Assembly: GCA_001029675.1 (NCBI GenBank)
Contig: CP011210.1
Span: 581,663 to 645,662 of the forward strand
Length of the DNA stretch: 64,000 bases
Origin: Candidatus Beckwithbacteria bacterium GW2011_GWC1_49_16
GTDB lineage: Bacteria; Patescibacteriota; Microgenomatia; UBA1400; CG1-02-47-37
Direction of reading: 5' to 3'
Part shown: positions 1 through 64,000 of the stretch, in pieces
How the letters are laid out: every line of letters begins with the position of its first letter
How positions within the stretch are numbered: position 1 is the stretch's first letter
Program-made: the position numbers and the translations under genes
The notes under the pieces: generated by a model
What the model saw: only the letters and a program-made list of their open reading frames with translations
The model's database searches: none
What the model was told of the DNA's origin: nothing

Positions 1-596
1 AATATAAAAGGTAGGGTTGGCTAATGCCATAACGGGTCATGACTTTGGTCAACTTTCGGGGGGAGATTTTCCGGGTAAAACGTTTGTGGTTGATGCCGGG
101 GTAGACCACGGTGATATCTTGAGGTGCAAGGCCAAAGTGCTCAACCAAATCATTTTTCGAAGCGCGGGAGATGGTCAAAATGTGGCGGGCTTTTTTGACC
201 GAATAGCTGGTCCAGCGGGTGAGTTTAACCAGGTCAGTCTTTAAAAACTGATCGGGGAACTTGAGAAAGGCTAGGTCAAGAATGGTGACGATGCGGGGCA
301 CGGGGCAAAAGCGGGGGGCATAGTGGGTCAGGCTTAAAAAAGCTTTGAGGTTGGGAGTTTTATAAAGGGCCAGCGGTAGACGCCATTGAGTCCAGAACCA
401 ACCCGGCCTTAAAACCCGGTAGCGCCAGTGACCTACGGCTTGGGGCAGGTCGCCCGCGGGAGGGTTTTTTAAAAAGATTTGGTAGCGGTTTTGGCGGTCG
501 AGCTGGCTGATCTGCCAGAGAATTTGGGAAGCAAACTCGTTGCTGCCTACCTTATTTTCTACGTTGGCTTCGTTGGCGTCAATGCCGATGAGCATA
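1..596 (-). CDS. glycosyltransferase family 4 (GT-B), N-terminal portion; the gene runs off the left edge of the window
   Basis: I translated the minus strand of 1-596 by hand: MLIGIDANEANVENKVGSNEFASQILWQISQLDRQNRYQIFLKNPP...TILDLAFLKFPDQF... This parallels the N-terminus of the adjacent GT4 (TIHDLTFLKFPQAH). It is missing from the ORF track because it lacks an in-window stop. The start ATG overlaps the 3' end of the upstream gene. Confidence 0.5.
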
Positions 597-1691
597 AACT
601 TGGTGGTAAATTTTGAGAGTTTCCCTGGCAGTTTTACCCCAGGAAAATTTTTGAGCCTGGGTAAAACCTAAGTTTATCCGGGCGCGCCTTTGAGCCGGCG
701 TTAGTTTTAAAACTTGGTTTATGGCCCGGGCAATTTTTGCCGGGCTTTTGGCGTCGGCATAAAAGGCGGCTTGGCCGCCTAACTCCGGCAGGCTCGAACC
801 GGTAGAGGTCACCACCGGACAGCCCGAAGCCAAAGCCTCTAGAATCGGCAAGCCGAAGCCCTCGTAGAGGGAAGGGTAAACCAAGGCTTTAGCCCCACAG
901 TATAAGATGCTCAAGTCTTCGTCGGGGACAAAGCCAATAAGCTTGATCCCTTTGACCGGCTTGACTTGGTCTCCCCAGCCGAATTTGCCGGCGATGACGA
1001 GAGTTAATTCACTCCCGGAGTGGTGTTGATAGGCTTTAATCAACCGCGCCAGGTTTTTTCTTGGCTCCTGGGTGCCGACGGATAAAAGATAGTCCCCTTT
1101 TAACTGGTACTTGGCTTTGACCCAGCGAATTTCCCCTTTGTCGTTTACCGGCTTGAAAACCTCGGCCGGGGCCAGGTAAACCACGGCCAGTTTGTCTTCA
1201 GGAATACCGTAGGTTAAAAGATCTTTTTTGGTGGCGACAGAATCAACGATAATCTTGGCAGCTTTTTTTTGGGCCAGCTTCAGGTGGCGGGTTTGGGCTT
1301 TGACCACTTTGGCGGTATGGGCTTGAGGAAACTTTAAAAAAGTTAGGTCGTGGATGGTGGTGACAATTTGGGCGCCGCTGGGAGGCAGGGCCCAGTTTGA
1401 GGCGTGGAAAATGTCAGTTCGCCCGGTAAAGTGATCGGGGCTGACGATTTGCCAGCGGTTCCAGAAAAGGTCAACTAAGGCAGGAGAAAGGTTGGTGACG
1501 ACTTTTTTTATCCCGGGGCGGTCGACCTGTTTTAAGAAAGCCTTCAAGGTATCTTTTTGGCGCAGGCTGCCGCCGTAAAGGACGTAGCGGTTTTTTTTAT
1601 CAAGCGCCAGCAGGCTTTTAACCAGCTGCTCTGTGTAACGGGAAACGCCGAGCTGATAGACGATCTGGGAGATGTCAATGGCGATGGTCAT
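579..1691 (-). CDS. glycosyltransferase family 4 (GT-B fold, retaining GT1-superfamily)
   Basis: 370 aa. C-terminal EGFGLPILEALASGCPVV nucleotide-sugar binding motif typical of GT4. 4-nt overlap with the downstream gene. Confidence 0.8.
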   Translation of the reverse strand: MTIAIDISQIVYQLGVSRYTEQLVKSLLALDKKNRYVLYGGSLRQKDTLKAFLKQVDRPGIKKVVTNLSPALVDLFWNRWQIVSPDHFTGRTDIFHASNWALPPSGAQIVTTIHDLTFLKFPQAHTAKVVKAQTRHLKLAQKKAAKIIVDSVATKKDLLTYGIPEDKLAVVYLAPAEVFKPVNDKGEIRWVKAKYQLKGDYLLSVGTQEPRKNLARLIKAYQHHSGSELTLVIAGKFGWGDQVKPVKGIKLIGFVPDEDLSILYCGAKALVYPSLYEGFGLPILEALASGCPVVTSTGSSLPELGGQAAFYADAKSPAKIARAINQVLKLTPAQRRARINLGFTQAQKFSWGKTARETLKIYHQVYAHRH

Positions 1692-3064
1692 TTAATATAT
1701 TGTATCAGGGTGAGATCACCGGTGAAGTGACGGACGAAATTTGGCTTAAAACCGGAGAGTTCAAGTTTTTGGCGGCTGGTTAGGCTGGGATCAAAGATAG
1801 CTTCGGCGTAGGGCACCAGCCAAATCTGACGAGCGTCAAGAACCGAAGCCAGGTTGTCGCTGGCGACGATGTTGCCGGCATAGTAATATTTTAAAGGCGC
1901 GTCAACCACGGGGATGATCACCACCGGTTGAAGGTTTAAGTTTTTCTCGACCAGGACTTTGACTAAGCCCCGCCAGTCTTCCCGGTGGAATTTGGGGTTT
2001 AATAGATAAACGGCGGAAGCGGTCAGGTTTAAGACAAGAAAAAAAGCCAAGGCTAACCCTTGATAGTTTTTTTTGAGCAAACTTGCGCCCAACACCAGCC
2101 CCAAGTAAAAAGCCGGCAGCAAAAACAAGAGGCGAAAATAAGCCAGGACCGGGACTTTGACAGAAACTAAAACTATCAGTAAAAAAGGTAAAACCAACCA
2201 GGAAAAAATGACCACTTTGGCAAAGCTTAATTTGGGCTTGGCCTTAAGGGCCAAAATAATCAGCCAGGAAGACAACGCCAAGGGCACGGCTAAGACGAGA
2301 GCAAAGACAAAGTTGTTATCGATGGCGATGCGGCCGACTAAAAACTTGACCGGGATGAGGCTTAGGTTTTTGAAACTTACGCCGCCGACGACGCTACTCC
2401 AAGCCGGGCTGGCGGCAGCGGAAGCAAGGCCGACTTTAACCTGGCTAAATAAAGTCGGCAGCCAGGGTATGAAGGTTAAGACTGAAGCCAATTGAAGCAG
2501 AAAAACTTTTTTAAATTTTGACCTATCTAATAAAAAAACTGCCACGGCTTGGGCGGGCAAGACAAACCAAGCCAAATAGTGAGAATAAAGCAAGCTAGTT
2601 AAAAAGAAAAAATACTGCCACTGGTGGCTGCCCGATCTTATCAAGCGGATGAGACAAAAAAATGAGCCGGTGACTGCCAAAGTCACCAGGCTATACATTC
2701 TGGCCTCCTGGGAATAGTAAAGGTGCAAACCTGATGTTGCTAGTAAAAGCGCTGGCCAGTGGGCAACTTTTTTGGGTAAAACTTCGCGGGCGATAAGATA
2801 AACCAAATAAACTGTAGCCACGCCAAAAACGACCGATGGTAAACGTAAAGCCACCTCCGAGTTACCGAAAATCTTGCTAAAAAAGAAGTTGACTAAGTAA
2901 GACAAAGGCGGGTTAAAATCGTTTTTCAGGTAGACGTTTAAAAGGCCGGAAAGAGAAAAGTTTGCGATAGCTTTGGCTTGAAAAGCCTCATCCAGCCAAA
3001 GCGACTGGTTGAGGTTAATTATTCTTAAGAAAGCGGCAAAAAATAAAACAAAAGCGAGCATCAA
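1688..3064 (-). CDS. ArnT/PMT-like GT-C membrane glycosyltransferase (GT39/GT83-like)
   Basis: 458 aa, polytopic. N-terminal first-loop motif LWLDEAFQ (the DE motif of the PMT_2/ArnT family). Highly hydrophobic throughout. Confidence 0.7.
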   Translation of the reverse strand: MMLAFVLFFAAFLRIINLNQSLWLDEAFQAKAIANFSLSGLLNVYLKNDFNPPLSYLVNFFFSKIFGNSEVALRLPSVVFGVATVYLVYLIAREVLPKKVAHWPALLLATSGLHLYYSQEARMYSLVTLAVTGSFFCLIRLIRSGSHQWQYFFFLTSLLYSHYLAWFVLPAQAVAVFLLDRSKFKKVFLLQLASVLTFIPWLPTLFSQVKVGLASAAASPAWSSVVGGVSFKNLSLIPVKFLVGRIAIDNNFVFALVLAVPLALSSWLIILALKAKPKLSFAKVVIFSWLVLPFLLIVLVSVKVPVLAYFRLLFLLPAFYLGLVLGASLLKKNYQGLALAFFLVLNLTASAVYLLNPKFHREDWRGLVKVLVEKNLNLQPVVIIPVVDAPLKYYYAGNIVASDNLASVLDARQIWLVPYAEAIFDPSLTSRQKLELSGFKPNFVRHFTGDLTLIQYIK

Positions 3065-3065
3065 A

Positions 3066-3884
3066 TCAGTACCTCCGCCCGGTCAAACTGATAAGCGCTC
3101 CGATTAAAAGCCCCAAGTCGTAGACTAACTGATAAATCACCATTCTGGCCTCGACAAAGCGGACGGCCTTTAAACTGCCCCAAACCAAGGAAAAGACGGC
3201 GTTGGCGCGAAAGGCGGCCCAAATGGCTCCCCAAGACCCGAGTTTGTAAGGACGTTTACCCACCCAAACGGCGTGGCTAAAGATTTTGGTGATGGTTTCC
3301 GGGTGAGAGTGAAAAAACTTGGCAGGAGTGCGGTAAGGCACAAACCCGAGCTTGTCGGCCAGGGTCCAGTCGTCGGTGTAACCGGTGGGGGTAAAACCGC
3401 CGGCGCGGTCAAAGTCTTTTTTGAGGATGGCCCGAAAAACCTCTTTTTGCCCGGTTGACTCCCCGACCATTTTATTGCTTCCCCGCCAGTGGTAGAAATT
3501 AGCGCACCTGGCCCAATGATGGTACCAGTTTTTGACCCATTCGTTGCCCGACCAGGTGCCCCTAGCCTTACCGCTTGAAATCGGTCGGGTCAAGAACTTT
3601 AGAAATTGGCGGTCAAACTCCATGTCGGCATCGACAAAAACCAGGATGTCTCCGGTGGCGTGATGCGCGCCGAAGTTTCTGGATAGCCCCGGCCCTTGGT
3701 GGGGGCGGCGAAAAAGCCTGACTGAAAATCTTTTGGCGGTTTCGGCGGTGCCATCACGCGAGCCGTCGTCGACCACGATGATTTCTTTCGGCTTTAAGGA
3801 TTGACGGCTAAGGCTTTGAAGACAAGTGGCAATGGTCGCTTGGCTGTTGTAAGCGGGAATGATGACGGAAACAGATTTAACCAT
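3066..3884 (-). CDS. glycosyltransferase family 2
   Basis: VSVIIPAYNS...IIVVDDGSRDGT...VFVDADMEF (DXD) signature of a GT-A fold GT2. Confidence 0.75.
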   Translation of the reverse strand: MVKSVSVIIPAYNSQATIATCLQSLSRQSLKPKEIIVVDDGSRDGTAETAKRFSVRLFRRPHQGPGLSRNFGAHHATGDILVFVDADMEFDRQFLKFLTRPISSGKARGTWSGNEWVKNWYHHWARCANFYHWRGSNKMVGESTGQKEVFRAILKKDFDRAGGFTPTGYTDDWTLADKLGFVPYRTPAKFFHSHPETITKIFSHAVWVGKRPYKLGSWGAIWAAFRANAVFSLVWGSLKAVRFVEARMVIYQLVYDLGLLIGALISLTGRRY

Positions 3885-3896
3885 TAATCCTCTTAT

Positions 3897-5192
3897 TTAA
3901 TCATAATATTCAAATCTTGGCTCGCTACGACTGGGGATAAATTTTATCTGACGACCGGCATAAAAAGAAACGAACAAACCGTTTAAATCGATGAATTCTT
4001 CGCTGGCGTAGACGGTTACCAGCTGGCCTTCGGGCGCAGTTTGATTAATTAAAGTGCCCAAGTCGTAACCGGGGCGGTGGGCCTGGGTGGCGTAAAGAGC
4101 CTCGACGAATTGGCGGCGTTCCCAGGCGATAACAAAGATTAAGGTTAAAAGGGTAACCAGGGCTAACTTAAAGCTCTTTTTCTTCAGCCATTCGACCAGC
4201 CAAGAAAAACTTAGGGCCAGGAAGGGCAAAAGGAAGATGTTGAAGTATTCGTGGATATAAACGACGTTGGAAAAAATCACCGGGTAAGCAAGACCAAATA
4301 AAAATAAAACTAAGATAATTGACGCCTGCGGCGTCAGGGCGGTAAGCCGTTTGAGGTTTTTAAGCTGGGCCAGCAAAAAGATTAAGCCGGCGGCGGCTAA
4401 AATTCTGGTGTAATAAACCGTCAGCCAGCGTACTTCTTGGATCAAGTAACCTTTTAAGGTAAAGCTGGCCGAGCGGGGGTCAACAGAGTCCAGCGTTGAG
4501 GTTAAGTTAAGCCTTAATAATAAAGCCTCAAGCAGTCCCCCCCCGGTGAAAGAACCGGTTAACCAGAAAACGTGAATCAGGTGGAGTGCAAAAGTCGCCA
4601 CTAAAACACCCAGGCTTAAGGCTGCGGCGCGTTTGAGCCGGGGTTTGAAAATGGCCGCGTGTAAAAAAATAAAGGGGTAAAGAAAGTAGCCGGCCCAGCC
4701 GGTCAAGCCGTTTAGGGCTGTAGCAATGAGGAATTTGATTAGGTTTGGCCGGTTCGGTTGTTTACCAAGATCAAGATAAAAGTTTAGGGATAAAAAAGAA
4801 AAAAAGACGATCATGGCCTCCTGGGAAGGCATGAGGGAAAAGTAACGCACCATCGGGCTAGCGGCTACGGCCAAGGCGGCCAGAGAACCCAGCCGGGAAA
4901 ACTTGAGTTTTCTGGCGATAACTACCAGCAAAATCAAATAACCCAGGGTAAAGACGGCGGGGACTACCCTGGCGACTAAGTCTGAAACGCCGAAAAGTTT
5001 GAAAGCCAAAGCCAAAGTCAAAGGAAACAGAGGCGGGTAGTGGGTGTAGTAACCTCCTCCGGTAAACTGGCCTAGTTTGGTAATGACTAACCCCAGATTC
5101 AAGTAGTTACGGGCAATTTGACTATAAAAAACCCCGTTCCAGTCGTGATGGCCGATGAAAGGTTTTACCAGCTGATTTATAAAACCTGCCAT
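3897..5192 (-). CDS. ArnT-like GT-C membrane glycosyltransferase (GT83-like)
   Basis: 431 aa, polytopic. N-terminal HHDWNGVFYSQIARNY resembles the ArnT DEARYAEIAREM loop. Contains a G8/C8 homopolymer in the coding sequence. Confidence 0.55.
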   Translation of the reverse strand: MAGFINQLVKPFIGHHDWNGVFYSQIARNYLNLGLVITKLGQFTGGGYYTHYPPLFPLTLALAFKLFGVSDLVARVVPAVFTLGYLILLVVIARKLKFSRLGSLAALAVAASPMVRYFSLMPSQEAMIVFFSFLSLNFYLDLGKQPNRPNLIKFLIATALNGLTGWAGYFLYPFIFLHAAIFKPRLKRAAALSLGVLVATFALHLIHVFWLTGSFTGGGLLEALLLRLNLTSTLDSVDPRSASFTLKGYLIQEVRWLTVYYTRILAAAGLIFLLAQLKNLKRLTALTPQASIILVLFLFGLAYPVIFSNVVYIHEYFNIFLLPFLALSFSWLVEWLKKKSFKLALVTLLTLIFVIAWERRQFVEALYATQAHRPGYDLGTLINQTAPEGQLVTVYASEEFIDLNGLFVSFYAGRQIKFIPSRSEPRFEYYD

Positions 5193-6208
5193 AGTTTTAA
5201 GTATTTTTGGGCCAGACCATCCCAGGAGAACTTCAAGGCCTGGGTTCGGGGAGAAACGGGCGGCTGGCGGCTTAAAGCTTTTTTAAGGGCAGAAGCGTAG
5301 AGGTTTAAGTTGGTGGGATCGACCAGGTAGCCGGCCCGACCGACCAATTCGGCTCTTATGGGATCGTCGGTAACTACCACCGGCAGGCCCGAGGCCAAAG
5401 CCTCCAAAATGCTGATGCCGTAGGCCTCAACCGGAAGAGCCGGCAAGGTGTAGGCTTGACAGCTTCTATAAACCGGGGGGAGATCGCGGTAGCCAACGGC
5501 AATGTTTTTAAACCGGTTTCCCAAAAGCTTTTGACCCAAAGTAATTGTTTCCGGCCGCTGGCTGCCGACCAGAAGCAGGCTGGCGTTTTTGGCTTGGGCC
5601 ACCGCTTTGATGGCCAGTCCCGCCCGCTTGGTTTTTTGGGGGCCGGCGACGGTCAGGATCACCGGCGGCTTTAAGCCATGGTGAAACTTTTTACCTTGCC
5701 GGGTAAAGCGGGCGGTGTTGACGCCGACGGCAATGGTTTTAAGGTTGGCTTTGGGGTTGACGCTTTTGGCCCAACTGGCGTGAAAGCGGGTTAAGCAGAT
5801 AAAAACGTCAGGCTTTAACCAAAGGTTGACTTTGTCGTCCCAGCCGATGCCGGAAAAACCGGCGAGAGTCAGCTTGGTGGGACGTTGGCGGCAAAAGAGT
5901 TTGGCGTAAAGGCTCATCCAGCCGTTGTTTAAAGGCAAAAGGATGTCGGGCGGATCAGCTTCAAGTTTTTTGAGGACCATTTTTGTAAAACGGCAGACCG
6001 AAAGGCTGGTAGGGTCGAGATAAAGGTAGTTGAGGATTGTGGGGCGGCCGGCCGGCGGCAGCCGGGGCTTTAAACCAACCGATGCCGCCGAGTAAACAGT
6101 TAAGTCAATTTTATCCTTGAGACGGGCTTGAATTTCTGTGACAATGGTTTCTACCCCGCGGCTGACGGTTCCGGAGTAATAACTTAGGATAACCACTTTT
6201 TTCTTCAT
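5177..6208 (-). CDS. glycosyltransferase family 4
   Basis: 343 aa. C-terminal YGISILEALASGLPVVVTDD motif. Confidence 0.75.
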   Translation of the reverse strand: MKKKVVILSYYSGTVSRGVETIVTEIQARLKDKIDLTVYSAASVGLKPRLPPAGRPTILNYLYLDPTSLSVCRFTKMVLKKLEADPPDILLPLNNGWMSLYAKLFCRQRPTKLTLAGFSGIGWDDKVNLWLKPDVFICLTRFHASWAKSVNPKANLKTIAVGVNTARFTRQGKKFHHGLKPPVILTVAGPQKTKRAGLAIKAVAQAKNASLLLVGSQRPETITLGQKLLGNRFKNIAVGYRDLPPVYRSCQAYTLPALPVEAYGISILEALASGLPVVVTDDPIRAELVGRAGYLVDPTNLNLYASALKKALSRQPPVSPRTQALKFSWDGLAQKYLKLWQVL

Positions 6209-7467
6209 GTTGGTTTCGGTCGATAGGTTAAAGCCAGGACTGCGGTCAAGGTGTTAAGGGCAATTAAGGTTAAGCTGGCGGCCAAAGCGGCGCCAACGGC
6301 CTGATATTGGGGAATCAGGACTAAGTCCAGACCAACCAGAAGGGCAAGCTGAATTAAACTTAGTCCAAAAAATACTTTAACCCTGCCGGTGGAGTAGATC
6401 AAGTGCGAGACATAGGGGGCGCCGGCGACAAAAAAGGCAAAACCTAAGGATAAAATCTTGGTGGGCAAAACCGCTGCTTGGTAGCCCGAACCAAAAATCA
6501 GCTGGACTAAAAATTCTGATAAGGGGATGATCAGTAAAACCAGGGCTGCCAAGATCAAGCTTAGCTTAGCGGCTTTAAACAGGTATTTTTGGCTGGTAGC
6601 CGAATCGGGAAAAGAGGCAAAGCGGGGAGCAAAGATTAGGCTCAAGGCGGCGGCAAACTGAATGGCGGGCATAAAAAAGCGGTAGGCCGCCTGGTAGATG
6701 CCGGTGGTGGTGGCGTCGGTTAACCTCAATAAGATGGCGGTGTCGACGCGGCCGTGGATGGCGGCTAAAATAAAACCGGCAGTGAGCCACTTTTGAAAAT
6801 GAAAAAATCTGCGTTTAACTTTGGGGGTCACCTTGGCTTTTAAAAAGTCCCAGGAAATAAGCTTGGCTCCCAACACCAGACCGCCGACAGCCCCCAGGGT
6901 ATAAGCCAACAAGCTGTTGCCCACGGTCAAGCGGGCCACCAAGTAGATGGCTACCACCGCTGCCAGGCGCAACAGGTTGATGATAATGTCGACGCTGGTG
7001 TCGGCTAAGAATCGCCTTTGGGACTGGAGTAGGGCCTTAGGGAAACGGAAAAGAAACACGGCCGGAATAATCGCGGCGGCTAAAAGCAAGTAGGGTTTTA
7101 GCTCGGGGTGAATCAGGTTGGCAACGGGTTGACTCAAGACGGCAAATAAGGCACCGGCAGTTAGACCCAAGATCAGTTTTAAATAAAAACCGTATTTGAT
7201 AAAACTTTTGTCAGCATCGGTGGCTTGGGAGGCAAAATTGACGATAGAACTGGAGATAGCTAAATCGATTGAGTCGATGACGATGACCACTATGGCCAAA
7301 GCGGTCGTGTAAAGGCCAAAACCGGTGGGGCCGAGTAACCGGGCGATTAAAAAAATGCTGGCGGCGGCAAGAAGCGTGCTCAAACCCATGCCGGCGGTAA
7401 CGATAACCGCGTCTTTGATGGTTTGAGTCCTGGTGACGGCCAGAAGGCTTTTGATAATCTTAGCCAT
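6205..7467 (-). CDS. Wzx-like oligosaccharide flippase (MOP superfamily polysaccharide biosynthesis protein)
   Basis: 420 aa with about 12 predicted TM helices and the typical Wzx/MATE-like topology. Sits inside a glycan locus. Confidence 0.6.
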   Translation of the reverse strand: MAKIIKSLLAVTRTQTIKDAVIVTAGMGLSTLLAAASIFLIARLLGPTGFGLYTTALAIVVIVIDSIDLAISSSIVNFASQATDADKSFIKYGFYLKLILGLTAGALFAVLSQPVANLIHPELKPYLLLAAAIIPAVFLFRFPKALLQSQRRFLADTSVDIIINLLRLAAVVAIYLVARLTVGNSLLAYTLGAVGGLVLGAKLISWDFLKAKVTPKVKRRFFHFQKWLTAGFILAAIHGRVDTAILLRLTDATTTGIYQAAYRFFMPAIQFAAALSLIFAPRFASFPDSATSQKYLFKAAKLSLILAALVLLIIPLSEFLVQLIFGSGYQAAVLPTKILSLGFAFFVAGAPYVSHLIYSTGRVKVFFGLSLIQLALLVGLDLVLIPQYQAVGAALAASLTLIALNTLTAVLALTYRPKPT

Positions 7468-7476
7468 GAGTTGAGT

Positions 7477-7839
7477 TTAGCTTTTGGCGACCACGAGAAT
7501 GCCGGAAACGATAATCATCAAACCCAGCCAGCGCAAGGGGGGGACGGTCTCTTTGAGCACCAACCAAGATAAAAAGACGGTGACGACGTAGGAGGCGGCC
7601 ACCAAAGGGTAGACAAAAGAAAGCTTTTCCCGGGATAAGACCACCAGCCAGATAAGCGCGCTGACAAAATAAAAAAACAACCCCAACAAAACCAGCGGGT
7701 TTAAAAAAATCTTGATAAACTCTGAAACCACCGAAGTCTTGGTGAGGCTGATTTCGCCTACTTGGTTCATGCCGCTTTTTAGAATCAGTTGGCCGATAGC
7801 GGCCACGATTACAGGCGTAAAAATCAAGACAAATCTCAT
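7477..7839 (-). CDS. small 4-TM membrane protein, EamA/SMR-like (candidate ArnE/ArnF- or GtrA-type lipid-linked sugar flippase subunit)
   Basis: 120 aa, four hydrophobic segments. Adjacent to the Wzx gene and to UDP-GlcA-modifying enzymes. Confidence 0.4.
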   Translation of the reverse strand: MRFVLIFTPVIVAAIGQLILKSGMNQVGEISLTKTSVVSEFIKIFLNPLVLLGLFFYFVSALIWLVVLSREKLSFVYPLVAASYVVTVFLSWLVLKETVPPLRWLGLMIIVSGILVVAKS

Positions 7840-7864
7840 CTAGTATGATAGTATCACATTAGTT

Positions 7865-8854
7865 ATGGGCAATAAAAGTGCGTTGGTTACCGGCGGTGCC
7901 GGCTTTATCGGTTCCCACCTTTGCGAGGTGCTTTTAAGAAAAAAGTATCGCGTGATTTGCGTCGATAACTTTTTGACCGGCGACCGGCAAAACGTCAAAG
8001 CCCTAATGGATCAAAGCGGTTTTTTGCTGGTAAATGCCGATGTGACCAAAAAACTGCCCGAGGTGCTTTTGGACGAGCCGGTCGACTATGTTTATCATCT
8101 GGCCAGCCCGGCCAGCCCCAACGAGAAAAGCCCGATCTCCTATTTAAGCCTGCCTCTGGAGACTATGGACGTTAATTCTTTGGGGACGAGAAGGATGCTT
8201 AGATTATCCAAAAAGAAAAAGGCCCGCTTTGTTTATGCTTCGACCTCCGAAGTCTATGGCGACCCCAAGGTCCATCCCCAAACCGAAGATTACTGGGGCA
8301 ACGTCAACCCGAGAGGGGTGAGAGCCTGCTACGACGAAAGCAAACGCTTCGGCGAAGCCTTGACCATGGTTTACGTCAGGAAATTCAAGCTCGACGCCAG
8401 GATCGTCAGGATTTTCAACACCTATGGGCCGAGGATGGACTTGAGAGACGGCCGGGCCGTAGTCAACTTTATTACCCAAGCTTTGAAAAACGAACCGCTG
8501 ACGATCCACGGCAAGGGCAGCCAAACCAGGAGTTTTTGTTACGTCGACGACTTGGTCAAAGGCTTAATCAAGCTAGCGGAAACCGACAACCTGACCGGAG
8601 AAGTAGTCAACCTGGGCAGCACCGAGGAGCTGACGGTGCTTGACATGGCAAAAAAAGTCAAAAGAGCTACTAAGTCTAAATCAGAATTTACCTACACCAA
8701 GCGGCCTGATGATGATCCAAGGAAAAGAAGGCCCGATATTTCCAAGGCAAGAAGGCTGTTGGGTTGGACGCCGAATGTGGGCTTTAGTCAGGGCTTGAAA
8801 AAGACTATTGCCTATTTTGAAGCCAAACTCAGAGATGAAACGGTCACGGCCTAA
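7865..8854 (+). CDS. UDP-glucuronate decarboxylase (UXS / ArnA C-terminal domain-like extended SDR)
   Basis: TGGAGFIGSHLCEVLL...VICVDNFLTGDRQNV closely matches UDP-xylose synthase. YDESKR catalytic Tyr/Lys motif. Confidence 0.7.
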   Translation: MGNKSALVTGGAGFIGSHLCEVLLRKKYRVICVDNFLTGDRQNVKALMDQSGFLLVNADVTKKLPEVLLDEPVDYVYHLASPASPNEKSPISYLSLPLETMDVNSLGTRRMLRLSKKKKARFVYASTSEVYGDPKVHPQTEDYWGNVNPRGVRACYDESKRFGEALTMVYVRKFKLDARIVRIFNTYGPRMDLRDGRAVVNFITQALKNEPLTIHGKGSQTRSFCYVDDLVKGLIKLAETDNLTGEVVNLGSTEELTVLDMAKKVKRATKSKSEFTYTKRPDDDPRKRRPDISKARRLLGWTPNVGFSQGLKKTIAYFEAKLRDETVTA

Positions 8855-9803
8855 AACGGTCCTGGTGACCGGTAACGCCGGCTTTATCGGCTCGCATTTA
8901 ACCGAGAAGTTGCTGGCGGATAACTACCGGGTAATCGGGGTAGACAACTTTAACGACTTTTACGACCCCAAGGTCAAGGAAAAAAATGTCGCTGCGGCGA
9001 AAAAAAATCCCCGCTTCAAACAGTACCGGACAGACATTACCGACTTTGGCGCTTTAGAGCGGATTTTTGAGGAAAGCGAGATTGACTTGGTCGTCCATCT
9101 GGCGGCGCGGGCGGGAGTCAGGCCGTCTTTGGTTTATCCCCGGCTGTATCAAAAAGTCAACGTCGAAGGAACGGTTAATTTGTTAGAGCTGACCCGCAAG
9201 TTTGAGGTCGGCAGGTTTATCTTTGGTTCGTCCTCCAGCGTCTACGGCGAGCAAAAAAAAGTCCCCTTTTCCGAGACCGACCCGGTCAACCGACCGGTCA
9301 GCCCCTACGCGGCCAGTAAAAAATCAGCCGAGATGTTTTGTTTTGCCTACTCAAAGCTGTTTGGCATCAAGACCACGGTGTTGCGGTTTTTTACCGTTTA
9401 TGGCCCCCGGGGGCGGCCGGACATGGCGCCGTATATTTTTGCCAAGGCGATTCTGAAAGGGGAGCCGATCACCCGCTATGGCAAAGGCGACACCAGCCGC
9501 GACTATACTTATGTCGACGATGTTGTGACCGGAATTTTGGCGGCGGTTAAAAAGCCCTTTGATTATGAAGTGATCAACCTGGGCCACAACCGGCCGGTGA
9601 AGTTAAACCAGTTTATTGCTACCATCGAGAAAATAGCCGGCAAAAAAGCCAAAATCTTTGAGCAGCCGCGCCACCCGGCAGACGTCAGCCAAACCTTTGC
9701 CGATATTGGTAAGGCCAAAAAACTGCTCGCCTGGCAGCCAAAAACCGATCTAGAAACAGGTCTAAGACGCTTCCTCAACTGGTACTCTAACTCACAACCA
9801 TAA
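8835..9803 (+). CDS. UDP-glucuronate 4-epimerase family NAD-dependent epimerase
   Basis: VLVTGNAGFIGSHL...VIGVDNFNDFYDPKVKEKNV signature (DNFNDYYD..LK) of the Cap1J/GlaKP-type epimerases. The track ORF starts at 8808; an internal ATG at 8835 is the more likely start. Confidence 0.6.
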   Translation: MKRSRPKTVLVTGNAGFIGSHLTEKLLADNYRVIGVDNFNDFYDPKVKEKNVAAAKKNPRFKQYRTDITDFGALERIFEESEIDLVVHLAARAGVRPSLVYPRLYQKVNVEGTVNLLELTRKFEVGRFIFGSSSSVYGEQKKVPFSETDPVNRPVSPYAASKKSAEMFCFAYSKLFGIKTTVLRFFTVYGPRGRPDMAPYIFAKAILKGEPITRYGKGDTSRDYTYVDDVVTGILAAVKKPFDYEVINLGHNRPVKLNQFIATIEKIAGKKAKIFEQPRHPADVSQTFADIGKAKKLLAWQPKTDLETGLRRFLNWYSNSQP

Positions 9804-9812
9804 CATCTAGAT

Positions 9813-9824
9813 TGACGATCGTCA
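9813..9824. other. perfect 12-bp palindrome TGACGATCGTCA in the 30-bp spacer between convergent genes
   Basis: Flanked by the short inverted repeat CATAACA/TGTTATG. Possible bidirectional terminator or protein-binding site. Confidence 0.3.
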
Positions 9825-9833
9825 CTCAAATTG

Positions 9834-10526
9834 TTATGTTGATAAAGCTTCCGGCAACTCACCGGGCTTTAATTTCTCTCTTCTACCCCACCACTTAAAC
9901 TTTTTCAGCCTGTCTACCACCTTAGCCTGGTGGCGCCAACCGCTCCTTTTAAGGTGGGTTAAATGAAGATACCAGGTATCGACAAACTCCAAGCGTTCGG
10001 GTTGATCCTGAATCGACCGGCCATTTATGGTGTAGGCCTCATCAGGATAGGAGCCGATAACTTTAAGCCCGGGCAGATTCTTGATCGCCCTAATGTTTAA
10101 ATTTCCGCTCCAGGGACCGATGCGGTAGCGGCCAGATGATTCAGGTAAGTAGTGGTAGACGTCGCCGATGGCGTTTCTGGTGCGGTTGACTAAAGCCAGG
10201 GTGTTTATTGAAGCATTCTCCGCGGCTTTGATTAATTGAATTAGGTTTTTTTCGGGCCAAACCTCGTCGCCGTCTAAAAGCAAGATCCAAGGGGTTTTGG
10301 TAGCGGCTATTTGCTGGTTTCTTAATTTCACCAGTCCGTTTCTGCCTGCCGCACCTTTTTGACTGAAGTCAATCTTGTTTGAGTTGATCGACTTAATCTC
10401 CTTTACGGTAGCGTCGGTGGAGCCGGTATCCCAGACGAGGAAACGGTCAACGTGGTCGATGACCGATAAAAGAGAAGGCTTAATAAACCTCTGTTCGTTT
10501 TTAACGATGGTGTGACTGGTAATCAT
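9834..10526 (-). CDS. glycosyltransferase family 2 (small)
   Basis: TIVKNEQRFI...VWDTGSTDAT...LLLDGDEVW motifs. Confidence 0.6.
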   Translation of the reverse strand: MITSHTIVKNEQRFIKPSLLSVIDHVDRFLVWDTGSTDATVKEIKSINSNKIDFSQKGAAGRNGLVKLRNQQIAATKTPWILLLDGDEVWPEKNLIQLIKAAENASINTLALVNRTRNAIGDVYHYLPESSGRYRIGPWSGNLNIRAIKNLPGLKVIGSYPDEAYTINGRSIQDQPERLEFVDTWYLHLTHLKRSGWRHQAKVVDRLKKFKWWGRREKLKPGELPEALST

Positions 10527-11950
10527 TTAGCTGAAATTACTTTAAATATCTTAATCGAGCTTTTGTTCTCCGGGCGGAAGACTTGAAACAGGAGTTCGGC
10601 GGACAAGCTCGCGGGGACTGTCTCGGCGACGTTTAACGCCAGAAAAACTTCTTCTTCATTCTCGAGGGCGTTGAGTACGCTTTGGCGGGCGGCCGGGGCC
10701 AACACCATATCGTCGGCAAGACTAACGACCGTCATGCCGTGGTCGGGCCAAAGGTAAGGCAGGCCGGTTTTAACCAAATCGTCCGACTCGGTGATTAAGA
10801 TCTCCGGAGGAAAAGTTTTTAAGTAGTCCACCACTTCGGCTAAGCCGTAGCCGGAGGGCCAGCCGGTGACATACTGCCAGCGCTCGATTTCCGGGAGCGG
10901 AGCTTTTTTGAGATCAGTAACGATGACAAAGTCGGTAACCAACGGCTGCCAAAAGACTGCCGCTATCAACACCGCCCCCAAAAGGTGGGACAGTTTTTTT
11001 AAAATTGCCTCGAGGCCGACGGCGGCAAAGAACAAACTTAAGACAAAAACATAGAGCAAGTATCTGGGAAACAAGATTTTGGCAAACAAAACCACAAACA
11101 AGAGCATGGGGATAATGGTGACCAGTAAAATTTTCCAAAAGGGGCGATAGTTAAAATAAGCGACCACGGCGCCGACGAGAACCAGGAGTAAAACCGGCCA
11201 AGTTAGATATTGCCAGCTCCACCAGGCCACCTGGATAAGGTTGGGGCGGATTGAGTCTAAAGCTTGATTTACCGATAACAGAAAAACCTGGCGTTTGCCG
11301 ATAAAACTCGTAAGCGACCCGGTGGCAAGATAAAAAATTACGCTTAAGCCGGGCAAAGCTGCCGCCCAAAAGTCGTGGCGGTTAAGCTTGGGACGAAACC
11401 AAAAGTAGGCCAGAATGGCGCTACCCGGCAACAACCAGGCAGTGGATTTAGTAAGTAACCCCAACATCAAACCCAGGCCGGCAAGATATGCCCCACGGGT
11501 TTTATTTTTTATCAGCCTCAAGCTTAAACCATAAACTACCAGCAAAGCGGCCAAGGTCACCGCCGAGTCGCCGCGCAATCCTAAGCGGTCGTGGATTAAA
11601 ACTATCGGTGAGGTCAAGATTAAAAAGAGGCTTAAGTAACCAATCAGGGGTGATTTAAACCAGGTTTGAGCTAAGCGGAAAACAACAATCAGGCTCAAAC
11701 CGCCAAAAAGAGCGGCGGTCAGCCTTAGGCTTAGCAGAGGGTCCTTGGCGATTAAGTTTATTAGGGTAGCCACCCAGGTAGTAAAAGGCGCCCAGCCGAA
11801 CTCTTTTAAAGGTAGCAGCCACTGGTTAAGGTCGGCGCTGATGGTGGCCACCCAGCGGGTATAGAGCAGCTCGTCTAAAAAAGGAGGGAAAGATAAAACT
11901 CTAACCAGCCGGGAAACGACAAACAGACCAACTAAAACTAGTGCCAACAT
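10523..11950 (-). CDS. ArnT/PMT-like GT-C membrane glycosyltransferase
   Basis: 475 aa, polytopic. PPFLDELLYTRW DE motif in the first loop. Confidence 0.65.
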   Translation of the reverse strand: MLALVLVGLFVVSRLVRVLSFPPFLDELLYTRWVATISADLNQWLLPLKEFGWAPFTTWVATLINLIAKDPLLSLRLTAALFGGLSLIVVFRLAQTWFKSPLIGYLSLFLILTSPIVLIHDRLGLRGDSAVTLAALLVVYGLSLRLIKNKTRGAYLAGLGLMLGLLTKSTAWLLPGSAILAYFWFRPKLNRHDFWAAALPGLSVIFYLATGSLTSFIGKRQVFLLSVNQALDSIRPNLIQVAWWSWQYLTWPVLLLVLVGAVVAYFNYRPFWKILLVTIIPMLLFVVLFAKILFPRYLLYVFVLSLFFAAVGLEAILKKLSHLLGAVLIAAVFWQPLVTDFVIVTDLKKAPLPEIERWQYVTGWPSGYGLAEVVDYLKTFPPEILITESDDLVKTGLPYLWPDHGMTVVSLADDMVLAPAARQSVLNALENEEEVFLALNVAETVPASLSAELLFQVFRPENKSSIKIFKVISAK

Positions 11951-11977
11951 AGGTGTTTTAGGCTAGTATACTAAATT

Positions 11978-12724
11978 ATGGCAGGGATAATGAGGCAGGA
12001 TCTGTATCGCGAACTTTTTGAAGTGGAAGATCACCATTGGTGGCACAAGCAGAAAAGGCTGATGGTTCATAGCCTAATTGAAAGAAACTGCCGCCAGCCT
12101 GGACGGGTTTTAGATCTGGGCGCCGGCAGCGGCAAACTGCTTGATGAATTGAAACAAAAAGGCTGGCAAGTGGCTGGCGTCGACGCGGATGAAAAAGCGG
12201 TCAGGCTGGCTCGCAGACGAGGCCTAAAGCTGGTTAAACTTAACCAGAATCAAATAAGGCTGCCCTTTACTGACAACAACTTTGACCTGGTGGTGTCACT
12301 TGACACCCTGGAGCACGTTAAAACCGATGCGGCGGCGATTGGGGAAATGAAACGCGTGGTAAAACCAGAAGGGTTGATTTTGATCACCGTGCCGGCTAAC
12401 CCTTGGCTTTTTTCTTACTGGGACAAAATGCTGGGGCATTTTAGGCGCTACTCGAAAACCAGCCTCGCCCGGCTGATCAAAACTGCCGGCTTGAGGCCAG
12501 TTTTTGTCAGCTTCTTTTTCACCTACTTACTCCTGCCGGTAAGCCTAATCCGCTGGTTTAGAAATCGACTCAAACTAACGGCTGTTTCTGACTTTCAGCT
12601 CACGCCGGTAAACTTCTTAGTAGCGCCACTAATGGCGTTTTTGGGTTTTCTGGAAAGGCAAGTGGTAAAATTTACCCCGCTGCCATTTGGCCTGTCTTTA
12701 ATATGCCTTATCAAAAAAAAGTAA
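11978..12724 (+). CDS. class I SAM-dependent methyltransferase
   Basis: VLDLGAGSGKLLDEL motif I and D-x-V...LDTLEH motif. Confidence 0.7.
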   Translation: MAGIMRQDLYRELFEVEDHHWWHKQKRLMVHSLIERNCRQPGRVLDLGAGSGKLLDELKQKGWQVAGVDADEKAVRLARRRGLKLVKLNQNQIRLPFTDNNFDLVVSLDTLEHVKTDAAAIGEMKRVVKPEGLILITVPANPWLFSYWDKMLGHFRRYSKTSLARLIKTAGLRPVFVSFFFTYLLLPVSLIRWFRNRLKLTAVSDFQLTPVNFLVAPLMAFLGFLERQVVKFTPLPFGLSLICLIKKK

Positions 12725-13434
12725 TCTGGCCCAAACAATTATCGCTGGTCTTGCCGGCATACAACGAAGCGGGGCGCTTGCCGCGGGCCCTGACCATCTG
12801 CCACCAGTGGAGTAAAAAATTTTCCGGCTGGGAGTTTATTTTTGTCAACGACGGTTCAAGCGACGCCGGCGAAAGCCTAATTCTCGCTAGTAAGTTTAAA
12901 CTCATATCTTACCCAACCAACCGGGGGAAGGGTTATGCGGTCAAAACCGGAGTAGCGGCAGCCACTAAACCGTTGGTGCTGGTCGCCGACATAGATTTTT
13001 CTACTCCCCTGTCTGAAATTCCCAAGTTTTATCAGGTTATCAGAACTGGCGCTGACGTCGCCTCGGGTTCGAGAAAGCTGGCTGGCGCCAAACTTTTAAA
13101 GCTTCAGCCAAAGATGCGTCAGTGGCTGGGCGAGCAGTTTACCCATCTGACTAACCTCTGGCTTGGCATGCGAGTGAGTGACTTTACCTGCGGTTTTAAA
13201 CTCTTTCTCGCCCCGGCAGCCAAAAAGTTATTCGGTTTGTCGCGGATCTCCCGCTGGGGCTATGACGCCGAGATTTTGTTTTTGGCCAAAGTCCTCGGCT
13301 ACCAACTGGTCGAGGTGCCGGTTACCTGGGAAAACGACGAAAGGACCCGGGTAAATATCTTACTGGACGTGCTGCGATCGCTGGGCGATTTAATCGCTAT
13401 CCGCTGGAACCAGCTAAGGGGAAAATACGCTTAG
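12703..13434 (+). CDS. polyprenol-phosphate glycosyltransferase (GT2, DPM1/ArnC-like)
   Basis: LSLVLPAYNEAGRL...IFVNDGSSD...VADIDFSTP. Shares an A8 tract with the upstream gene in a 22-nt overlap. Confidence 0.7.
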   Translation: MPYQKKVIWPKQLSLVLPAYNEAGRLPRALTICHQWSKKFSGWEFIFVNDGSSDAGESLILASKFKLISYPTNRGKGYAVKTGVAAATKPLVLVADIDFSTPLSEIPKFYQVIRTGADVASGSRKLAGAKLLKLQPKMRQWLGEQFTHLTNLWLGMRVSDFTCGFKLFLAPAAKKLFGLSRISRWGYDAEILFLAKVLGYQLVEVPVTWENDERTRVNILLDVLRSLGDLIAIRWNQLRGKYA

Positions 13435-15089
13435 GGCTGACTGGCGATGGCGCTGTAGAGGTCGGTGACGGGCGCGCCGGTAACGGCGTTTTCAGCTTTT
13501 ATAGATAAAGAAGACACCGGGGCGGGGACGGGAACGGTGTAGGCAAAAGTGGTCGGCAGCAAGTCAAAATCGGCGCTAAAGTCGGCCATGATGGTGTCCT
13601 GGCCGACGGCGGCGGTGATGTCTTGAGCAGGTGCGTCGACAAAGTTTAATTTAAACATGGTAAAAGAAACCGGGACGACGGCGTCGGGAATGATCTCGAT
13701 GGTGACGGAGCCAGGGCGGTTGACCACGCTGATTGCCACTTGGGCAAACTCGAGTTGCTGTTTGATCAAGCTCAAGTTGTTATCAATGGTATCCCGAAAC
13801 TGCCTAAGCAGGCGCTTTTTCTCTCTGATCGAAGCTTCATCGACAGTGTCGTAGATAAACACGTCGGCGTAAGCAGCATAAATCTGGTCAAAGTCGGCTT
13901 CGATCTGACTATAATCGTTGGCCAGCTGGTTTAAATAGCCGTACTTCAACTTTCTAAACTCCGGCAGGCGTTCCAAGAGTAAAAACAGCCGGGGGTAATC
14001 GTACTGGTCGGCCAAATGGGGGTCATAGAGGTTATACGACTTTAGAGTAGTACCACCGGAGAGGGTTAATTTGGTCAAGTCGCCTTCATTTCTGACCAGG
14101 GGATAAAACTTTTGGTCAGACGAAGAGTAGTAAAACCTAAGATTGTCGCCGGCGACGTCGTGGTCAATACCCAACACTTCCCGGTAAGCCTCAAAGCGAG
14201 CCAAGTAGTCAAGATCGATTACGTCAACAAGGGTTTTGAGGTCGCGATCACGCATAGCCTTGAAGAATTTGTCCGTTTGGTAGAGGGCTTGTGGGTCGTC
14301 TGTCGCCAAAGGTTCAACGTTGGCTATGGCAAAATCCCAGCCGGAAAGGTGGTGGGCATTGAGAGCTACCTCGTTGCCCCGGTGCTTTAATCTGGTGGCG
14401 TCTTTTAAAGCGATGATGTAGCCGGCAAGATTGCGGCTTTTTAAAAACTGGTCGTCTACTTTTTCTTCAAACATATAGATGCCGTTGGCTTTGCCGTTGA
14501 TCTTGACCCTGACCGGCTCTTGGCGGTTGTGGATTAACTCCAGCCGGTCGGCCAAGCTGTTGGCCAGAAGCGGAGTAATCCAGTCGTGGAGCCAAGAATT
14601 CAATAAATTAAATTTGGATAAGTTATCGACCGCCTGGTTGTCTTTTAGCTTCACGTCGTAATCGGTCTTGTTGTAGATAAAGTTGTTGGCTCCCCCGCCG
14701 TGAAAGCTAATCGTAGCTTTATAAGTTTGGCTAGCGAATCTGAAAGAAATTTCTTGGGTAGCCTCGGTTTCCGAATCATGAACACCAACCTCAAGAGATT
14801 TTTTAACGTCGGCGGCGATGTTTTTGATGTCGGTGGCCGACATAGTCAGGTTAAACTCGGGCAGGTCTTTGACGGTAAAGGCGTGAAGGTAGGTTTTAGG
14901 GTAAAAGGCGTCGATAATATTGTTGACGCCGGCGATAAACTTAAACTGGGCCTGAAGCAGAGGCGGTTTGTAGGGTTCGGGCAGAAAACCGGCCAGCTTA
15001 AAGGCAAGCCGATAAGCGGCAAAAAGGAAAACTAAGACGCCGACTAAGCCTGCGGTAAACTTAAGGGCTGGAGAAATTTTTATTTTCAC
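13431..15089 (-). CDS. CotH family protein (Fam20-like atypical kinase fold), N-terminal TM anchor
   Basis: 552 aa. N-terminal hydrophobic helix. KINGKANGIYMFEEKVDDQFLK matches the CotH N-lobe (NG..GVY..E...F). GTG start. Confidence 0.55.
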   Translation of the reverse strand: MKIKISPALKFTAGLVGVLVFLFAAYRLAFKLAGFLPEPYKPPLLQAQFKFIAGVNNIIDAFYPKTYLHAFTVKDLPEFNLTMSATDIKNIAADVKKSLEVGVHDSETEATQEISFRFASQTYKATISFHGGGANNFIYNKTDYDVKLKDNQAVDNLSKFNLLNSWLHDWITPLLANSLADRLELIHNRQEPVRVKINGKANGIYMFEEKVDDQFLKSRNLAGYIIALKDATRLKHRGNEVALNAHHLSGWDFAIANVEPLATDDPQALYQTDKFFKAMRDRDLKTLVDVIDLDYLARFEAYREVLGIDHDVAGDNLRFYYSSSDQKFYPLVRNEGDLTKLTLSGGTTLKSYNLYDPHLADQYDYPRLFLLLERLPEFRKLKYGYLNQLANDYSQIEADFDQIYAAYADVFIYDTVDEASIREKKRLLRQFRDTIDNNLSLIKQQLEFAQVAISVVNRPGSVTIEIIPDAVVPVSFTMFKLNFVDAPAQDITAAVGQDTIMADFSADFDLLPTTFAYTVPVPAPVSSLSIKAENAVTGAPVTDLYSAIASQP

Positions 15090-15094
15090 AAGTC

Positions 15095-15150
15095 GAGCTT
15101 ATAGGTTTTAGTGGAGTTGTCAAGCAGGTAGGCGGTCATGGCATCGAAAC
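15095..15150. repeat. direct repeat copy A (about 56 bp, roughly 52/56 identical to 16317-16372); a remnant 3' end of the GT-C gene
   Basis: agcttataggttttagtggagttgtcaagCaggtaggcggtcatggc... Encodes a remnant peptide ...AMTAYLLDNSTKTYKLDL*. Confidence 0.7.
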
Positions 15151-15205
15151 TTTCTTGGGCTAGTACCATAAATCTATTTTAAACTAAAATACTCAAACAA
15201 TTAAT

Positions 15206-15727
15206 TTATTTTCTATCTAAACCTGATTGAATTTTATCTATGGTCGCCTCAATTGTCATTTCAACTAAAAGATCTCTTCCTTTCAGGCTTCTGAGAAACA
15301 AAACTTTGCCATCTTGACTTACCTTTTCAAGAAATCCAATCAGGGTAAATTCAAAGGGTGGCAAATATAAATTAGGATGAGTTAACGCGACCTCGGAAAT
15401 AGTTTGAAGAGTAACTTTACCTTTATTGGCGCTTTCTTTCTTTGCCTTAGGGTTGCCGAGACTTATACCGGCTGTTTTAAGAGTATCTATTACTTGACCG
15501 TGAAAAAAGTTATCATTCTCCGGCGAAGGAACGCCCCAGTAAGTAACCAGCATATCAACGTCGGAGTCTGGACCGTCTGTATTCCTCGCCACACTGCCAA
15601 ACAGAACAACCCTTTTAACCTGTTCTACTTGACGCTTGAGAATCTTACCCACGTCGTTAGCTGCCTTGATTCTGTCTTTATGAGATAGGTACAGCTTTTC
15701 TAGCGAAGGTCTTTCAGACATAATCAA
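15206..15727 (-). CDS. nucleotidyltransferase (Pol-beta / MNT fold) domain protein
   Basis: VLFGSVARNTDGPDSDVDMLV is the G[SG]x9-13DxD minimal nucleotidyltransferase motif. The roughly 70-aa C-terminal extension is unassigned. Confidence 0.7.
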   Translation of the reverse strand: MIMSERPSLEKLYLSHKDRIKAANDVGKILKRQVEQVKRVVLFGSVARNTDGPDSDVDMLVTYWGVPSPENDNFFHGQVIDTLKTAGISLGNPKAKKESANKGKVTLQTISEVALTHPNLYLPPFEFTLIGFLEKVSQDGKVLFLRSLKGRDLLVEMTIEATIDKIQSGLDRK

Positions 15728-15742
15728 ATGTGGTTAGTTATT

Positions 15743-16258
15743 CTAACGAATGTCTTCTGGAAGAGAAAAACGAGAAAGGGCCCTTCGCGCAGTAATTGTC
15801 TGATCAATCTGCTCCTGAGTAAAACCGGGAAGGTCATATTTTTGTTTTAAATGAGAAACAATTAAATCTAACATCGAATTGATTTTTTCAATCTCATTTG
15901 GAGTGGTCATGAACTCACTTTTAGAACCAGATCTATTAGCCTGCCAATCAAACTGACAAAACTCGTCTATGGTTACTGCCATTCCCGTGTCGGTAATAAT
16001 TTCATCCTCCACGCTATGTTTTAAACGGTTCATTAAACCTGTGAGGAAATGCGTTCTACATTTCATTAACGGGTATTCTGAATTAAATCCGTCTACTAGT
16101 TGATCTGGAAGGGCGTCGGAGTAACCTCGATAAACCTGAAAGCTATGGAGATAAAACTCGGGTAAAGTTCCATTAACGATAGCTTCATAATAAGTCGCGT
16201 CTAGAGGCCTATTTGGTAAGACCAGCATCTGGGCGGCAGCTTCTTTAATAATTTTCAT
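15743..16258 (-). CDS. hypothetical protein, partner of the MNT gene (15-bp spacer)
   Basis: 171 aa with no recognisable motif and no Rx4-6H HEPN motif. TATAAT about 10 nt upstream. Confidence 0.4.
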   Translation of the reverse strand: MKIIKEAAAQMLVLPNRPLDATYYEAIVNGTLPEFYLHSFQVYRGYSDALPDQLVDGFNSEYPLMKCRTHFLTGLMNRLKHSVEDEIITDTGMAVTIDEFCQFDWQANRSGSKSEFMTTPNEIEKINSMLDLIVSHLKQKYDLPGFTQEQIDQTITARRALSRFSLPEDIR

Positions 16259-16306
16259 AAACCTAGAGTATTATAGGGTATAGAGTCAAATGGGGACAAG
16301 CGCGGT

Positions 16307-17815
16307 TTAGAATGAAAGCTTATAGGTTTTAGTGGAGTTGTCAAGAAGGTAGGCGGTCATGGCGCCAAACTGCTGGCGGGCGATGACCGGCAAGTCGGAG
16401 GTCAAGGGTTTGTCGGTAAGCAGAAGTATTCGCTCGGGCATTTCTGGTACAGGCGGCCGGGCGTAGAGCCAGAAGAAGTTGGAGTCCATGAAGGAAATAA
16501 CCGGCGGATTATCGGTCAGTTCAAACAGGTAGCGCAGGCCGTTTTCGCGGTGGCATTTGCTGACAGAGTCCAGGGCAAAGGGTTGGCCGGATAACTCACT
16601 TTGGGCCCAGGAGACCAGTTGGTTTTTGTAACTTAAACCGTAAGGGTGATGGGCGCGGCTGACCTGAAAAAGGTTTAAAGCGACGATGATAGCGGTTAAG
16701 GTATAAGTAAGGGAACGGGGCAGTTTGGTTAAAACCCAAGCGGTGATCAAGGCAAAAACAGGCAGCAGGCCGGCAAGGTAGTGGTCGAACAAAGAAAAAC
16801 CCAAAACACCAAAGAGAACGACGCCGACAAAATAGGTTAAAAGCAAAACCACTATGGCTTTGACGGCCGGTTTTCGGCTGGTGAATTTTTTGACGATAAA
16901 CCAAACCAGCAAGGCCGCGGCCGAAACGACCAAGAGCCAAGACAGCTGGCGCTGGCGACCTTGGGCAAAAGGAAAACAGTAGGAATAAAGCTCGGCCAGA
17001 CTGGTTTGGGGAGAATACCAGAAACGGGCAAAACTCCGCGGCAAAAGCAACAAGCCGTCGATGATTCTTTCAACCGCAAAACCCTTGGCAGAAAGATTGG
17101 TAAACAAACGGGACACGCCTCTCAAGTTTTCCCAGCCGTGGCGAAGATCAAACGCCAATAAAGGGGCGACAAATAAACCTAAGGACACCAACAACGAACC
17201 TTTGACTGCCCGGCGGTTGAAGCGGCGGCGGAAAATAAAGTAGGTTAACAAAATTGCGGCCAGGAGCATCAGGTTAGAGGGATCGGCGCTGACGGCAAAA
17301 ACCAACACCAACCCTAACCAAAAGTATGGCCAAAAAGGTCCGACCTTTTTGAATTTGAGCTTGGTCAATAAAAGCAGCGCCAGGGTAGTCAGCAAGGGAT
17401 TAAAAACCAAAGGCCAAAAGTGGCGGTCGAAAAAGACGGCGGTAAAAGAAGTGGCATAAAGTAAAACCGCGATTAAAGCAAATTCTTGGGTAAAAAGTTT
17501 TTTAGCCAAAGAAAAAAGGCTTAGTAAAGTAGCCAAGCCGATGGCGGCGGCGACTACTCCCCAAGCGATGGGGTTAAAACGGGACAAGGGCAAAAATAGG
17601 GCGGAGAGGTAATAAAAATAGGGCGGCAGGTGGACTTGTAAGGGGCTGATGCCGCCGATAAGAAAGGGCCTGCCCAAAACAAATAAGCCCCAGCCGCGAA
17701 AAGCCAGCAAAGCCTCATCCATGGTGAAGTGGAAAAGCGGAGTTAGTTTAAACAGGCGCAGGAACAAGCCTAAAGCAATCGCGGCGGAAAGCCAAAGCTG
17801 GGGTTTTAATCTCAT
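16307..17815 (-). CDS. ArnT/PMT-like GT-C membrane glycosyltransferase
   Basis: 502 aa, polytopic. HFTMDEALLAFRGW DE motif. Confidence 0.65.
   Translation of the reverse strand: MRLKPQLWLSAAIALGLFLRLFKLTPLFHFTMDEALLAFRGWGLFVLGRPFLIGGISPLQVHLPPYFYYLSALFLPLSRFNPIAWGVVAAAIGLATLLSLFSLAKKLFTQEFALIAVLLYATSFTAVFFDRHFWPLVFNPLLTTLALLLLTKLKFKKVGPFWPYFWLGLVLVFAVSADPSNLMLLAAILLTYFIFRRRFNRRAVKGSLLVSLGLFVAPLLAFDLRHGWENLRGVSRLFTNLSAKGFAVERIIDGLLLLPRSFARFWYSPQTSLAELYSYCFPFAQGRQRQLSWLLVVSAAALLVWFIVKKFTSRKPAVKAIVVLLLTYFVGVVLFGVLGFSLFDHYLAGLLPVFALITAWVLTKLPRSLTYTLTAIIVALNLFQVSRAHHPYGLSYKNQLVSWAQSELSGQPFALDSVSKCHRENGLRYLFELTDNPPVISFMDSNFFWLYARPPVPEMPERILLLTDKPLTSDLPVIARQQFGAMTAYLLDNSTKTYKLSF
16317..16372. repeat. 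direct repeat copy B (the intact 3' end of the GT-C gene 16307..17815)
   Basis: agcttataggttttagtggagttgtcaagAaggtaggcggtcatggcgcc... In frame with ...AMTAYLLDNSTKTYKLSF*. Confidence 0.7.
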
Positions 17816-18354
17816 TGAAGCTTCTTTTTAACTTGGGCCGGGACGCCGGCGACCATGACGCTGGCGGGGACAGATTTTCTGACCACGGCTCCGGCAGCAA
17901 CCAGAGAATTTTTCCCGATGGTCACGCCCGGCAAAATGACGCTGGCGACGCCAATAGCGCAACCGGATTCCAGGGTGGTGGTATAAACCTTTTTGGGGTA
18001 ATGCTTTAAAAGCGGGTGGTCGGAAAAGCCGACCGAGTGGTGCGACAAGATGACGCTGGCGGCAGAAACGGTCACTTGGTCACCTAAAACCACTTTGCCG
18101 GCCAAGTCGATGGTAGTCCTCGGCCCCAGATAACAGTCTCTGCCGAGAGTCAAGCCGGCCAGGCCGGTGCGGTCGAGGTTAAAGAACCCGGCCTTATCCA
18201 CGACACAGTTTTTACCGATTTTAGCCCCGCCCAGCCTTAACCACCACACCCTTAGAGGCGAATAAGGCAAGGCCCCAAATACCAGATCCCAGGCTCCAAA
18301 CACTAAATACTTGAAAATTCTTTTCAGACCGATTTCTTTAATGATTTTTGCCAT
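17812..18354 (-). CDS. hexapeptide-repeat (LbH) O-acetyltransferase, WcaF-like
   Basis: Left-handed beta-helix hexapeptide repeats (IGKNCVV, LGDQVTV, IGKNSLVAAGAVV). Confidence 0.75.
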   Translation of the reverse strand: MAKIIKEIGLKRIFKYLVFGAWDLVFGALPYSPLRVWWLRLGGAKIGKNCVVDKAGFFNLDRTGLAGLTLGRDCYLGPRTTIDLAGKVVLGDQVTVSAASVILSHHSVGFSDHPLLKHYPKKVYTTTLESGCAIGVASVILPGVTIGKNSLVAAGAVVRKSVPASVMVAGVPAQVKKKLQ

Positions 18355-19060
18355 GGCGGTAAGAATAGCTTAATAGGTTTTTTAGATAAATTAAAGTATC
18401 AGGGACAAGTCTCACGGTCGAGGTTTTGTCGGTGCGGCGGACAAAGGCGGTGGGAATCTCGACCACCTTGAGTCCGGCCCGGAAAGCCAAAGTCATGATC
18501 TCGGTGTCAAAAAACCAGCCGGAGTGGTAGGACTGCTTTAAAAGCGGCATCAGTTTGGCTCTTTTGAAAAACTTGTAGCCGCCTTCGGTATCCTCAAAGG
18601 GCAGGCCCAACAAAGCTTTGCGCAGTAAAACATAACCTTTGCTGCCCAGCCAGCGGTGTAAGGTTTTTAACTTAAAGTCGTAGATGCGCCAGGCACTGGC
18701 GAGGTCGGCGCCGGCTTCGATGGCGGCGAAAAACTTAGGCAGGTACCATTCGCCCACTTCCAGGTCGATGTCGATATAGCCGACGATCCTGCCCAGGGCT
18801 TTTTTGAAACCGTCCTTGACGGTTTGGCCCCGGCCGAGGTTTTTTTTGTGGAAAATGGCGGAAAGGTTTTTTCGCGGGTAACGCTTGATCATTTTGGCAA
18901 TCAAGGTTCTGGTACCGTCTTGGGACTTATCGTCGACAAAAATTATTTCCCAGGTATAGTCGGTTTGATCCAAGGTGCGGATGATGCGGCTAACCGAATC
19001 TTCGAAAATTTGCTCTTCGTTAAAACAAGCCAAAATCAAGCTGACGTCGTATTTATCCAT
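18338..19060 (-). CDS. polyprenol-phosphate glycosyltransferase (GT2, DPM1-like)
   Basis: VSLILACFNEEQIF...IFVDDKSQDGT...IDIDLE motifs. Confidence 0.7.
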   Translation of the reverse strand: MDKYDVSLILACFNEEQIFEDSVSRIIRTLDQTDYTWEIIFVDDKSQDGTRTLIAKMIKRYPRKNLSAIFHKKNLGRGQTVKDGFKKALGRIVGYIDIDLEVGEWYLPKFFAAIEAGADLASAWRIYDFKLKTLHRWLGSKGYVLLRKALLGLPFEDTEGGYKFFKRAKLMPLLKQSYHSGWFFDTEIMTLAFRAGLKVVEIPTAFVRRTDKTSTVRLVPDTLIYLKNLLSYSYRHGKNH

Positions 19061-19079
19061 AGCTCATGTAAAATTATAC

Positions 19080-20180
19080 ATGATGAGGCTACTACTAATC
19101 ACTTATGAGCTGCCGCCCTTGGGCGGGGGCACGGCCGTGGCTTGCCAAAACTTGCTTCAAGAATTTGCCAAAGAAAAAAACTTGAAAATCGATGTGGTCA
19201 CCGCCTCGCCTGACCAGGATAAAAAAGAAACCTTAGCTAAAAACATTATCGTTCACCGCTTAAGCGTCGGCAAAAGGGGCAGAAACCTGCACCACCAATC
19301 AGGTCTTAACCTGTTAAGGTTTTTGATCCGCTCCTATCTTTGGGCTTGGCCCCACCGCCGAAACTACGACCTGGTTCATGCCTTCGGCGGGTTGCCGGCG
19401 GGGCTAACCGCCTGGGCTTTGGGCCGACAGTATCTTATCTCCCTTCGGGGAGGGGAAGAACCGGGTTATGAAACCCGCTACGATTTTTGGCTTAAGTTAG
19501 CCAAACCCTTTTTGAGCCTGGTTTACCGCCGGGCCAAGTCTTTGGACGCCAACAGCCGCTATTTAAAGCGTTTGGTCTTAAAATCGTTTCCCGGCTTGCC
19601 AATTAAGGTGATCAGAAACGGAGTGGACCAAAGCCGCTTTTATCCGGCAAAAAAGCTACCAACTAAACCGGTGATTTTGTCTACTTCTCGTTTGGGACAA
19701 AGAAAAGGGGTCGAAGACTTGATCGCGGCCATGCCGAAGGTTTTGGCGGCGGTTCCCGATGCCAGGCTGGTCTTGATTGGGGGCGGCCAGCTTGAAGGCA
19801 AAATCAGACAGCTGGTTAAAAAGCTCAAGTTGACAAGGGCGGTTAAGTCTTTCGGTCCAGTGGAACATAAAAACCTGCCGTCACTTTACCGCCGGGCGAA
19901 AATTTTCGTTCTCCCCTCTTTGACAGAGAGCCAGTCAAACTCTCTGCTTGAGGCGCAGGCCAGCGGCCTGCCGGTGGTAGTAACCCGCGTCGGCGGCAAC
20001 CCGGAGACGGTGAACCAAGACAACGGCATTTTGGTGCCGGTCGGTGACTCGAAAGCCCTGGCTGAAGCAATCGTTAAGGCTTTAAATCGACCGCGGCTGA
20101 ATCTTTTGCTCCAAAATAAATATTCATGGGAGAAAACGGCGAATGAATATTTAAAGATATATAATAAAGTTTACCAATGA
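19080..20180 (+). CDS. glycosyltransferase family 4
   Basis: MMRLLLITYELPPLGGG... N-terminus and C-terminal SQSNSLLEAQASGLPVV motif. The track ORF starts at 18975, but ATG 19080 avoids overlap with the divergent gene. Confidence 0.7.
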   Translation: MMRLLLITYELPPLGGGTAVACQNLLQEFAKEKNLKIDVVTASPDQDKKETLAKNIIVHRLSVGKRGRNLHHQSGLNLLRFLIRSYLWAWPHRRNYDLVHAFGGLPAGLTAWALGRQYLISLRGGEEPGYETRYDFWLKLAKPFLSLVYRRAKSLDANSRYLKRLVLKSFPGLPIKVIRNGVDQSRFYPAKKLPTKPVILSTSRLGQRKGVEDLIAAMPKVLAAVPDARLVLIGGGQLEGKIRQLVKKLKLTRAVKSFGPVEHKNLPSLYRRAKIFVLPSLTESQSNSLLEAQASGLPVVVTRVGGNPETVNQDNGILVPVGDSKALAEAIVKALNRPRLNLLLQNKYSWEKTANEYLKIYNKVYQ

Positions 20181-21031
20181 AAACAAAGAAAGTTCTGGTT
20201 ACCGGCGGGGCAGGATTCATCGGCAGTCATACTGTTGACGAATTAAAACGCCTGGGCATTGCCGTTACCATTTTCGAAAGCGACCAGGATGTTAAAAACG
20301 AGATAGTTGTAAAAAAAGCCGTAAAAGGTCATGGTGGTGTAATCCATCTGGCGGCCACTTTGGGCACGCAGGAAACAGTGACCAACCCGAAACCGGTGGT
20401 TAAAAATAATATTCTCGGATCATTGAATATTTTTGAAGCAATCAGGGAAACTAACATTCCGGCCGTCTATATTTCCGTCGGCAACCACTGGATGAACAAC
20501 CCATACTCAATTACCAAATCCACGGCCGAACGCTTTGCTTTAATGTTCAATAAAGAATTTGGGACTAAAATTGCCGTTGTTCGCGGACTCAACGCTTACG
20601 GGCCTAAACAAAAAGACAAACCGGTTCGGAAAATGATTCCTAACTTTATCATCCCAGCCTTAAAAAATGAACCGATCACCATCTACGGAGACGGTCAGCA
20701 AATTATGGATCTAATTTACGTTAAAGACTTAGCTAAAATTTTAGTCCGGGCTTTAATCAAAAACCATGGCGTTTATGATCGGGTATTTGAAGCCGGTATG
20801 GGGCAAAAAATTACCGTTAATCAAATCGTCAAGCTGGTGATCAAATTAACTAAATCAAAATCAAAAATCAGCTATGCCCCGATGCGCCCCGGGGAAATCC
20901 CCAACTCCATAGTCATGGCTAATAAAAAAGTTTGGAATTTGGAAAAATTGGGCTGGCACTCGACCGACTTTACCCCACTAATTAAAGGGCTTAAACAAAC
21001 CATTCGGTATTATGAAGGTTTGTTTCATTAG
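20177..21031 (+). CDS. NAD-dependent epimerase/dehydratase (extended SDR), short form
   Basis: VLVTGGAGFIGSH Rossmann motif and YSITK (YxxxK). Confidence 0.6.
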   Translation: MKTKKVLVTGGAGFIGSHTVDELKRLGIAVTIFESDQDVKNEIVVKKAVKGHGGVIHLAATLGTQETVTNPKPVVKNNILGSLNIFEAIRETNIPAVYISVGNHWMNNPYSITKSTAERFALMFNKEFGTKIAVVRGLNAYGPKQKDKPVRKMIPNFIIPALKNEPITIYGDGQQIMDLIYVKDLAKILVRALIKNHGVYDRVFEAGMGQKITVNQIVKLVIKLTKSKSKISYAPMRPGEIPNSIVMANKKVWNLEKLGWHSTDFTPLIKGLKQTIRYYEGLFH

Positions 21032-22199
21032 TCATTACGCTTATCGGCTCTTTAACGAAAACAGTCAGATTACTTTCGGGGGCAACGAAGTTTTGTACTT
21101 CTTAATTGCCAAGAAATTGGCCCAAGATAGACGGTTCGGCGTCAGCTTTTTACTGGAAACTGATCGCTCCAAAACCGAAACTATCTCTAAGATCAAGTTA
21201 TTTAAAACTTCTCGACAGCAAGGGTTAATCAAAGGCAACAACAAAACACTGGATTTTTTAACAAAGTTATTTGCCAGAATCGCCGAACGGTTTAACACTC
21301 TTTGGAATTTACCGCATCAAGATTTTTTCCGTCTTGGCGAAAGATTGAAAACTATCAACGCCGACGTTTATATTCAGGGCAGCGCCACTTATGAAATCGG
21401 CCTGGTGGTTTTTTGGTCAAAACTATTTAGAAAAAAGTGCATCTTTTTAATCGGCCATGACGATGATGTCAACCAAACCTATGTTAAAAATCACCGTTGG
21501 GGTAAGATTTACGAATGGGGCTTAAAACACGCCGATTTGATTTGGTGTACCTCTGTTAGACACCAACAACTGCTTTGGAAAAATTATCGACTCAGGGCCA
21601 CTTACATCCCCTACTGGTTTCCGGTACCGAAAAAAATATTGCCGCAAAATAAGCGGCGGCAAATTCTTTGGATTGCCCGGCTCGACCCCTGGAAAAATCC
21701 GGAAGCGTTCTTAAAATTAGCCAAAAGCCTGCCGGGGCAAAAATTTATCATGATTGCCTCTACATCAGAAGGTCACCAGGATTACTTTAAGAAAATTTCT
21801 AACCAGGCCAAAAAGATTCCTAGGCTTTCATTGAAAACGAATGTGCCGTTTTCCCGGATAAGCAAATATTATCAACAAGCAAAATTATTTATTGATACTT
21901 CGGATTACGGCAGTTTGCATACTTCTCACTTAATGGCGGCTGTGGCCGGTACCCCGGCAATTACTCTATTTAGGGATCCTAATGATAGTTTTAAAGAATA
22001 CGGTTGGGGGTTAAACGCTAAGGGCAGCTTTAAAAAATTCAGACAACAAGTTGAGTTAGCTTTAAACCAACCAGGTCTTTGGCAAGAATTATCCCAAAAA
22101 GCCATCATCTTCTCGAAAAAAGTCCACAATCTTGATAAGTTAGTTCACCAATTTAAAACAATGCTTTTAAATTTGTCAACTACCTCGGATAAATCGTGA
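21012..22199 (+). CDS. GT-B glycosyltransferase, paralog 1 of 3
   Basis: MKVCFISHYAYRLFNENSQITFGGNEV N-terminus shared with the genes at 22145 and 25739. Confidence 0.5.
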   Translation: MKVCFISHYAYRLFNENSQITFGGNEVLYFLIAKKLAQDRRFGVSFLLETDRSKTETISKIKLFKTSRQQGLIKGNNKTLDFLTKLFARIAERFNTLWNLPHQDFFRLGERLKTINADVYIQGSATYEIGLVVFWSKLFRKKCIFLIGHDDDVNQTYVKNHRWGKIYEWGLKHADLIWCTSVRHQQLLWKNYRLRATYIPYWFPVPKKILPQNKRRQILWIARLDPWKNPEAFLKLAKSLPGQKFIMIASTSEGHQDYFKKISNQAKKIPRLSLKTNVPFSRISKYYQQAKLFIDTSDYGSLHTSHLMAAVAGTPAITLFRDPNDSFKEYGWGLNAKGSFKKFRQQVELALNQPGLWQELSQKAIIFSKKVHNLDKLVHQFKTMLLNLSTTSDKS

Positions 22200-23242
22200 T
22201 GACCAACCGCATATTGATAAGCCCGATCAGATAATCTTCGCCAGAACTTTTGATTGCGGAGAACTTTTTTTAAATACTCTGTCAACATCTTTTCATCGCC
22301 CTTGGCGCAAAAACCCAATTTATTTTGGGAAATGATTTTATCTGGATCGACTTGATAAGAAACGATCGGCGTCATGTTTTTGGCTGCCTGGATAAAAGTA
22401 TTGGGAAAACCTTCACTAAAGGAGGTTGAAACGAAAACTCTCGATTTTCTAAAGAATGCATCTATCTTGTTAAACGGCACCCAAGCGATAAATTGAAGAT
22501 TGCTGATTTGTTTTGCTTTGGCCTTAATGATTTTAAAATAATCTGGGTTATTTTCCGCCGGCGGGCAAATCATGGTGAATTTTTCGCGGGGGAATTTAGC
22601 TGCCAAAGCCAGCAACAGTTCCGGATTTTTCCAAGTTTCTGCCCTGGCCACCCAAAGAATGCCTTGTTTATTGATGTTTTGCTGGCGCAACCGTGGTTTT
22701 ATGGGATAAGCCAGAGGAACAATCACGCTTTTCCCCCTTAGGTTTTTTGACAGTTGTCTTTGTTGGTCTCTTGTTTGACAAACTATTCTGTCCGCCAAAA
22801 TTAAGCCAAAACCAAAGAGTTTCCCCCGCCAGCCGTTTTTCTTCATAAAATCACCGTTGACGTCCTGAATATGGGCCACCATAAAAATAAACTTTTTTCT
22901 TAACAGCCAACAGATTAGCGCGATGAGTCCGGTTTCGGCGCTGGCAGCTCGTTGGATAAAAATGTCAGCATTAATCTGCCTCAACTGAGCCAAAAACTGG
23001 ACAAAAAACCCCAAGTAGCCAAACGCTTGGGGAGACCGAAACATTTGAAAAACTTTAATTTGATCAAAAACTTCTTGCTGATTGTTTTTTTGATTGTCGG
23101 TAAGGAAAAAAATCTTAAAGTTTTTGTTTTTGGCCAATTCTTTGGCCAGAAGATACAGTTGTATCTGGGCGCCGCCGAAAACAATGTTAGATTTGGGATT
23201 AAAAAGAGGGTAAGCAAACCAGTCAATAAAACAAATTTTCAT
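22145..23242 (-). CDS. GT-B glycosyltransferase, paralog 2 of 3
   Basis: MKICFIDWFAYPLFNPKSNIVFGGAQIQ...SEGFPNTFIQAA. Confidence 0.5.
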   Translation of the reverse strand: MKICFIDWFAYPLFNPKSNIVFGGAQIQLYLLAKELAKNKNFKIFFLTDNQKNNQQEVFDQIKVFQMFRSPQAFGYLGFFVQFLAQLRQINADIFIQRAASAETGLIALICWLLRKKFIFMVAHIQDVNGDFMKKNGWRGKLFGFGLILADRIVCQTRDQQRQLSKNLRGKSVIVPLAYPIKPRLRQQNINKQGILWVARAETWKNPELLLALAAKFPREKFTMICPPAENNPDYFKIIKAKAKQISNLQFIAWVPFNKIDAFFRKSRVFVSTSFSEGFPNTFIQAAKNMTPIVSYQVDPDKIISQNKLGFCAKGDEKMLTEYLKKVLRNQKFWRRLSDRAYQYAVGHHDLSEVVDKFKSIVLNW

Positions 23243-24027
23243 TTTTTGATCCTGACGATCATGGAGTAACCGATCGGAAAGGCCGACAGGGCATAATCCC
23301 AGTATTCGGCAATGAAACCCTTTTTATCTCTATATAATCGGCTTAGTTGTCCTACGGCTAAACTTAAAAGGTTGTTAACAATGTAAATTGGATAGATAAT
23401 TTTAAGCGTTCCGAATAAAATCCGGACTACGATATTGCTGAAAATAAATAGCGAGGCAAACAAATTGTTGCTGCCCCGAAGCAAAATAATCTTATCCCGT
23501 TTAAACAGGGACTGAAGTTTGTATTTAGTAAAACGATTAAAGTCGTGGGGAATGCCGTGCAAGGGGAAAATAAACGGAATGGATAAATAGACCAAAGCTT
23601 GATTTTTAGCCACCCGTTTTAACTCGCTGACCACTTGGTATTCATTATCACAATGCTCCAAGACTTCCGAAAGTATAATTACGTCAAAAACATTATCTTT
23701 AAAGGGTAATTGTTCGTTGTTGGCAATGACGTCGGCATAAGAATTTAGATCCAAGTCTACACCAATATATTGATCGTTGGGGAAAAATGCTTGATATGGC
23801 TTGTAGCCACAGCCAAGGTCTAAAATCTTTAGAGGGCTGGCTTTTTTACCAACCAACTCTAACATTCGTTCAAATGTTTCTCTAAAACTTAAGGTCATGA
23901 TATAGGTGTAATCGTAGAGTCTGGGCTTGAGCCGCTCTCTGATAATTGAAGGGTTTTTGGGCAATTTTCCCCGGCCGCGCCTTACCCGATAGTTTTTGTT
24001 TTTTAAAAGCGTTTCAATTTTTGCCAT
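23239..24027 (-). CDS. class I SAM-dependent methyltransferase
   Basis: ILDLGCGYKPY motif I; DVIILSEVLEH. Confidence 0.65.
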   Translation of the reverse strand: MAKIETLLKNKNYRVRRGRGKLPKNPSIIRERLKPRLYDYTYIMTLSFRETFERMLELVGKKASPLKILDLGCGYKPYQAFFPNDQYIGVDLDLNSYADVIANNEQLPFKDNVFDVIILSEVLEHCDNEYQVVSELKRVAKNQALVYLSIPFIFPLHGIPHDFNRFTKYKLQSLFKRDKIILLRGSNNLFASLFIFSNIVVRILFGTLKIIYPIYIVNNLLSLAVGQLSRLYRDKKGFIAEYWDYALSAFPIGYSMIVRIKK

Positions 24028-25721
24028 AGTCGATCAATTATATAACCGATAGTTAATCCAATAAACGGCAAAGACTGGGTCATCGAACGGTACTCGACTA
24101 AATTCTTGGCCGTGAGGAAAAAATGGGGAATTTCCAAAAAGAAAACTAAAACCGGAATGTACCGTAATGCCTTTCTCCTTAACATTAACCAGGCGCCGGC
24201 AATAAATAAAACCAAGCCCGTTAGATTATCTTTAAAATAAAGGCCGCCAAAGGTTTTTCTTACACCTGCCAAAGTGGAAATAATTAAATCAGGAAGAGTG
24301 TGAAGTTTAAAAAAATAAGTAAAGGCAGAAATTTCTGGCCCCTGAAACGGATTCATCCGCTCTTCTTCTTTGGTAGGGAATCCCGGTTGCCCAGAGAATT
24401 CAACATTCACATTCCATTTTAAATGATTTGCCTCGGAATAGTTCCAGGTATTGTAAGTTTTAAGATTGGTAATAATAATCGGAGCGGCAATTAAAAATGT
24501 TGTTAACATTATCACCATTCCTGATTTTAATTTTTTTCTGGCAATCATAAATATCAATGCCAGGCCGATTAGCTGGACGATTGAATGAAGCCGCAAATAA
24601 ATGGCAAAAATTATGGCTAAAACTAAAATAACCTTATTCCGATTTTTTTTGAGGTTAGACTCAAACAGCCAGAAAGAAAAAATTAAGATAACAAACGTAA
24701 ACGCCGGATCTCTCAGCCCTCGCGTTGACAAATCGATAAGATAAGGGTGGACGGCAATAAATACCGCGGCTGCGGCGGCGCCGACAACTGAACCGATCTT
24801 TTTGCCATAGGTATAAGTTAACCCAATCGTCAACCAATGAAACACCAGGCTCGATAGCTTTATCGCCATCTCCGAACCATAACCAAACAGTTGCCAAAAA
24901 GTAAGAATAATTAACACGTTTAGACTTTCTTTATTTAGGCAATAATTTCCCGCCAAGGCTGTTGTCAAGTCCTGAGAAAGAAACTTTTCTGTCTGGCTAG
25001 TCAAACAATTGATATCGCTGTCAAAAGCCCGGTAGCGATTTTCAAACAAGCTTTTCCAGGATAAATGCATCCCTAAAAATATCACGGCAAAGACTATCAA
25101 AAACTCAATAGCAATCTTTTTTTTGGGCCGGATAATGAATAGTATCGGGAAAAAAGTAAACAATCCCAGTAAAATCAATGGCGGCATTTTGATTTCTCGC
25201 TGGTAATGCATTAAGTGGAAATCATAAAGGATTACTGCCGGCAAACCGTTAACCTCTTTGTTAGTCGCCTCAATCTTAATCCAAAAGTGCTCGCTATTGG
25301 CAATATATTGATTCAAATCTAAAGGCGGAGCAAAATGTTGAAACCGATTATTTTCAACCAACATTTCCCAGTCCTGTTGATTGGTAGAAATGCTGACTTT
25401 ATTGCTACCGGGGTCAGGATGTGTCAATGAAAGTTGTAATACCGCCACTTGGGCACCGGGTGGTCGAGTAAACTCATACACGACCAGTCCCTGAGTTTGC
25501 GGGTCTAACGATAAATCAATCTTGTCTTCCTCAGACCAACCAGAATATTCAACGGCTTCTGTTCGCAGTTTGTCAAAGTTTCTCCAGCGTCTGCCCATCT
25601 TTACTTCTCCAACTAAGTTCTTCCCCTGCATCGAATTAAATGAATCTTCCAGCCTTGAACGGAAAATAAAAAAATTGAGAAGTAAGACTAAACTGATTAA
25701 AATAACTTTGACTACTTTCAT
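24003..25721 (-). CDS. polytopic membrane protein with a roughly 170-aa N-terminal extracytoplasmic domain (possible Wzy-like polymerase or GT-C); function unknown
   Basis: 572 aa. Signal-anchor, then about 10 TM helices. Confidence 0.35.
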   Translation of the reverse strand: MKVVKVILISLVLLLNFFIFRSRLEDSFNSMQGKNLVGEVKMGRRWRNFDKLRTEAVEYSGWSEEDKIDLSLDPQTQGLVVYEFTRPPGAQVAVLQLSLTHPDPGSNKVSISTNQQDWEMLVENNRFQHFAPPLDLNQYIANSEHFWIKIEATNKEVNGLPAVILYDFHLMHYQREIKMPPLILLGLFTFFPILFIIRPKKKIAIEFLIVFAVIFLGMHLSWKSLFENRYRAFDSDINCLTSQTEKFLSQDLTTALAGNYCLNKESLNVLIILTFWQLFGYGSEMAIKLSSLVFHWLTIGLTYTYGKKIGSVVGAAAAAVFIAVHPYLIDLSTRGLRDPAFTFVILIFSFWLFESNLKKNRNKVILVLAIIFAIYLRLHSIVQLIGLALIFMIARKKLKSGMVIMLTTFLIAAPIIITNLKTYNTWNYSEANHLKWNVNVEFSGQPGFPTKEEERMNPFQGPEISAFTYFFKLHTLPDLIISTLAGVRKTFGGLYFKDNLTGLVLFIAGAWLMLRRKALRYIPVLVFFLEIPHFFLTAKNLVEYRSMTQSLPFIGLTIGYIIDRLWQKLKRF

Positions 25722-25738
25722 CGATTATAATTATAGAC
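25722..25738. promoter_or_regulatory. 17-bp divergent intergenic region with a palindromic TATAAT-type box (ATTATAATTATA)
   Basis: The entire spacer between a minus-strand ATG and a plus-strand GTG is cgattataattatagac. Confidence 0.35.
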
Positions 25739-26743
25739 GTGAAACCAATCAAAGTCTGCTTTATTTCCCTAAAAAGCTATCCGCTTTTTGTTAAAAACTC
25801 TCTCGATTATTTCGGCGGCGCCGAAGTACAAATGAGTTTAATCGCCCGGGAACTAGCCAAAGACAAACGTTTTGGAGTCAGCTTAATCACCGGTGATTAC
25901 TCCCAACCGCCGATAATCAAACAAGGCCGCGTAACCTTACTCAAGACTAAGTTGATTGATTTTTTAACAGTCCTAAAAACCGTTGACGCCGATGTTTACG
26001 TCGAAAGAACCATCAATCCCAAAGTGTTACTGGTCGGCTGGTGGTGTCGTTTGTTTAAAAAGAAATTCGCCTACATGGTTGCCCACGACTGGGATTGCGC
26101 TTACTTCCGACTGAAGCTGGCAAATTTAATTATCGCCCAACACCAACTGCAAAGTTTTGCCCTGAAACAAAATTTAAAGCTCAAGAGTCTGGTGATGCCT
26201 TCGCTGATAAAAATGAAGACTGAAGAGAAAACGCTCAGGCGTCAATATATTTTGTGGGTGGGCCGGGCAGACAAGTGGAAAAATCCGCTCAAGTTTCTTG
26301 ACCTTGCCAGGCACTATTCTCAAGAAAAATTTGTCATGATTTGCCGTCAGGGCAAGAATAAGGCCTTATTCAATCTGGTTAAAAATCAGGCGAAATCACT
26401 CACCAATTTAAGCTTTGTCCCGGCCGTGTCAGCGGAAAAAATTTCAACCTTTTTCCTTCAGGCCAAAATTTTAGTTAACACCTCAACCGCCGAAGGTTTT
26501 CCCAACACTTTTCTCCAGGCCGGGGCCGCCAGAACTCCTGTTTTGTCCTTTAAGGTGAATCCTGATAGTTATATAATTAGATACCAATGCGGCTTGATTG
26601 GGGACAAACGGCTAAAAGAAATTTTAAATAATCCTGCTGGGTTAAAAACTATGGGCAGAAATCATTATGATTATGTTAAAAAATATCATGGTCTAAAAAA
26701 TATTGACATCCTTAAACAGGGATTGTTGAATTTAATTCAATGA
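25739..26743 (+). CDS. GT-B glycosyltransferase, paralog 3 of 3
   Basis: GTG start. MKPIKVCFISLKSYPLFVKNSLDYFGGAEVQ...AEGFPNTFLQAGAARTPVL. Confidence 0.5.
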   Translation: MKPIKVCFISLKSYPLFVKNSLDYFGGAEVQMSLIARELAKDKRFGVSLITGDYSQPPIIKQGRVTLLKTKLIDFLTVLKTVDADVYVERTINPKVLLVGWWCRLFKKKFAYMVAHDWDCAYFRLKLANLIIAQHQLQSFALKQNLKLKSLVMPSLIKMKTEEKTLRRQYILWVGRADKWKNPLKFLDLARHYSQEKFVMICRQGKNKALFNLVKNQAKSLTNLSFVPAVSAEKISTFFLQAKILVNTSTAEGFPNTFLQAGAARTPVLSFKVNPDSYIIRYQCGLIGDKRLKEILNNPAGLKTMGRNHYDYVKKYHGLKNIDILKQGLLNLIQ

Positions 26744-28071
26744 AAATTGTAAAAATTATCTCTACTTTCATTCTTATTTCTTTTTTTAGTTTAATTCTCT
26801 GGTCGTTTTTATATAGTCCCACTCGTGAAGTTACCCCAATATATTCCTGGTTATCGTTTGCCGCCGACTTACCTTACAGCGATAAAACAGTTTCTTTAAC
26901 CCTCGGAAAAAATCAAACCGAAGCGCAACTGACTATCGATAGTAATGACCAAGAAAAACCGGTCTATTATTCACTTACCAATTTGGGGGTAAAAACAATT
27001 AAGCCCCGAGTGATAATTAACGGCCAGGATTGGTTTTCCGATGAAGCTATTTTGGGTTCTGCCTTAAAAAATCTTGATAAGGATACTGCCACCAACCAGG
27101 AAAAAGTGCTGGCGGTATTTAAATTTATCACCGATAATCAACTTCATTGGTATACTCCGTTATACGGCACCAGTTATTATTACCTTGATAATCCTGTCCG
27201 GTACCTGAACAACTGGGGCTATGGTTTTTGTTCCGACTCGTCAACGGTTTTAATCCAGCTGTTAACTTTTGCCGGATATAATGCCCGTTTGGTCAATCTA
27301 GTCGACCATGTCGTTGCTGAAGTGTTTTATGACGGGGCGTGGCACGTTTTAGACCCGGATATGGAGGTTTATTATTTAAATCAGCAGGGCAAAATCGCCA
27401 GCGTCGAAGAAATTGTCGCCGACCGCCGACTCCTCGACTCTCCCATCTGGCTCAGAGATATTAATGCCGATGTTAAAGAGTCAGTTCGGCAAATCCTGAT
27501 CAAAGCCTACTCCCAGCCGGCTGCAACATTTACCCCGGCAGAAAGAGGTTTAAGTAACCAAGAATATCAAAGCGAGTTTAGCTATCGTTTGCAACAAGAC
27601 GAAGAAATCAGGTTTTATTATGACTTTCCTGGCAGGTATTATTGGGGTTACAGCGACGAAAAGCCGCCTGAATTTACCAATGGAGTGTTGATTTCTAAAA
27701 ACCGCGGCGGTTTGATCCGGACTGCCTTACCCTTTCCGATTGTTTCAGCTTATCTTTATAAACCTGACCTATGCCAGACAGTAATCAAGCCCAGATTTTC
27801 TTTAAAAGGCGGTCGTTGGCAAAAGCTAACCGGCTGCCAAGACGATATTATTAAAATAACTGATCATTTCCCGACCGGAGAAGGAACTTACCCGACGGAG
27901 AAATATTTTTTGCTGCTGCCATTCAGCCTGACTGATTATCAACTATTAACCCAATTTCAAACAGCGTCAAAGTCAATTCCTCATCTTAATGACGGGGCTA
28001 ATGATATTGAGCTAAAAGAAGCGTTAAATTCTGATATTAAGCTTGAGTTTGGTTATGTGCCACTGGATTAA
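26740..28071 (+). CDS. membrane-anchored transglutaminase-like cysteine protease-fold protein
   Basis: N-terminal TM helix. GYGFCSDSSTVLIQLLTFAGYNARLVNLVDHVVAEVFYDGAWHVLDPD matches the transglutaminase-core Cys-His-Asp signature (G.C...A...LR..G..AR.V.G...H.W.EV.....W...DP). Confidence 0.7.
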   Translation: MKIVKIISTFILISFFSLILWSFLYSPTREVTPIYSWLSFAADLPYSDKTVSLTLGKNQTEAQLTIDSNDQEKPVYYSLTNLGVKTIKPRVIINGQDWFSDEAILGSALKNLDKDTATNQEKVLAVFKFITDNQLHWYTPLYGTSYYYLDNPVRYLNNWGYGFCSDSSTVLIQLLTFAGYNARLVNLVDHVVAEVFYDGAWHVLDPDMEVYYLNQQGKIASVEEIVADRRLLDSPIWLRDINADVKESVRQILIKAYSQPAATFTPAERGLSNQEYQSEFSYRLQQDEEIRFYYDFPGRYYWGYSDEKPPEFTNGVLISKNRGGLIRTALPFPIVSAYLYKPDLCQTVIKPRFSLKGGRWQKLTGCQDDIIKITDHFPTGEGTYPTEKYFLLLPFSLTDYQLLTQFQTASKSIPHLNDGANDIELKEALNSDIKLEFGYVPLD

Positions 28072-28796
28072 ACAAACTTTGTGTAAGCTTTGATAACGGT
28101 TTCTGGTTTATCGTTTAGGACAATCTTGCCGTGATCCAGCCAAACCACCCGATCGCAAAGTTCTTTAATCTGATCTAATTCGTGGCTGACAATGATAACG
28201 GTTTTTCCCTGACGTTTCATTTTCTCAAAAACTCTTTTTGATTTTTGCCTGAATTCATAATCGCCGACCGCCAACACTTCATCGAGTAGAAAAATGTTAC
28301 CGGCAGACTGAATGGCAATCGAAAACGCCAGTCTTACCTGCATTCCCGTAGAAAAATTTTTTAGTTTTTGGTTAATAAACGGTTTAATCCCTGCAAAGCC
28401 AATAATTGTTTCCAGTTTCTCGGCTATTTTTTTTCGACTCATACCTAAAATTACCCCGTTTAACCAAATATTATCCAAGGCCGATAAATCAGGGTTAAAA
28501 CCGACTCCTAATTCTAAAAACGGCACTAATTGTCCGGTAATCTCAACCTTTCCCTGATCAGGTTCATAAATGCCGGCAATAACTTTTAACAAAGTAGATT
28601 TGCCGGAACCGTTGGGGCCGATTATCCCCAACCATTCTCCTGGTTCCACCGTTAAGTTAATCTGGCTTAAGGCCCTAAATGATTCCTTCCGACTCCTTAA
28701 TTTAAAATTCAACAGCCGTTCACGCAGCGAATCCATTTTTTCCGTCGGTATTTGAAAAGTCTTAGTCACGTTATCCAGTTGTATCGCTATCAACAT
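28068..28796 (-). CDS. ABC transporter ATP-binding protein (Wzt/TagH-like polysaccharide exporter ATPase, no C-terminal binding domain)
   Basis: Walker A GPNGSGKSTL, signature-like FSTGMQVRLAFSIA, Walker B IFLLDEVLAVGD. Confidence 0.85.
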   Translation of the reverse strand: MLIAIQLDNVTKTFQIPTEKMDSLRERLLNFKLRSRKESFRALSQINLTVEPGEWLGIIGPNGSGKSTLLKVIAGIYEPDQGKVEITGQLVPFLELGVGFNPDLSALDNIWLNGVILGMSRKKIAEKLETIIGFAGIKPFINQKLKNFSTGMQVRLAFSIAIQSAGNIFLLDEVLAVGDYEFRQKSKRVFEKMKRQGKTVIIVSHELDQIKELCDRVVWLDHGKIVLNDKPETVIKAYTKFV

Positions 28797-28801
28797 AGTC
28801 T

Positions 28802-29581
28802 TTAAAAATTATCATTAACTCTTTTAATCTGGCCTTGAAAAAATATCCGCCCGACAATTAACACCACTATTGCCAACATTAAGGTGTAGCCCAGCAGCCA
28901 CCAATCAATTACCTGACCGGTGATTAAAATTGCCTGGGATTGGGTGATGATAACGGCCATCGGATTTAATAAAAACAGTGACTGGTATTTAGCCGGAACG
29001 TAACTCAACGGATAAATAATCGGGCTCAAATACAGCAGTAATTGCAACAATACCTCCCAGATAGATAGCAGGTCTTTCAATTTGGTGTAACCGATACTCA
29101 AAAAGAAGTTCAAACCGATAATCAGTATTGTTAAAATCAAAACCAGTAAGAAAAAATATGGAAGATTGAGTAAAGAACCGTCAGGCTTGACCCAAAACCA
29201 AAACCCCAAGAAGGCTAAAAACCCAAAAAAGAAACTGATAAAAGAGTTGACCACCGAAGTCAAGATGGCAATCGCCTTGGGAAAATTTACTTTAAGAATA
29301 ATGGTTGATTTTTCCGTCAGGCTGGTAATACCCCTAAGCGTCGCTTCGGCAAAATAGGAATAAATGAGTAACCCTAAGAGTAGATTTAAAGAGTAAAGTC
29401 TATCCTGAATTTTAAACGCCAAGGAAAATACCGTAACCATAATGGCAAAAATTAAAAAAGGTTTGAGTAGTACCCAAATAAAGCCAAGTAAAGAGTTGTG
29501 GTAGCGCAGGACAAAATCAGTTCTGACCAATTCATAAAATAAGTCCCAGATGTTGCCACTGAATTTAGGTTTACTCATCAT
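28802..29581 (-). CDS. ABC-2 type transporter permease (Wzm/TagG-like)
   Basis: 259 aa with 6 predicted TM helices, immediately upstream of the ATPase. Confidence 0.7.
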   Translation of the reverse strand: MMSKPKFSGNIWDLFYELVRTDFVLRYHNSLLGFIWVLLKPFLIFAIMVTVFSLAFKIQDRLYSLNLLLGLLIYSYFAEATLRGITSLTEKSTIILKVNFPKAIAILTSVVNSFISFFFGFLAFLGFWFWVKPDGSLLNLPYFFLLVLILTILIIGLNFFLSIGYTKLKDLLSIWEVLLQLLLYLSPIIYPLSYVPAKYQSLFLLNPMAVIITQSQAILITGQVIDWWLLGYTLMLAIVVLIVGRIFFQGQIKRVNDNF

Positions 29582-29604
29582 CGATATTATACTAGGATTA
29601 GCTC

Positions 29605-31446
29605 ATGTGCGGCATTGCCGGAATAATTAATCTTAACGGTCAGCCGGTGGAAGAAAAAGAAATTGGCTTGATGTGTCAGGCGATCGCCCATCGAGGGCCG
29701 GACGATCAGGGAATTTGGATCAAAGGACCGGTTGGTCTTGGTAACCGCCGCTTGTCGATTATTGATTTGAGTTCTGCCGGCAACCAACCGATCCACAACG
29801 AGGATAAAACTGTCTGGATCACTTTTAACGGCGAGATTTACAACTTTAAGGACTTGAGAAAAAACTTAGTCAAAAAAGGCCATAAGTTTTATTCCCAGAC
29901 CGATACTGAAGCCATCGTCCACCTGTGGGAAGAATATGGCCCTAACTGCGTTAAGTTTTTGCGGGGCCAGTTTGCTTTTGGCTTGTGGGATGACAAAAAA
30001 AAGATACTTTTTTTGGCCCGGGATCGGCTGGGGCAAAAACCTTTAAAGTATTATCTGACGGACAAAGAAATCATTTTTGCCTCAGAGCTGAAAGCGATTT
30101 TAAAAGTCAAAGGGGTTAAAAAGGAACTAGACCCGATAGCGGTGGATCATTTTTTCAGTTTGGAAGCGGTGCCGGCGCCTTTGACCGGCTTTGTCAACAT
30201 CAAAAAACTGCCGGCCGCCTCTTACCTGGTGGTTAAAAAGGGCCAGGCGACGATCAAGCGCTACTGGAAATTCAAGTTTCTTCCCAAACACAAACTGGGT
30301 CTTGACGAGTTGAACCAAGAGGTGGTGAGACGTTTGACCGAGGCAGTTGAACTGCGGTTGGTGGCTGACGTGCCGGTGGGGGCGTTTTTATCGGGTGGGG
30401 TCGACTCGTCTTCGATAGTAGCCTTGATGAAAAAACTGGGGCACAAAAACTTAAACACCTTTTCTGTCGGCTTTGAGGAAAAAGAGTTTAGCGAGTTGAA
30501 GTACGCCCGAATGGCGGCGAAAAAGTTTGGCACCAGTCACCACGAGATACTTTTGCGGCCGGATAGTTTTTCCTGGCTAGAAAAGCTGGCTTACCATTAC
30601 GAAGAGCCCTATGGCGACCCGTCGGCTTTACCGACGTACTTGGTCAGTAAGCTGGCGGCCAAGAAATTAAAAGTGGTGTTAAACGGGGACGGGGGCGATG
30701 ACATTTTTGCCGGCTACCAGCGCTACCAAAAGTTTGGGGCGATAAATTTAATCAGCCGCTTACTGCCAAACTGGTCGAGGCGCCTGGCTAAAAATCTAAT
30801 GCCGCCGACGCTGGCCGATCTTTTAAGCCAGCCGGGTTTTGGAGAATACGCGGCCGCTTACCTGGGTTTGACTTCGCCGGTCAACTTTAAGAAACAGCTT
30901 TACTCAAAAGAATTTTATATGCGAATCGATCCCCTATCGGGACAAAAATTGATCTTAAAACAAAAACTGCCGGGCTTGACCCCCCTGGACAACGTCTTGC
31001 TGGCAGACCTAAACATCTACCTGAGTCAGGTGCTTTTGCCTAAAGTGGATATTGCCTCAATGGCCCATGGCCTGGAAGTGCGCTCACCGTTTCTTGACCA
31101 TATTTTGGTCAACTTCGTCAATCAAATTCCGTCGGAGTTGAAGCTAAGGCGGGGCGTGGGCAAGTATATTTTTAAAAAAGCAGTCGAGGGCTTAGTGCCT
31201 GACGAGATTATCAACCGGCCCAAAATGGGTTTTGGATTTCCGCTGGGAAGCTGGCTTAGAAACCAATGGCAAGACGGGGTTAAAGATGTGCTTTTGAATG
31301 AAAAAGCCTTGTCTAGGCAGTACCTAAACCAAGAAGTCGTCAAACAAATGATAGAAAAACCGCTTGAGGGGGAACACTACGACCGGAGATTGTGGCGGGT
31401 GTTGATGTTTGAACTGTGGCTGAAGAGTTATTTTGGCAGGAAGTAA
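29605..31446 (+). CDS. asparagine synthase (glutamine-hydrolysing) family amidotransferase (WbpS/PseA-like)
   Basis: MCGIAGIINLNG N-terminal Ntn Cys2 motif; SGGVDSS PP-loop. Confidence 0.85.
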   Translation: MCGIAGIINLNGQPVEEKEIGLMCQAIAHRGPDDQGIWIKGPVGLGNRRLSIIDLSSAGNQPIHNEDKTVWITFNGEIYNFKDLRKNLVKKGHKFYSQTDTEAIVHLWEEYGPNCVKFLRGQFAFGLWDDKKKILFLARDRLGQKPLKYYLTDKEIIFASELKAILKVKGVKKELDPIAVDHFFSLEAVPAPLTGFVNIKKLPAASYLVVKKGQATIKRYWKFKFLPKHKLGLDELNQEVVRRLTEAVELRLVADVPVGAFLSGGVDSSSIVALMKKLGHKNLNTFSVGFEEKEFSELKYARMAAKKFGTSHHEILLRPDSFSWLEKLAYHYEEPYGDPSALPTYLVSKLAAKKLKVVLNGDGGDDIFAGYQRYQKFGAINLISRLLPNWSRRLAKNLMPPTLADLLSQPGFGEYAAAYLGLTSPVNFKKQLYSKEFYMRIDPLSGQKLILKQKLPGLTPLDNVLLADLNIYLSQVLLPKVDIASMAHGLEVRSPFLDHILVNFVNQIPSELKLRRGVGKYIFKKAVEGLVPDEIINRPKMGFGFPLGSWLRNQWQDGVKDVLLNEKALSRQYLNQEVVKQMIEKPLEGEHYDRRLWRVLMFELWLKSYFGRK

Positions 31447-32852
31447 ATTTCCACGCCGTAGTCGTCCAGGCTGTCACCGGCCAGTTTTTGGGCCCGAGTC
31501 TTGATGTAGCCTATGGTTTCTGGTTCAAGGCGGACGGCTTTTTCTTTTTCCCAAGTGATAAAAGTGCCGGGAGCCAGGGTGGCCGCGTCGGTGGCGGTTA
31601 AATCCAAGATTTGGGTTTGGCCGGGCAGGTCTTTTAAGTAGTAGTCTCTGACTTGGACACCGGCGATTTGGTCGCCCGCCTCAAAACGGTCAAGAATCAA
31701 CTGGTAGGCAGACCTTAGCTGGGATCTGTCGTCTCGACCAAAATACAAATACCTGACGCCTCCGGCCAAACGCCAAAGGGAGAAAAAAATCAACGCCGAC
31801 CAAGTCAAAACGATCAAAGGCCGGCTGCGTTCAAAAAGAAGCTTGGCGGAGATAAGCGCCAAAAGTAAAATCAATGGCAGCAGGTGGGCCAGGTAAGCTG
31901 ACGCCGGTGGCAGTTTACTGAAAAAAATTAAAAAGACCAAGCTGGTAAAAACAATTAGGCTCAAGTAGGCGGTTTTGGGGCGAGTTACCAGTTTTGGCAA
32001 AGCCAAAACCACCAGGACAAACTCCGGCATAAAACTTAAATACTGCCAGTAAGGTTGATGGAGAGAAATAAAGTAGGGGTGGAAAAAGTTTATTCCCGAG
32101 TAAAGACTAAAGCCTGCTAGCAGCAGCAGCGCGGCCAAAAGCCACCAGAAAAGCTTCCGGCCATAAAAGAAACTGTAGATCAAAAGCGCTGCCGGCAAAA
32201 GCAGAGTCAAAAGCTGGAGCCAGTAGGAAAAAAGCAACAATAACCCGGCAGCCAGCCAGAGCTTGGGGTTTTTGGGTTTTTTGATCAACTTGAAAATAAA
32301 GTAGACCGCACCCAAGAAAACCAACCCAAACAGAGAATAGAAACGAGCGTAGCGGCTTAGATCGATCAGGGGGAAAGAGACGGCGACAAGAAAACTCAAA
32401 AGCAAAGCCAGTTTTTTTGAGCCGGTGAAAAAGCGGGCAAAAAAGTAGCTAAAACCAACCAGGAGAGTGCCGGACAGAACCGCGATAAGGCGAGAAGTAA
32501 ACTCGGAGATACCAAAAGTGTAATAGACGCCAGCCAGAGCGGTTAAGTAGGGCCAGGCCCGAGCGTAGTGAGTATCGCTGGGAGCGTCTTTGACAAAATC
32601 CCACAAATAAATTTCGCTGACTAGGTTGGGGATGGTTTCGTTGTTTAAAACCAGAGCCAAAAATCTTGACTTAAGGGTCTTAGGGGTGTGACGGCAGTTG
32701 GCGCTATCCTGCCAGCAGTAAGTCAAGTAGGCGGCGGCTTTAAGGCTGGTGAACTCTTCCTCTTTAAAATCGGGCTGGCCAACTCTAAATAATCTTAAAA
32801 ACAAAGCCAAAAGGGTGATGGCGATGAGGATCAGTTTGGTGCTTCTGGCCAT
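31428..32852 (-). CDS. ArnT/PMT-like GT-C membrane glycosyltransferase
   Basis: 474 aa, polytopic. N-terminal LFRVGQPDFKEEEF acidic loop. Confidence 0.55.
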   Translation of the reverse strand: MARSTKLILIAITLLALFLRLFRVGQPDFKEEEFTSLKAAAYLTYCWQDSANCRHTPKTLKSRFLALVLNNETIPNLVSEIYLWDFVKDAPSDTHYARAWPYLTALAGVYYTFGISEFTSRLIAVLSGTLLVGFSYFFARFFTGSKKLALLLSFLVAVSFPLIDLSRYARFYSLFGLVFLGAVYFIFKLIKKPKNPKLWLAAGLLLLFSYWLQLLTLLLPAALLIYSFFYGRKLFWWLLAALLLLAGFSLYSGINFFHPYFISLHQPYWQYLSFMPEFVLVVLALPKLVTRPKTAYLSLIVFTSLVFLIFFSKLPPASAYLAHLLPLILLLALISAKLLFERSRPLIVLTWSALIFFSLWRLAGGVRYLYFGRDDRSQLRSAYQLILDRFEAGDQIAGVQVRDYYLKDLPGQTQILDLTATDAATLAPGTFITWEKEKAVRLEPETIGYIKTRAQKLAGDSLDDYGVEIYFLPK

Positions 32853-32872
32853 ACGTCTAGTATAATTAGGCC
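32853..32872. promoter_or_regulatory. divergent intergenic region with CTAGTATAAT, a -10-like box 6 nt upstream of the ATG at 32873
   Basis: acgtctagtataattaggcc ATG. Implies a leaderless or near-leaderless transcript. Confidence 0.35.
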
Positions 32873-34075
32873 ATGGCTAAACTGAAACCGGCAATTGTTG
32901 AAGGCAGGCCCCAACGAGGCAAGTTTTTGATTTTCGGCGCGCCGCGGTTTTTTAAGGCGGAACTGACAGAAATGCTCGATACCATCCGCTCGGGCTGGTG
33001 GGGTACGGGGCCAAAGGTGGCCCAGTTTGAGTCAGACTTTGCCCGCTACGCCCACACAGCTCATGCGGTGGGGGTAAATTCAGCCACGGCGGCGATGCAC
33101 CTGGGGCTGGATATCCTGGGAGTCGGCCCGGGCGATGAAGTCATCACCACACCGCTGACCTTTGTTTCCACTGCCAATGTCATCGAGCACGTCGGCGCCA
33201 AAGTGGTCTTTGCCGATGTTGATCGAACCACGGGCAACATTGATCCGGTTGAGATTGGCAAGAAAATAACCAAAAAAACCCGGGCGATCATTCCGGTCGA
33301 CCTTTACGGCCGGCCGGCAGATTATGGAGCAATCATGAAACTGGCCCGAAAACACAAACTCTATGTCATCGAGGACGCGGCCCACGCTACCGAGTCCTGG
33401 TATAAAGGCAAAAAAGTGGGTTCGATCGCCGACCTGACCGCTTTTTCTTTTTATGTAACCAAGAACGTGGCCACCGGCGAAGGCGGAATGTTGACCACCA
33501 ACAACAAATCCTGGGCAGACAAGGTTCGCGTCAGGCGGCTCCACGGCTTGTCGGCCGACGCCTGGAAGCGCTACTCGGCCGAAGGCTACCAGCCTTACGA
33601 GGGGGTGTATCCGGGCTACAAGTACAACATGATGGACATCCAGGCTTCTTTGGGGATTCACCAGTTAAAACGGGCAGAAAAGAACCTGAAAATCAGAAAC
33701 AGATACTGGAAAAAGTACACGTCTGCTTTCAAAAAACTTGACGGGGTGATACCGCCGGCGGCGGACGAGGTCAAAACGGTTCACGCTAGACATCTTTATG
33801 CGATAAATCTTGAGCTGGAGAAATTGAAGATAGGCAGAAATAAATTTATCGATGCTTTAAAAGCCGAAAACATCGGCGCCGGCATCCACTTTACCGCGCT
33901 TCATCTTCATAAGTTTTACAAAGATAAGTACGGCTTTAAAAAAGGTGATTTCCCCCATGCCGAGTGGATTGGAGAAAGAACCGTATCACTGCCCTTTTAC
34001 CCCCACATGAGCGAGAAAGACGTTGAGGATGTGATAGCTGCAGTGACCAAGATCGTTAACTTCTACCGAAAGTGA
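32873..34075 (+). CDS. DegT/DnrJ/EryC1/StrS family PLP-dependent sugar aminotransferase (ArnB-like)
   Basis: SFYVTKNVATGEGGM contains the PLP-lysine motif. Confidence 0.8.
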   Translation: MAKLKPAIVEGRPQRGKFLIFGAPRFFKAELTEMLDTIRSGWWGTGPKVAQFESDFARYAHTAHAVGVNSATAAMHLGLDILGVGPGDEVITTPLTFVSTANVIEHVGAKVVFADVDRTTGNIDPVEIGKKITKKTRAIIPVDLYGRPADYGAIMKLARKHKLYVIEDAAHATESWYKGKKVGSIADLTAFSFYVTKNVATGEGGMLTTNNKSWADKVRVRRLHGLSADAWKRYSAEGYQPYEGVYPGYKYNMMDIQASLGIHQLKRAEKNLKIRNRYWKKYTSAFKKLDGVIPPAADEVKTVHARHLYAINLELEKLKIGRNKFIDALKAENIGAGIHFTALHLHKFYKDKYGFKKGDFPHAEWIGERTVSLPFYPHMSEKDVEDVIAAVTKIVNFYRK

Positions 34076-35822
34076 TTTTTCCACCTCTAAGGTGGAAAAT
34101 GGTAAACAGTAGAGTAATTAGACTCAACCAGCCGGCTACTTGGCGTAAAGGGGTGGAGGTGAATTGGGCGGTGACGGTGTGGTTACCGGGGTCAACCTCA
34201 AAGACCATCATGCCATTGACATCATCGAGGTTGGCTTTGATTTGAGGGGTTAAGTCAATTGAGTCGGCGGAGATTTGCCAGCCGGGATAGTAGGCGGTGT
34301 TTAACCTTAAGCTGCTGGCCTGGCTGCAGTCGGCGCTGAAGGTTTGTAGGTTTGATTTAACGATCTGGTCGGCGACAGTGCAGTCACCGGAGAGGACTTC
34401 AAGCTTTTGGTCGGGGAAAGCTTGGGGCATATCTTTAACCCAGACGGGCAAGTGCTCGTTCCAGCCGGTGGCCACGCCGATGTAGCTTTCAAAAAACTTA
34501 TTATCATAAGCGCGGACTTCGTTAATCCGCAAGTGGTTGCGGTTGCCGTAGAGCGCCAGCGCTATCAGTAAACTGTAAACAGCAATCAGTAAACGGTGAT
34601 TTTTGACGGCTTTAACCAAAAAGCCGGCGGAGAGGGCGGCGGAAAATACGGCCAACGGCAAAAAAAGCCAGGGAATGCCGACGGTAGGCAATAAAGGCAA
34701 AAAATCCCAGACGGGTTGGGAAACTTGAAGCATTAAAAAGATGCTCAAAGAGAAGGCAATTAAAAAAGGCCAGAGTTTTCTGGTTAAAGTTTTGGGGCGA
34801 CGAAAGATTAGAGCGGCGGCAGCTAGGCCGACCGCTAGCCATTGGGCAATACCGACCTGTTGGGACACGGGATTGTTCCCCCATCCAGGAGCGTCTGTCC
34901 CCCACCGGGAATACAAAAGCCGTTTAAGAGAGACAAATTGCTCCGGATACTGACTCAAGACAAAGTCGTCAAAGTGAGTGTACTTGAGCTCCAAAAGCGC
35001 CGGCAGGATAAACCAAGCAGTCAGGCCAAGCGTTAACAGAAAACTTATACTCAAATACTTAAATGGTTTCCACTCCGGGAGAAATCTGCGGCCATTCCCG
35101 GAGTGACGGAGATGAGTCAAGATAAAAAAAACCACTAAGGGTAAAAAGACTATTGGGCTAATAAAGTTAGAAGAAAACCAAAACGAAACAACTAGACCTA
35201 GGTAGATAGATCGTTTCAAATTAGGCCTTTTTAGCAGCCGGTAGAGTAACAAAAAAGTCAAGGGAATAAAGGCAAAAGAGGTAACGGCCCCCAAGGCCGC
35301 GCCGATAAAGATTTTTTCAAAAATCGGTGGGGCCCAAGACCAGAGTAAAGCCGAGATAAAGCCGGCCCGGCGGGATTGCCAGTAGGTAGTGGCAAAATAG
35401 TACATGGCAATTGTGGAAATAAGATAGGCTAAAACAAAAGTTAGTTTTAAAGAGACGGCCAGGTTGAAGCCAGACAGATAAAAAGCTTCGGCGACAAAAT
35501 AAGGCAAAGGGTAGGCAAAAATAAACACCGGGTAGCCGCGGCCGGCAAGTAAGCCGCCAGCCCAGCGGGGCGGAACTTGGCCGTCTTTTAGAGCATTGTC
35601 AAACTGGTAGAGTCTGACAAGGTGGTTTTGGGCGTCGTGGCCGTCGTAAAAATCCGGTCCCCAAAAAGTCCTCATGGCAAAAAGGCCCAGGGCGAGCAAA
35701 ATAACAATAATAACCACACCCGGTGTGTGCCCCTCCAGAGGCGGGCAGGCGCGGCGCAACTCCACACCGGGTGTGAAAGCTTTTAGAGGTGGAAGTTTTA
35801 AGGCTTTCAGCTCCATACCCAA
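34056..35822 (-). CDS. large polytopic membrane protein, YfhO-like (candidate GT-C), with a C-terminal extracytoplasmic domain and a final TM helix
   Basis: 588 aa. GPDFYDGHDAQNHLVRL loop motif. The N-terminal roughly 50 aa of the track ORF are probably not translated. Confidence 0.4.
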   Translation of the reverse strand: MGMELKALKLPPLKAFTPGVELRRACPPLEGHTPGVVIIVILLALGLFAMRTFWGPDFYDGHDAQNHLVRLYQFDNALKDGQVPPRWAGGLLAGRGYPVFIFAYPLPYFVAEAFYLSGFNLAVSLKLTFVLAYLISTIAMYYFATTYWQSRRAGFISALLWSWAPPIFEKIFIGAALGAVTSFAFIPLTFLLLYRLLKRPNLKRSIYLGLVVSFWFSSNFISPIVFLPLVVFFILTHLRHSGNGRRFLPEWKPFKYLSISFLLTLGLTAWFILPALLELKYTHFDDFVLSQYPEQFVSLKRLLYSRWGTDAPGWGNNPVSQQVGIAQWLAVGLAAAALIFRRPKTLTRKLWPFLIAFSLSIFLMLQVSQPVWDFLPLLPTVGIPWLFLPLAVFSAALSAGFLVKAVKNHRLLIAVYSLLIALALYGNRNHLRINEVRAYDNKFFESYIGVATGWNEHLPVWVKDMPQAFPDQKLEVLSGDCTVADQIVKSNLQTFSADCSQASSLRLNTAYYPGWQISADSIDLTPQIKANLDDVNGMMVFEVDPGNHTVTAQFTSTPLRQVAGWLSLITLLFTIFHLRGGKITFGRS

Positions 35823-37291
35823 CCGAAGTATTGGTAAACGGTAGCCAGGCCGATCAAGTTAAGCCCAATGGCGGCGGCGATGATCAGGCGGGACAAAACC
35901 GGGTAGTGTTTTTTGGCGACTAGCTGACTTAAACCTAAAACCAAAAAAATCATCTGACCGGCGACTACCGGGAGTAAATAGCGGCCTTGGATGCCGTAGA
36001 TTTCTCCTGAAGCGGCAAAGATCTTAAAATCATTTAAGACCACCACTGCTAAATGCGATAAAACCACTAAGCCCAAAAAACCCACCTGGCGGCGGAAAAG
36101 TTTTGTTTGGCGGGCGAGTTTAAAGCCTAAAGCAGCCAGCCCGGCGGCGGCGGCCAGAACAACCAGTTTTAAAAGCCGGTAAACCCAAAGAGGCAAGGTG
36201 GCTTCCAGCCAGCCAAAAACGCCCCAGTACCAAGGGAAAACCTGGGCCAGATGCCCGGGAGCGGTGGCGGCTAAATAGTCTTTAAACTGAAAAAAGATTT
36301 TACCGGTAAACAAACTTTCGAGGAAAAATTGAGCGTGATAGGCGTATTCGTTGAGGTTGGTAAGATACAAAAGCTGGTTACTTAAAAAGTTATTGCTGGT
36401 TATCAGGCTGGTTAAGGCCGCGGGCAGAAGAGATAAAATGGCCACAAGAACAAAAATAGCCGGCAAGATGAGTTTAAGCCGGTTTTTTTTAACCAAAAAA
36501 ACTAGCGTAAATGGTAAGACGATTAAATCCGGTTTGATTAAAACAGCTAAAAACCCGGTTGCCAAAGACCATCTAAACCAAGGCCTTTTTCTGGTTTTAA
36601 GAAAATTTAGGCTCAAGAAAATAAAGGCGGTGGTAACCAGGACTGCCAAGGGGTCGTAATGGACGCCCACGCCGATAAAGCTTAGGGTGGGCTGGAAAGC
36701 AACCAGAGCCGCCGCGGCCATCGCTAGATCCAGACGTCTGAAAACTAACTGGGCGGTTTGATAGGCAAGGTAAACCGTGGCCAGCCCGGCTAAAACAGAA
36801 AAAAACCTGACCAAAAAAAAGCGCCAAAGAAATGATTGAGACTTGACACTCAAATAAAAGGGCGTGGCTAAAAAGTAGTAAAGCGGGGGGCGCTTTAAGG
36901 ATTTTTGTTGGCTGTTGGGAAGGAAAACCGACCGATCAGATTGAGGGATGTTTTTAATCGCTTTAATCCAATTAGATTGATAACCTAGCCAAACAGGGTG
37001 AACGATTTTCCAGTTAAAATTTACCAAACTGGAAACCGTCAAAGCTTCCTGAGAGGTAACTAATTCCCGGCGCGGGTGGGGCCTTCTGCCTTTTTCGGCT
37101 ATAAACTGGACGATGCTAAAATGGCTGGGTTCATCGGGAACTTGAAAGATGGGAGTTAATCCCATCCAGGCAAGACTTTTAATCAGGACGACCACCAGTA
37201 AAACTTTTAACGCTTTAGGCATTTTTGGGTGAGTTTGACGCTTAATAAAATTATACTCGCCAGATAAGCGAAAAGAACCGGGGCTAACCAA
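35807..37291 (-). CDS. DUF2142-family polytopic membrane protein (GT-C-like)
   Basis: FQVPDEPSHF, the N-terminal PDE..H motif shared with its tandem paralog. The likely start is the internal MPKALKV. Confidence 0.5.
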   Translation of the reverse strand: MVSPGSFRLSGEYNFIKRQTHPKMPKALKVLLVVVLIKSLAWMGLTPIFQVPDEPSHFSIVQFIAEKGRRPHPRRELVTSQEALTVSSLVNFNWKIVHPVWLGYQSNWIKAIKNIPQSDRSVFLPNSQQKSLKRPPLYYFLATPFYLSVKSQSFLWRFFLVRFFSVLAGLATVYLAYQTAQLVFRRLDLAMAAAALVAFQPTLSFIGVGVHYDPLAVLVTTAFIFLSLNFLKTRKRPWFRWSLATGFLAVLIKPDLIVLPFTLVFLVKKNRLKLILPAIFVLVAILSLLPAALTSLITSNNFLSNQLLYLTNLNEYAYHAQFFLESLFTGKIFFQFKDYLAATAPGHLAQVFPWYWGVFGWLEATLPLWVYRLLKLVVLAAAAGLAALGFKLARQTKLFRRQVGFLGLVVLSHLAVVVLNDFKIFAASGEIYGIQGRYLLPVVAGQMIFLVLGLSQLVAKKHYPVLSRLIIAAAIGLNLIGLATVYQYFGWVWS

Positions 37292-38799
37292 ATTCCTTTG
37301 GCAAAAAAGGGTTTGTATTGGCTAGCCTGGATGATAAAAACGCTTAAACTGGTAACATCATAGTAGGCGCTGGCGACGACAAACAAGGCAATTAGATTAA
37401 GAGCCAAAAACCAGAGGGATAAAATTAACAGCCAGTATCGGGCGACCCGACGGCCAAAAAGAGCAAAAACGGAATTTACCCCCACTGCCAACAAAATCAT
37501 CTGGGCGGAGATGACCGGGAAGTAGTAACGGCCCTGGACGCCGAAAGAAAAGCCGTTGTTTCTGGTAAAGGAAAAGTCCCAGATAAAAAGAGATAAAAAA
37601 TAACCTAAGGCGGCCCACGCAGTCAGGCCTAAAAGAAGAGTTTGTTTGGTCCATTGTTTATTTTTAATTATGGAAATTAGCTTAATCATTAAGCCCAGGC
37701 CGGAAATTGCCAAAAGGCGCATCAGGATGCGGTTGATGGCTCGAGGCAAAACCACCCCCAGCCAGTTAAAGACTCCCCAATACCAAGGTAAAACTTCACG
37801 GACGGTGTGGGTCAACGTTGCTTTAAAATGCTGCCATAAAGTCAGATCGGGTAAAACCCGATCGGCCCTAACTTTAAAAGTCAAATAGGGCAACTGGCCG
37901 CTAAAGAATATTGCCAGCAAATTTTTGGTTCTGGCCGGAGACAAGACTAAGGCCACTAGTAAAACCAAAGGCAACAAGGCTAGATACTGAAGCGTTTTTT
38001 TCCTGTTTTTGATCAAAGCGGCCACCAGTGCCGGTACAACCAGGGTGAAGGCGATAAAAAACTGCTGTTTGTTAATTAGCCCAACCCCCAGGACTAAACT
38101 CAACCAGAGAAAGTCTCTGCGCCGCGGCAAGGCGGCAATTTTAAGCGAGAGATAAATGACGGCGGTATAGAGAAGGTTATGGAGATTGTCGCTGGTGACG
38201 CCGGCGGAAACAAAACTTAACATGGGGTGGAAACCGGCCAAAATGGCAGAAGTTAGAACCAGAAACTGATTTTGAGGAAAAATGAGTTTAGCGGTTAAGT
38301 AAACCAGCCAAACCATGAGCAGATGAGCGGCTAGCCAAAAGAGCCGGACGGCAAAGACGCGGACAAAAAGGTCGGCTGGGTAAAAAAATTTATAAACCAG
38401 CGCCGAGACTTGATAGAAAAAGTGAGGGTAGTAGGCAGACTCGCGGATGACAAAATTTTTCCGCGTAGAGAGGGGCAGAGATTTTATTTCTTCCTCTTGG
38501 GGGCCGGTTAAATTGTCTGAATAAGGCAGACGGTACTCGGGGTGAAAAGTAAACTTATTGTTGCCCTTTTCATCTCTTTTAGTGCCCAGGATAGTGAGTG
38601 AAGTATAGATTTCTTCGGTCATGTCCGGGTAGCGGCCGTGGCGGGTTAACTCCCCGCCTTCGGCGATAAAAGCCACATGGCCAAAGTGGGCCTGCTCGTC
38701 GGGAAAGTGCCACAAGGGCACCAAGAGCGACCAGGCAAGGAATTTGATTACCACGGCTAACCAAACTACATTAATCACCCTTGATTTTTTCAATGTCAT
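37207..38799 (-). CDS. DUF2142-family polytopic membrane protein (GT-C-like), paralog
   Basis: WHFPDEQAHF motif; 530 aa, highly hydrophobic. Confidence 0.5.
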   Translation of the reverse strand: MTLKKSRVINVVWLAVVIKFLAWSLLVPLWHFPDEQAHFGHVAFIAEGGELTRHGRYPDMTEEIYTSLTILGTKRDEKGNNKFTFHPEYRLPYSDNLTGPQEEEIKSLPLSTRKNFVIRESAYYPHFFYQVSALVYKFFYPADLFVRVFAVRLFWLAAHLLMVWLVYLTAKLIFPQNQFLVLTSAILAGFHPMLSFVSAGVTSDNLHNLLYTAVIYLSLKIAALPRRRDFLWLSLVLGVGLINKQQFFIAFTLVVPALVAALIKNRKKTLQYLALLPLVLLVALVLSPARTKNLLAIFFSGQLPYLTFKVRADRVLPDLTLWQHFKATLTHTVREVLPWYWGVFNWLGVVLPRAINRILMRLLAISGLGLMIKLISIIKNKQWTKQTLLLGLTAWAALGYFLSLFIWDFSFTRNNGFSFGVQGRYYFPVISAQMILLAVGVNSVFALFGRRVARYWLLILSLWFLALNLIALFVVASAYYDVTSLSVFIIQASQYKPFFAKGIWLAPVLFAYLASIILLSVKLTQKCLKR

Positions 38800-38844
38800 G
38801 GTAAAATTATATACTGGCGTGAGCCAAAAACTAAATTCAGTGAC

Positions 38845-39789
38845 TTGGCCCTTATGAAATTAAAATCTCTTTCAATAGTTGTACCCATTTTCAACGAGGC
38901 GGAAAGCATCATCCCTTTGTGCGATCAACTAACCGAAAACCTCAAGGTCTCAAGAACAAAATACGAAATTATTTTGGTCAATGACGGGAGCAACGACGGC
39001 AGCCAAGAAAAGATTGATGCTTGTAAAAAAACCTGGCAAAATGTGGTCGGCCTAAGGCTAAAAAGGAACTTAGGCAAAGCTGCGGCTCTACAGCTCGGTT
39101 TTGCAAAAGCTAAAAATGAAGTAATTGTAACTATGGACGGAGATTTACAAGATGATCCTAAAGAACTCAAAAAGTTACTTGTCAAACTTGATCTAGGCTA
39201 TGATTTGGTTATTGGCTGGAAAAAAAACCGCCAAGATTCTTTCACTAAGCGTCTTAGCTCAAGGCTTTTTAACTTGATAACCAACTTAATCTTCCGGCTT
39301 AACCTTCATGACTATAACAGCGGCTACAAAGCGTTTCGGGCAGAGTCGATTAAAAGAATTAGATTTTACGGAGAGTTACACCGCTTTATTCCAATCTTAG
39401 TGGCAGATAAAGGCTACCTAGTAACTGAGGTTCCGGTACATCACAGAAAAAGAAAATTTGGTAAATCGAAATACGGGTCCGGGAGATTTTTCCACGGCCT
39501 TTTTGATTTGACAACAGTTTTATTTTTAACTAAATTTCGCTTTAGACCACTCCATCTATTTGGTTATGTGGGGCTGGTATTTTTCCTTTTAGGAACCATT
39601 GGTGGTGGCTACTTAACTTGGCTTAAGTTTGTTTACGGTCAGGCAATTGGGCAACGACCGCTGCTGCTTTTAAGCTCGCTGTTGATTATCGTCGGCATTC
39701 AAATCGGGATTACTGGACTTTTAGGGGAATTGATTGTGGCTACGTTTTTAAAAGATGAACACCAGGAACTATCAGAAACACACCAGTAA
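38845..39789 (+). CDS. polyprenol-phosphate glycosyltransferase (GT2; ArnC/GtrB-like) with two C-terminal TM helices
   Basis: LSIVVPIFNEAESI...ILVNDGSNDGS...VVTMDGDLQDDP; C-terminal membrane hairpin. Confidence 0.8.
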   Translation: MALMKLKSLSIVVPIFNEAESIIPLCDQLTENLKVSRTKYEIILVNDGSNDGSQEKIDACKKTWQNVVGLRLKRNLGKAAALQLGFAKAKNEVIVTMDGDLQDDPKELKKLLVKLDLGYDLVIGWKKNRQDSFTKRLSSRLFNLITNLIFRLNLHDYNSGYKAFRAESIKRIRFYGELHRFIPILVADKGYLVTEVPVHHRKRKFGKSKYGSGRFFHGLFDLTTVLFLTKFRFRPLHLFGYVGLVFFLLGTIGGGYLTWLKFVYGQAIGQRPLLLLSSLLIIVGIQIGITGLLGELIVATFLKDEHQELSETHQ

Positions 39790-40342
39790 AAATTTCCTAC
39801 AAAAACTTTTAATAGGCAATTTCTATCAAAGGCTGTTAACTGTTGTGGCTAAAGTTAATATTGGTCGGATTTTAGACGCTGGTTGTGGCGAGGGCTTTAC
39901 TCTAAAAAGACTTAAGGAAAAAAATATCGGCAACTACCATGAGGGAATAGATATTTTAAGGACAGCCATTAAGCTGGGCCGGGAACTCAACCCCGATATT
40001 AAATTTTCCCTGGGAAATATTTATCACTTGCCGTATGAAAATAATTCCTTTGATCTGGTTTTATGCAATGAGGTTTTGGAACACTTGTCTAACCCAAAGG
40101 CAGCCCTCAAAGAAATTATCAGAGTGTCAAAAAAATACTGTTTAATCTCGGTGCCGAACGAACCCTGGTTTAGACTGGCCAATTTTCTGCGTCTGAAAAA
40201 CCTCAGCCGACTAGGAAACGATCCTGAACATATCCAGCATTGGTCAAAAGGAAGCCTGCTAAGTTTATTAAAAAAAGTTAGCCTCACTCCCATAGAAGTA
40301 AAATTACCTTTTCCTTGGATTCTGGTTTTAGCAGAAATTTAG
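39755..40342 (+). CDS. class I SAM-dependent methyltransferase
   Basis: ILDAGCGEGF motif I; DLVLCNEVLEH. Confidence 0.65.
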   Translation: MNTRNYQKHTSKNFLQKLLIGNFYQRLLTVVAKVNIGRILDAGCGEGFTLKRLKEKNIGNYHEGIDILRTAIKLGRELNPDIKFSLGNIYHLPYENNSFDLVLCNEVLEHLSNPKAALKEIIRVSKKYCLISVPNEPWFRLANFLRLKNLSRLGNDPEHIQHWSKGSLLSLLKKVSLTPIEVKLPFPWILVLAEI

Positions 40343-41073
40343 CTGACGGGGTTGTTCTCTAGGCTGACCAAGCGGATGCTATCGACACCTTTGATCGCTT
40401 TAAGATTTTGCATTAGGGTTTTGGGGTCGGTTTCAGGCTTAAGGGTAATGTTGTAGGCCAGTTCAACCGTCTTGGCTTGTTTGAAGCTGGTAAGATTCAA
40501 TAGTTGATGATTTTTCAGGTGGCGGGTAAAGAGCTTTAAAATTTTGTCGGTGGATGAGTGCTCGGGATAGTGAAAGGTTAACAGGTGGTCAGAAGCGGTG
40601 ATGGAACCGAAGCGGTAGCGGGTCATGAGTACAACAGCCAGGGAAATAAACAAGGTGCTGACAACGGCAATGGTGTAGTTGTTGGTACCCACGGCCATAC
40701 CGGTGATGAGAGCAATAAAGACAAAAGCGATATCGCGGGCGTCTTTGACGGCGGTTCTAAAACGGATGATGGAAAAGGCGCCGAAGAGCGAAAATGCCCG
40801 GGCTAAAGAATTGCCGACGATCATCATTAGGATCGAACCGGCCGCGGTCAAAAGCGCCAGGGTAAAAGTGAATGAGGCTGAATAAGACAAACCCTTATGG
40901 GTGCGCTGGTACACCAGAGCGACGGCGACTCCCAAAAGCAAACCAAAAAGAATGTTGAAGACAATTACCGGTAAAGGGTAGTCGAGGCTGGCACCGGTTA
41001 AGGTGAAAAACTGATTCATAAGCTTTAGTCGTTTTCTTCGGCCACTATACCACAGGCCTCTAAACTCAAGCAA
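40339..41073 (-). CDS. DUF4956-like integral membrane protein
   Basis: Four to five TM helices; SIIRFRTAVKDARDIAFVF motif. The likely start is the internal MNQFF, leaving almost no overlap with the VTC gene. Confidence 0.45.
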   Translation of the reverse strand: MLEFRGLWYSGRRKRLKLMNQFFTLTGASLDYPLPVIVFNILFGLLLGVAVALVYQRTHKGLSYSASFTFTLALLTAAGSILMMIVGNSLARAFSLFGAFSIIRFRTAVKDARDIAFVFIALITGMAVGTNNYTIAVVSTLFISLAVVLMTRYRFGSITASDHLLTFHYPEHSSTDKILKLFTRHLKNHQLLNLTSFKQAKTVELAYNITLKPETDPKTLMQNLKAIKGVDSIRLVSLENNPVS

Positions 41074-41759
41074 TACTTGGACAGAGATTGGCGGGGCAGG
41101 TCGAAAGTTTTAACCACCCCGGTCAAATAGTCTGGGACGCGGCCGGAAAACTTTAACTCCATGATAGCGTGGTCGGGAATGACTTGAGTCAGGCGAGGGG
41201 TGGCAAAAAGGTCGTGGCTTAATACCGCTTGGATTTGGTAATCAAAGGTGAGGCGGAAATTAGGATAAAAAGGGTCGATTAAAGGCTGGCGCAAGTAAGA
41301 AACCAGGATGGCCGGTTGGAGACGGTAAGCGACCAACTGGTGGTAAAACCGGTCTAAAGTACCGCTTTCGGTTTGGGGATTTGAACTAGACAGGCTGTCT
41401 TGGGAGCTTAAAAGTTTTTGGGTTTTGTCCCAGCGCAGCTGGGCGCGTTCTTTGGTTAAGAAGTCACCATACTTATATTTGATTTCCCAAAAAACCGGCG
41501 TTGAGGCGGTGGCCTTTTGAGAGTAGGTCCTTAAGCGATACTTGACCCTGTCTTTGACGCCGTATTGCTTTTGCCAGTAGGCTTGGTAGTCGGGAGTGTC
41601 CAGGTATAAAGTAGAGATGTAGTAGCTGGCGTCAGGTTTTTTTTGCGAGTGGCTGTCGGGAACCAGACCGCGGTTTAAAAGAAACTCCCTTACCTGGCGG
41701 TGCTGGTCCGGGGTTAATAGATACTTGTATTCCTGGCGCTCAAAGTTGGTTTTGATCAT
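41025..41759 (-). CDS. VTC-domain (CYTH-like triphosphate-tunnel) protein
   Basis: ERQEYKYLL (E.K motif), LYLDTPDYQAY and KDRVKYRLRTY match the VTC/polyphosphate-polymerase-domain pattern. Confidence 0.6.
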   Translation of the reverse strand: MIKTNFERQEYKYLLTPDQHRQVREFLLNRGLVPDSHSQKKPDASYYISTLYLDTPDYQAYWQKQYGVKDRVKYRLRTYSQKATASTPVFWEIKYKYGDFLTKERAQLRWDKTQKLLSSQDSLSSSNPQTESGTLDRFYHQLVAYRLQPAILVSYLRQPLIDPFYPNFRLTFDYQIQAVLSHDLFATPRLTQVIPDHAIMELKFSGRVPDYLTGVVKTFDLPRQSLSKYCLSLEACGIVAEEND

Positions 41760-43000
41760 AGTTGGCGGTTTAAATTATCAAAGTGGTCGAGCATCCACAG
41801 GCGGTAGTTTTTAATGTCAAGTAAATATTTAAGGTCGGGGTGGAACTTGTTGGTATCCTGCATCAGGGGAACTTGCAAACTCTGCCAGCTGTTTTCAAAA
41901 AATTCCAGATCTTGGCTGCGGTTGACCGGATCGTTGAGGTATTCTGCCAAGCGGCGGTTGCGTTCCGCTTTTACTTGAGGATCTTGCAGTAGTTTAATGG
42001 CCAGGGGGTTGAAAGTTTCGTCAATATCGACCAGGGTGGAGGTGCGGTCACCGGTATCCCAAGGGGTGAGAACAAATTTTTTAGTCTGGTGGTTGAAAAA
42101 CAAGCGGTTGTTGTGGCTTTTATCCTGATGGAGGCTGGCCATGAGTAAGCTGTGAACCCGCCAGGCAAGAAAGCTGTCTTTGTCTAGAAGTTGAAAAACT
42201 TCTTGGGCGGAAGAGCCAGGATCGTTGACTAAGTCTAAAAGCTGCTTTAAATATTTAAAGTCAGGATGGTTGGGGTCTTCCGGATAGGTACGCCAACGAT
42301 CGACGCTTTCGTAAATGTTGACATTCCAAGTTTCGCTTTGGTCTTTTTCGCCAAAAAGAGTCCCGGTTAAGTTTCTCCGGGTAAAAAAAGCTTCGTCCAG
42401 TTTCTCGGTAACATAATAAACCCCCTGGGATTGTTGGTTTATTGTTAAATTGGCAAACCAAGAATCAGGGGCCAATAAGCCTAACTTTCCTGCCCTGAAG
42501 TTGGCCAAATGTTCAAACACCAAGCCGCGGTCTTCGGGAATAATCAAATCCAAGCTGGCTAACCCGTTAAAGGTATCGCCGCCAGAAAAAATAATCCGCC
42601 AGGATTTTTTGGGCTGGGCCCAGTGGACCGCTCCGTTGCCGCGGAAACGCACCTTAACGTTGTGTTCCAAACCTTGAGGGTCGACGAAGACGGCCGGGAC
42701 TTCCTGATTATGTTCAATCACTACCGGAGTGGTGACGGGGTCGGGTAAAGACAACTGTAAAATTTCCAGGTTTTTACCTTTAATAAAAAGTTGATAGGTG
42801 TCTAAGCTATTGGGGTAAAAATAGTAATGAACAAAACCCAAGTCGGTGATCTTGGCAACTTTATTGATTAAGGTATAAGCCCAGAAGTTGTCGGTGAGGC
42901 GCTTGAGCCTAGGCTGGTGGCGAAAACGATAAAACAAATAACCGCCGGCGGCAGTGACGGCAAGCAGACTCAAACTTAACCAAAATAATTTTTTTTTCAT
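41756..43000 (-). CDS. CotH family protein (atypical kinase fold), N-terminal TM anchor
   Basis: QGVYYVTEKLDEAFFTRRNL N-lobe and HQDKSHNNRLFFNHQTKKFVLTPWD catalytic-loop region. AAA AAA AAA (A9) right after the ATG. Confidence 0.75.
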   Translation of the reverse strand: MKKKLFWLSLSLLAVTAAGGYLFYRFRHQPRLKRLTDNFWAYTLINKVAKITDLGFVHYYFYPNSLDTYQLFIKGKNLEILQLSLPDPVTTPVVIEHNQEVPAVFVDPQGLEHNVKVRFRGNGAVHWAQPKKSWRIIFSGGDTFNGLASLDLIIPEDRGLVFEHLANFRAGKLGLLAPDSWFANLTINQQSQGVYYVTEKLDEAFFTRRNLTGTLFGEKDQSETWNVNIYESVDRWRTYPEDPNHPDFKYLKQLLDLVNDPGSSAQEVFQLLDKDSFLAWRVHSLLMASLHQDKSHNNRLFFNHQTKKFVLTPWDTGDRTSTLVDIDETFNPLAIKLLQDPQVKAERNRRLAEYLNDPVNRSQDLEFFENSWQSLQVPLMQDTNKFHPDLKYLLDIKNYRLWMLDHFDNLNRQL

Positions 43001-43695
43001 TAAAATCCGCTGCCTATAAGTATTTCCCTAATTAAAAACCTGATAAACAGCCAACCGGTAGGCAAGGCTTTGGAGCCCGACTCGCCGCCGAGGCGGTTGC
43101 CCTCGCGGGTGGCGAGCTCGGCGATTTTAAGGCGTAGTTTTAGAGCCCTAATCGACATTTGGTACTCGATGACATAACCGGGGGCGTCGAGATCTAGCCT
43201 GTAAAAGGCCTTTTTGGTGATGGCCCGGTAGCCGTTGATGCTGTCAGTTAGTCTGCCGCCCCAAAATAGGTTAGCCAATAGAGTAAAGCCCTGGTTGGCC
43301 CAAGCCCTGAATTTTAAGACTTGGTCGTCTTCTTCGTTTCTGGACTCGGGCAGGAAGCGCGAGGCAATAGCTAAATCGTAACCCTGACCGAGGAGCTTTA
43401 GCAGTTTGGGAATATCCTGGGGGTTTTCGTTGCCGTCGGGGCTGAAAAAAACCAAATGCTGGCCGCGGGCTAGGCTAACCGCCAAACGGAAAGCCTCTCC
43501 CCGACCGGGTTTGATTTGGTTAATTAATCTAATCTTGTTTTTTTTGACAAATTCTTTGGTACCGTCGGTGGAGTTAAAATCAACCACAAAAGCTTCGTCG
43601 ACCTTACCAAAAGGAATTTTTTTGACTAGGGCTTTCATGCCGGTGATTTCGTTGCGGGTCAAAATCACCAGAGTGGTGTCAATTTTTTTAGCCAT
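43000..43695 (-). CDS. glycosyltransferase family 2
   Basis: LVILTRNEITG...VVDFNSTDGT motifs. Confidence 0.65.
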   Translation of the reverse strand: MAKKIDTTLVILTRNEITGMKALVKKIPFGKVDEAFVVDFNSTDGTKEFVKKNKIRLINQIKPGRGEAFRLAVSLARGQHLVFFSPDGNENPQDIPKLLKLLGQGYDLAIASRFLPESRNEEDDQVLKFRAWANQGFTLLANLFWGGRLTDSINGYRAITKKAFYRLDLDAPGYVIEYQMSIRALKLRLKIAELATREGNRLGGESGSKALPTGWLFIRFLIREILIGSGF

Positions 43696-44671
43696 GGGTT
43701 TTTTTATAATAGTCGATGACTTGGGGCAAGCCCTGGTTTAAAGTCGTTTCTGCCTTAAAGCCCAAAAGCTTTTGGGCTTTGCCGGCAGCGCAGTTTCTTC
43801 TTGGCTGGCCCGACGGTTTGGCTTGGTCAAAAACTATTTTAGTTTCGGTGCCGGCCAGCTTGACAATCAGCCGGGCTAAATCCCTGACGCTGATCTCTTC
43901 TTTGGTGCCAAGATTAATCGGATCAGGGCGGGGATATTTTTCTATCGCCAAAAGCATTCCCCTGACAATATCATCAATATAGATAAAGGAACGAGTGGCC
44001 GAGCCGTCGCCCCAAACCACTAGAGGGTTCTCGCCGTCAATCACCCTTTTGACTAAAGCCGGGATGACGTGGGAACTTTTGGGATCAAAGTTGTCTCTGG
44101 GGCCGTAGGCGTTGTAAGGACGAACAATGCCGACTTTGAGCTTAAACTCTTGGGCGTAAGTTTTGGCAAAAAGCTCGCCGATGCGCTTCCCCCAACCATA
44201 ACCGTAGTTGGTAATTTCCGGCTCATTGAGAAACCCTTCTGATTCTTGGGTGGGAAAGCTGCATTCTCGGGGATAGACACAAGCAGAAGAAACGTATAAC
44301 AACCTTTGGGGTGGATGGCTTTTGGCGGCGGCAAAGACATTGATGGCGGGCAGGGAATTTTCATATAAAAGCGTGGCCGGGTGAATTTGGTTATAGTGGA
44401 CGCCGCCGACATGGGCGGCCAGGTGAAAGATTAAATCCTGACCCTTGACTACTTTTTGGGCGGCTGCCGGGTTTTTGAGGTCGGCGGTGACCAGGTTGAT
44501 TTTGTCTTTGACTGCCGACAAAAACGGCGTTGGTTTCAAAGACAAGGTGGGAACGGTGACTTTGGCGCCAAAACCCACCAAGGCTTCAACTAAATGGGAA
44601 CCGATAAAGCCGGCGCCGCCGGTGACTAAAACGAGTTTATTTTTGAAAAAATTCATGGAATTTGTCGGCAA
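43688..44671 (-). CDS. NAD(P)-dependent epimerase/reductase, GDP-L-fucose synthase (Fcl/ColC)-like
   Basis: LVLVTGGAGFIGSH; YVSSACVYP resembles the Fcl GSSCIYP motif; YGWGKR (YxxxK). Confidence 0.55.
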   Translation of the reverse strand: MPTNSMNFFKNKLVLVTGGAGFIGSHLVEALVGFGAKVTVPTLSLKPTPFLSAVKDKINLVTADLKNPAAAQKVVKGQDLIFHLAAHVGGVHYNQIHPATLLYENSLPAINVFAAAKSHPPQRLLYVSSACVYPRECSFPTQESEGFLNEPEITNYGYGWGKRIGELFAKTYAQEFKLKVGIVRPYNAYGPRDNFDPKSSHVIPALVKRVIDGENPLVVWGDGSATRSFIYIDDIVRGMLLAIEKYPRPDPINLGTKEEISVRDLARLIVKLAGTETKIVFDQAKPSGQPRRNCAAGKAQKLLGFKAETTLNQGLPQVIDYYKKTHG

Positions 44672-45821
44672 TATATTCTACATCTTTTAGAGTCATGCCC
44701 GGGTGGCAGCCGAAGTAAAAGGCGCGCTGGTTTAAGTTTTTGGCTACCGGGTATTTATTTTCCAACCGGCCAAATGTTTTTTGATAGGCGGGTTGATTAA
44801 GAAGCGGCAACAACTCGCGAGTCTCGATGCCGTTTTTCTCCAGATAGATAATTAGGTCCCACTTGTCGATGTTTTTGTCTTTTAAGACTAAAGGAAACAT
44901 CATAAAGGCGTGAGTGAAGCCGGCAGGAATCGTCGGCAGTTGAAGTTTGTCTTCGAGTGGTTTTAAAAGTTTGATTAAAGCGGCTGCCAGCTTTTGGCGT
45001 TTTTTGATATTGACCTGATACTCCCCGGTCTTAAGCTGGCTTAAGCCGATAGCCGCTTCCATTTCGGTTAAGCGAAAATGGGAGCCGATCCGGTCAAAAC
45101 GAAAACGGTTTTTTAGAGCTTTTTTGAGTTTGGCCTGGTCATCATCGTCGATTGACAAGTAACTCTGGTGGCGGCCGTGGAAAATGTAGCTGCGGGCAAT
45201 TTGTTCCAAACGCTTAGAATTACCGGTTAAAAAGCCGCCGACGCCTGTGGGAAGAAGGTGGGCCACATAGGTAGAAAAGGCGGCTAAATCACCAAAGCTG
45301 CCTACTGGTTTGCCGGCAACTCCCACAAACATGGCGTCACAGGAATCTTCCAAAACTTTGAGCCGGTGACGGCGGGCCAGTTTTAAAATGGCCGGCATGT
45401 TGGCGGGCAGGCCCAAAACGTGAACGGGAATTAGGCCGCGGGTTTTTGGGCTTAGGTGCTTTAGTATTTGCTCGGGGTCGAGGTTAAAAGTATCGGGCTC
45501 AACGTCCACAAAGACCGGCTTTAGGCGCAGGCTATAGACAATGTTGGCGGTGGTGATAAAGGAAATAGCCGGCACCAAAACCTCGTCACCGTCCCGCCAG
45601 CCGTAGAATTCTTTTAGGGCGGCTAGCCCCGCCTGAAGGGCGCCGGTGCCGGATGAGGTAAAGATCGAGAAGCGACAGTGGTGGAGTTTGGCAAAGCTTT
45701 GCTCGAACTTTTTAATAAAAGGGCCATAGGTCAACCGGTTGGTGTCAAGCACCCGCTTAAGATAAGTTTTAGCTCGGGAGTTTAGCTTGATATCCCCGAC
45801 CGTGATTTGACGTTTAGTCAT
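44637..45821 (-). CDS. DegT-family PLP/PMP-dependent enzyme with the active-site Lys replaced by His (ColD/E1-like sugar 3-dehydratase candidate)
   Basis: AFSTYVAHLLPTGVGG aligns with SFYVTKNVATGEGG of the ArnB-like paralog, so K becomes H at the Schiff-base position. Confidence 0.65.
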   Translation of the reverse strand: MTKRQITVGDIKLNSRAKTYLKRVLDTNRLTYGPFIKKFEQSFAKLHHCRFSIFTSSGTGALQAGLAALKEFYGWRDGDEVLVPAISFITTANIVYSLRLKPVFVDVEPDTFNLDPEQILKHLSPKTRGLIPVHVLGLPANMPAILKLARRHRLKVLEDSCDAMFVGVAGKPVGSFGDLAAFSTYVAHLLPTGVGGFLTGNSKRLEQIARSYIFHGRHQSYLSIDDDDQAKLKKALKNRFRFDRIGSHFRLTEMEAAIGLSQLKTGEYQVNIKKRQKLAAALIKLLKPLEDKLQLPTIPAGFTHAFMMFPLVLKDKNIDKWDLIIYLEKNGIETRELLPLLNQPAYQKTFGRLENKYPVAKNLNQRAFYFGCHPGMTLKDVEYIADKFHEFFQK

Positions 45822-45834
45822 AAACCGGATTGTA

Positions 45835-47385
45835 TCATAGCTTATAGACTTTAAAGCCGGGGTTGAAATAGACCAGATTGAAATCCAGGGGTTGGTGGTT
45901 GACTTTGACCACTAAATAGTCGAAGGAGTAGAGGTTCTTCACTGCCAGAAAGTCGGCGCTGGTGAAATTGTCGTAACCCTTTAAAGCTTGCCTCCTTTGC
46001 TGCCAATCTATGGCGTACTGGGCGGAATAAAAAATTAAACCCCCGTCTTTGGCGCTGGAAACCAGGTTTCTTTCGGAAAAACTTCTGAAACCGGGAATTT
46101 CTGGAGGAGCTAGAAACACTGCTTCAACCGGCGAGTTGACTTTAGCCCAAACCTGAACGTCGAGCCAGTCATCTCTGCCTTTAAGGTCGACTAAGGGGTT
46201 AGGATAATGAAAATAATCTGGTAATTTGACCTGGGGCTTGACCAACACCAGAACAAAGAGAACTTGCGTCAAGACTAATATGAGAATATGGGCAGAAATG
46301 TCTTTTTTTGACTTGAGATTTAGTTTGGGCTTGAAAATAAATAAACCTAAAGGGAGTAGGCCGATGGCCAGAAAGTGCCACAGAGTCAGATGCATGCCCC
46401 AGAAATAAACACCGGTCAAAGCAACACCGGTCAGAATTCTAACCGGCCAAGAAGAGGCCATTAAGCAAAAATAGGCGGCTGCGGCAAAAGAGATCAGAGC
46501 GACAATAAAAACAAAACTGGCGGCTCTTAATAGCTGGAGTTGGATTAATTGGGGAGATGGTAGGAGTGAACTTATTATCAGGTGAAAAAGAAACAAGCCG
46601 GAACAAATAACCAACAAAAGCTTAATCGGCTTAAAATAGAGGCCGAAAATTTTTTTCTTTAAGGCTAACCAGGCTGTACCCAGAAGCGCTAGCCAAAGGG
46701 CAAAGTTGCCCCAGGCAGTCCAGGGCCAAAGATGGGGGAAACTATAAGTGCCGCGGCTTTCCAGGATGTCAAACCAGGCTTGATTGATGGATGGCAGGAA
46801 ACTGAAAAATCTATTACCACTGGGTTTAAAAAACAAGGCAAGCCAAAAAATTGCCAAGGGGATAGGGATGGTCGGGTTAATTAAAGCGGCCAATAAAATC
46901 AGCCCCAGGCTCGACCAGGACTTGCGTCTAAGCATCGAGGTTAACGCCAAAAGCGAAACAGCCAAACTTAGATCGCGGCTAATAAAGTAAAAATGATGCG
47001 ACAGGTAACCGATGCGGGCCAGCCATTTGGGGGCGATAAACAAAACCGCGGCCAGAAGGGCAATGGAGCGGGAGCGATAAATGGTAAACGCCAACCAATA
47101 AATTCCTAAATATAAAAGGTAAAGACTAACCAGATACAAGCCCAAAAACACCCAAGCGAGGCTGGCGCCGCTAATGGTTTTTAGCCAAACGATGACGTAG
47201 TTAAAAGGCGAGTAAAGATAGTGGGGCTGGTTGAAGTAGTAATCGTTTGGGTAGAGGGCAGGGTTTAGAAGTTTATTTAAATAAGGCAGGTAGTGATGGT
47301 GGTCTAAAACGTCAAAGTAATAGCCGTGAATCAAAACGCTGGCCAGAGTGATTAAAAGCAAGAATAAAAAGTCTTTTGGTTTCAT
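45835..47385 (-). CDS. polytopic membrane protein with a C-terminal roughly 130-aa soluble domain; function unknown
   Basis: 516 aa, at least 10 TM helices, no recognisable motif. Confidence 0.35.
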   Translation of the reverse strand: MKPKDFLFLLLITLASVLIHGYYFDVLDHHHYLPYLNKLLNPALYPNDYYFNQPHYLYSPFNYVIVWLKTISGASLAWVFLGLYLVSLYLLYLGIYWLAFTIYRSRSIALLAAVLFIAPKWLARIGYLSHHFYFISRDLSLAVSLLALTSMLRRKSWSSLGLILLAALINPTIPIPLAIFWLALFFKPSGNRFFSFLPSINQAWFDILESRGTYSFPHLWPWTAWGNFALWLALLGTAWLALKKKIFGLYFKPIKLLLVICSGLFLFHLIISSLLPSPQLIQLQLLRAASFVFIVALISFAAAAYFCLMASSWPVRILTGVALTGVYFWGMHLTLWHFLAIGLLPLGLFIFKPKLNLKSKKDISAHILILVLTQVLFVLVLVKPQVKLPDYFHYPNPLVDLKGRDDWLDVQVWAKVNSPVEAVFLAPPEIPGFRSFSERNLVSSAKDGGLIFYSAQYAIDWQQRRQALKGYDNFTSADFLAVKNLYSFDYLVVKVNHQPLDFNLVYFNPGFKVYKL

Positions 47386-47419
47386 GACTAATACCTCTAG
47401 TGTATTATAGAGATAAATT

Positions 47420-48199
47420 ATGCGTAAAGACTACCTACCCGTGAATAAGCTCACGGCCAAAAAAACAGAGGCTAAATTCGTCGAAGATTTTTGGACCAAA
47501 AGGTGGCAAAAGCAAGCGCTCAAGTGGCAGGCCGCCAACATAGAGAACGAGGCCGAGTTTAAGGCTGTAAGTCGATACTTCAACCAACTGCCAAAGGGAG
47601 CTGGGATTTTGGACGGAGGTTGCGGCTTGGGGGTCTGGACTCGGTATTTTACCGACCGGGGTCATAAAACCGTGGGTTTGGATATCAGCCAAAAAACCAT
47701 TACCAGGTTAAAGCGAAACTTTCCCAAGTACAAATTTGTAGCCGGCGATATCCGCCGCCTGCCTTTTAAATCTGGCAGTTTTGATGCTTACTTTTCCTGG
47801 GGGACGTTTGAGCATTTTGAAGAGGGTCTGGGACTTTGCTTTGATGAAGCCTACCGGGTGCTTAAATCGGGCGGCCTGCTTTTGATTAGCGTCCCCTACT
47901 ATAACTTAAGACTGAGACTTAAAGACTCGTTGGTGCTGCCACCTGAAGGCAAAAAGATAAGATTTTACCAGTGGCGCTTGACTGCCAACGAGCTTAAAAG
48001 AGAGTTCTATATTCATGGCTTTAAAGTGGATACGGTCAGGCCGATTTACAAAGGCCACGGTTTATCCAGACTGGTGAAACATGATTTGGGGGTCGGACGG
48101 CAAAGTTTTCTTCACAAACCACTGATGGCGCTACTTTACCCTTTTATGCCGCCAGGCTTTGTGGCTCACATGCTGATCGCCGCCGCTTATAAACGGTAA
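47420..48199 (+). CDS. class I SAM-dependent methyltransferase
   Basis: ILDGGCGLGVW motif I. Confidence 0.65.
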   Translation: MRKDYLPVNKLTAKKTEAKFVEDFWTKRWQKQALKWQAANIENEAEFKAVSRYFNQLPKGAGILDGGCGLGVWTRYFTDRGHKTVGLDISQKTITRLKRNFPKYKFVAGDIRRLPFKSGSFDAYFSWGTFEHFEEGLGLCFDEAYRVLKSGGLLLISVPYYNLRLRLKDSLVLPPEGKKIRFYQWRLTANELKREFYIHGFKVDTVRPIYKGHGLSRLVKHDLGVGRQSFLHKPLMALLYPFMPPGFVAHMLIAAAYKR

Positions 48200-50391
48200 T
48201 CCCCTTCTTCTTCAAAGTCGATCTCGTTATCTATCAGCTGGTTGTCTTTGAAGATAAACTCTTTGCGGGGGAAAATTGGTTTTTTCAAGTAAGAAGCCAA
48301 GCCGATGTGGTTGTCGCTAATGGTATTGCCGCTGATTTCCGGCTGGCTTGAGTCTTTAACTGCTATACCCATGTTGCAGTTTTTGAAGGTGTTGCCGGTA
48401 ACTTTGGGGCTGGCGGTTTCACCTAAAGACAAACATTTGTCGCCGGCACCGTCAACCAGGTTGCCGGTTATATCGGGGGAGGCCGAACCAAAATCCATGC
48501 CGTCGTTGCCGTTTGATAAAAATCTGTTGCCGGCAACCAGTCCGGTGGCAAAATCGAGATCCAAACCGTCAAAATCGTTGTCGGCAAAAATATTGTTGCT
48601 AATGCTGACGTCGGCGTACTTGACGTTTAGGCCGTCGTCGCCGCGGTTGAAGCGAAAAGTGCTGCCGCTGACTACAATATTGTCGGCGCCATGGGCAGCC
48701 AAAGCGCCGCTAAAGTAAGCGCCGTTGACTATGGCCTCGCTGCCGTACTCGACCGTTACCCCGTTAAAGCTACTGCCGTTGGCTGACTCTCCCAAAACGG
48801 CAAAAACGCCCCAAGGTTTGTCTGGGTCTTGGGTGGTTAAAGTGGCCCCATTGGCGGTGACCGGGCTCAAGCTGACAAACGAGGCTCCCTCGGCAAAAGA
48901 CAGTCTGGCGCCGGGCAGAAGCCTAACCTGGTAGCCGGGAGGAATAACTCTGGTTTGATTGATTAAATGGGTGCCGGGGCCGAAAGTGAGTTGCTTAGGC
49001 GTCAAAAACAGCTGGTCAAAATCCGCAAACTCTGACTCGATGACGCTTTTGGCCGGGTCGGCGACGTCGATTGGCTCTGTAACCGGCAAAGGAAAACCGC
49101 TGACTTCATCGGGAAGGCTGTCTGAGTCAAGTTTTTGTTGAATTAATTGAAACTGGCTAATTAACTCTCGGCGGGTTTTTTCAAGCTGGCGCAAATAGCC
49201 GATGTTGGAGAAAAACTTTTTATAATCCTGAAAGACGGCGGTTTTGGTTTGGGCTGCCAGTTGGTCGTAGTATGCCAAATCATCTGCCAGGTTATCGGGA
49301 TTGTTGACATAAGCCGCCAAGATCTGGTTTCTTTTTGCCAGCCAGTCGGGATTTTTTAACACCCGGGAAGCTAAAGGATGATAGTTGGCCGGCCAACCCA
49401 CTCCCCCCAAGACGTCCCAGGGCATAACCATAAATTTGCCCAGGGCCGGATGCCAATATAAACGAAAATTGTGTAAGTGATCTTGATGGATGCTGCCCAT
49501 GAGTACCGAGTGCGCCTGCCAGGCAATAAAGTTATCGATATCCAAAATATAAGGCAAGCGGGTAAAAAACTCCTCGTCGGAAACGTTATTTAACAAATCT
49601 AAAAGCAAACTCAACTCGGTGTAGTTATCCTCGGCAAAAACTTCGTCCTGGCTGTACTTGCGCCAGAACTTTAAAGAAGCAAAGATGGGTTGTTGTTCCG
49701 CCAGCCTTACTTCCTGGTCGATTTCACCATAGAGATTGCCAATCGGCAAGTCGTTTTTTTCCAGAAAAGCCTCGTTCCACTGCTCGGTTTGCCAATAAAC
49801 TCCTTCGGTTTGGCCGTTAACTTTTAAAACCACGAATCGACTTTCGGGCACAATCAGCCCCATTTTTTTAGCCCGGTAGTTTGATAGTTCCTCAAGATAC
49901 ATGCCCCGATCTTCAGGGATAATCAAGTTAATGGCCGTCTGGCCAAAAAAAGGCTGGCCAGAACCAAAGTTAACTCGCCAAGATTTTTTGGGCCTGGTCC
50001 AGTGATCAAAATCGACGCCGCGGTAGCGCACTCTAACTTGATACTGTCTCCCCTCAAAATCGAAGCTGGCGGGGACAAACTGTTTGAACTTGTCGGCCAG
50101 AATGCCGCCGGTGGCCTTGGGGTCAGGCAGGTTGCGGTTCAAAAAAACATAGTCGTCCGGATTGAGAGTCAGTTCATAAACCGGCAACCCTGATGATTTA
50201 AACCAATAAGGCAAATAGAAAACGTCGGTCAATTTGGTTAAATAGGTGACGACGTTAGTTTGCCAACCAAAAGCGGTGGGGTTGTGGATTTTAATTAAAT
50301 AGATCAAACCCACAACGAGAATAATTGCTGTATACAAGAACAGTTTAAATCTATTTTTCATAGAAGCTAATTCCCCACTGTCGGCGTTCAA
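48187..50391 (-). CDS. CotH kinase-fold domain fused to C-terminal parallel beta-helix (PbH1) repeats; N-terminal TM anchor
   Basis: 734 aa. EGVYWQTEQWNEAFLEKNDL and HQDHLHNFRLYWHPALGKFMVMPWD (CotH). C-terminal repeats ...NGNDGMDFG...GNTFKNCNMGIAV...GNTISDNHIGLA. Confidence 0.75.
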   Translation of the reverse strand: MNADSGELASMKNRFKLFLYTAIILVVGLIYLIKIHNPTAFGWQTNVVTYLTKLTDVFYLPYWFKSSGLPVYELTLNPDDYVFLNRNLPDPKATGGILADKFKQFVPASFDFEGRQYQVRVRYRGVDFDHWTRPKKSWRVNFGSGQPFFGQTAINLIIPEDRGMYLEELSNYRAKKMGLIVPESRFVVLKVNGQTEGVYWQTEQWNEAFLEKNDLPIGNLYGEIDQEVRLAEQQPIFASLKFWRKYSQDEVFAEDNYTELSLLLDLLNNVSDEEFFTRLPYILDIDNFIAWQAHSVLMGSIHQDHLHNFRLYWHPALGKFMVMPWDVLGGVGWPANYHPLASRVLKNPDWLAKRNQILAAYVNNPDNLADDLAYYDQLAAQTKTAVFQDYKKFFSNIGYLRQLEKTRRELISQFQLIQQKLDSDSLPDEVSGFPLPVTEPIDVADPAKSVIESEFADFDQLFLTPKQLTFGPGTHLINQTRVIPPGYQVRLLPGARLSFAEGASFVSLSPVTANGATLTTQDPDKPWGVFAVLGESANGSSFNGVTVEYGSEAIVNGAYFSGALAAHGADNIVVSGSTFRFNRGDDGLNVKYADVSISNNIFADNDFDGLDLDFATGLVAGNRFLSNGNDGMDFGSASPDITGNLVDGAGDKCLSLGETASPKVTGNTFKNCNMGIAVKDSSQPEISGNTISDNHIGLASYLKKPIFPRKEFIFKDNQLIDNEIDFEEEGDYRL

Positions 50392-51391
50392 AAAAGTGAG
50401 CCAAAATTATAGCAATTAGATTAGAACAGATGAAAGAAAAAATAACAAGATTTAAAGCCTTGGCTGAATTGATAAAAAGAAGAATAAAGGCATTGACGGT
50501 GTAATGAGTCAAATAAAGAGTTAAAGAATAACCGGAAAGCCAACGGAAAAGCTTATTTAGACTGAAACTGGTTTTGACTACTCTTGATTGCAGGCCGGCA
50601 ATGATAAAATAAAATCCCAGTGCTAAGAGAATAAAAAAAGTTAGTTCATATTCTACTTTGGTTTGCCAAACACGGCGCATGGCCAGCAGCCAAAAAATAA
50701 TTCCGCTTGGATACGCAATGATGGATTTTAATTTACTAAAAGTGTTTTTTGATAAAATGAAGAAAATAAGTACGCCCAAGAGCCAAACAGCCACTAAGCC
50801 CTTGCCTCTGCCAGCAAAAAGACTATAGATAGGAATAATACTAAAAAAAGTCAGGACAAGAAAAAAAATCAGTGGTTGTTTTTTAATCACTTTTGGGGCG
50901 AGAGTAAGCCAGCCGAAGCTTAAATAGGCCCACCACAATAAAGGCAACGCCCAAAAAGGTCTTCCAGAACCAAGGGAAATCGAAGGAAAATATTGAAGCA
51001 TCAGAAGATTAGTTATTAATGTTTTGAGATTAAAAGCCTGGGCGTAACGGTAAACTTCCGGATGAAAGACAATTGACAACCCGTCTAGGATAATCACTAA
51101 AATAATTGCTGGTAAAAAAACAGAGTAAATTCTGAAAAACCTATGGGCAAAAAAGTTGGCGAATCGATAATCACCGACTTGTTTTTTTGAGAAAGTGCTA
51201 AGAGGAATTAGCAAACCAGAGATGAGAAAAAAGAATACTACAGCAATGTTTTCTACATAAGGCAGATTGGGGGGAGCTAGATAAAGATATTGCTGGTGAG
51301 AGTGGATTAAGTGTCCAAAAAGAACTGCTTGGGCAGCTAAAAAACGTAAAAAATATAAGAAGGTTGAGGCGGCCGGTGAAAGTGTCAACAT
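50351..51391 (-). CDS. acyltransferase family 3 (membrane O-acyltransferase)
   Basis: 346 aa with about 10 TM helices and the N-terminal FLRFLAAQAVLFGH (R...H) AT3 motif. Confidence 0.6.
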   Translation of the reverse strand: MLTLSPAASTFLYFLRFLAAQAVLFGHLIHSHQQYLYLAPPNLPYVENIAVVFFFLISGLLIPLSTFSKKQVGDYRFANFFAHRFFRIYSVFLPAIILVIILDGLSIVFHPEVYRYAQAFNLKTLITNLLMLQYFPSISLGSGRPFWALPLLWWAYLSFGWLTLAPKVIKKQPLIFFLVLTFFSIIPIYSLFAGRGKGLVAVWLLGVLIFFILSKNTFSKLKSIIAYPSGIIFWLLAMRRVWQTKVEYELTFFILLALGFYFIIAGLQSRVVKTSFSLNKLFRWLSGYSLTLYLTHYTVNAFILLFINSAKALNLVIFSFICSNLIAIILAHFFERRQWGISFYEK

Positions 51392-51412
51392 GTTTGATTA
51401 AGTGATACAATA

Positions 51413-52471
51413 ATGACAATTATAATGAAAGTGCAGGAAAAAATCTTAAAAATTATGGCGGAACACCCTACGTTTATCATCGCCGAGGCGGGATCCAACC
51501 ACAACGGCGACGTCACCCAAGCGGTCAAACTGATCAGGGCCGCGGCTGACGCGGGGGCTGACGCGGTTAAGTTTCAAACTTTTACTGCTGGGCAGTTAAC
51601 GACAAAAAGTGGGCCGAGCGCTTCCTATCAAATAAAAAACACTAAAATAAAAAGCCAGTGGCAATTGCTTCGCTCAATCGAGTTAGATTATAAATGGTAC
51701 AACAAGCTAGTAAAACTCGCCAAAAAGTTGGGCATTATTTTTTTGTCTACCCCGCATGGATATATAGAGTCTGTGAATTTTTTAAAGGATAAAGTGCCCG
51801 CTTGGAAGACAGGTTCTGGGGACTTAACCAATCTTCCACTATTAAAATACTTAGGTGAGTCTGGCAAACCGATAATTTTGTCGACCGGGATGGCGACCGT
51901 CGCCGAGACCAGAGAAGCGGTTAAGACCATTGAAAAGACCGGCAACAGAAAAATTACCATTCTTCACTGCACCACTAACTACCCTTGTCCGCCTGAAGAA
52001 GCCAACGTGGCGGCGATTATGGATCTTAAAAAAAATTTCCCCCGCTACCGGATCGGCTTTTCTGACCACACCCTGGGGATGACGGCGGCGATCATGGCGG
52101 TGGCTTATGGGGCGGCGGCAGTGGAAAAACACCTCACCCTGGACAGAAACTTGCCCGGGCCGGACCAGAAAAACTCGCTTGAACCCGACGAGTTTAAACA
52201 AATGGTGAAGCAAATTAGGTTGGCAGAAGTTTTACGCGGCAGCGGCAAGAAAAGGCCTTTCCCCAGCGAGCTGATTATCGCCCAAATGGCCAGAAAAGCG
52301 GTGATCGCCGCGGTAGACATTACCAAAGGCACCAAGATCACCGCAGCGATGCTGACGATAAAAAGGCCGGCCAAAGGCGGTTTGGCGCCAAAGATGCTCG
52401 ATAACATCGTGGGCAAAACGGCCAAACGAAGCATCAAGGCTGACTCACAACTGAAAAAAGGTGATTTTTGA
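51413..52471 (+). CDS. nonulosonic acid synthase (NeuB/LegI/PseI family, with C-terminal SAF domain)
   Basis: FIIAEAGSNHNGD signature of N-acetylneuraminate-synthase-family enzymes. Confidence 0.85.
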   Translation: MTIIMKVQEKILKIMAEHPTFIIAEAGSNHNGDVTQAVKLIRAAADAGADAVKFQTFTAGQLTTKSGPSASYQIKNTKIKSQWQLLRSIELDYKWYNKLVKLAKKLGIIFLSTPHGYIESVNFLKDKVPAWKTGSGDLTNLPLLKYLGESGKPIILSTGMATVAETREAVKTIEKTGNRKITILHCTTNYPCPPEEANVAAIMDLKKNFPRYRIGFSDHTLGMTAAIMAVAYGAAAVEKHLTLDRNLPGPDQKNSLEPDEFKQMVKQIRLAEVLRGSGKKRPFPSELIIAQMARKAVIAAVDITKGTKITAAMLTIKRPAKGGLAPKMLDNIVGKTAKRSIKADSQLKKGDF

Positions 52472-53541
52472 TGGTAGGGGGGAATTTTGCATTTGAGTTT
52501 GCGGCTCTTGCCAGGAAAGAAGTAAGGTTAAACCTGCCACAAACCTCAAGCTATTGGTTTCAGAACGGCCGAGGAGCAATTGCCGGGTTAATTAAACTTT
52601 TAAAGCTTAAACCAGGAGACGAGGTGTTGGTGCCTGAATACCACTGCGAAGAAGTGACCAAGCCTTTTTTCAACCGAGGGATTAAATGTAACTACTACCG
52701 GATTGATAAAAACCTAAGCATAAGGCTAAAAGAGATCAAAAAACAGGTGAGTGATAAAACCCGTCTGGTGGTGGTGATTACTTTTATGGGTTTTCCCCAA
52801 GAAGAAAGGGAGGAAATTGTTAAGTGGTGTCAGAAAAATAAGCTGGCGCTTTTGGAGGATAACGTGCCTATCGCCCGGGATAAAATCTCGCCCCGCCCGG
52901 GGGCCTTCCAGATATACAGCTTCAGAAAACACACCGGAGTGGTCGGTGGAGCGGTCTTAGTTTTACCCCGCGGCAAAAAGAAAAGTGACTATCCAACCTT
53001 AGAATTTTTGCCGGCTAAAGCCACTGCGGAAATATTTCAGCTAGCGGCAGCGATGTCCAGGTTTTTATCGCAAGTGATACCAATAAAGATTTTGTGGCTT
53101 GTCACCTACAAGCTTCACCGGCTGGGTGAAGATTTGCTGGACGATGAGATCAGAGGCGCTTCGAAGTTGTCGAGGTTTTTAATCATAAGAGCTGGCTGGC
53201 AGAAAATAATACAGAAGAGACAGGCCAATAGCGGCTATTTAACCGAAAGGCTTATAAAAGCCGGGCTAAAGCCTTTGATTAAAAAAGTGCCCCCCAAGGC
53301 GACGCCTTTGATGTTGCCGGTGGTGATCGACAACCCGGAAAGAGTCAAACAAAAATTGAGAACTCGGGGTTTATTTGTAACTCAGTTCTGGCACCTACCT
53401 AAGTACTTGAATAAAAGGTTGGCGCCGACGGCAGACTGGATTACCAAGCATGTAATTTACTTAACCGTCGACCAAAGATACGGGGAAAAAGAGATGGAAC
53501 TCCAGGCAGTAACCTTGGCTCGTGTTAAAATAAACCCATGA
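52468..53541 (+). CDS. divergent DegT-like PLP-fold protein; function unknown
   Basis: LKPGDEVLVPEYHCEEV...LALLEDN...IYSFRKHTGVVGG parallels the DegT fold topology but is degenerate. Confidence 0.4.
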   Translation: MMVGGNFAFEFAALARKEVRLNLPQTSSYWFQNGRGAIAGLIKLLKLKPGDEVLVPEYHCEEVTKPFFNRGIKCNYYRIDKNLSIRLKEIKKQVSDKTRLVVVITFMGFPQEEREEIVKWCQKNKLALLEDNVPIARDKISPRPGAFQIYSFRKHTGVVGGAVLVLPRGKKKSDYPTLEFLPAKATAEIFQLAAAMSRFLSQVIPIKILWLVTYKLHRLGEDLLDDEIRGASKLSRFLIIRAGWQKIIQKRQANSGYLTERLIKAGLKPLIKKVPPKATPLMLPVVIDNPERVKQKLRTRGLFVTQFWHLPKYLNKRLAPTADWITKHVIYLTVDQRYGEKEMELQAVTLARVKINP

Positions 53542-54596
53542 GGCTGGCTTATCTTAGCGGGACCAGGGCCGATTTTGGTTTGATGAGGACCCTTTTGAAA
53601 AAAATAGAAAAAGAGTCCAAATGGCAGCTTAAGCTGATGGTGACGGGGATGCATCTGATGGATGAGTTTGGCTATACCGTTTCTGAAGTGGATAAACAGT
53701 TTAAGGTAGCCCGGGTAATCGAGGCGGTTTTTACTAAAGACGATCGGGAGTCTATGGCCCGGTTTGTGGGCCGGTGTTTGACCGGAGTGACCGAGGCTTT
53801 GATTAAACACCAGGCTGACGTGGTGATAGTTTTGGGTGATCGGGGCGAACAACTGGCCATGGCGACAGCGGCGGCCTACCTTAATATACCCATCGTCCAC
53901 CTTCATGGCGGGGAGGAAACGACGACGGTGGACAACAAAGCCAGAAAGACCATTAGCCAACTAACAGACTGGCACTTGCCGGCAAGCCAAGGGGCGGCCA
54001 AAAGGCTGACCGCCATGGGGGTAGATAAAAAGAAAATTACCGTGGTCGGGGCGCCGGGACTGGACGAAATCAGACACCTGCCTCAGGCGGGGAAAAAAGA
54101 CCTGATCGTGGTGCTTGAGCATCCGGACGAAAACGAAGCCCAAGCCGGAGAACAGGTAGAAAAGACGCTCTCGGCGGCGGTAAGCTTTGGTTTACCGGTA
54201 AAAGTGATTTACCCTAACGCCGACGCCGGCGGCAGAAAAATGATTGTGGTAATAGAAAAATTTGTAGCCAAATACCCAAACTTGGTTAAAAGTTATAAAA
54301 GCATCACCAGGGAAGACTACCTTAAGCTTTTGGGGCAGGCGAAGGTCTTGGTGGGCAATAGTTCCAGCGGCTTGATCGAATCCCCGGCTTTTAGGCTGCC
54401 AGTGGTCAACGTCGGCCCGAGGCAAAAAGGCCGGGAGCGGGCCAAAAACGTCATCGACGCGGGGTATGACCAAAAGGAAATCAAGGCGGCGGTCAACAAA
54501 GCTTTGAAAATGAAGTTTAAACAGATTACCAACCCTTATGGCGACGGTAAAACTGCCCAAAGGGTGGTAAAATTTCTTAATCAGACCTTTTTATGA
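53538..54596 (+). CDS. UDP-N-acetylglucosamine 2-epimerase (hydrolysing), NeuC/LegG-like
   Basis: LAYLSGTRADFGLMRTLLKK...LKLMVTGMHL matches NeuC-family N-termini. Confidence 0.8.
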   Translation: MRLAYLSGTRADFGLMRTLLKKIEKESKWQLKLMVTGMHLMDEFGYTVSEVDKQFKVARVIEAVFTKDDRESMARFVGRCLTGVTEALIKHQADVVIVLGDRGEQLAMATAAAYLNIPIVHLHGGEETTTVDNKARKTISQLTDWHLPASQGAAKRLTAMGVDKKKITVVGAPGLDEIRHLPQAGKKDLIVVLEHPDENEAQAGEQVEKTLSAAVSFGLPVKVIYPNADAGGRKMIVVIEKFVAKYPNLVKSYKSITREDYLKLLGQAKVLVGNSSSGLIESPAFRLPVVNVGPRQKGRERAKNVIDAGYDQKEIKAAVNKALKMKFKQITNPYGDGKTAQRVVKFLNQTFL

Positions 54597-54991
54597 GTCG
54601 ATTTAATAATTGGCAAGAACCAGAGTTTGACGCTCGCGGCATGACCCGCTGGCAATGGATTTGCCAGCATCACCAGAATTTAAAGCTGGGGGAAGGTAGC
54701 GACATTGGCGCTTTTAGCTACTTAAACGCCAAGCACGGGGTGGAGATTGGCGAAGAGGTGCAGATCGGCAGCCACGTCAGCATTTATTCGGAAAATACCA
54801 TCGATAATACCCATGGTAGAGTGGTGATTAAAAAGGGTGCCAAGATCGGCAGCCACTCGGTGATTTTCCCCGGAGTGACCATCGGCGAGAAAGCGGTGGT
54901 GGGGGCATTTAGTTTGGTCAAAAAAGACGTGCCCGCCGGGGCGGTAGTGGCCGGAGTGACGGCTAAGCCGCTTGAGCGGCGTAACCGGTAA
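54593..54991 (+). CDS. hexapeptide-repeat N-acetyltransferase (LegH/PglD-like)
   Basis: 132 aa; LbH repeats (IGEEVQIGSHVSI, IGSHSVIFPGVTIGEKAVVGA). Confidence 0.7.
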   Translation: MSRFNNWQEPEFDARGMTRWQWICQHHQNLKLGEGSDIGAFSYLNAKHGVEIGEEVQIGSHVSIYSENTIDNTHGRVVIKKGAKIGSHSVIFPGVTIGEKAVVGAFSLVKKDVPAGAVVAGVTAKPLERRNR

Positions 54992-55015
54992 ACAGTAATC
55001 GGTAATCAGTAATGA
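54988..55015. repeat. tandem heptanucleotide repeat (GTAAnCn) x4, ending in the ATG of the gene at 55012
   Basis: gtaaaca gtaatcg gtaatca gtaatga. Confidence 0.7.
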
Positions 55016-56151
55016 AACAACGAATCAATCAAATACCCAAAAAGCAGATTTTACTCGGGCCGCCGTATTTGACCGGCGACGAAGTTAAGGCGGTGGTAGG
55101 AGTAATTAAAAGCGGCCAATTGAGCTTGGGCGAACAAGTAGAAAAGTTTGAGAAAGAAGTGGCTCGATTCGTCGGTGCCCGCTACGGGGTGGCTACTTCC
55201 AGCGGCACCACCGCCTTGCATTTGGCGGTCAAGGTGGCCGGCATAGGTTACGGCGACGAAGTGATTACCACGCCGTTTTCTTTTGTGGCCTCGACTAACT
55301 GCTTTTTGTATGAAGGGGCTACCCCAAAGTTTGTCGATATCGATCCGGACAGCTTTAACCTTGACCCAAAAAAAATTGAGGCGGCGGTAACCCGCAAAAC
55401 CCGCGCCATTTTAGGGGTGGATATTTTCGGCTATCCGGCAGAATGGAAGAAAATAGCCCAAATCGCCAAGAAACACCGGCTTAAAATAATTGACGACGCG
55501 GCCGAGGCTTTGGGGGCGGTCTACCGCGGCAAAAGCTTAGGCAGTTTGGGCTGGCCGACGGTGTTTGCCTTTTATCCTAATAAGCAGATGACTACCGGCG
55601 AAGGGGGCATGGTGGTGACCAACTCCAAAGCAGAGTTTATTAAGTTTAAAAGCTTGGTCAACCAAGGCAGAGCGGGTGATATGCAGTGGCTAAAGCATCC
55701 CAGCCTGGGATATAACTACCGCATGACCGAGGTGGCGGCGGCCATGGGCAGAGCCCAGCTTAAAAAACTTAAACAATTTTTAGCCAGCCGCCGCCAAGTG
55801 GCTGTTTGGTACGGCCAAAGACTGGCCAAAGTTCCGGGGGTAAATTTAATTAAAGCCAATGATAAGCAACACGTCAGAAGCTGGTTTATTTATGTGATCA
55901 GACTTGACAAAAAGTTGAACCGCGACCGGGTAATAAAAAAATTATTGGCGGCGGGCGTACCGGCCAAAGCCTACCTGCCCTCGATTCACCTTCAGCCCTA
56001 TATGAGACGTTTTGGCTACAAGCGGGGCGACTTTCCGGTGAGTGAGGCGGTATCGGCCTCAACTCTGTCACTGCCTTTTTATACAGGCATGGAAGAGGCG
56101 GTAGTAGATCGCGTTTGTGAAAAATTAAAAAAAGTAATCGGTAAACTGTAA
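55012..56151 (+). CDS. DegT-family PLP-dependent sugar aminotransferase (LegC/PseC-like)
   Basis: AFYPNKQMTTGEGGM PLP-lysine motif. Confidence 0.8.
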   Translation: MKQRINQIPKKQILLGPPYLTGDEVKAVVGVIKSGQLSLGEQVEKFEKEVARFVGARYGVATSSGTTALHLAVKVAGIGYGDEVITTPFSFVASTNCFLYEGATPKFVDIDPDSFNLDPKKIEAAVTRKTRAILGVDIFGYPAEWKKIAQIAKKHRLKIIDDAAEALGAVYRGKSLGSLGWPTVFAFYPNKQMTTGEGGMVVTNSKAEFIKFKSLVNQGRAGDMQWLKHPSLGYNYRMTEVAAAMGRAQLKKLKQFLASRRQVAVWYGQRLAKVPGVNLIKANDKQHVRSWFIYVIRLDKKLNRDRVIKKLLAAGVPAKAYLPSIHLQPYMRRFGYKRGDFPVSEAVSASTLSLPFYTGMEEAVVDRVCEKLKKVIGKL

Positions 56152-56168
56152 TCAGTAAACCGTAATTA
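56134..56168. repeat. tandem heptanucleotide repeat (GTAAnCn) x5, followed by degenerate copies up to ATG 56185
   Basis: gtaatcg gtaaact gtaatca gtaaacc gtaatta. Confidence 0.7.
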
Positions 56169-56184
56169 TTGTAGAATAGTAATT

Positions 56185-57225
56185 ATGAAGCACAAGGCGA
56201 TTGATAATAAAAGCATTCTAGTCACCGGAGGAGTGGGTTCGATCGGAGCGGTGCTGGTTGACCAGTTGATAAACGAGTTTTCGCCCAAGCAGGTGAGAAT
56301 TCTCGACAACAACGAAGCCGGACTTTTTGAAGCGACTCGAAAGTACCAAAAAAAGTCCCAAATGAGGTTTATGCTGGGGGATGTCAGAGATAAAGACCGG
56401 GTGACTTGGGCCTTAAAAGGGGCCGATACGGTTTTTCACGCAGCCGCTTTAAAGCATGTCGCCTTAAATGAGTATTCCCCTTTTGAGTCAGTTAAAACTA
56501 ATGTAGTTGGCACGCAAAACCTAATTGAAGCGGCTTTGAGTAATAACATAGAAACATTTATAAATATATCCACCGATAAAGCCGCCAATCCAACCAGCAC
56601 CATGGGGGCTTCAAAGTTACTAGCGGAAAGGCTGACGTCCGGAGCTGATTATTTTAAGGGCGGCGGCAGAACGGTGTTTGCTTCGGTGAGATTCGGTAAT
56701 GTACTGAATTCTTCCGGGTCGGTGATCCCGATCTTTTTGGACCAAATCAAAAATGGCGGACCGGTAACCATCACTGATAAGAGAATGATTCGGTATTTTA
56801 TGAGCATCAAAGAAGCAGTTAAGTTGATTTTAAAAGCGGCCGAGATGGCCCGCGGCGGCGAGGTGTTTATTTTGAAAATGCCGGCTTTGAAAATTTTGGA
56901 CTTGGCTCAAGTTTTAATTGAAAAGGTGGGTAAGGGAAAAGTAAAAATAAGCGCAATCGGTCAAAAACCGGGCGAAAAACTGTTTGAAAAAATCGTCACC
57001 CGTACCGAGGCAGAACAAACCATGGAGCTTGAAGACATGTATGTTTTACCTCTATCAATCGATTATCCTAATTATCCGGGAATGAGCGGAGACGTAGTCA
57101 AGGAAAGTTATCGATATTACCGAAAACTGGGGGGTAAGAGTGTCCCCGAAGAAGGGGTTGAGCCCAAAAAACTGCTGACTAAAGCAGAAATAGTTAAGTT
57201 GTTAGTTCAGGACAACTTACTGTGA
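56185..57225 (+). CDS. nucleotide-sugar 4,6-dehydratase (PseB/LegB/CapD family)
   Basis: ILVTGGVGSIGAVLVDQL. Polysaccharide-biosynthesis CapD-type short SDR. Confidence 0.75.
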   Translation: MKHKAIDNKSILVTGGVGSIGAVLVDQLINEFSPKQVRILDNNEAGLFEATRKYQKKSQMRFMLGDVRDKDRVTWALKGADTVFHAAALKHVALNEYSPFESVKTNVVGTQNLIEAALSNNIETFINISTDKAANPTSTMGASKLLAERLTSGADYFKGGGRTVFASVRFGNVLNSSGSVIPIFLDQIKNGGPVTITDKRMIRYFMSIKEAVKLILKAAEMARGGEVFILKMPALKILDLAQVLIEKVGKGKVKISAIGQKPGEKLFEKIVTRTEAEQTMELEDMYVLPLSIDYPNYPGMSGDVVKESYRYYRKLGGKSVPEEGVEPKKLLTKAEIVKLLVQDNLL

Positions 57226-58043
57226 AGTTTGTCATTGTTGGTTTAGGATCGATCGGGAGTAAACACCGGAAAAACTTAGAATCGCTGGGACACCAGGTAG
57301 TCCCCTGCCACCGCGACGACGACCTGGATAAACTGATTGCAGCCAGCCAGCCAGACGGGGTTTTGGTTTGTACTCCAACCAGCCTTCACTTAAAACCGGC
57401 CCTAACCGCTCTCAATCACCGGCTGCCGATATTTATCGAAAAACCCCTTTCCCATAATCTTGACGGAGTCGACCGACTGCGCGGTAAAATTCTGGTTGGC
57501 TACTGTCTTAGGTTTGATAAAAAATTAAGGCAATTAAAACAACAAGTCGATCAGTTGTCGCCGGCTAAAATCAAATCGGTTAAAATCGTTGCCAAAAGCT
57601 GGCTGCCGGACTGGCATCCGGACGAGGATTACCGCCAAAGCTATTCGGCCAAAAAAGCTTTGGGCGGCGGGGTGCTTTTGGATTTGTCGCACGAGATCGA
57701 TTATGCCTTGTGGTTTTTCGGACCGGTGAAAAAAGTTTCTGCCAAGCTCGAGCAAGCGCCGGAGCTTAAAATAGAAACCGAAGCCGTCGCTGACTTAAAT
57801 CTGGAGTTTAATTCAGGAGTTAAGGCAGACATTCACCTTTCCTACGCCAGCCGGGAAAAGGAGCGTTATTGCCAAGTGATCACCGCATCCGAAAGGCTGC
57901 GCTGGGATTTTCAGCCCAATAATGACATGTACTTGGCGGAAATGAAGCATTTTATCGGTGTAGCCACCGGCAAAGAAACACCGCTGGTGACCGCAGCCGA
58001 CGGCCGGAGAGTGCTCGAAGTAATTGAGGCGGCCAAACTATGA
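57222..58043 (+). CDS. Gfo/Idh/MocA family oxidoreductase (PtmF-like)
   Basis: MKFVIVGLGSIGSKH N-terminal Rossmann motif. Confidence 0.65.
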   Translation: MKFVIVGLGSIGSKHRKNLESLGHQVVPCHRDDDLDKLIAASQPDGVLVCTPTSLHLKPALTALNHRLPIFIEKPLSHNLDGVDRLRGKILVGYCLRFDKKLRQLKQQVDQLSPAKIKSVKIVAKSWLPDWHPDEDYRQSYSAKKALGGGVLLDLSHEIDYALWFFGPVKKVSAKLEQAPELKIETEAVADLNLEFNSGVKADIHLSYASREKERYCQVITASERLRWDFQPNNDMYLAEMKHFIGVATGKETPLVTAADGRRVLEVIEAAKL

Positions 58044-58912
58044 AAGGGTCTATCTTGGGTTTTGTGGTGCTGGAGGCAGGAACAACCCTGCTGATGAAAC
58101 AACTCTTGAATTTGGCCATTCACCCTTACTTTGTGGTCTTGGTCAGCGGCCTGGCAGCTTCAGCGCTAATGGCAGTAGCTTTTTGGCGTCAGCCGAGCTT
58201 TAAAAAGGAACTGTTAAATCTTAAAGTGATAAAATCTATCTGGCCGACGGCAGTGTTTATTACTCTAGGCAACTTATTTGGCTTTGCGGCGCTTAAACTA
58301 ACTAGGGCGACCAATTACATCCTTTTGGCCAGAACCAGCGTGCTTTTGAGTCCGATTTTAGCCTGGCTGATATTAAGAGAAAAAGTTAATCATAAAATCT
58401 GGCCCTTGGTGGCAAGCGTGCTTTTGGGCATCTGGCTTTTGACCGGCGACTGGAGGCTGATATTTAACCTATCCGGTGATAGCCTAGCAGCGCTAACGGC
58501 TTTGACGATTTCTTTGGACTTTATCTGGCAAAAACGAGCCATGATTAAAGTTCCCTTAGAATTAATGGCTTTTTGGCGGCGGTTGTTATCGGCAATTTTG
58601 GTGGGAGGCATTTGGCTAGTAACTCCCCAACTGGGACAAACCAGCTTCCACTTTACTGGTTTAGGAGGCATGGCGTTGGGCTTTGCCGGAATGTCATTTT
58701 TTATGGCTCGGGCACTAAAAGTCCAAGCGGTGGCTGAATTTAACTTACTGATAAACTTGTCACCAGTCTTGGTAGGACTATCCGCCTACTTTTTGTTTGG
58801 GGAAAGGTTGAGCGGCGGGCAATTGGTAGGAGCGGCGTTTATTATTGGCTCTTTAGTAACCTTTAACTTGATAAAGAAACAAGAAAGCCTTAAGCTCAAG
58901 GCAAAGAGATGA
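58040..58912 (+). CDS. EamA/DMT family transporter
   Basis: 290 aa, about 10 TM helices in two EamA-like halves. Confidence 0.55.
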   Translation: MKGSILGFVVLEAGTTLLMKQLLNLAIHPYFVVLVSGLAASALMAVAFWRQPSFKKELLNLKVIKSIWPTAVFITLGNLFGFAALKLTRATNYILLARTSVLLSPILAWLILREKVNHKIWPLVASVLLGIWLLTGDWRLIFNLSGDSLAALTALTISLDFIWQKRAMIKVPLELMAFWRRLLSAILVGGIWLVTPQLGQTSFHFTGLGGMALGFAGMSFFMARALKVQAVAEFNLLINLSPVLVGLSAYFLFGERLSGGQLVGAAFIIGSLVTFNLIKKQESLKLKAKR

Positions 58913-59595
58913 TTTTAGGCGTAGTCCCCGCCCGGAGCGGCTCCAAATCGATCAAAGACAAAAACATTAAGCCTTTGGCTGGCAAGCCGCTGATGGCCTG
59001 GTCGATTATGGCCGGCCTGGCTTGTAAAAAAATTGATAAAGTGGTGGTGTCAACCGACAGCGGAGACTACGCCGATGTGGCTAAAAAGCACGGGGCTGAA
59101 GTCTTGATGCGGCCAAGTGAACTGGCCCAAGACGCCACGCCGATGATTCCTGTTTTACAGCACGCGTTTAAGGCTTACGCGCCGGCCGAAACGCTGGTGT
59201 TGCTTGATCCCACCTCCCCTTTACGCCTGGTTGACGATATTGAAGCTTGCTTAACCAAACTGAAGCTGCCGGAAACCGACTCGGTAGTGACGGTAACCGA
59301 GGCCGAACACAATCCTTATTATGTTATGGCCGGAGTTGAGAATGATTATTTAAAATACCCGCTGTTTAAACCTGGTAAAGAAATTCACCGCCGTCAAGAC
59401 GCCCCTAAGGTTTACCGGCTTAACGCGGCGGTTTACGCCATTAAACGAAAAGTTTTGTTAAATGGTAAAATCTTTACAGATAAAACTCGGGCGGTGATCA
59501 TGCCGCAAATCCGCTCGTCTCATATAGACCACGAGGTTGACTACCTCTATGCCGAGTTCCTGTTAAAGTCTGGACATGTCAAACTCGATTTTTAA
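58909..59595 (+). CDS. CMP-nonulosonate synthetase (acylneuraminate cytidylyltransferase family, NeuA/LegF-like)
   Basis: ILGVVPARSGSKSIKDKNIKPLAGKPL N-terminal motif. Confidence 0.8.
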   Translation: MILGVVPARSGSKSIKDKNIKPLAGKPLMAWSIMAGLACKKIDKVVVSTDSGDYADVAKKHGAEVLMRPSELAQDATPMIPVLQHAFKAYAPAETLVLLDPTSPLRLVDDIEACLTKLKLPETDSVVTVTEAEHNPYYVMAGVENDYLKYPLFKPGKEIHRRQDAPKVYRLNAAVYAIKRKVLLNGKIFTDKTRAVIMPQIRSSHIDHEVDYLYAEFLLKSGHVKLDF

Positions 59596-60289
59596 TTTAA
59601 AAGATAAAGTGGTACTGATTACCGGAGCCGCCGGAATTCAAGGACCGGAGCACGTCAAGGCGTTTGAAAGCGTGGGTGCCGAGGTGGTGGCGACCGATAT
59701 CAAAGGCACGGAAATTATTCTGGACGTGACCAGTCCCGATTCGATCAACCAAGCGGTTAAAAAAATCATTGATCAACACGGCTATATCGACGTTTTAGTC
59801 AACAACGCCGGGGCGACCGGAAAATATGCCACTGATTGGGAGCAAATCATTAAAGTTAATTTAACCGGCACCTATAACTGCTGTCACATTATCGGCGCTG
59901 CCATGAACCAAGGCTCGATCATTAACGTTAGCTCAATTTACGGTTTGGTGGGGCCAGACTGGTCTGTTTACGACCAAGCCGAGTATGCCGGAAAACCCAT
60001 GGGCGCGCCTGCCGGTTACGCTGCTTCAAAGGGTGGGGTAATTAGTTTGACTCGCTATTTTGCTTCGCTTTATGCCCCGAAGGTCCGGGTCAACTGCGTC
60101 ACCCCCGGCGGCATTTTTGACAATCAATCTGAAACTTTTGTCAAAAAATATTCGGCCAAAACCATGCTGGGAAGAATGGCCAAAAAAAACGAGGTTTCCG
60201 GGACTCTTCTCTATTTGGCTTCCGATTTGTCCAGCTATGTTACCGGAGAAAACATTGTGGTTGACGGTGGTTTGACGGCCAGGGCATGA
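59576..60289 (+). CDS. SDR family oxidoreductase (PtmA-like)
   Basis: VVLITGAAGIQG glycine-rich motif; YAASK catalytic motif. Confidence 0.75.
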   Translation: MSNSIFNLKDKVVLITGAAGIQGPEHVKAFESVGAEVVATDIKGTEIILDVTSPDSINQAVKKIIDQHGYIDVLVNNAGATGKYATDWEQIIKVNLTGTYNCCHIIGAAMNQGSIINVSSIYGLVGPDWSVYDQAEYAGKPMGAPAGYAASKGGVISLTRYFASLYAPKVRVNCVTPGGIFDNQSETFVKKYSAKTMLGRMAKKNEVSGTLLYLASDLSSYVTGENIVVDGGLTARA

Positions 60290-61851
60290 GAAAAGCAACT
60301 TGGTTGATCGCTTTGTCAGCATTAATCTGGGTGGTGGTGGGAATCTACGGAGTTATTTTTAACATCAGCTATATCGACGAGGCTAAATACTTAATTAAGG
60401 GCTGGCTGATGACCACGGGCCAAGTAAGTTACTATAAAACTCCCGAGTTTTTCTACCAACACATGCCCGGGGTTTTTTTGTGGTATGGCCTGGGACAAAA
60501 AATTTTTGGACCGAGTCTTTTGGTAGGCAGGCTTCAGTCTTTTCTAGTAGGATTGATTGTTTACTATTCTAGTTTTGTTCTGGGTAAACGATTAGCCGGC
60601 TACAAGGGCGGAGTGGTAACATTGCTACTTTTGAGTTTGTCTTCGGTGGCGGCCCTTGACTATTCGGCGGCGGTACCGCAGTCGTTGGTGGTTTTGACTT
60701 TGATTATAGGTTTTGTTTGTCTTTACGATGGCTTGGTAAAGGGGAACGAGCCAAGATTTTTTTGGGCCAGTTTCTGGTTTAGCCTTGCCTTTATCGTCAG
60801 AGAGAACTTTTTGTTTACTTTGATCCTCTATGCTGGCTTGCTGGTTTTTGTTTTTAGAGATAAATTTAAACTTTTTTTAAAACATTTGACGGTGATATTG
60901 ATGACTTTGGGAGTATTTATTATTCCCGGCTATCCCGGAACGGTGGCAGTATTAAAAAATTTTCCGGGAGTGAGTCGATTTTTACCGGTCAGCCAAGCCG
61001 AAAAGCAGGTTTTAGCTCTTTATTGGAAAGAGGGCTTACAAACTCCCGGGCTTCACTTCAGGGCAGTAAGAGAGTTTGGGGTAATTTTCCATGCCTGGGC
61101 AGTGATCTGGTTTTTGATCATTTTTGATTGGTTGAGAAAACCTAAAAAAACACCTGCCAGATTTACCCCAAGGCAGTTGTTTTGGTGGTTTTTAGTGGGA
61201 GCAACGGTTTTTAATTTTATTATCCATAGTTGGGCGGCGTTTAAGTTGTCTCCCAGAGCCATTATCAGTTACTTTTCTTATGTTTCTCCCTTGGTGGCAG
61301 TAATTATGGCGGGAATAATCACTCCCAAGCTTAAAAATTTAAAATTTGAACGCTTGGCTCTAGGCGTTTATCTCGGACTACTTGCCTTGGTGCCAGTAGG
61401 ACCACGCTTTGCCCGAATCTTTGCCATTCCGACCAGAAATCCGGATTTGGTAAAAATTGTCAATTCTGCTTCAAAACTTGAACCGCTGATTGAAGGCAAA
61501 GAAAACATCGTCTGGATCGACGAGCCGATTAGCTTGTATCTGGCTGAAAGAGTGTCTTATTATCCGCTGATACACCATACCGGCTTTTACAAATCATCAA
61601 ACGACACGGAAATTGTCAGGAATTTGGGGTTTTGGAATCAGACGATGCTCAATGGCTGGCTCAAAGAAGCTGATCTGGTGGTAGTGGGAGCTAATAAACT
61701 CAAATTATTAAAGGAGGTTCCTGAAGGCAGAAGTCTGGCCAGTTTTATAGAAGCAAAGCTCAATGAAGATTTTGAGTTGATAGAGGAAAGGGTCGATATT
61801 TGGCCTGGCAAGATGGTATTTTATGAACCAAAAACCTTAGAGCTTGAGTAA
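60286..61851 (+). CDS. GT-C membrane glycosyltransferase with C-terminal soluble domain
   Basis: 521 aa. SYIDEAKYLIKGW DE motif in the first loop. Confidence 0.5.
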   Translation: MRKATWLIALSALIWVVVGIYGVIFNISYIDEAKYLIKGWLMTTGQVSYYKTPEFFYQHMPGVFLWYGLGQKIFGPSLLVGRLQSFLVGLIVYYSSFVLGKRLAGYKGGVVTLLLLSLSSVAALDYSAAVPQSLVVLTLIIGFVCLYDGLVKGNEPRFFWASFWFSLAFIVRENFLFTLILYAGLLVFVFRDKFKLFLKHLTVILMTLGVFIIPGYPGTVAVLKNFPGVSRFLPVSQAEKQVLALYWKEGLQTPGLHFRAVREFGVIFHAWAVIWFLIIFDWLRKPKKTPARFTPRQLFWWFLVGATVFNFIIHSWAAFKLSPRAIISYFSYVSPLVAVIMAGIITPKLKNLKFERLALGVYLGLLALVPVGPRFARIFAIPTRNPDLVKIVNSASKLEPLIEGKENIVWIDEPISLYLAERVSYYPLIHHTGFYKSSNDTEIVRNLGFWNQTMLNGWLKEADLVVVGANKLKLLKEVPEGRSLASFIEAKLNEDFELIEERVDIWPGKMVFYEPKTLELE

Positions 61852-63651
61852 CTTGAGAATCTGGTCTGCGGCAGATCTGCCGGCCACGGGCTTAATATAA
61901 TCAGCCGAAATTCTTTTGGCCTTCTGGAGTTGTTTTTTGGTCTGAGACTGATGTTTGTCTAACAGAATTGATAACCACTTCTTAAGCTGACTCATCTGAT
62001 GCACTTCTATTGCGCCGCCGTCTTTAATTATCGGTAGGAAAAAACCGTAATTTTTTTTAAACGGGTTAATGGAAATCACCGGCCGGTTCATCATAATCGC
62101 TTCAAAGATAGTCATCGACCAGGTTTGGAGGACTACGGAGCAGACGTTGAGCAGATCGATGAGTTCCAGTTGATTATTGTCGGAAACGACGGCGTTGGTT
62201 ATCCTCCATTGTTTAAGCTCTTCTAAAACCCGGTAGCGTTTTTCACTGGGATGGGGCTTGATCACCAACGTCATATTTTTAACCTGAGCTACCGCCGATG
62301 ATGCCAGTTTAAAAAAGGCTTCTTTTTCGGGTTTGGGAATCATATGGCTGGGATTGAAAGAAATAAGCAGGGCGATTTTTTGATCATGGTCTAAACCCAA
62401 AGTTTTAAAAACTTTTTTGGCATCAAGCCGTGAAACAGACTGGCTATAGTTTTCGGTTCGGGGATCGCCAACGACTTTAATTCTTTTTGGGGGCAAACCC
62501 AAATTAACCAACTGACGTTTGATAAACTGGCCGACAACGGTGACCGTTTCGGCGGTATCGTAGGCGTTGATCTGGTCCAAAGCCAATAAAGTATTGGGTG
62601 AGGCTAAAAGCGACCTGGTTCTAGTTGACCGGGCGGCTGAAGCCAAGGCTAGCTCGCAAAACCTAACGTCTGACACCACCACTAGGGCTTTAGGCCTGAC
62701 CGAAACAAACAAGTTTTCGGCAGCGGCCAGATAAAACCGGCTTAAAGTTTGGCCTAAATCAATCATCGGGGAGGCGGCAGCCAACCCCAGATTATATAAA
62801 AAATCGCTCAAGCCGGTGACGGTTTTAAGTCTTTTTGGCAAACTGGTTTTGGGGGGCTTAAAGCCTTTGGGTAAAAAGCTGGCTAAGAAAAAATGATTGG
62901 CCGAGGCCAGCTTAAAGTTTTTCAGAATCGGCTCAAGTCTGGCGGTGTCGTCAACCAGCCAGGGATGGCGATTTTTTTTATCAAGGGCTCGGTAGAGGGG
63001 CGCCAAAGTTTTCAGGTGACGGTAATAGTCAAGGCTAAGCAAAGTGCTAAAGCGAAGCTTTTTGAGGGGCGGAGGGGTAACTCGAGATTGAGATAAAAAT
63101 TGGCGGATTTTTTTACTGTACTGGCGCTTGAGAAAGAATTTTTTAAGCCAGTGGTTGAGCCAAACGAAAGTTAAAAAGTGGCATCTAATAGTTTTGACGC
63201 CTCGGGTTTTTCCCAGAAACCGGGCGGTTTGTTCATGGTAGCTGGAACTCAAGGTGACGATGAAATCTGGTTTAGTTTGAGTTAAAACATCCTGATAGAG
63301 TTGGGCATAAACAAAATACTCATAAGTCAAATAGATGGCCAAACGGCTTTTGAATAAATTGGTTGGCATGCCTTGCAAGAGGCGCTCGGTTACTTTTAGG
63401 TGAAGATTGCGGTTGGCAGCGTAATCAAGCTGAGCCAATTTGTCGCCATAATAAAAGACACTGTCACCCCCCAGCTTAAAAGCGTCAGAGGCGACAATGG
63501 TTAGCTTGAAAAATGGTTTGAGAATGGCGACGGCAAGTTTAAGACGGTTTTTAAGCCAACCGACATAAAAAAACCTAAATAACCTCCCCAAAATCCCGGA
63601 CAAGGTCTGGATTTTGATGATGTCTTCGGTAATAATTAAGACGTGCTTCAT
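61837..63651 (-). CDS. TagF/TagB-family (CDP-glycerol glycerophosphotransferase-like, HP-motif GT-B) transferase
   Basis: LVIKPHPSEK and VVLQTWSMTIFEAIMMNRPVISINP match the Glyphos_transf core (KPHP ... DYSS...kPvI). Confidence 0.5.
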   Translation of the reverse strand: MKHVLIITEDIIKIQTLSGILGRLFRFFYVGWLKNRLKLAVAILKPFFKLTIVASDAFKLGGDSVFYYGDKLAQLDYAANRNLHLKVTERLLQGMPTNLFKSRLAIYLTYEYFVYAQLYQDVLTQTKPDFIVTLSSSYHEQTARFLGKTRGVKTIRCHFLTFVWLNHWLKKFFLKRQYSKKIRQFLSQSRVTPPPLKKLRFSTLLSLDYYRHLKTLAPLYRALDKKNRHPWLVDDTARLEPILKNFKLASANHFFLASFLPKGFKPPKTSLPKRLKTVTGLSDFLYNLGLAAASPMIDLGQTLSRFYLAAAENLFVSVRPKALVVVSDVRFCELALASAARSTRTRSLLASPNTLLALDQINAYDTAETVTVVGQFIKRQLVNLGLPPKRIKVVGDPRTENYSQSVSRLDAKKVFKTLGLDHDQKIALLISFNPSHMIPKPEKEAFFKLASSAVAQVKNMTLVIKPHPSEKRYRVLEELKQWRITNAVVSDNNQLELIDLLNVCSVVLQTWSMTIFEAIMMNRPVISINPFKKNYGFFLPIIKDGGAIEVHQMSQLKKWLSILLDKHQSQTKKQLQKAKRISADYIKPVAGRSAADQILKLLKL

Positions 63652-63671
63652 AGCCTGATTATAGCTTACTT

Positions 63672-64000
63672 ATGAAAACAGTCAGAATTATTCCCAAGCT
63701 GGAAGTTAAAAACGAAAATTTAATTAAAGGGGTTCATTTGGACGGCTTAAGGATCGTGGGTAAGCCCGAAGAGGCTGCTTTAAAGTACGCTGAAACCGGA
63801 GCCGACGAGCTGGTTTACATCGACTTGGTGGCGAGTCTTTACCAACGAGACAATTGGATCAAAATAGTTAAAAGAACGGCTGAAAAAATTTATATCCCCT
63901 TGACTGTAGGCGGAGGGATTAGATCAGTTGACGACGCCAAGCTTTTTTTGCGGGCGGGAGCCGACAAAGTAGCCATCAATACCGGCATTGTCAAAAGGCC
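63672..64000 (+). CDS. HisF-like cyclase subunit homolog (imidazole glycerol phosphate synthase family), 5' portion; the gene runs off the right edge of the window
   Basis: MKTVRIIPKLEVKNENLIKGVHLDGLRIVGKPEEAALKY...PLTVGGGIRSVDDAKLFLRAGADKVAINT is nearly collinear with HisF. Confidence 0.65.
   Translation, partial: MKTVRIIPKLEVKNENLIKGVHLDGLRIVGKPEEAALKYAETGADELVYIDLVASLYQRDNWIKIVKRTAEKIYIPLTVGGGIRSVDDAKLFLRAGADKVAINTGIVKR

Follow-up and report, generated by a model that had tools for sequence, protein, structure and literature searches.

We report that a DegT-fold protein of 394 amino acids, encoded in a 64,000-nucleotide stretch of the genome of a Candidatus Beckwithbacteria bacterium, an uncultivated groundwater organism (the window is that stretch), has a histidine where sugar aminotransferases carry their Schiff-base lysine. 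We put at roughly two in three the probability that this protein acts in the manner of ColD, as a PMP-dependent nucleotide-sugar C3-dehydratase, and with a neighboring SDR makes a 3,6-dideoxyhexose; the pair most likely supplies the cell surface with such a sugar. On sequence grounds the protein falls in a large clade that is sister to the known 3-dehydratases and separate from the Lys-type aminotransferases, and the best reading is one of known chemistry in an uncharacterized and mis-annotated clade.

A minus-strand gene string

As the original prediction described, a DegT homolog and an adjoining SDR lie on the minus strand. The DegT homolog (44637..45821, minus strand) matches Pfam DegT_DnrJ_EryC1 with 281 bits, and its best NCBIfam match is RfbH/E1 (208 bits, below the cutoff of 423). 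The SDR, an Fcl-like extended SDR and predicted NAD(P)H-dependent 4-reductase, is listed as an open reading frame of 327 aa from TTG 44671 (43688-44671, minus strand); its likely start is ATG 44656, which gives 322 aa (43688..44656) and a 20-nt overlap with the stop of the DegT gene. It is followed, with an 8-nt overlap at its own stop, by a small GT2 of 231 aa (43000..43695, minus strand) that resembles polyprenyl/dolichyl-phosphate hexose synthases in NCBIfam (AglJ with 88 bits, dolichyl-phosphate hexose transferase and PpgS, each below its own cutoff). Genes assigned by Pfam to CotH (41756-43000), VTC (41025-41759) and DUF4956 (40339-41073), all on the minus strand, extend the same tightly packed string (40339..43000), with open reading frames that overlap or abut. 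On the other side, 13 nt upstream of the DegT gene and in the same orientation, lies a gene for a hydrophobic, apparently multi-pass membrane protein of 516 aa (45835..47385, minus strand; Pfam DUF6798, 43.6 bits), a candidate extracytoplasmic glycosyltransferase whose connection to the DegT/SDR pair is tentative. All of these genes lie in a glycosylation island that is unusually dense in GT-C, GT2 and GT4 genes.

A histidine at the Schiff-base lysine position

The histidine, His188 (codon 45258..45260, minus strand), lies in the active-site loop FSTYVAHLLPTGVGG (45234..45278, minus strand), which is a signature of the clade. The original prediction held that it replaces the Schiff-base lysine, and alignments place it exactly at the lysine position of the aminotransferases: with HMMER it falls on Lys186 of the GDP-perosamine synthase (Per) structure 3bn1, of which 3dr4 is a K186A mutant entry, and on the first His of E1 'YPAHHITMGEGG'. 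That first His is the catalytic one according to mutant PDB entries of E1 (H220K, 3bb8) and ColD (H188N, 3b8x; H188K, 2r0t). BLASTP against full-length ColD from E. coli O55 sets H188 on ColD H188 within a block (77-256) that has no gaps, a residue-for-residue match. A shifted alignment hiding a nearby lysine, the first way in which the prediction might have failed, is not what we see: no Lys occurs within 14 residues, and since the nearest are K171 and K203, a small shift cannot bring one to the site. The protein thus lacks the Schiff-base lysine for an internal aldimine, even though its fold and Pfam family are those of DegT. The segment after the active-site loop also has the length seen in ColD, as the ungapped block indicates, whereas alignments to aminotransferases need gaps (phmmer) or break (clade profile) at about residue 216. 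The His is unique to this protein among the paralogs in the window, as had been claimed, the ArnB-like (32873-34075) and PseC/LegC-like (55012-56151) proteins both grouping with Lys-type sequences. Replacement of Lys by His is a hallmark of sugar 3-dehydratases, and the H220K variant of E1 is non-catalytic (PMC8987622; bioRxiv 10.1101/2021.09.04.459008).

The His is retained in 118 of 120 close homologs (48-100% identity). Among 50%-identity cluster representatives we found 1791 relatives at E <= 1e-30, and it is present in 135 of the best 150 of these; the residue is under selection, and neither chance nor a sequencing error accounts for it. Across a 49-sequence alignment S57-G58-T59, D159 and S183, which bind the cofactor, do not vary. 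Members share the motif FSTY[VI]AH....GVGG, with GVGG where aminotransferases, ColD and E1 show GEGG or MEGG. The residues H215, R217, Y221, R239 and R250 are invariant and particular to this GVGG clade, while F242 and P310 are common to both His clades and not to the Lys group. A pattern scan of 185,579 species genomes returned 442 loci, which include those of the cultivated Limnoglobus roseus and Paenibacillus thailandensis. GVGG-clade proteins occur in CPR bacteria, DPANN archaea, Planctomycetes, Acidobacteria, Elusimicrobia and others, and three of them (P0134, P0136 and P0146) are natural fusions of an SDR to a His-type DegT protein. We found no biochemically characterized member of the clade, and our literature searches returned no paper on it, nor on colitose in CPR, DPANN or Planctomycetes.

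A relative of ColD and E1, but an ortholog of neither

The original prediction assigned the protein a ColD/E1-type signature. The position of the His and a shared clade bear this out, but the protein is an ortholog of neither enzyme: it is 27% identical to ColD, where characterized C3-dehydratases of the ColD group share 62-67% identity with each other (PMC10440746), and it sits in a separate clade. ColD (WbdK of E. coli O55 and Yersinia; PDB 2gms, 3b8x, 2r0t, 3gr9) is a GDP-4-keto-6-deoxy-D-mannose 3-dehydratase of the same DegT fold. Its His, too, is residue 188 and comes after a small residue (Ser187 in ColD, Ala187 here); it lacks Fe-S cysteines, has an insertion of the same length after the active-site loop and is partnered with an Fcl-family reductase; many relatives of our protein are, moreover, linked to Gmd. 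The two differ in that our protein combines GVGG with a single His where ColD has MEGG and a His-His pair; in that the SDR is no ortholog of ColC (28% identity) and Gmd was not found nearby; and in setting, ColD belonging to an O-antigen cluster whereas a polyprenyl-phosphate-type GT2 follows the pair described here.

E1 (RfbH/DdhC/AscC; PDB 3bcx, 3bb8) is a CDP-6-deoxy-L-threo-D-glycero-4-hexulose 3-dehydrase whose catalytic His220 corresponds to H188. Its Y217 and D194 correspond to Y185 and D162, and the two proteins align over their full length in a single block, but relatives of our protein are linked to Gmd and not to CDP-glucose genes. Since the original prediction had proposed looking for E1-type [2Fe-2S] cysteines, we traced the cluster ligands: C193 is kept as C161, while C251, C253 and C261 are replaced by Q219, Y221 and a gap, and these three are absent across the GVGG clade as well. 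Because these three are missing, we reject an E1-type mechanism and regard the enzyme as ColD-like rather than E1-like, with ColD-like recycling of PMP to be expected. No E3-type reductase gene was seen near the gene.

Raw similarity did not separate the candidates: the scores against PDB sequences (pairwise/clade profile) are 146/269 bits for Per, 144/253 for E1 and 120/221 for ColD. We therefore relied on trees and competing HMMs instead. Clustering with ordinary aminotransferases, the second possible failure of the prediction, does not occur in neighbor-joining distance trees, the one kind of tree built, with a limited sample of Lys-type sequences. The His-type proteins, ColD and E1 included, are monophyletic in 81% of 200 bootstraps, and in 78% of 200 when the catalytic and GxGG columns are removed and 18 Lys-type sequences included; a group of our protein, E1 and ColD that is free of Lys sequences appears in 87% and 82% of 200. 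The split between the GVGG and ColD/E1 clades is weakly supported (48% and 26%). An HMM of E1/ColD-type sequences scores the protein at 359.7 bits versus 329.2 for a Lys-type HMM, and the dehydratase HMM is preferred by 73 of 83 clade members. Structure is non-discriminating: in comparisons of the AF2 model (pLDDT 92.8), GDP-perosamine synthase, ArnB, ColD and E1 all reach TM scores of 0.84-0.87.

These scores bear on whether the protein might still be an aminotransferase, for instance a GDP-perosamine-synthase-like one in which His188 shuttles the proton, the cofactor is held non-covalently and the product is a 4-amino-4,6-dideoxy sugar. Similarity to ColD is low, and Per (PDB 3bn1, 3dr4, 3dr7) is as close or closer by raw score and fold: it is the closest solved structure (TM 0.87/0.93, ~29% identity) and acts on GDP-4-keto-6-deoxymannose, the very substrate that we infer here. 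Members of the clade are publicly named 'perosamine synthetase' or 'aminotransferase', and the His-type SpnQ can transaminate when no reductase is present (PMC8987622). But Per has Lys186 and Asn185 where our protein has His188 and Ala187, falls outside the His clade and lacks a segment of ~15 residues that our protein has after residue 216. The names were assigned automatically, and the genuine ColD of E. coli O55 is itself called merely 'DegT/DnrJ/EryC1/StrS family aminotransferase' (PGAP). Together with the hallmark His, the inactivity of E1 H220K and the grouping with ColD and E1, the identity of the partners makes amination highly improbable: the 4-keto reductase encoded downstream would have nothing to act on unless the 4-keto group is kept, pointing to dehydration, and other loci pair the gene with that of a C-methyltransferase, which needs an enolizable 4-keto sugar, and not of an N-acyltransferase.

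Gene neighborhoods and the proposed pathway

For C3 dehydration, the original prediction noted that no Gmd-like 4,6-dehydratase is evident in the window, and profile scores of the window's SDRs agree: those at 7865-8854, 8808-9803, 20177-21031 and 56185-57225 were rejected as hidden Gmd, with 49-84 bits or no match on the Gmd model, and look RmlB/UXS-, GalE- and PseB-like. The wider search that it advised was extended to the flanks and did not supply the enzyme, neither Gmd nor another clear 4,6-dehydratase partner being present in the window or 10 kb either side. The same island includes a gene for a ManC-type mannose-1-phosphate guanylyltransferase, whose start lies ~10 kb to the left of the window; a query with the 40 N-terminal residues of ManC, made to reach further contig sequence, matched only a 64-aa fragment.

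Comparative genomics of 74 related loci softened the problem of the missing Gmd. A genuine Gmd (TIGR01472, 500-529 bits; cutoff 415) lies within 6 genes of the His-type gene in 27 of them and directly beside it in 17. An Fcl-like SDR directly adjoins it in 17 of the 74, and the trio of Gmd, His-type DegT protein and Fcl-like SDR is complete in 10. The order His-type DegT, SDR, GT2 recurs in three of the four closest loci (L009, L010 and L013), with CotH next in L009 and L013. None of these four (the fourth being L001) shows a Gmd in the sequence covered, three of them being short or cut less than 10 kb from the pair, so the nucleotide could differ in this sub-branch.

The enzyme of this CPR lineage might, in that case, be a 3-dehydratase acting on a CDP-, dTDP- or UDP-4-keto-6-deoxyhexose and yielding a 3,6-dideoxyhexose of another series, not the GDP-linked colitose type. 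Apart from the missing Gmd, the window does encode RmlB/UXS-like, GalE-like and PseB-like SDRs, the best NCBIfam match of the protein is the CDP-sugar enzyme RfbH, and four loci (L025, L026, L029 and L072) have a glucose-1-phosphate cytidylyltransferase and a CDP-glucose 4,6-dehydratase-like gene. We nevertheless consider this rather unlikely. Gmd is by far the commonest 4,6-dehydratase beside clade members, the CDP-glucose type being found in 4 of 74 loci, all of which also have Gmd; the partner SDR is of the type of Fcl, a GDP-sugar enzyme; ManC is encoded in the same island; and the Fe-S cluster that E1-type CDP chemistry requires is absent.

The SDR had been described as Fcl/ColC-like. It is Fcl-like, but it is not a ColC ortholog, and what it shares with ColC is only the loss of Fcl His179. 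It scores 193 bits against the NCBIfam GDP-L-fucose synthase model (cutoff 500), its best PDB matches are GDP-fucose synthases (160 bits), and it is closer to Fcl (30% identity, 155 bits) than to genuine ColC (28%, 115 bits). Like Fcl, it is an extended SDR with Ser-x-Cys, Tyr-x3-Lys and NxYGPxDNFxxxxSHVIPAL motifs, keeping the equivalents of Fcl Ser107, Cys109, Tyr136 and Lys140; its N-terminal region, which contains a classical GGAGFIGS dinucleotide motif, is longer than that of Fcl and ColC. Cys109 and His179 form the epimerization pair of Fcl; at position 179 the SDR has Arg, where genuine ColC has Tyr and clade-linked SDRs have Arg or Gly. With the SDR encoded after Gmd and the His-type gene in L026 it shares 36% identity. 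The proposed product, a colitose-like 3,6-dideoxyhexose, is supported by clade and gene context as regards its class, the activity being predicted from these; colitose as the specific stereoisomer is not established, given an SDR that lacks Fcl His179 and is closer to Fcl than to ColC.

The chemistry, nucleotide, stereochemistry and fate of the product that we infer would then be as follows. An NDP-4-keto-6-deoxyhexose, GDP-4-keto-6-deoxy-D-mannose being the likeliest, would react at its C4 carbonyl with PMP to give a ketimine; His188, standing where the lysine would be, would abstract the C4' proton, expelling the 3-OH, and hydrolysis of the enamine would give an NDP-4-keto-3,6-dideoxyhexose. 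With no iron-sulfur cluster to serve an E3-type reductase, the return of PLP to PMP would depend on an amino donor, for example L-glutamate. The translationally coupled Fcl-like SDR would reduce C4 and possibly epimerize C5, giving a nucleotide-linked 3,6-dideoxyhexose, colitose or a stereoisomer, which the DPM1/AglJ-like GT2 probably moves to polyprenyl phosphate for use by the island's many GT-C enzymes.

It is possible, though we hold the idea with considerable doubt, that the GVGG clade is an ancient and very widespread class of its own among the His-type enzymes that modify sugars, with products other than the classical O-antigen dideoxyhexoses. In the present genome the 3,6-dideoxyhexose would be loaded on polyprenyl phosphate by the GT2 and transferred outside the membrane by GT-C enzymes; in other phyla, the clade would supply TylC3-type C-methyltransferases, leading to branched 3-deoxy sugars. 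To our knowledge, no lipid-carrier route has been described for a dideoxyhexose.

Members of the clade might instead use PMP/PLP for a different reaction, with a 4-keto sugar or a substrate that is not a nucleotide sugar, such as epimerization, isomerization or action on a lipid-linked sugar. The clade-wide change from GEGG to GVGG and the five clade-specific invariant residues are unexplained and count toward this reading. In Planctomycetes, the one gene coupled to the His-type gene, directly before it, encodes a GT87 membrane glycosyltransferase, with no SDR nearby; in the window, the His-type gene follows that of the DUF6798 membrane protein; and about one third of the 74 loci have no recognized sugar-pathway partner, many of these contigs being short. 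Such chemistry is very unlikely, however, in view of the adjacency of Gmd and of reductases and the SDR fusions, which indicate a nucleotide-linked 4-keto sugar that keeps its keto group, and of a shared origin with ColD and E1, seen in 78-87% of bootstraps.

If the C3-dehydratase prediction is true, C3-deoxygenation would be far more widely spread than the few characterized ColD, E1 and SpnQ enzymes imply. The genes of the clade are uniformly annotated as aminotransferase or 'perosamine synthetase', with the result that amino sugars are predicted where the likely products are deoxy sugars. The clade would also offer a natural sequence series showing which residues besides the Lys-to-His replacement switch the DegT fold from amination to dehydration, and it suggests that the cell surface of CPR bacteria bears a 3,6-dideoxyhexose.

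A histidine in place of the Schiff-base lysine

The DegT-fold protein under study (394 aa, 44637-45821, minus strand) carries a histidine, His188, at the position of the Schiff-base lysine, as the original prediction had it. The stretch 45234-45278 (minus strand) translates as FSTYVAHLLPTGVGG, with the His188 codon at 45258-45260. In HMMER alignments this residue pairs with Lys186, the catalytic lysine of GDP-perosamine synthase (Per), and with the first His of YPAHHITMGEGG in E1, a characterized His-type 3-dehydratase. Mutant PDB chains identify that first His as catalytic: the E1 chain 3bb8 (H220K) reads YPAKH, and in mutants of ColD, another such enzyme (3b8x, H188N; 2r0t, H188K), the altered residue is the first His of SHH. 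The double substitution S187N/H188K turns ColD into a perosamine synthase. When compared by BLASTP with the ColD of E. coli O55:H7 CB9615, whose O-antigen cluster supplied our reference ColD and ColC (GDP-L-colitose synthase), both within L090 1702-3788 (NC_013941.1 2553701-2555787), the query aligned over its full length with 27% identity, and a gapless block (77-256) placed its H188 on H188 of ColD. The closest lysines are K171 and K203, so a shifted alignment does not account for the histidine.

The histidine is kept in 118 of 120 homologs from a search of 5.8 billion proteins and in 135 of the best 150 representatives from a 1.84-billion-cluster library, where Lys-type proteins appear only at about 190 bits and below, bar one two-domain fusion. 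Residues S57-G58-T59, D159 and S183, which bind the cofactor, do not vary in a 49-sequence alignment of homologs. Judged by this conservation, His188 is under selection. Two homologs of the query's own clade have replaced it, with Cys in P0160 and Gln in P0181, and may be inactive or perform a different chemistry. Another homolog, P0149 (682 aa), is a His-type DegT protein with an intein (PT-HINT/intein splicing domains) interrupting, at that exact point, the conserved EDS|C motif that adjoins the cofactor-binding Asp.

A sister clade of ColD and E1

The top NCBIfam match of the query, RfbH (E1), scores 208 bits where the cutoff is 423. Since raw PDB scores and Foldseek place Per, E1 and ColD about equidistant from it, we built neighbor-joining trees of up to 115 sequences, combining ColD, E1 and Per with cluster representatives, both paralogs in the window and Lys-type DegT proteins taken from related loci. 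All His-type sequences, ColD and E1 among them, form a single clade that is sister to the Per-like aminotransferases (81% of 200 bootstraps; 78% without the catalytic and GxGG columns and with extra Lys-type sequences). The query, E1 and ColD fall together with all Lys sequences outside in 87% and 82% of replicates. The query also scores 359.7 bits on a ColD/E1-type HMM vs 329.2 on a Lys-type HMM, a preference for the ColD/E1 type shared by 73 of 83 clade members, and F242 and P310 are common to both His clades and absent from the Lys group. Past residue 216 its segment equals that of ColD in length, while alignments to aminotransferases show gaps (phmmer) or break (clade profile) at about this residue.

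Within the His clade, the query sits in a subgroup, 82 representatives strong, where GVGG (or GIGG and the like) takes the place of GEGG, the query having Val194 at the altered position. This subgroup is separate from a 15-member ColD/E1 group, although the split is weakly supported (48% and 26%). It differs from ColD by belonging to this GVGG clade at 27% identity, and from E1 by the absence of three [2Fe-2S] ligands, with C251, C253 and C261 replaced by Q219, Y221 and a gap. By sequence, it is the ortholog of no characterized enzyme. The original prediction of a locus making a 3,6-dideoxyhexose (colitose-like) building block is supported in substance, but the protein belongs to a large uncharacterized sister clade of ColD and E1 and is neither of them.

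The locus and its partner reductase

The window corresponds to positions 63000-126999 of LCOF01000001.1 (GCA_001001885.1, a candidate-phyla-radiation [CPR] genome), and the locus is also present in GCA_001774275.1. The window is part of a very densely packed glycosylation island, where PMT_2 (GT-C), GT2 and GT4 genes are numerous. The His-DegT gene belongs to a tight minus-strand string whose neighbors overlap or are spaced by at most 13 nt: a DUF6798 membrane protein (45835-47385) comes first, followed by His-DegT, an extended SDR (43688-44671; likely start ATG 44656, 20 nt inside the DegT gene 3' end), a 231-aa GT2 glycosyltransferase (43000-43695), CotH (41756-43000), VTC (41025-41759) and DUF4956 (40339-41073). 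The last three (40339-43000) continue the operon directly past GT2, and CotH likewise follows GT2 in the related CPR loci L009 and L013. Two further CotH genes lie at 13431-15089 and 48187-50391, one of them fused to NosD/beta-helix repeats.

Glycosylation genes occupy positions 1-31446 almost throughout. They encode five or more GT-C proteins of the PMT_2 type, numerous GT2 and GT4 enzymes, a Wzx-like flippase, an ABC2-type transporter pair (28068-29581) and, at 29605-31446, an asparagine-synthase-like amidotransferase. In an Arn-like module (32873-39789), several PMT_2/DUF2142 GT-C membrane proteins lie between an ArnB-like aminotransferase of the Lys type (32873-34075), which scores 359 bits on the ArnB model (cutoff 631), and an ArnC-like GT2 (38845-39789; 167 bits). 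The module suggests that a CPR bacterium carries a modification of the lipid-linked amino-pentose type or a similar one. A nonulosonic-acid (pseudaminic/legionaminic-like) cluster (51413-60289) encodes NeuB, Epimerase_2, a hexapeptide acyltransferase, a PseC/LegC-like aminotransferase, GFO/IDH/MocA, EamA, a CMP-sugar synthetase-like CTP_transf_3, a short-chain dehydrogenase, a PseB-like 4,6-dehydratase (302 bits, cutoff 408) and a degenerate DegT-like protein with a weak, N-terminal-only match (52468-53541).

The SDR best matches GDP-L-fucose synthase (Fcl), at 193 bits vs a curated cutoff of 500, and keeps the Fcl motifs Ser-x-Cys, Tyr-x3-Lys and YGPxDNFxxxxSHVIPAL. Its identity is 30% with Fcl, 28% with ColC and 36% with the L026 SDR, which lies downstream of a GDP-mannose 4,6-dehydratase (Gmd) and a His-DegT gene. 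In Fcl, Cys109 and His179 form the acid/base pair for epimerization. Unlike Fcl, the window SDR has Arg at the His179 position, as Arg or Gly occurs in all 21 Fcl-like SDRs of our set that keep Ser/Thr-x-Cys, whereas genuine ColC has Tyr. From sequence, the missing His179 would fit a substrate needing no C3 epimerization.

Partners across genomes and a proposed pathway

A scan of 185,579 species genomes returned 442 loci, in CPR bacteria, DPANN archaea, Planctomycetes including the cultivated Limnoglobus roseus PX52, Elusimicrobia, Acidobacteria, Omnitrophota, Nitrospirales, Paenibacillus thailandensis and others. ORF clustering over 74 loci containing the His gene placed a Gmd ortholog no more than six genes away in 27 and right next to the His gene in 17; two of these orthologs are bona fide by TIGR01472 (500 and 529 bits, cutoff 415). 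A homolog of the window SDR (31-63% identity) adjoins the His gene in 17 of the 74, and the full Gmd/His-DegT/Fcl-like trio occurs in 10 (e.g., L026, L048, L055, L068), an arrangement that, by analogy, matches colitose pathway logic. In 15 loci, mostly from Acidobacteria, a TylC3-type sugar C-methyltransferase lies directly downstream, then an SDR and a GT4. Fusions of the types SDR-(His-DegT), GT2-methyltransferase-(His-DegT) and (His-DegT)-GT4 were also found. All these partners are enzymes requiring a 4-keto group that persists, which argues for dehydration and against amination.

Often, the C-methyltransferase cassette (Methyltransf_13/23/14; L036, L032, L040, L043, L046, L087 and others) is preceded by genes for a Wzx flippase and a GFO/IDH/MocA oxidoreductase and has Gmd a few genes off. 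It suggests a branched 3-deoxy sugar. In the Planctomycetes loci L007, L008 and L012, His-DegT begins where a GT87 membrane glycosyltransferase gene stops, with no SDR or Gmd within 10 kb in L007, an arrangement that agrees poorly with a nucleotide-sugar model.

We modeled the proposed mechanism on the published chemistry of ColD (PMC8987622; PMC10440746). PMP would form a ketimine with C4 of GDP-4-keto-6-deoxymannose, His188 would take the C4' proton with expulsion of the 3-OH, and hydrolysis would release GDP-4-keto-3,6-dideoxymannose and ammonia, glutamate re-aminating PLP. The SDR would then reduce C4, with or without C5 epimerization, to give a GDP-3,6-dideoxyhexose, either colitose (L-xylo) or a sugar of the D series. 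GT2 resembles dolichyl/polyprenyl-phosphate hexose synthases (AglJ, PpgS; scores below cutoffs) and would plausibly load the sugar onto a lipid phosphate that the island's GT-C enzymes would use.

In agreement with the original prediction, no Gmd is encoded in the window or its flanks of 10 kb on each side, and none is seen in L001, L009, L010 or L013, the closest loci. Three of these four are short or cut less than 10 kb from the pair. The query's sub-branch may therefore use another nucleotide. No sugar nucleotidyltransferase is encoded in the window; a ManC-type mannose-1-phosphate guanylyltransferase gene (NTP_transferase + ManC_GMP_beta-helix; 20997-21113 of the left flank, L093) begins some 10 kb to the left of the window, at about 52-53 kb of LCOF01000001.1, where the flank sequence examined ends.

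RefSeq/PGAP names genuine ColD a 'DegT/DnrJ/EryC1/StrS family aminotransferase' and ColC a 'GDP-L-fucose synthase family protein', and no ColD model is among the NCBIfam matches of the query, which together may account for the aminotransferase label carried by the whole His group. The predicted chemistry is already known; what is new is the clade itself, how broad it is, how systematically it is mis-annotated and which partners it has in this genome.

Follow-up and report, generated by a model that had tools for sequence, protein, structure and literature searches.

The UDP-linked pathway to legionaminic acid (Leg) in Legionella pneumophila and Acinetobacter baumannii employs PglF/E/D-like or LgaA-C enzymes, followed by NeuC/LegG, NeuB/LegI and NeuA/LegF. 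In the sps Leg pathway of Bacillus subtilis (SpsM, C, D, G, E, F), SpsM carries an MxxxK motif and was demonstrated to dehydrate UDP-GlcNAc as a retaining enzyme; PglF has the same motif (PMC7439481). The GDP-linked, Campylobacter-type leg cluster consists of LegB, LegC, LegH, LegG, LegI and LegF together with PtmE, PtmF and PtmA, and PtmA, PtmF and LegF were reported to lie side by side in the leg clusters of Plesiomonas, Vibrio, E. coli and Campylobacter (PMC4481668). Transferases for derivatives of Leg or pseudaminic acid (Pse) are known in Tannerella forsythia (BFO_1060, TFUB4_00887 and Tanf_01245; PMC5420450).

Here we analyze a window of 64,000 nucleotides from an ultrasmall Candidatus Beckwithbacteria bacterium (CPR/Patescibacteria), for whose group a Leg-type pathway has not been reported in the searchable open-access literature. 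GC content varies along the window, which forms a mosaic glycosylation island. Judging from gene content, an 11-gene operon in it is likely to specify an entire UDP-linked pathway whose end product is a CMP-activated 5,7-diacylamido-3,5,7,9-tetradeoxy-nonulosonic acid, most probably of the legionaminic type; the pathway itself is of an already known kind.

The initial annotation had described ten genes on the plus strand at 51413-60289, and the ORF check returned these coordinates exactly, in the claimed order and with the quoted motifs in place: FIIAEAGSNHNGD at residue 21 of NeuB, LAYLSGTRADFGL and LMVTGMHL at residues 3 and 33 of NeuC, and VVPARSGSKSIKDKN at residue 5 of the CMP-transferase. 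The ten family labels are matched by the Pfam assignments (Table 1), and the pathway is complete as had been claimed, since Pfam, curated models and solved-structure relatives place all six canonical activities in one operon. The operon extends past the earlier limit to 11 coupled genes (51413-61851, plus strand), the last being a GT-C-like gene that shares a 4-nt overlap with the SDR gene. All 11 ORFs are intact and translationally coupled, and neighbouring genes either overlap by 4 nt or lie 20-33 nt apart, a spacing far from the chance-ORF expectation. With the last base of a promoter-like -10 element at 51411 and NeuB homologues aligning no earlier than about residue 15-20, the annotated start of NeuB is likely too far upstream, and the true one probably lies 12 or 42 nt downstream, at 51425 or 51455.

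Table 1. Coordinates of the operon genes and their neighbours in the window
Feature	Position	Strand	Basis
Membrane acyltransferase (Acyl_transf_3), possible glycan O-acetyltransferase	50351..51391	-	PF01757
NeuB/LegI-type nonulosonate synthase (TIM barrel + SAF domain)	51413..52471	+	PF03102 (NeuB) 292 bits, PF08666 (SAF)
Divergent DegT-like PLP enzyme, accessory	52468..53541	+	Pfam DegT 30 bits (weak), N-terminal third only
NeuC/LegG-type hydrolysing UDP-sugar 2-epimerase	53538..54596	+	TIGR03568; Epimerase_2 252 bits
Small left-handed beta-helix (LbH) acyltransferase, 132 aa, presumed 4-N-acetyltransferase	54593..54991	+	Hexapep
DegT-family nucleotide-sugar 4-aminotransferase	55012..56151	+	PF01041 (DegT) 388 bits
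Soluble PF02719 UDP-GlcNAc 4,6-dehydratase	56185..57225	+	PF02719 (Polysacc_synt_2) 337 bits
Short Gfo/Idh/MocA oxidoreductase (PtmF-like)	57222..58043	+	PF01408, PF22725, PF02894 (GFO_IDH_MocA)
DMT/EamA permease, accessory	58040..58912	+	EamA x2, weak TPT match
CMP-nonulosonate synthetase (NeuA/LegF/PseF family)	58909..59595	+	PF02348 (CTP_transf_3)
Classical SDR (PtmA-like)	59576..60289	+	adh_short_C2; top NCBIfam NF006619, 149 bits
GT-C-like (PMT_2) polytopic membrane glycosyltransferase, 521 aa	60286..61851	+	PF13231; at least 8 hydrophobic segments
Soluble GT-B-fold protein, 604 aa, candidate CMP-nonulosonate transferase	61837..63651	-	Family match, fold
HisF/WbuZ-type cyclase gene, 5' part	63672..64000	+	PF00977

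In the proposed route, the dehydratase would act on UDP-GlcNAc in the manner of the retaining MxxxK enzymes PglF and SpsM, the DegT aminotransferase would supply the 4-amino sugar, and the LbH protein would N-acetylate it to UDP-diNAcBac. The NeuC/LegG-type enzyme would then remove UDP and epimerise C2, the synthase would condense 2,4-diacetamido-2,4,6-trideoxy-mannose with PEP, and the NeuA/LegF-type enzyme would form the CMP-sugar. The putative PtmF-like Gfo and PtmA-like SDR proteins flank the CMP-transferase, as in classical leg clusters.

The preference for Leg over Pse, already expressed in the initial annotation, is borne out by several of these enzymes. In place of PseG stands a NeuC-type epimerase that passes its curated model (TIGR03568, 355.2 bits against a cutoff of 235.9), and the best solved relative of which is A. 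baumannii LegG, a GDP/UDP-N,N'-diacetylbacillosamine 2-epimerase (5xvs/5zlr, 194 bits). The synthase scores 391.2 bits with the NeuB model TIGR03569 (cutoff 399.65) versus 290.3 with the PseI model and falls outside the PseI clade (100% bootstrap); the small tree leaves Leg-type and Neu5Ac-type synthases unseparated, the split grouping Neisseria meningitidis NeuB with the PseI clade having 48% support. The metal/substrate motifs of N. meningitidis NeuB (AEAG, TNYP, SDHT, EKH and KRP) align in the synthase, its best solved-structure match is SpsE of B. subtilis (200 bits), with 41% identity, and it is 44% identical to neuB from a LegB/LegC cluster, 35% to PseI(Cj) and 34% to N. meningitidis NeuB. 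The CMP-transferase holds the PARxGSK and HIDxxxD motifs and has the CMP-NeuAc synthetases of V. cholerae and N. meningitidis as best solved relatives, with 140.6 bits for the PseF model (cutoff 205.7) and at most 44 for KdsB models.

As for the dehydratase, which had been called PseB/LegB/CapD-type, membership in the PseB/CapD/PglF family (PF02719) stands, while a LegB-type identity is ruled out by 72 bits with TIGR04180 against a cutoff of 475. Its scores are 302 bits with the PseB model (cutoff 407.75) and 226 with FnlA (730), and its PDB relatives are Pen (265 bits), PseB (235), CapE (218) and PglF (169). The motif residues T130-D131-K132, M140 and K144 form TDK/MxxxK, where PseB has YxxxK, and a context test found MxxxK in all NeuC-linked dehydratases of related loci and YxxxK in those of Pse context, which again points to Leg. 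MxxxK is also found in the 5-inverting enzymes CapE and FnlA. Since the dehydratase is not LegB-type, and a LegC-family aminotransferase and PtmE are likewise missing from the operon, the route is presumably UDP-linked rather than GDP-linked and PtmE would be unneeded; no PtmE-like gene was found within the window.

The aminotransferase, with its catalytic Lys within FYPNK, scores 313 bits with the PseC model and 282 with LegC, so that PseC is slightly ahead and both are under cutoff; among solved structures it is nearest to GDP-perosamine synthase (262 bits), followed by PglE (160) and PseC (150). The solved relatives of the LbH protein are nucleotide-sugar N-acetyltransferases (7s43/7s3u, FdtD-like 4mzu, WlbB 3mqg and QdtC), and the NeuD/PglD model reaches 57.5 bits (cutoff 160.8), covering the C-terminal half only; because the protein is not PglD/LegH-type, its specificity for N rather than O is what we infer. 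The profile searches against curated Leg and Pse models that had been proposed as a check were run: NeuC passed its cutoff, and no operon enzyme reached a Leg-specific one (LegC 282 against 420, LegB 72 against 475, NeuB_NnaB 8 bits short). We infer from gene context that the stereochemistry is that of Leg and not of Neu5Ac or a Leg epimer.

The ten-gene block is syntenic in independent CPR contigs at 56-79% identity and identical in multiple independent assemblies, the five-gene run NeuB-NeuC-LbH-DegT-DH is contiguous across CPR and Bathyarchaeia, and related sub-blocks recur in archaea and diverse bacteria. Conservation within the block is highest in the SDR (79% identity in the syntenic loci L004 and L006); the Gfo protein has 61-64% there, and the GT-C-like gene keeps its position in both at 44-46%, its product being probably active on the same glycan of the cell surface. 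The best annotated relatives of the Gfo-CMP-SDR triad and of the synthase are in an Azospirillum cluster with LegB and LegC per NCBI annotation. The labels PtmF-like and PtmA-like find support there: the Gfo homologue (36% identity) lies between a PtmE-like gene and LegF, and that of the SDR (41%, the best plasmid match) directly 3' of LegF, in the same order. The triad also occurs beside a PseI-clade synthase in L026 and is therefore not Leg-exclusive. Two further genes are predicted to be specific to the lineage. The divergent DegT-like gene, missing from L004 and L006 and adjoining NeuC in L010, would be an insert with a sugar-aminotransferase fold (AF2 pLDDT 95.6; Foldseek top matches sugar aminotransferases, TM 0.65-0.72, 11-16% identity), with D131 and K154 (SFRK) invariant across 40 relatives; the DMT permease, present in L006 (42% identity) and missing from L004, L010 and L044, would be an accessory.

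On the 3' side, the strongest candidate for a transferase using the CMP-sugar is the convergent 604-aa protein. Its C-terminal half matches the BFO_1060 family at 65.5 bits (cutoff 200, E 4.6e-18) as well as TIGR04396, K465-P-H-P is invariant, PF05159 (KpsC/S family) appears in distant homologues, and the AF2 model (pLDDT 91.7) has a GT-B fold by Foldseek; the gene is syntenic in L004, L006 and L010. The initial annotation also suggested that the HisF-like gene at 63672 and an AsnB-like gene at 29605 could make acetamidino derivatives. The former part gains support: HisH and WbuX genes, the latter of N-acetyl sugar amidotransferase type, follow just past the window end on the source contig (HisF 297 and WbuZ 275 bits; HisH 230; WbuX TIGR03573 348, above the 203 cutoff), the trio adjoins the block in L004, and it probably turns one N-acetyl into an acetamidino group. 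The AsnB-like gene was rejected as unrelated, being a standard glutamine-hydrolysing asparagine synthase and not WbuX/PseA-type. On the 5' side, the membrane acyltransferase is divergently transcribed, and its position upstream of NeuB is kept in L004.

The product might be another 5,7-diamino nonulosonate stereoisomer, such as 8-epi- or 4-epi-legionaminic, acinetaminic or a pseudaminic-like acid, arising through a C5-inverting dehydratase or through epimerisation by oxidation and reduction with the Gfo/SDR pair. We regard this as unlikely, though the overall similarity of the dehydratase to Pen and PseB, the lead of the PseC model and the conserved Gfo/SDR pair without an assigned step in a UDP-linked route all lean towards it, as does the Acinetobacter oxidoreductase ElaA, linked to 8-epi-Leg (PMC9676051). 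Against these, the dehydratase misses the PseB equivalog cutoff and has MxxxK in place of the Pse-context YxxxK, PseG and PseH are both missing, the synthase is kept out of the PseI clade, and ordinary Leg clusters carry the same Gfo-LegF-SDR triad.

It is improbable that two products are made, with NeuC, NeuB and NeuA leading from UDP-GlcNAc to CMP-Neu5Ac and the dehydratase, aminotransferase and LbH protein to UDP-diNAcBac (or a QuiNAc4N derivative) for another glycan position. The contiguity of the five-gene run across CPR and Bathyarchaeia argues against this, and the synthase is closer to Leg-context sequences (41-48%) than to the one Neu5Ac reference (34%). The epimerase does pass a UDP-GlcNAc 2-epimerase model (NeuC_NnaA), human GNE (176 bits) almost equals LegG as its match, the synthase comes close to passing the model for N-acetylneuraminate synthase and the tree does not cleanly split it from N. 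meningitidis NeuB; however, TIGR03568 and TIGR03569 also take in LegG- and LegI-type enzymes, PGAP naming genes of a LegB/LegC cluster neuC and neuB. A passenger cluster, newly acquired by transfer, silent or decaying and without a role at the cell surface, is hardly credible: the mosaic island and the sub-blocks in archaea and diverse bacteria would suit such an origin, but the ORFs are intact and coupled, synteny is retained across several CPR lineages with amino-acid identities of 56-79%, and the identical block is found in independent assemblies.

The UDP-linked, Leg-type reading thus preferred has the same six reaction types as the L. pneumophila and A. baumannii pathway, with a UDP-type PF02719 dehydratase, a NeuC-type epimerase, a NeuB-type synthase and a NeuA-type CMP-transferase; it differs in an acetyltransferase of the QdtC/WlbB class, without the PglD/NeuD/LegH N-terminal domain, and in a short, soluble dehydratase that resembles Pen and PseB more than PglF. 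The B. subtilis sps pathway likewise begins with a soluble MxxxK PF02719 dehydratase and has a similar synthase, whereas it uses the GNAT SpsD and SpsG where the operon has LbH and a NeuC-type epimerase. With the leg cluster annotated on Azospirillum thermophilum plasmid NZ_CP029359.1 the operon region shares the Gfo-CMP-transferase-SDR order and the HisF, HisH and WbuX trio, which there lies 3' of neuB (36-59% identity), but not LegB, LegC or the PtmE guanylyltransferase. The 604-aa protein resembles the T. forsythia transferases (PMC5420450) in its C-terminal half, in the HP motif and in adjoining the biosynthetic genes, and departs from them in its score far below cutoff, its unrelated N-terminal 440 residues and its closest folds, which are UDP-GlcNAc 2-epimerases.

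The ten genes that had been read at 51413-60289 on the plus strand were reproduced in the same order by ORF listing, the domain of each was confirmed by Pfam, and the peptide motifs quoted in the initial annotation were found in the proteins. The end of the operon did not hold: since the SDR gene shares 4 nt with a further gene, coding for a GT-C-like membrane protein, the operon consists of eleven genes, not ten. Among its ten junctions, 4-nt start/stop overlaps make up seven and a 20-nt overlap one, and the remaining two leave gaps of 20 and 33 nt. At the head of the operon there is a promoter-like site, of extended -10 type, whose end at 51411 is only 2 nt upstream of the annotated ATG of NeuB (region 51382-51455), and the alignment with NeuB homologues starts only at residue 15-20; thus the annotated N-terminus is probably too long, with the true start at 51425 or 51455, and translation of NeuB from one of these is more likely leaderless or short-leadered. 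NeuB is separated by 21 nt from a divergent gene for an Acyl_transf_3 membrane acyltransferase, and L004, one of two syntenic CPR contigs, has such a gene in the same orientation to NeuB. The genome, that of a groundwater Candidatus Beckwithbacteria (Microgenomates, CPR/Patescibacteria), shares the identical NeuB-like protein with GCA_001774275.1, GCA_001774345.1 and GCA_001774335.1, and the 604-aa protein neighbouring the operon is present, likewise identical, in GCA_001001885.1; in one source, Candidatus Beckwithbacteria bacterium RIFCSPLOWO2_01_FULL_49_..., the NeuB-like protein is annotated as "hypothetical protein".

Positions of the features discussed, in the window and on related contigs
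Contig	Feature	Position	Strand	Remark
window	eleven-gene operon	51413-61851	+	NeuB, divergent DegT-like, NeuC, LbH, DegT, dehydratase, Gfo, DMT permease, CMP-transferase, SDR, GT-C
window	divergent DegT-like gene	52468-53541	+	at NeuB-NeuC junction
window	LbH acyltransferase	54593-54991	+	132 aa
window	4,6-dehydratase	56185-57225	+	346 aa
window	CMP-transferase	58909-59595	+	
window	PMT_2/GT-C-like membrane protein	60286-61851	+	521 aa, 4-nt overlap with SDR gene
window	604-aa soluble protein	61837-63651	-	convergent with operon
window	HisF-like gene	from 63672	+	first 109 codons only inside window
window	AsnB-like gene	29605		
window	ABC-2 exporter pair	28068-29581		
window	CotH-kinase-like protein 1	13431-15089		
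window	CotH-kinase-like protein 2	41756-43000		
window	CotH-kinase-like protein 3	48187-50391		
window	VTC-domain and DUF4956 proteins	40339-41759		adjoin CotH-kinase-like protein 2
window	further DegT aminotransferases	32873; 44637; elsewhere		three in all
L005	GIY-YIG gene	11126-11410		94 aa, at NeuB-NeuC junction
L006	Bro-N domain gene	11012-11836	opposite	at NeuB-NeuC junction
L010	second CPR nonulosonate cluster type	8874-16737		
L014	NeuB-NeuC-LbH-DegT-dehydratase	3881-8478		Bathyarchaeia MAG
L016	DegT-Gfo-CMP-SDR-NeuB	6386-10906		Ca. Naiadarchaeum, DPANN

With these corrections, namely the longer operon, a dehydratase that is not LegB-type and an AsnB gene that is irrelevant, the observation of the initial annotation is confirmed and its interpretation as a legionaminic-acid-type (Leg) pathway is supported. 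The product of the operon is very probably a CMP-5,7-diamino nonulosonate, and the legionaminic configuration of the sugar is rather likely, with a lesser degree of confidence.

The synthase has a NeuB TIM barrel (PF03102, full model, residues 40-280) and a C-terminal SAF/antifreeze-like domain (PF08666, 296-350), and keeps motifs that align with the active site of Neisseria meningitidis NeuB. With its probably overlong N-terminus it reaches 391.2 bits with the NeuB_NnaB model TIGR03569 (cutoff 399.65), and 290.3 bits, 100 bits less and below the cutoff of 340.25, on the PseI model TIGR03586. The NeuC/LegG-type 2-epimerase passes TIGR03568 (355.2 bits over 235.9; residues 2-347 on model positions 2-365), and its best solved relative is the GDP/UDP-N,N'-diacetylbacillosamine 2-epimerase LegG of Acinetobacter baumannii (5xvs, 194 bits), followed by human GNE (176 bits). 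The CMP-transferase (PF02348, CTP_transf_3, 89 bits) has the PARxGSK loop and its best structure matches are NeuA; checked against KDO-type models, it reaches at most 44 bits with KdsB versus 140.6 bits with PseF (below the cutoff of 205.7), and belongs to the NeuA/PseF group, not to KdsB. The aminotransferase is a generic full DegT member (388 bits), with GDP-perosamine synthase as its best solved relative, and stays below the equivalog cutoffs of both LegC (TIGR04181, 282 of 420 bits) and PseC (TIGR03588, 313 of 423.5 bits). The LbH acyltransferase, closest among solved structures to nucleotide-sugar N-acetyltransferases of the QdtC/WlbB/FdtD class, lacks the N-terminal nucleotide-sugar-binding domain of PglD/NeuD/LegH and covers only positions 117-202 of their model TIGR03570 (57.5 bits, cutoff 160.8).

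The dehydratase is a soluble protein with a PF02719 match of 337 bits, which misses three equivalog cutoffs: 302 of 407.75 bits for PseB (TIGR03589), 226 of 730 for FnlA and 72 of 475 for LegB (TIGR04180), the last match being limited to the N-terminal Rossmann region. The LegB-type assignment therefore falls. In its catalytic motif, S-T130-D131-K132 ... M140-G-A-S-K144, Met occupies the place of the usual SDR Tyr, so that the YxxxK of PseB is missing and the combination characteristic of PglF/SpsM (PF02719, T-D-K triad and MxxxK) is present. We compared this motif across 25 related loci labelled by gene context. MxxxK was found in the dehydratases beside window-type NeuB/NeuC in six loci (L004, L006, L010, L013, L014 and L042), with Leu in L005, and NLYGATK in those beside PseI-clade synthases, including A. 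baumannii PsaA, and in Helicobacter pylori PseB, with L015 as the sole exception. Overall similarity ranks the families otherwise (Pen > PseB > CapE > PglF); we did not rely on it to judge the stereochemistry at C5, since the contexts are better told apart by the catalytic Tyr/Met position. Bacillus subtilis SpsM, a soluble member of the same family with M146/K150, was genetically shown to act as a retaining UDP-GlcNAc 4,6-dehydratase in Leg synthesis, and PglF complements it (PMC7439481). The 5-inverting CapE/FnlA enzymes likewise carry Met, so that for the dehydratase, PglF/SpsM-like by motif, D-xylo C5 retention is putative.

Regarding the kind of nonulosonate, the aminotransferase and the CMP-transferase both score on models of the pseudaminic acid (Pse) type without passing them. 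Against a Pse pathway stand the 2-epimerising hydrolase of NeuC type, with neither PseG nor GNAT in the cluster, the lower PseI score of the synthase, the MxxxK motif and the position of the synthase in the tree, where the PseI clade has 100% bootstrap and the synthase lies outside it; these uphold the earlier view of a Leg rather than a Pse gene set. The tree is small and labelled by gene context, since the PDB gave only N. meningitidis NeuB, Campylobacter jejuni PseI, SpsE and A. baumannii LegG as characterised references; it comprises C. jejuni PseI, A. baumannii PsaF (from a psaA-F locus), N. meningitidis NeuB, B. subtilis SpsE, Azospirillum sequences, and homologues from CPR bacteria and archaea. 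It leaves Neu5Ac-type and Leg-type synthases unseparated, and the evidence against Neu5Ac is contextual: the contiguous NeuB-NeuC-LbH-DegT-dehydratase genes, together with synthase identities of 44% to the neuB of a LegB/LegC-annotated cluster, 41% to SpsE and 34% to N. meningitidis NeuB. With Leg-context synthases as a whole the identity is 41-48%. From this context we infer that the Leg-type synthase would be specific for 2,4-diacetamido-2,4,6-trideoxymannose over ManNAc. Scanning genome contigs for NeuB gave 31 loci, mostly distant, among which there is no organism with a characterised sugar. The A. baumannii matches in the plasmids collection proved to be psaA-F (Pse) and not lga (Leg) loci; one such psaA-F locus lies on L012 (NZ_CP077849.1), an almost unannotated 3.66-Mb A. 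baumannii replicon filed as a plasmid in PLSDB.

Concerning the accessory oxidoreductases, it had been stated that a PtmF-like Gfo and a PtmA-like SDR accompany leg genes. Among plasmid-borne homologues of the SDR, the best one (41% identity) is encoded on the Azospirillum thermophilum plasmid NZ_CP029359.1, in a region annotated by NCBI as LegB, LegC, neuC, acetyltransferase, nucleotidyltransferase, hypothetical protein, cytidylyltransferase, SDR, methyltransferase, "surface carbohydrate biosynthesis protein", neuB, HisF-like cyclase, HisH and N-acetyl sugar amidotransferase. With 36% identity to our Gfo, the "hypothetical" protein is a Gfo homologue, so that the order Gfo-CMP-transferase-SDR is shared by both clusters. 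PtmA, LegF, PtmF and PtmE also adjoin one another in Plesiomonas shigelloides, with homologues in Vibrio fischeri, E. coli and Campylobacter (PMC4481668). The A. thermophilum order and these gene lists together support the statement, likeness to PtmF and PtmA being judged through the A. thermophilum homologues and gene order. As a caveat, a similar dehydratase-DegT-Gfo-CMP-SDR arrangement occurs near a PseI-clade synthase in L026, a Chloroflexota contig. No PtmE-like nucleotidyltransferase or guanylyltransferase was found in the 64-kb window or the next 10 kb, and the published role of PtmA and PtmF, which involves Fru-6-P and Gln, fits poorly a cluster whose dehydratase is UDP-type and which lacks PtmE. 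Nothing was found in the literature on PRK09186, taken here to be "flagellin modification protein A".

The divergent DegT-like protein has only two close relatives among 5.8 billion clustered proteins, and an exhaustive search gave 8 relatives at E<1e-30 and 1335 at E<1e-10. D131 and K154 (S-x-R-K motif), the aligned counterparts of the Asp that binds PLP and of the Schiff-base Lys in sugar aminotransferases, are invariant in forty relatives; the AlphaFold model (pLDDT 95.6) best matches TlmJ, WbpE, perosamine synthase and ArnB (TM 0.65-0.72, 11-16% identity). Because the gene is missing from the syntenic CPR loci L004 and L006, yet a 44%-identical copy again directly follows NeuC in L010, a different CPR nonulosonate cluster, the protein is predicted to be a nonulosonate-associated accessory PLP enzyme. 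L010 represents a second CPR cluster type, with a 382-aa NeuB of 32% identity having no SAF domain, NeuC, the DegT-like protein and a FemAB-like acyltransferase replacing LbH; it has neither Gfo nor SDR, and its product may be an aminoacyl-modified sugar. The NeuB-NeuC junction, occupied by different genes in the window, L005 and L006 and empty in L004, looks like an insertion hot spot.

The block of NeuB, NeuC, LbH, DegT, dehydratase, Gfo, CMP-transferase, SDR and GT-C, with a convergent GT-B gene, is syntenic in two independent CPR contigs at 40-79% identity; its eight biosynthetic proteins are 56-79% identical between these contigs and the window, and the SDR, with 79% between CPR contigs, is the most conserved of all. 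NeuB homologues of more than 50% identity are nearly all unnamed metagenomic or Patescibacteria proteins. The NeuB-NeuC-LbH-DegT-dehydratase genes are contiguous in CPR contigs and in one Bathyarchaeia contig, L014 (34-53% identity, 45-53% without DegT), and another sub-block is found in the DPANN contig L016 (40-48%). That archaeal contigs have the same sub-blocks in the same order suggests that CPR bacteria and archaea have exchanged the cluster. L013 (CAZVYS010000043.1), a 4.8-kb "uncultured Pseudomonadales" contig with a CPR-type block at 46-80% identity (63-80% if the Gfo segment, at the end of the contig, is left out), is probably a CPR fragment placed in the wrong bin.

The 604-aa protein matches, with its C-terminal 150 residues, the CMP-binding half of the Tannerella forsythia BFO_1060 family (NF046086, 65.5 bits below the cutoff of 200, model positions 205-353 only), members of which are genetically needed for the transfer of Leg or Pse derivatives (PMC5420450). 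A K-P-H-P motif is invariant in 38 homologues, two distant ones carry a KpsC/S Capsule_synth domain, and the model (pLDDT 91.7) shows a GT-B fold into which helices are inserted. The structures that match it best, UDP-GlcNAc 2-epimerases, indicate the generic GT-B/2-epimerase fold only, and a profile search against the PDB gave no significant match; as a candidate nonulosonate transferase its chances appear evenly balanced.

Two genes had been proposed for an acetamidino derivative, and one of them stands. On the source contig the HisF-like gene (HisF model 297.3 bits, cutoff 294.55; WbuZ model 275.4, cutoff 299.7) is followed by HisH (230 bits) and, on the opposite strand, by a WbuX-type N-acetyl sugar amidotransferase passing TIGR03573 (348 bits over 203.2). 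The trio also lies 3' of neuB in A. thermophilum, HisF and HisH stand beside the block in L004, and the L005 nonulosonate cluster has a fused HisF-HisH gene; this recurrence supports a predicted acetamidino derivative of the sugar. The AsnB-like gene was rejected: it lies at a distance of 22 kb, passes the equivalog model for asparagine synthase and does not belong to the WbuX/PseA type.

Beyond this neighbourhood the window forms one large glycosylation island: GT-C/GT2 pairs are numerous, and there are CotH-like kinases, an ABC-2 exporter and more sugar-modifying enzymes. Within positions 1-51400 lie at least six membrane proteins of the PMT_2/GT-C-like kind, most of them with a GT2 partner gene, together with several GT4 genes, a Wzx-like flippase and three further DegT aminotransferases, and one of the three CotH-kinase-like proteins is fused to a right-handed beta-helix/NosD domain. 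The GC content falls to 0.39-0.42 at 20001-30000 against 0.45-0.51 in the remaining window, which suggests that this segment was acquired separately. There are no tRNA genes or Rfam matches in the window.

CPR bacteria have very small genomes, are thought to live attached to host cells, and their surface chemistry is little known. The 9-kb operon is complete, conserved and costly for so small a genome, and it leads to the solid and testable prediction that some Microgenomates display an acidic Leg-type sugar, probably acetamidino-bearing. A bolder reading, which we consider improbable, would have CPR bacteria cover a surface structure in a new amidino-modified Leg-type sugar, the final structure of which would depend on Gfo and SDR acting on the nonulosonate instead of supplying GDP-GlcNAc, on a hitherto unrecognised DegT-like PLP subfamily, and on an unusual delivery that couples a soluble GT-B transferase with a DMT permease and a GT-C enzyme; if true, such a sugar would be a candidate for determining recognition between episymbiont and host. 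The compact UDP-linked enzyme set with its minimal acetyltransferase could also serve in making Leg analogues. Full-text open-access searches returned no paper joining "nonulosonic" or "sialic acid synthase" with Patescibacteria, or "legionaminic" with candidate phyla radiation, and we therefore take a Leg-type cluster as undescribed for this lineage, as far as the searchable literature shows. The pathway itself is known and ordinary; the finding widens its taxonomic range and reveals no new chemistry. The chemistry of the operon corresponds to that of the UDP-linked Leg route of Legionella and Acinetobacter, and to that of B. subtilis, which uses different parts, while Campylobacter-type leg clusters match its accessory triad and its amidation trio. 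Its points of difference are a minimal non-PglD acetyltransferase, a short soluble MxxxK dehydratase, an extra PLP enzyme, a DMT permease and a coupled GT-C gene.
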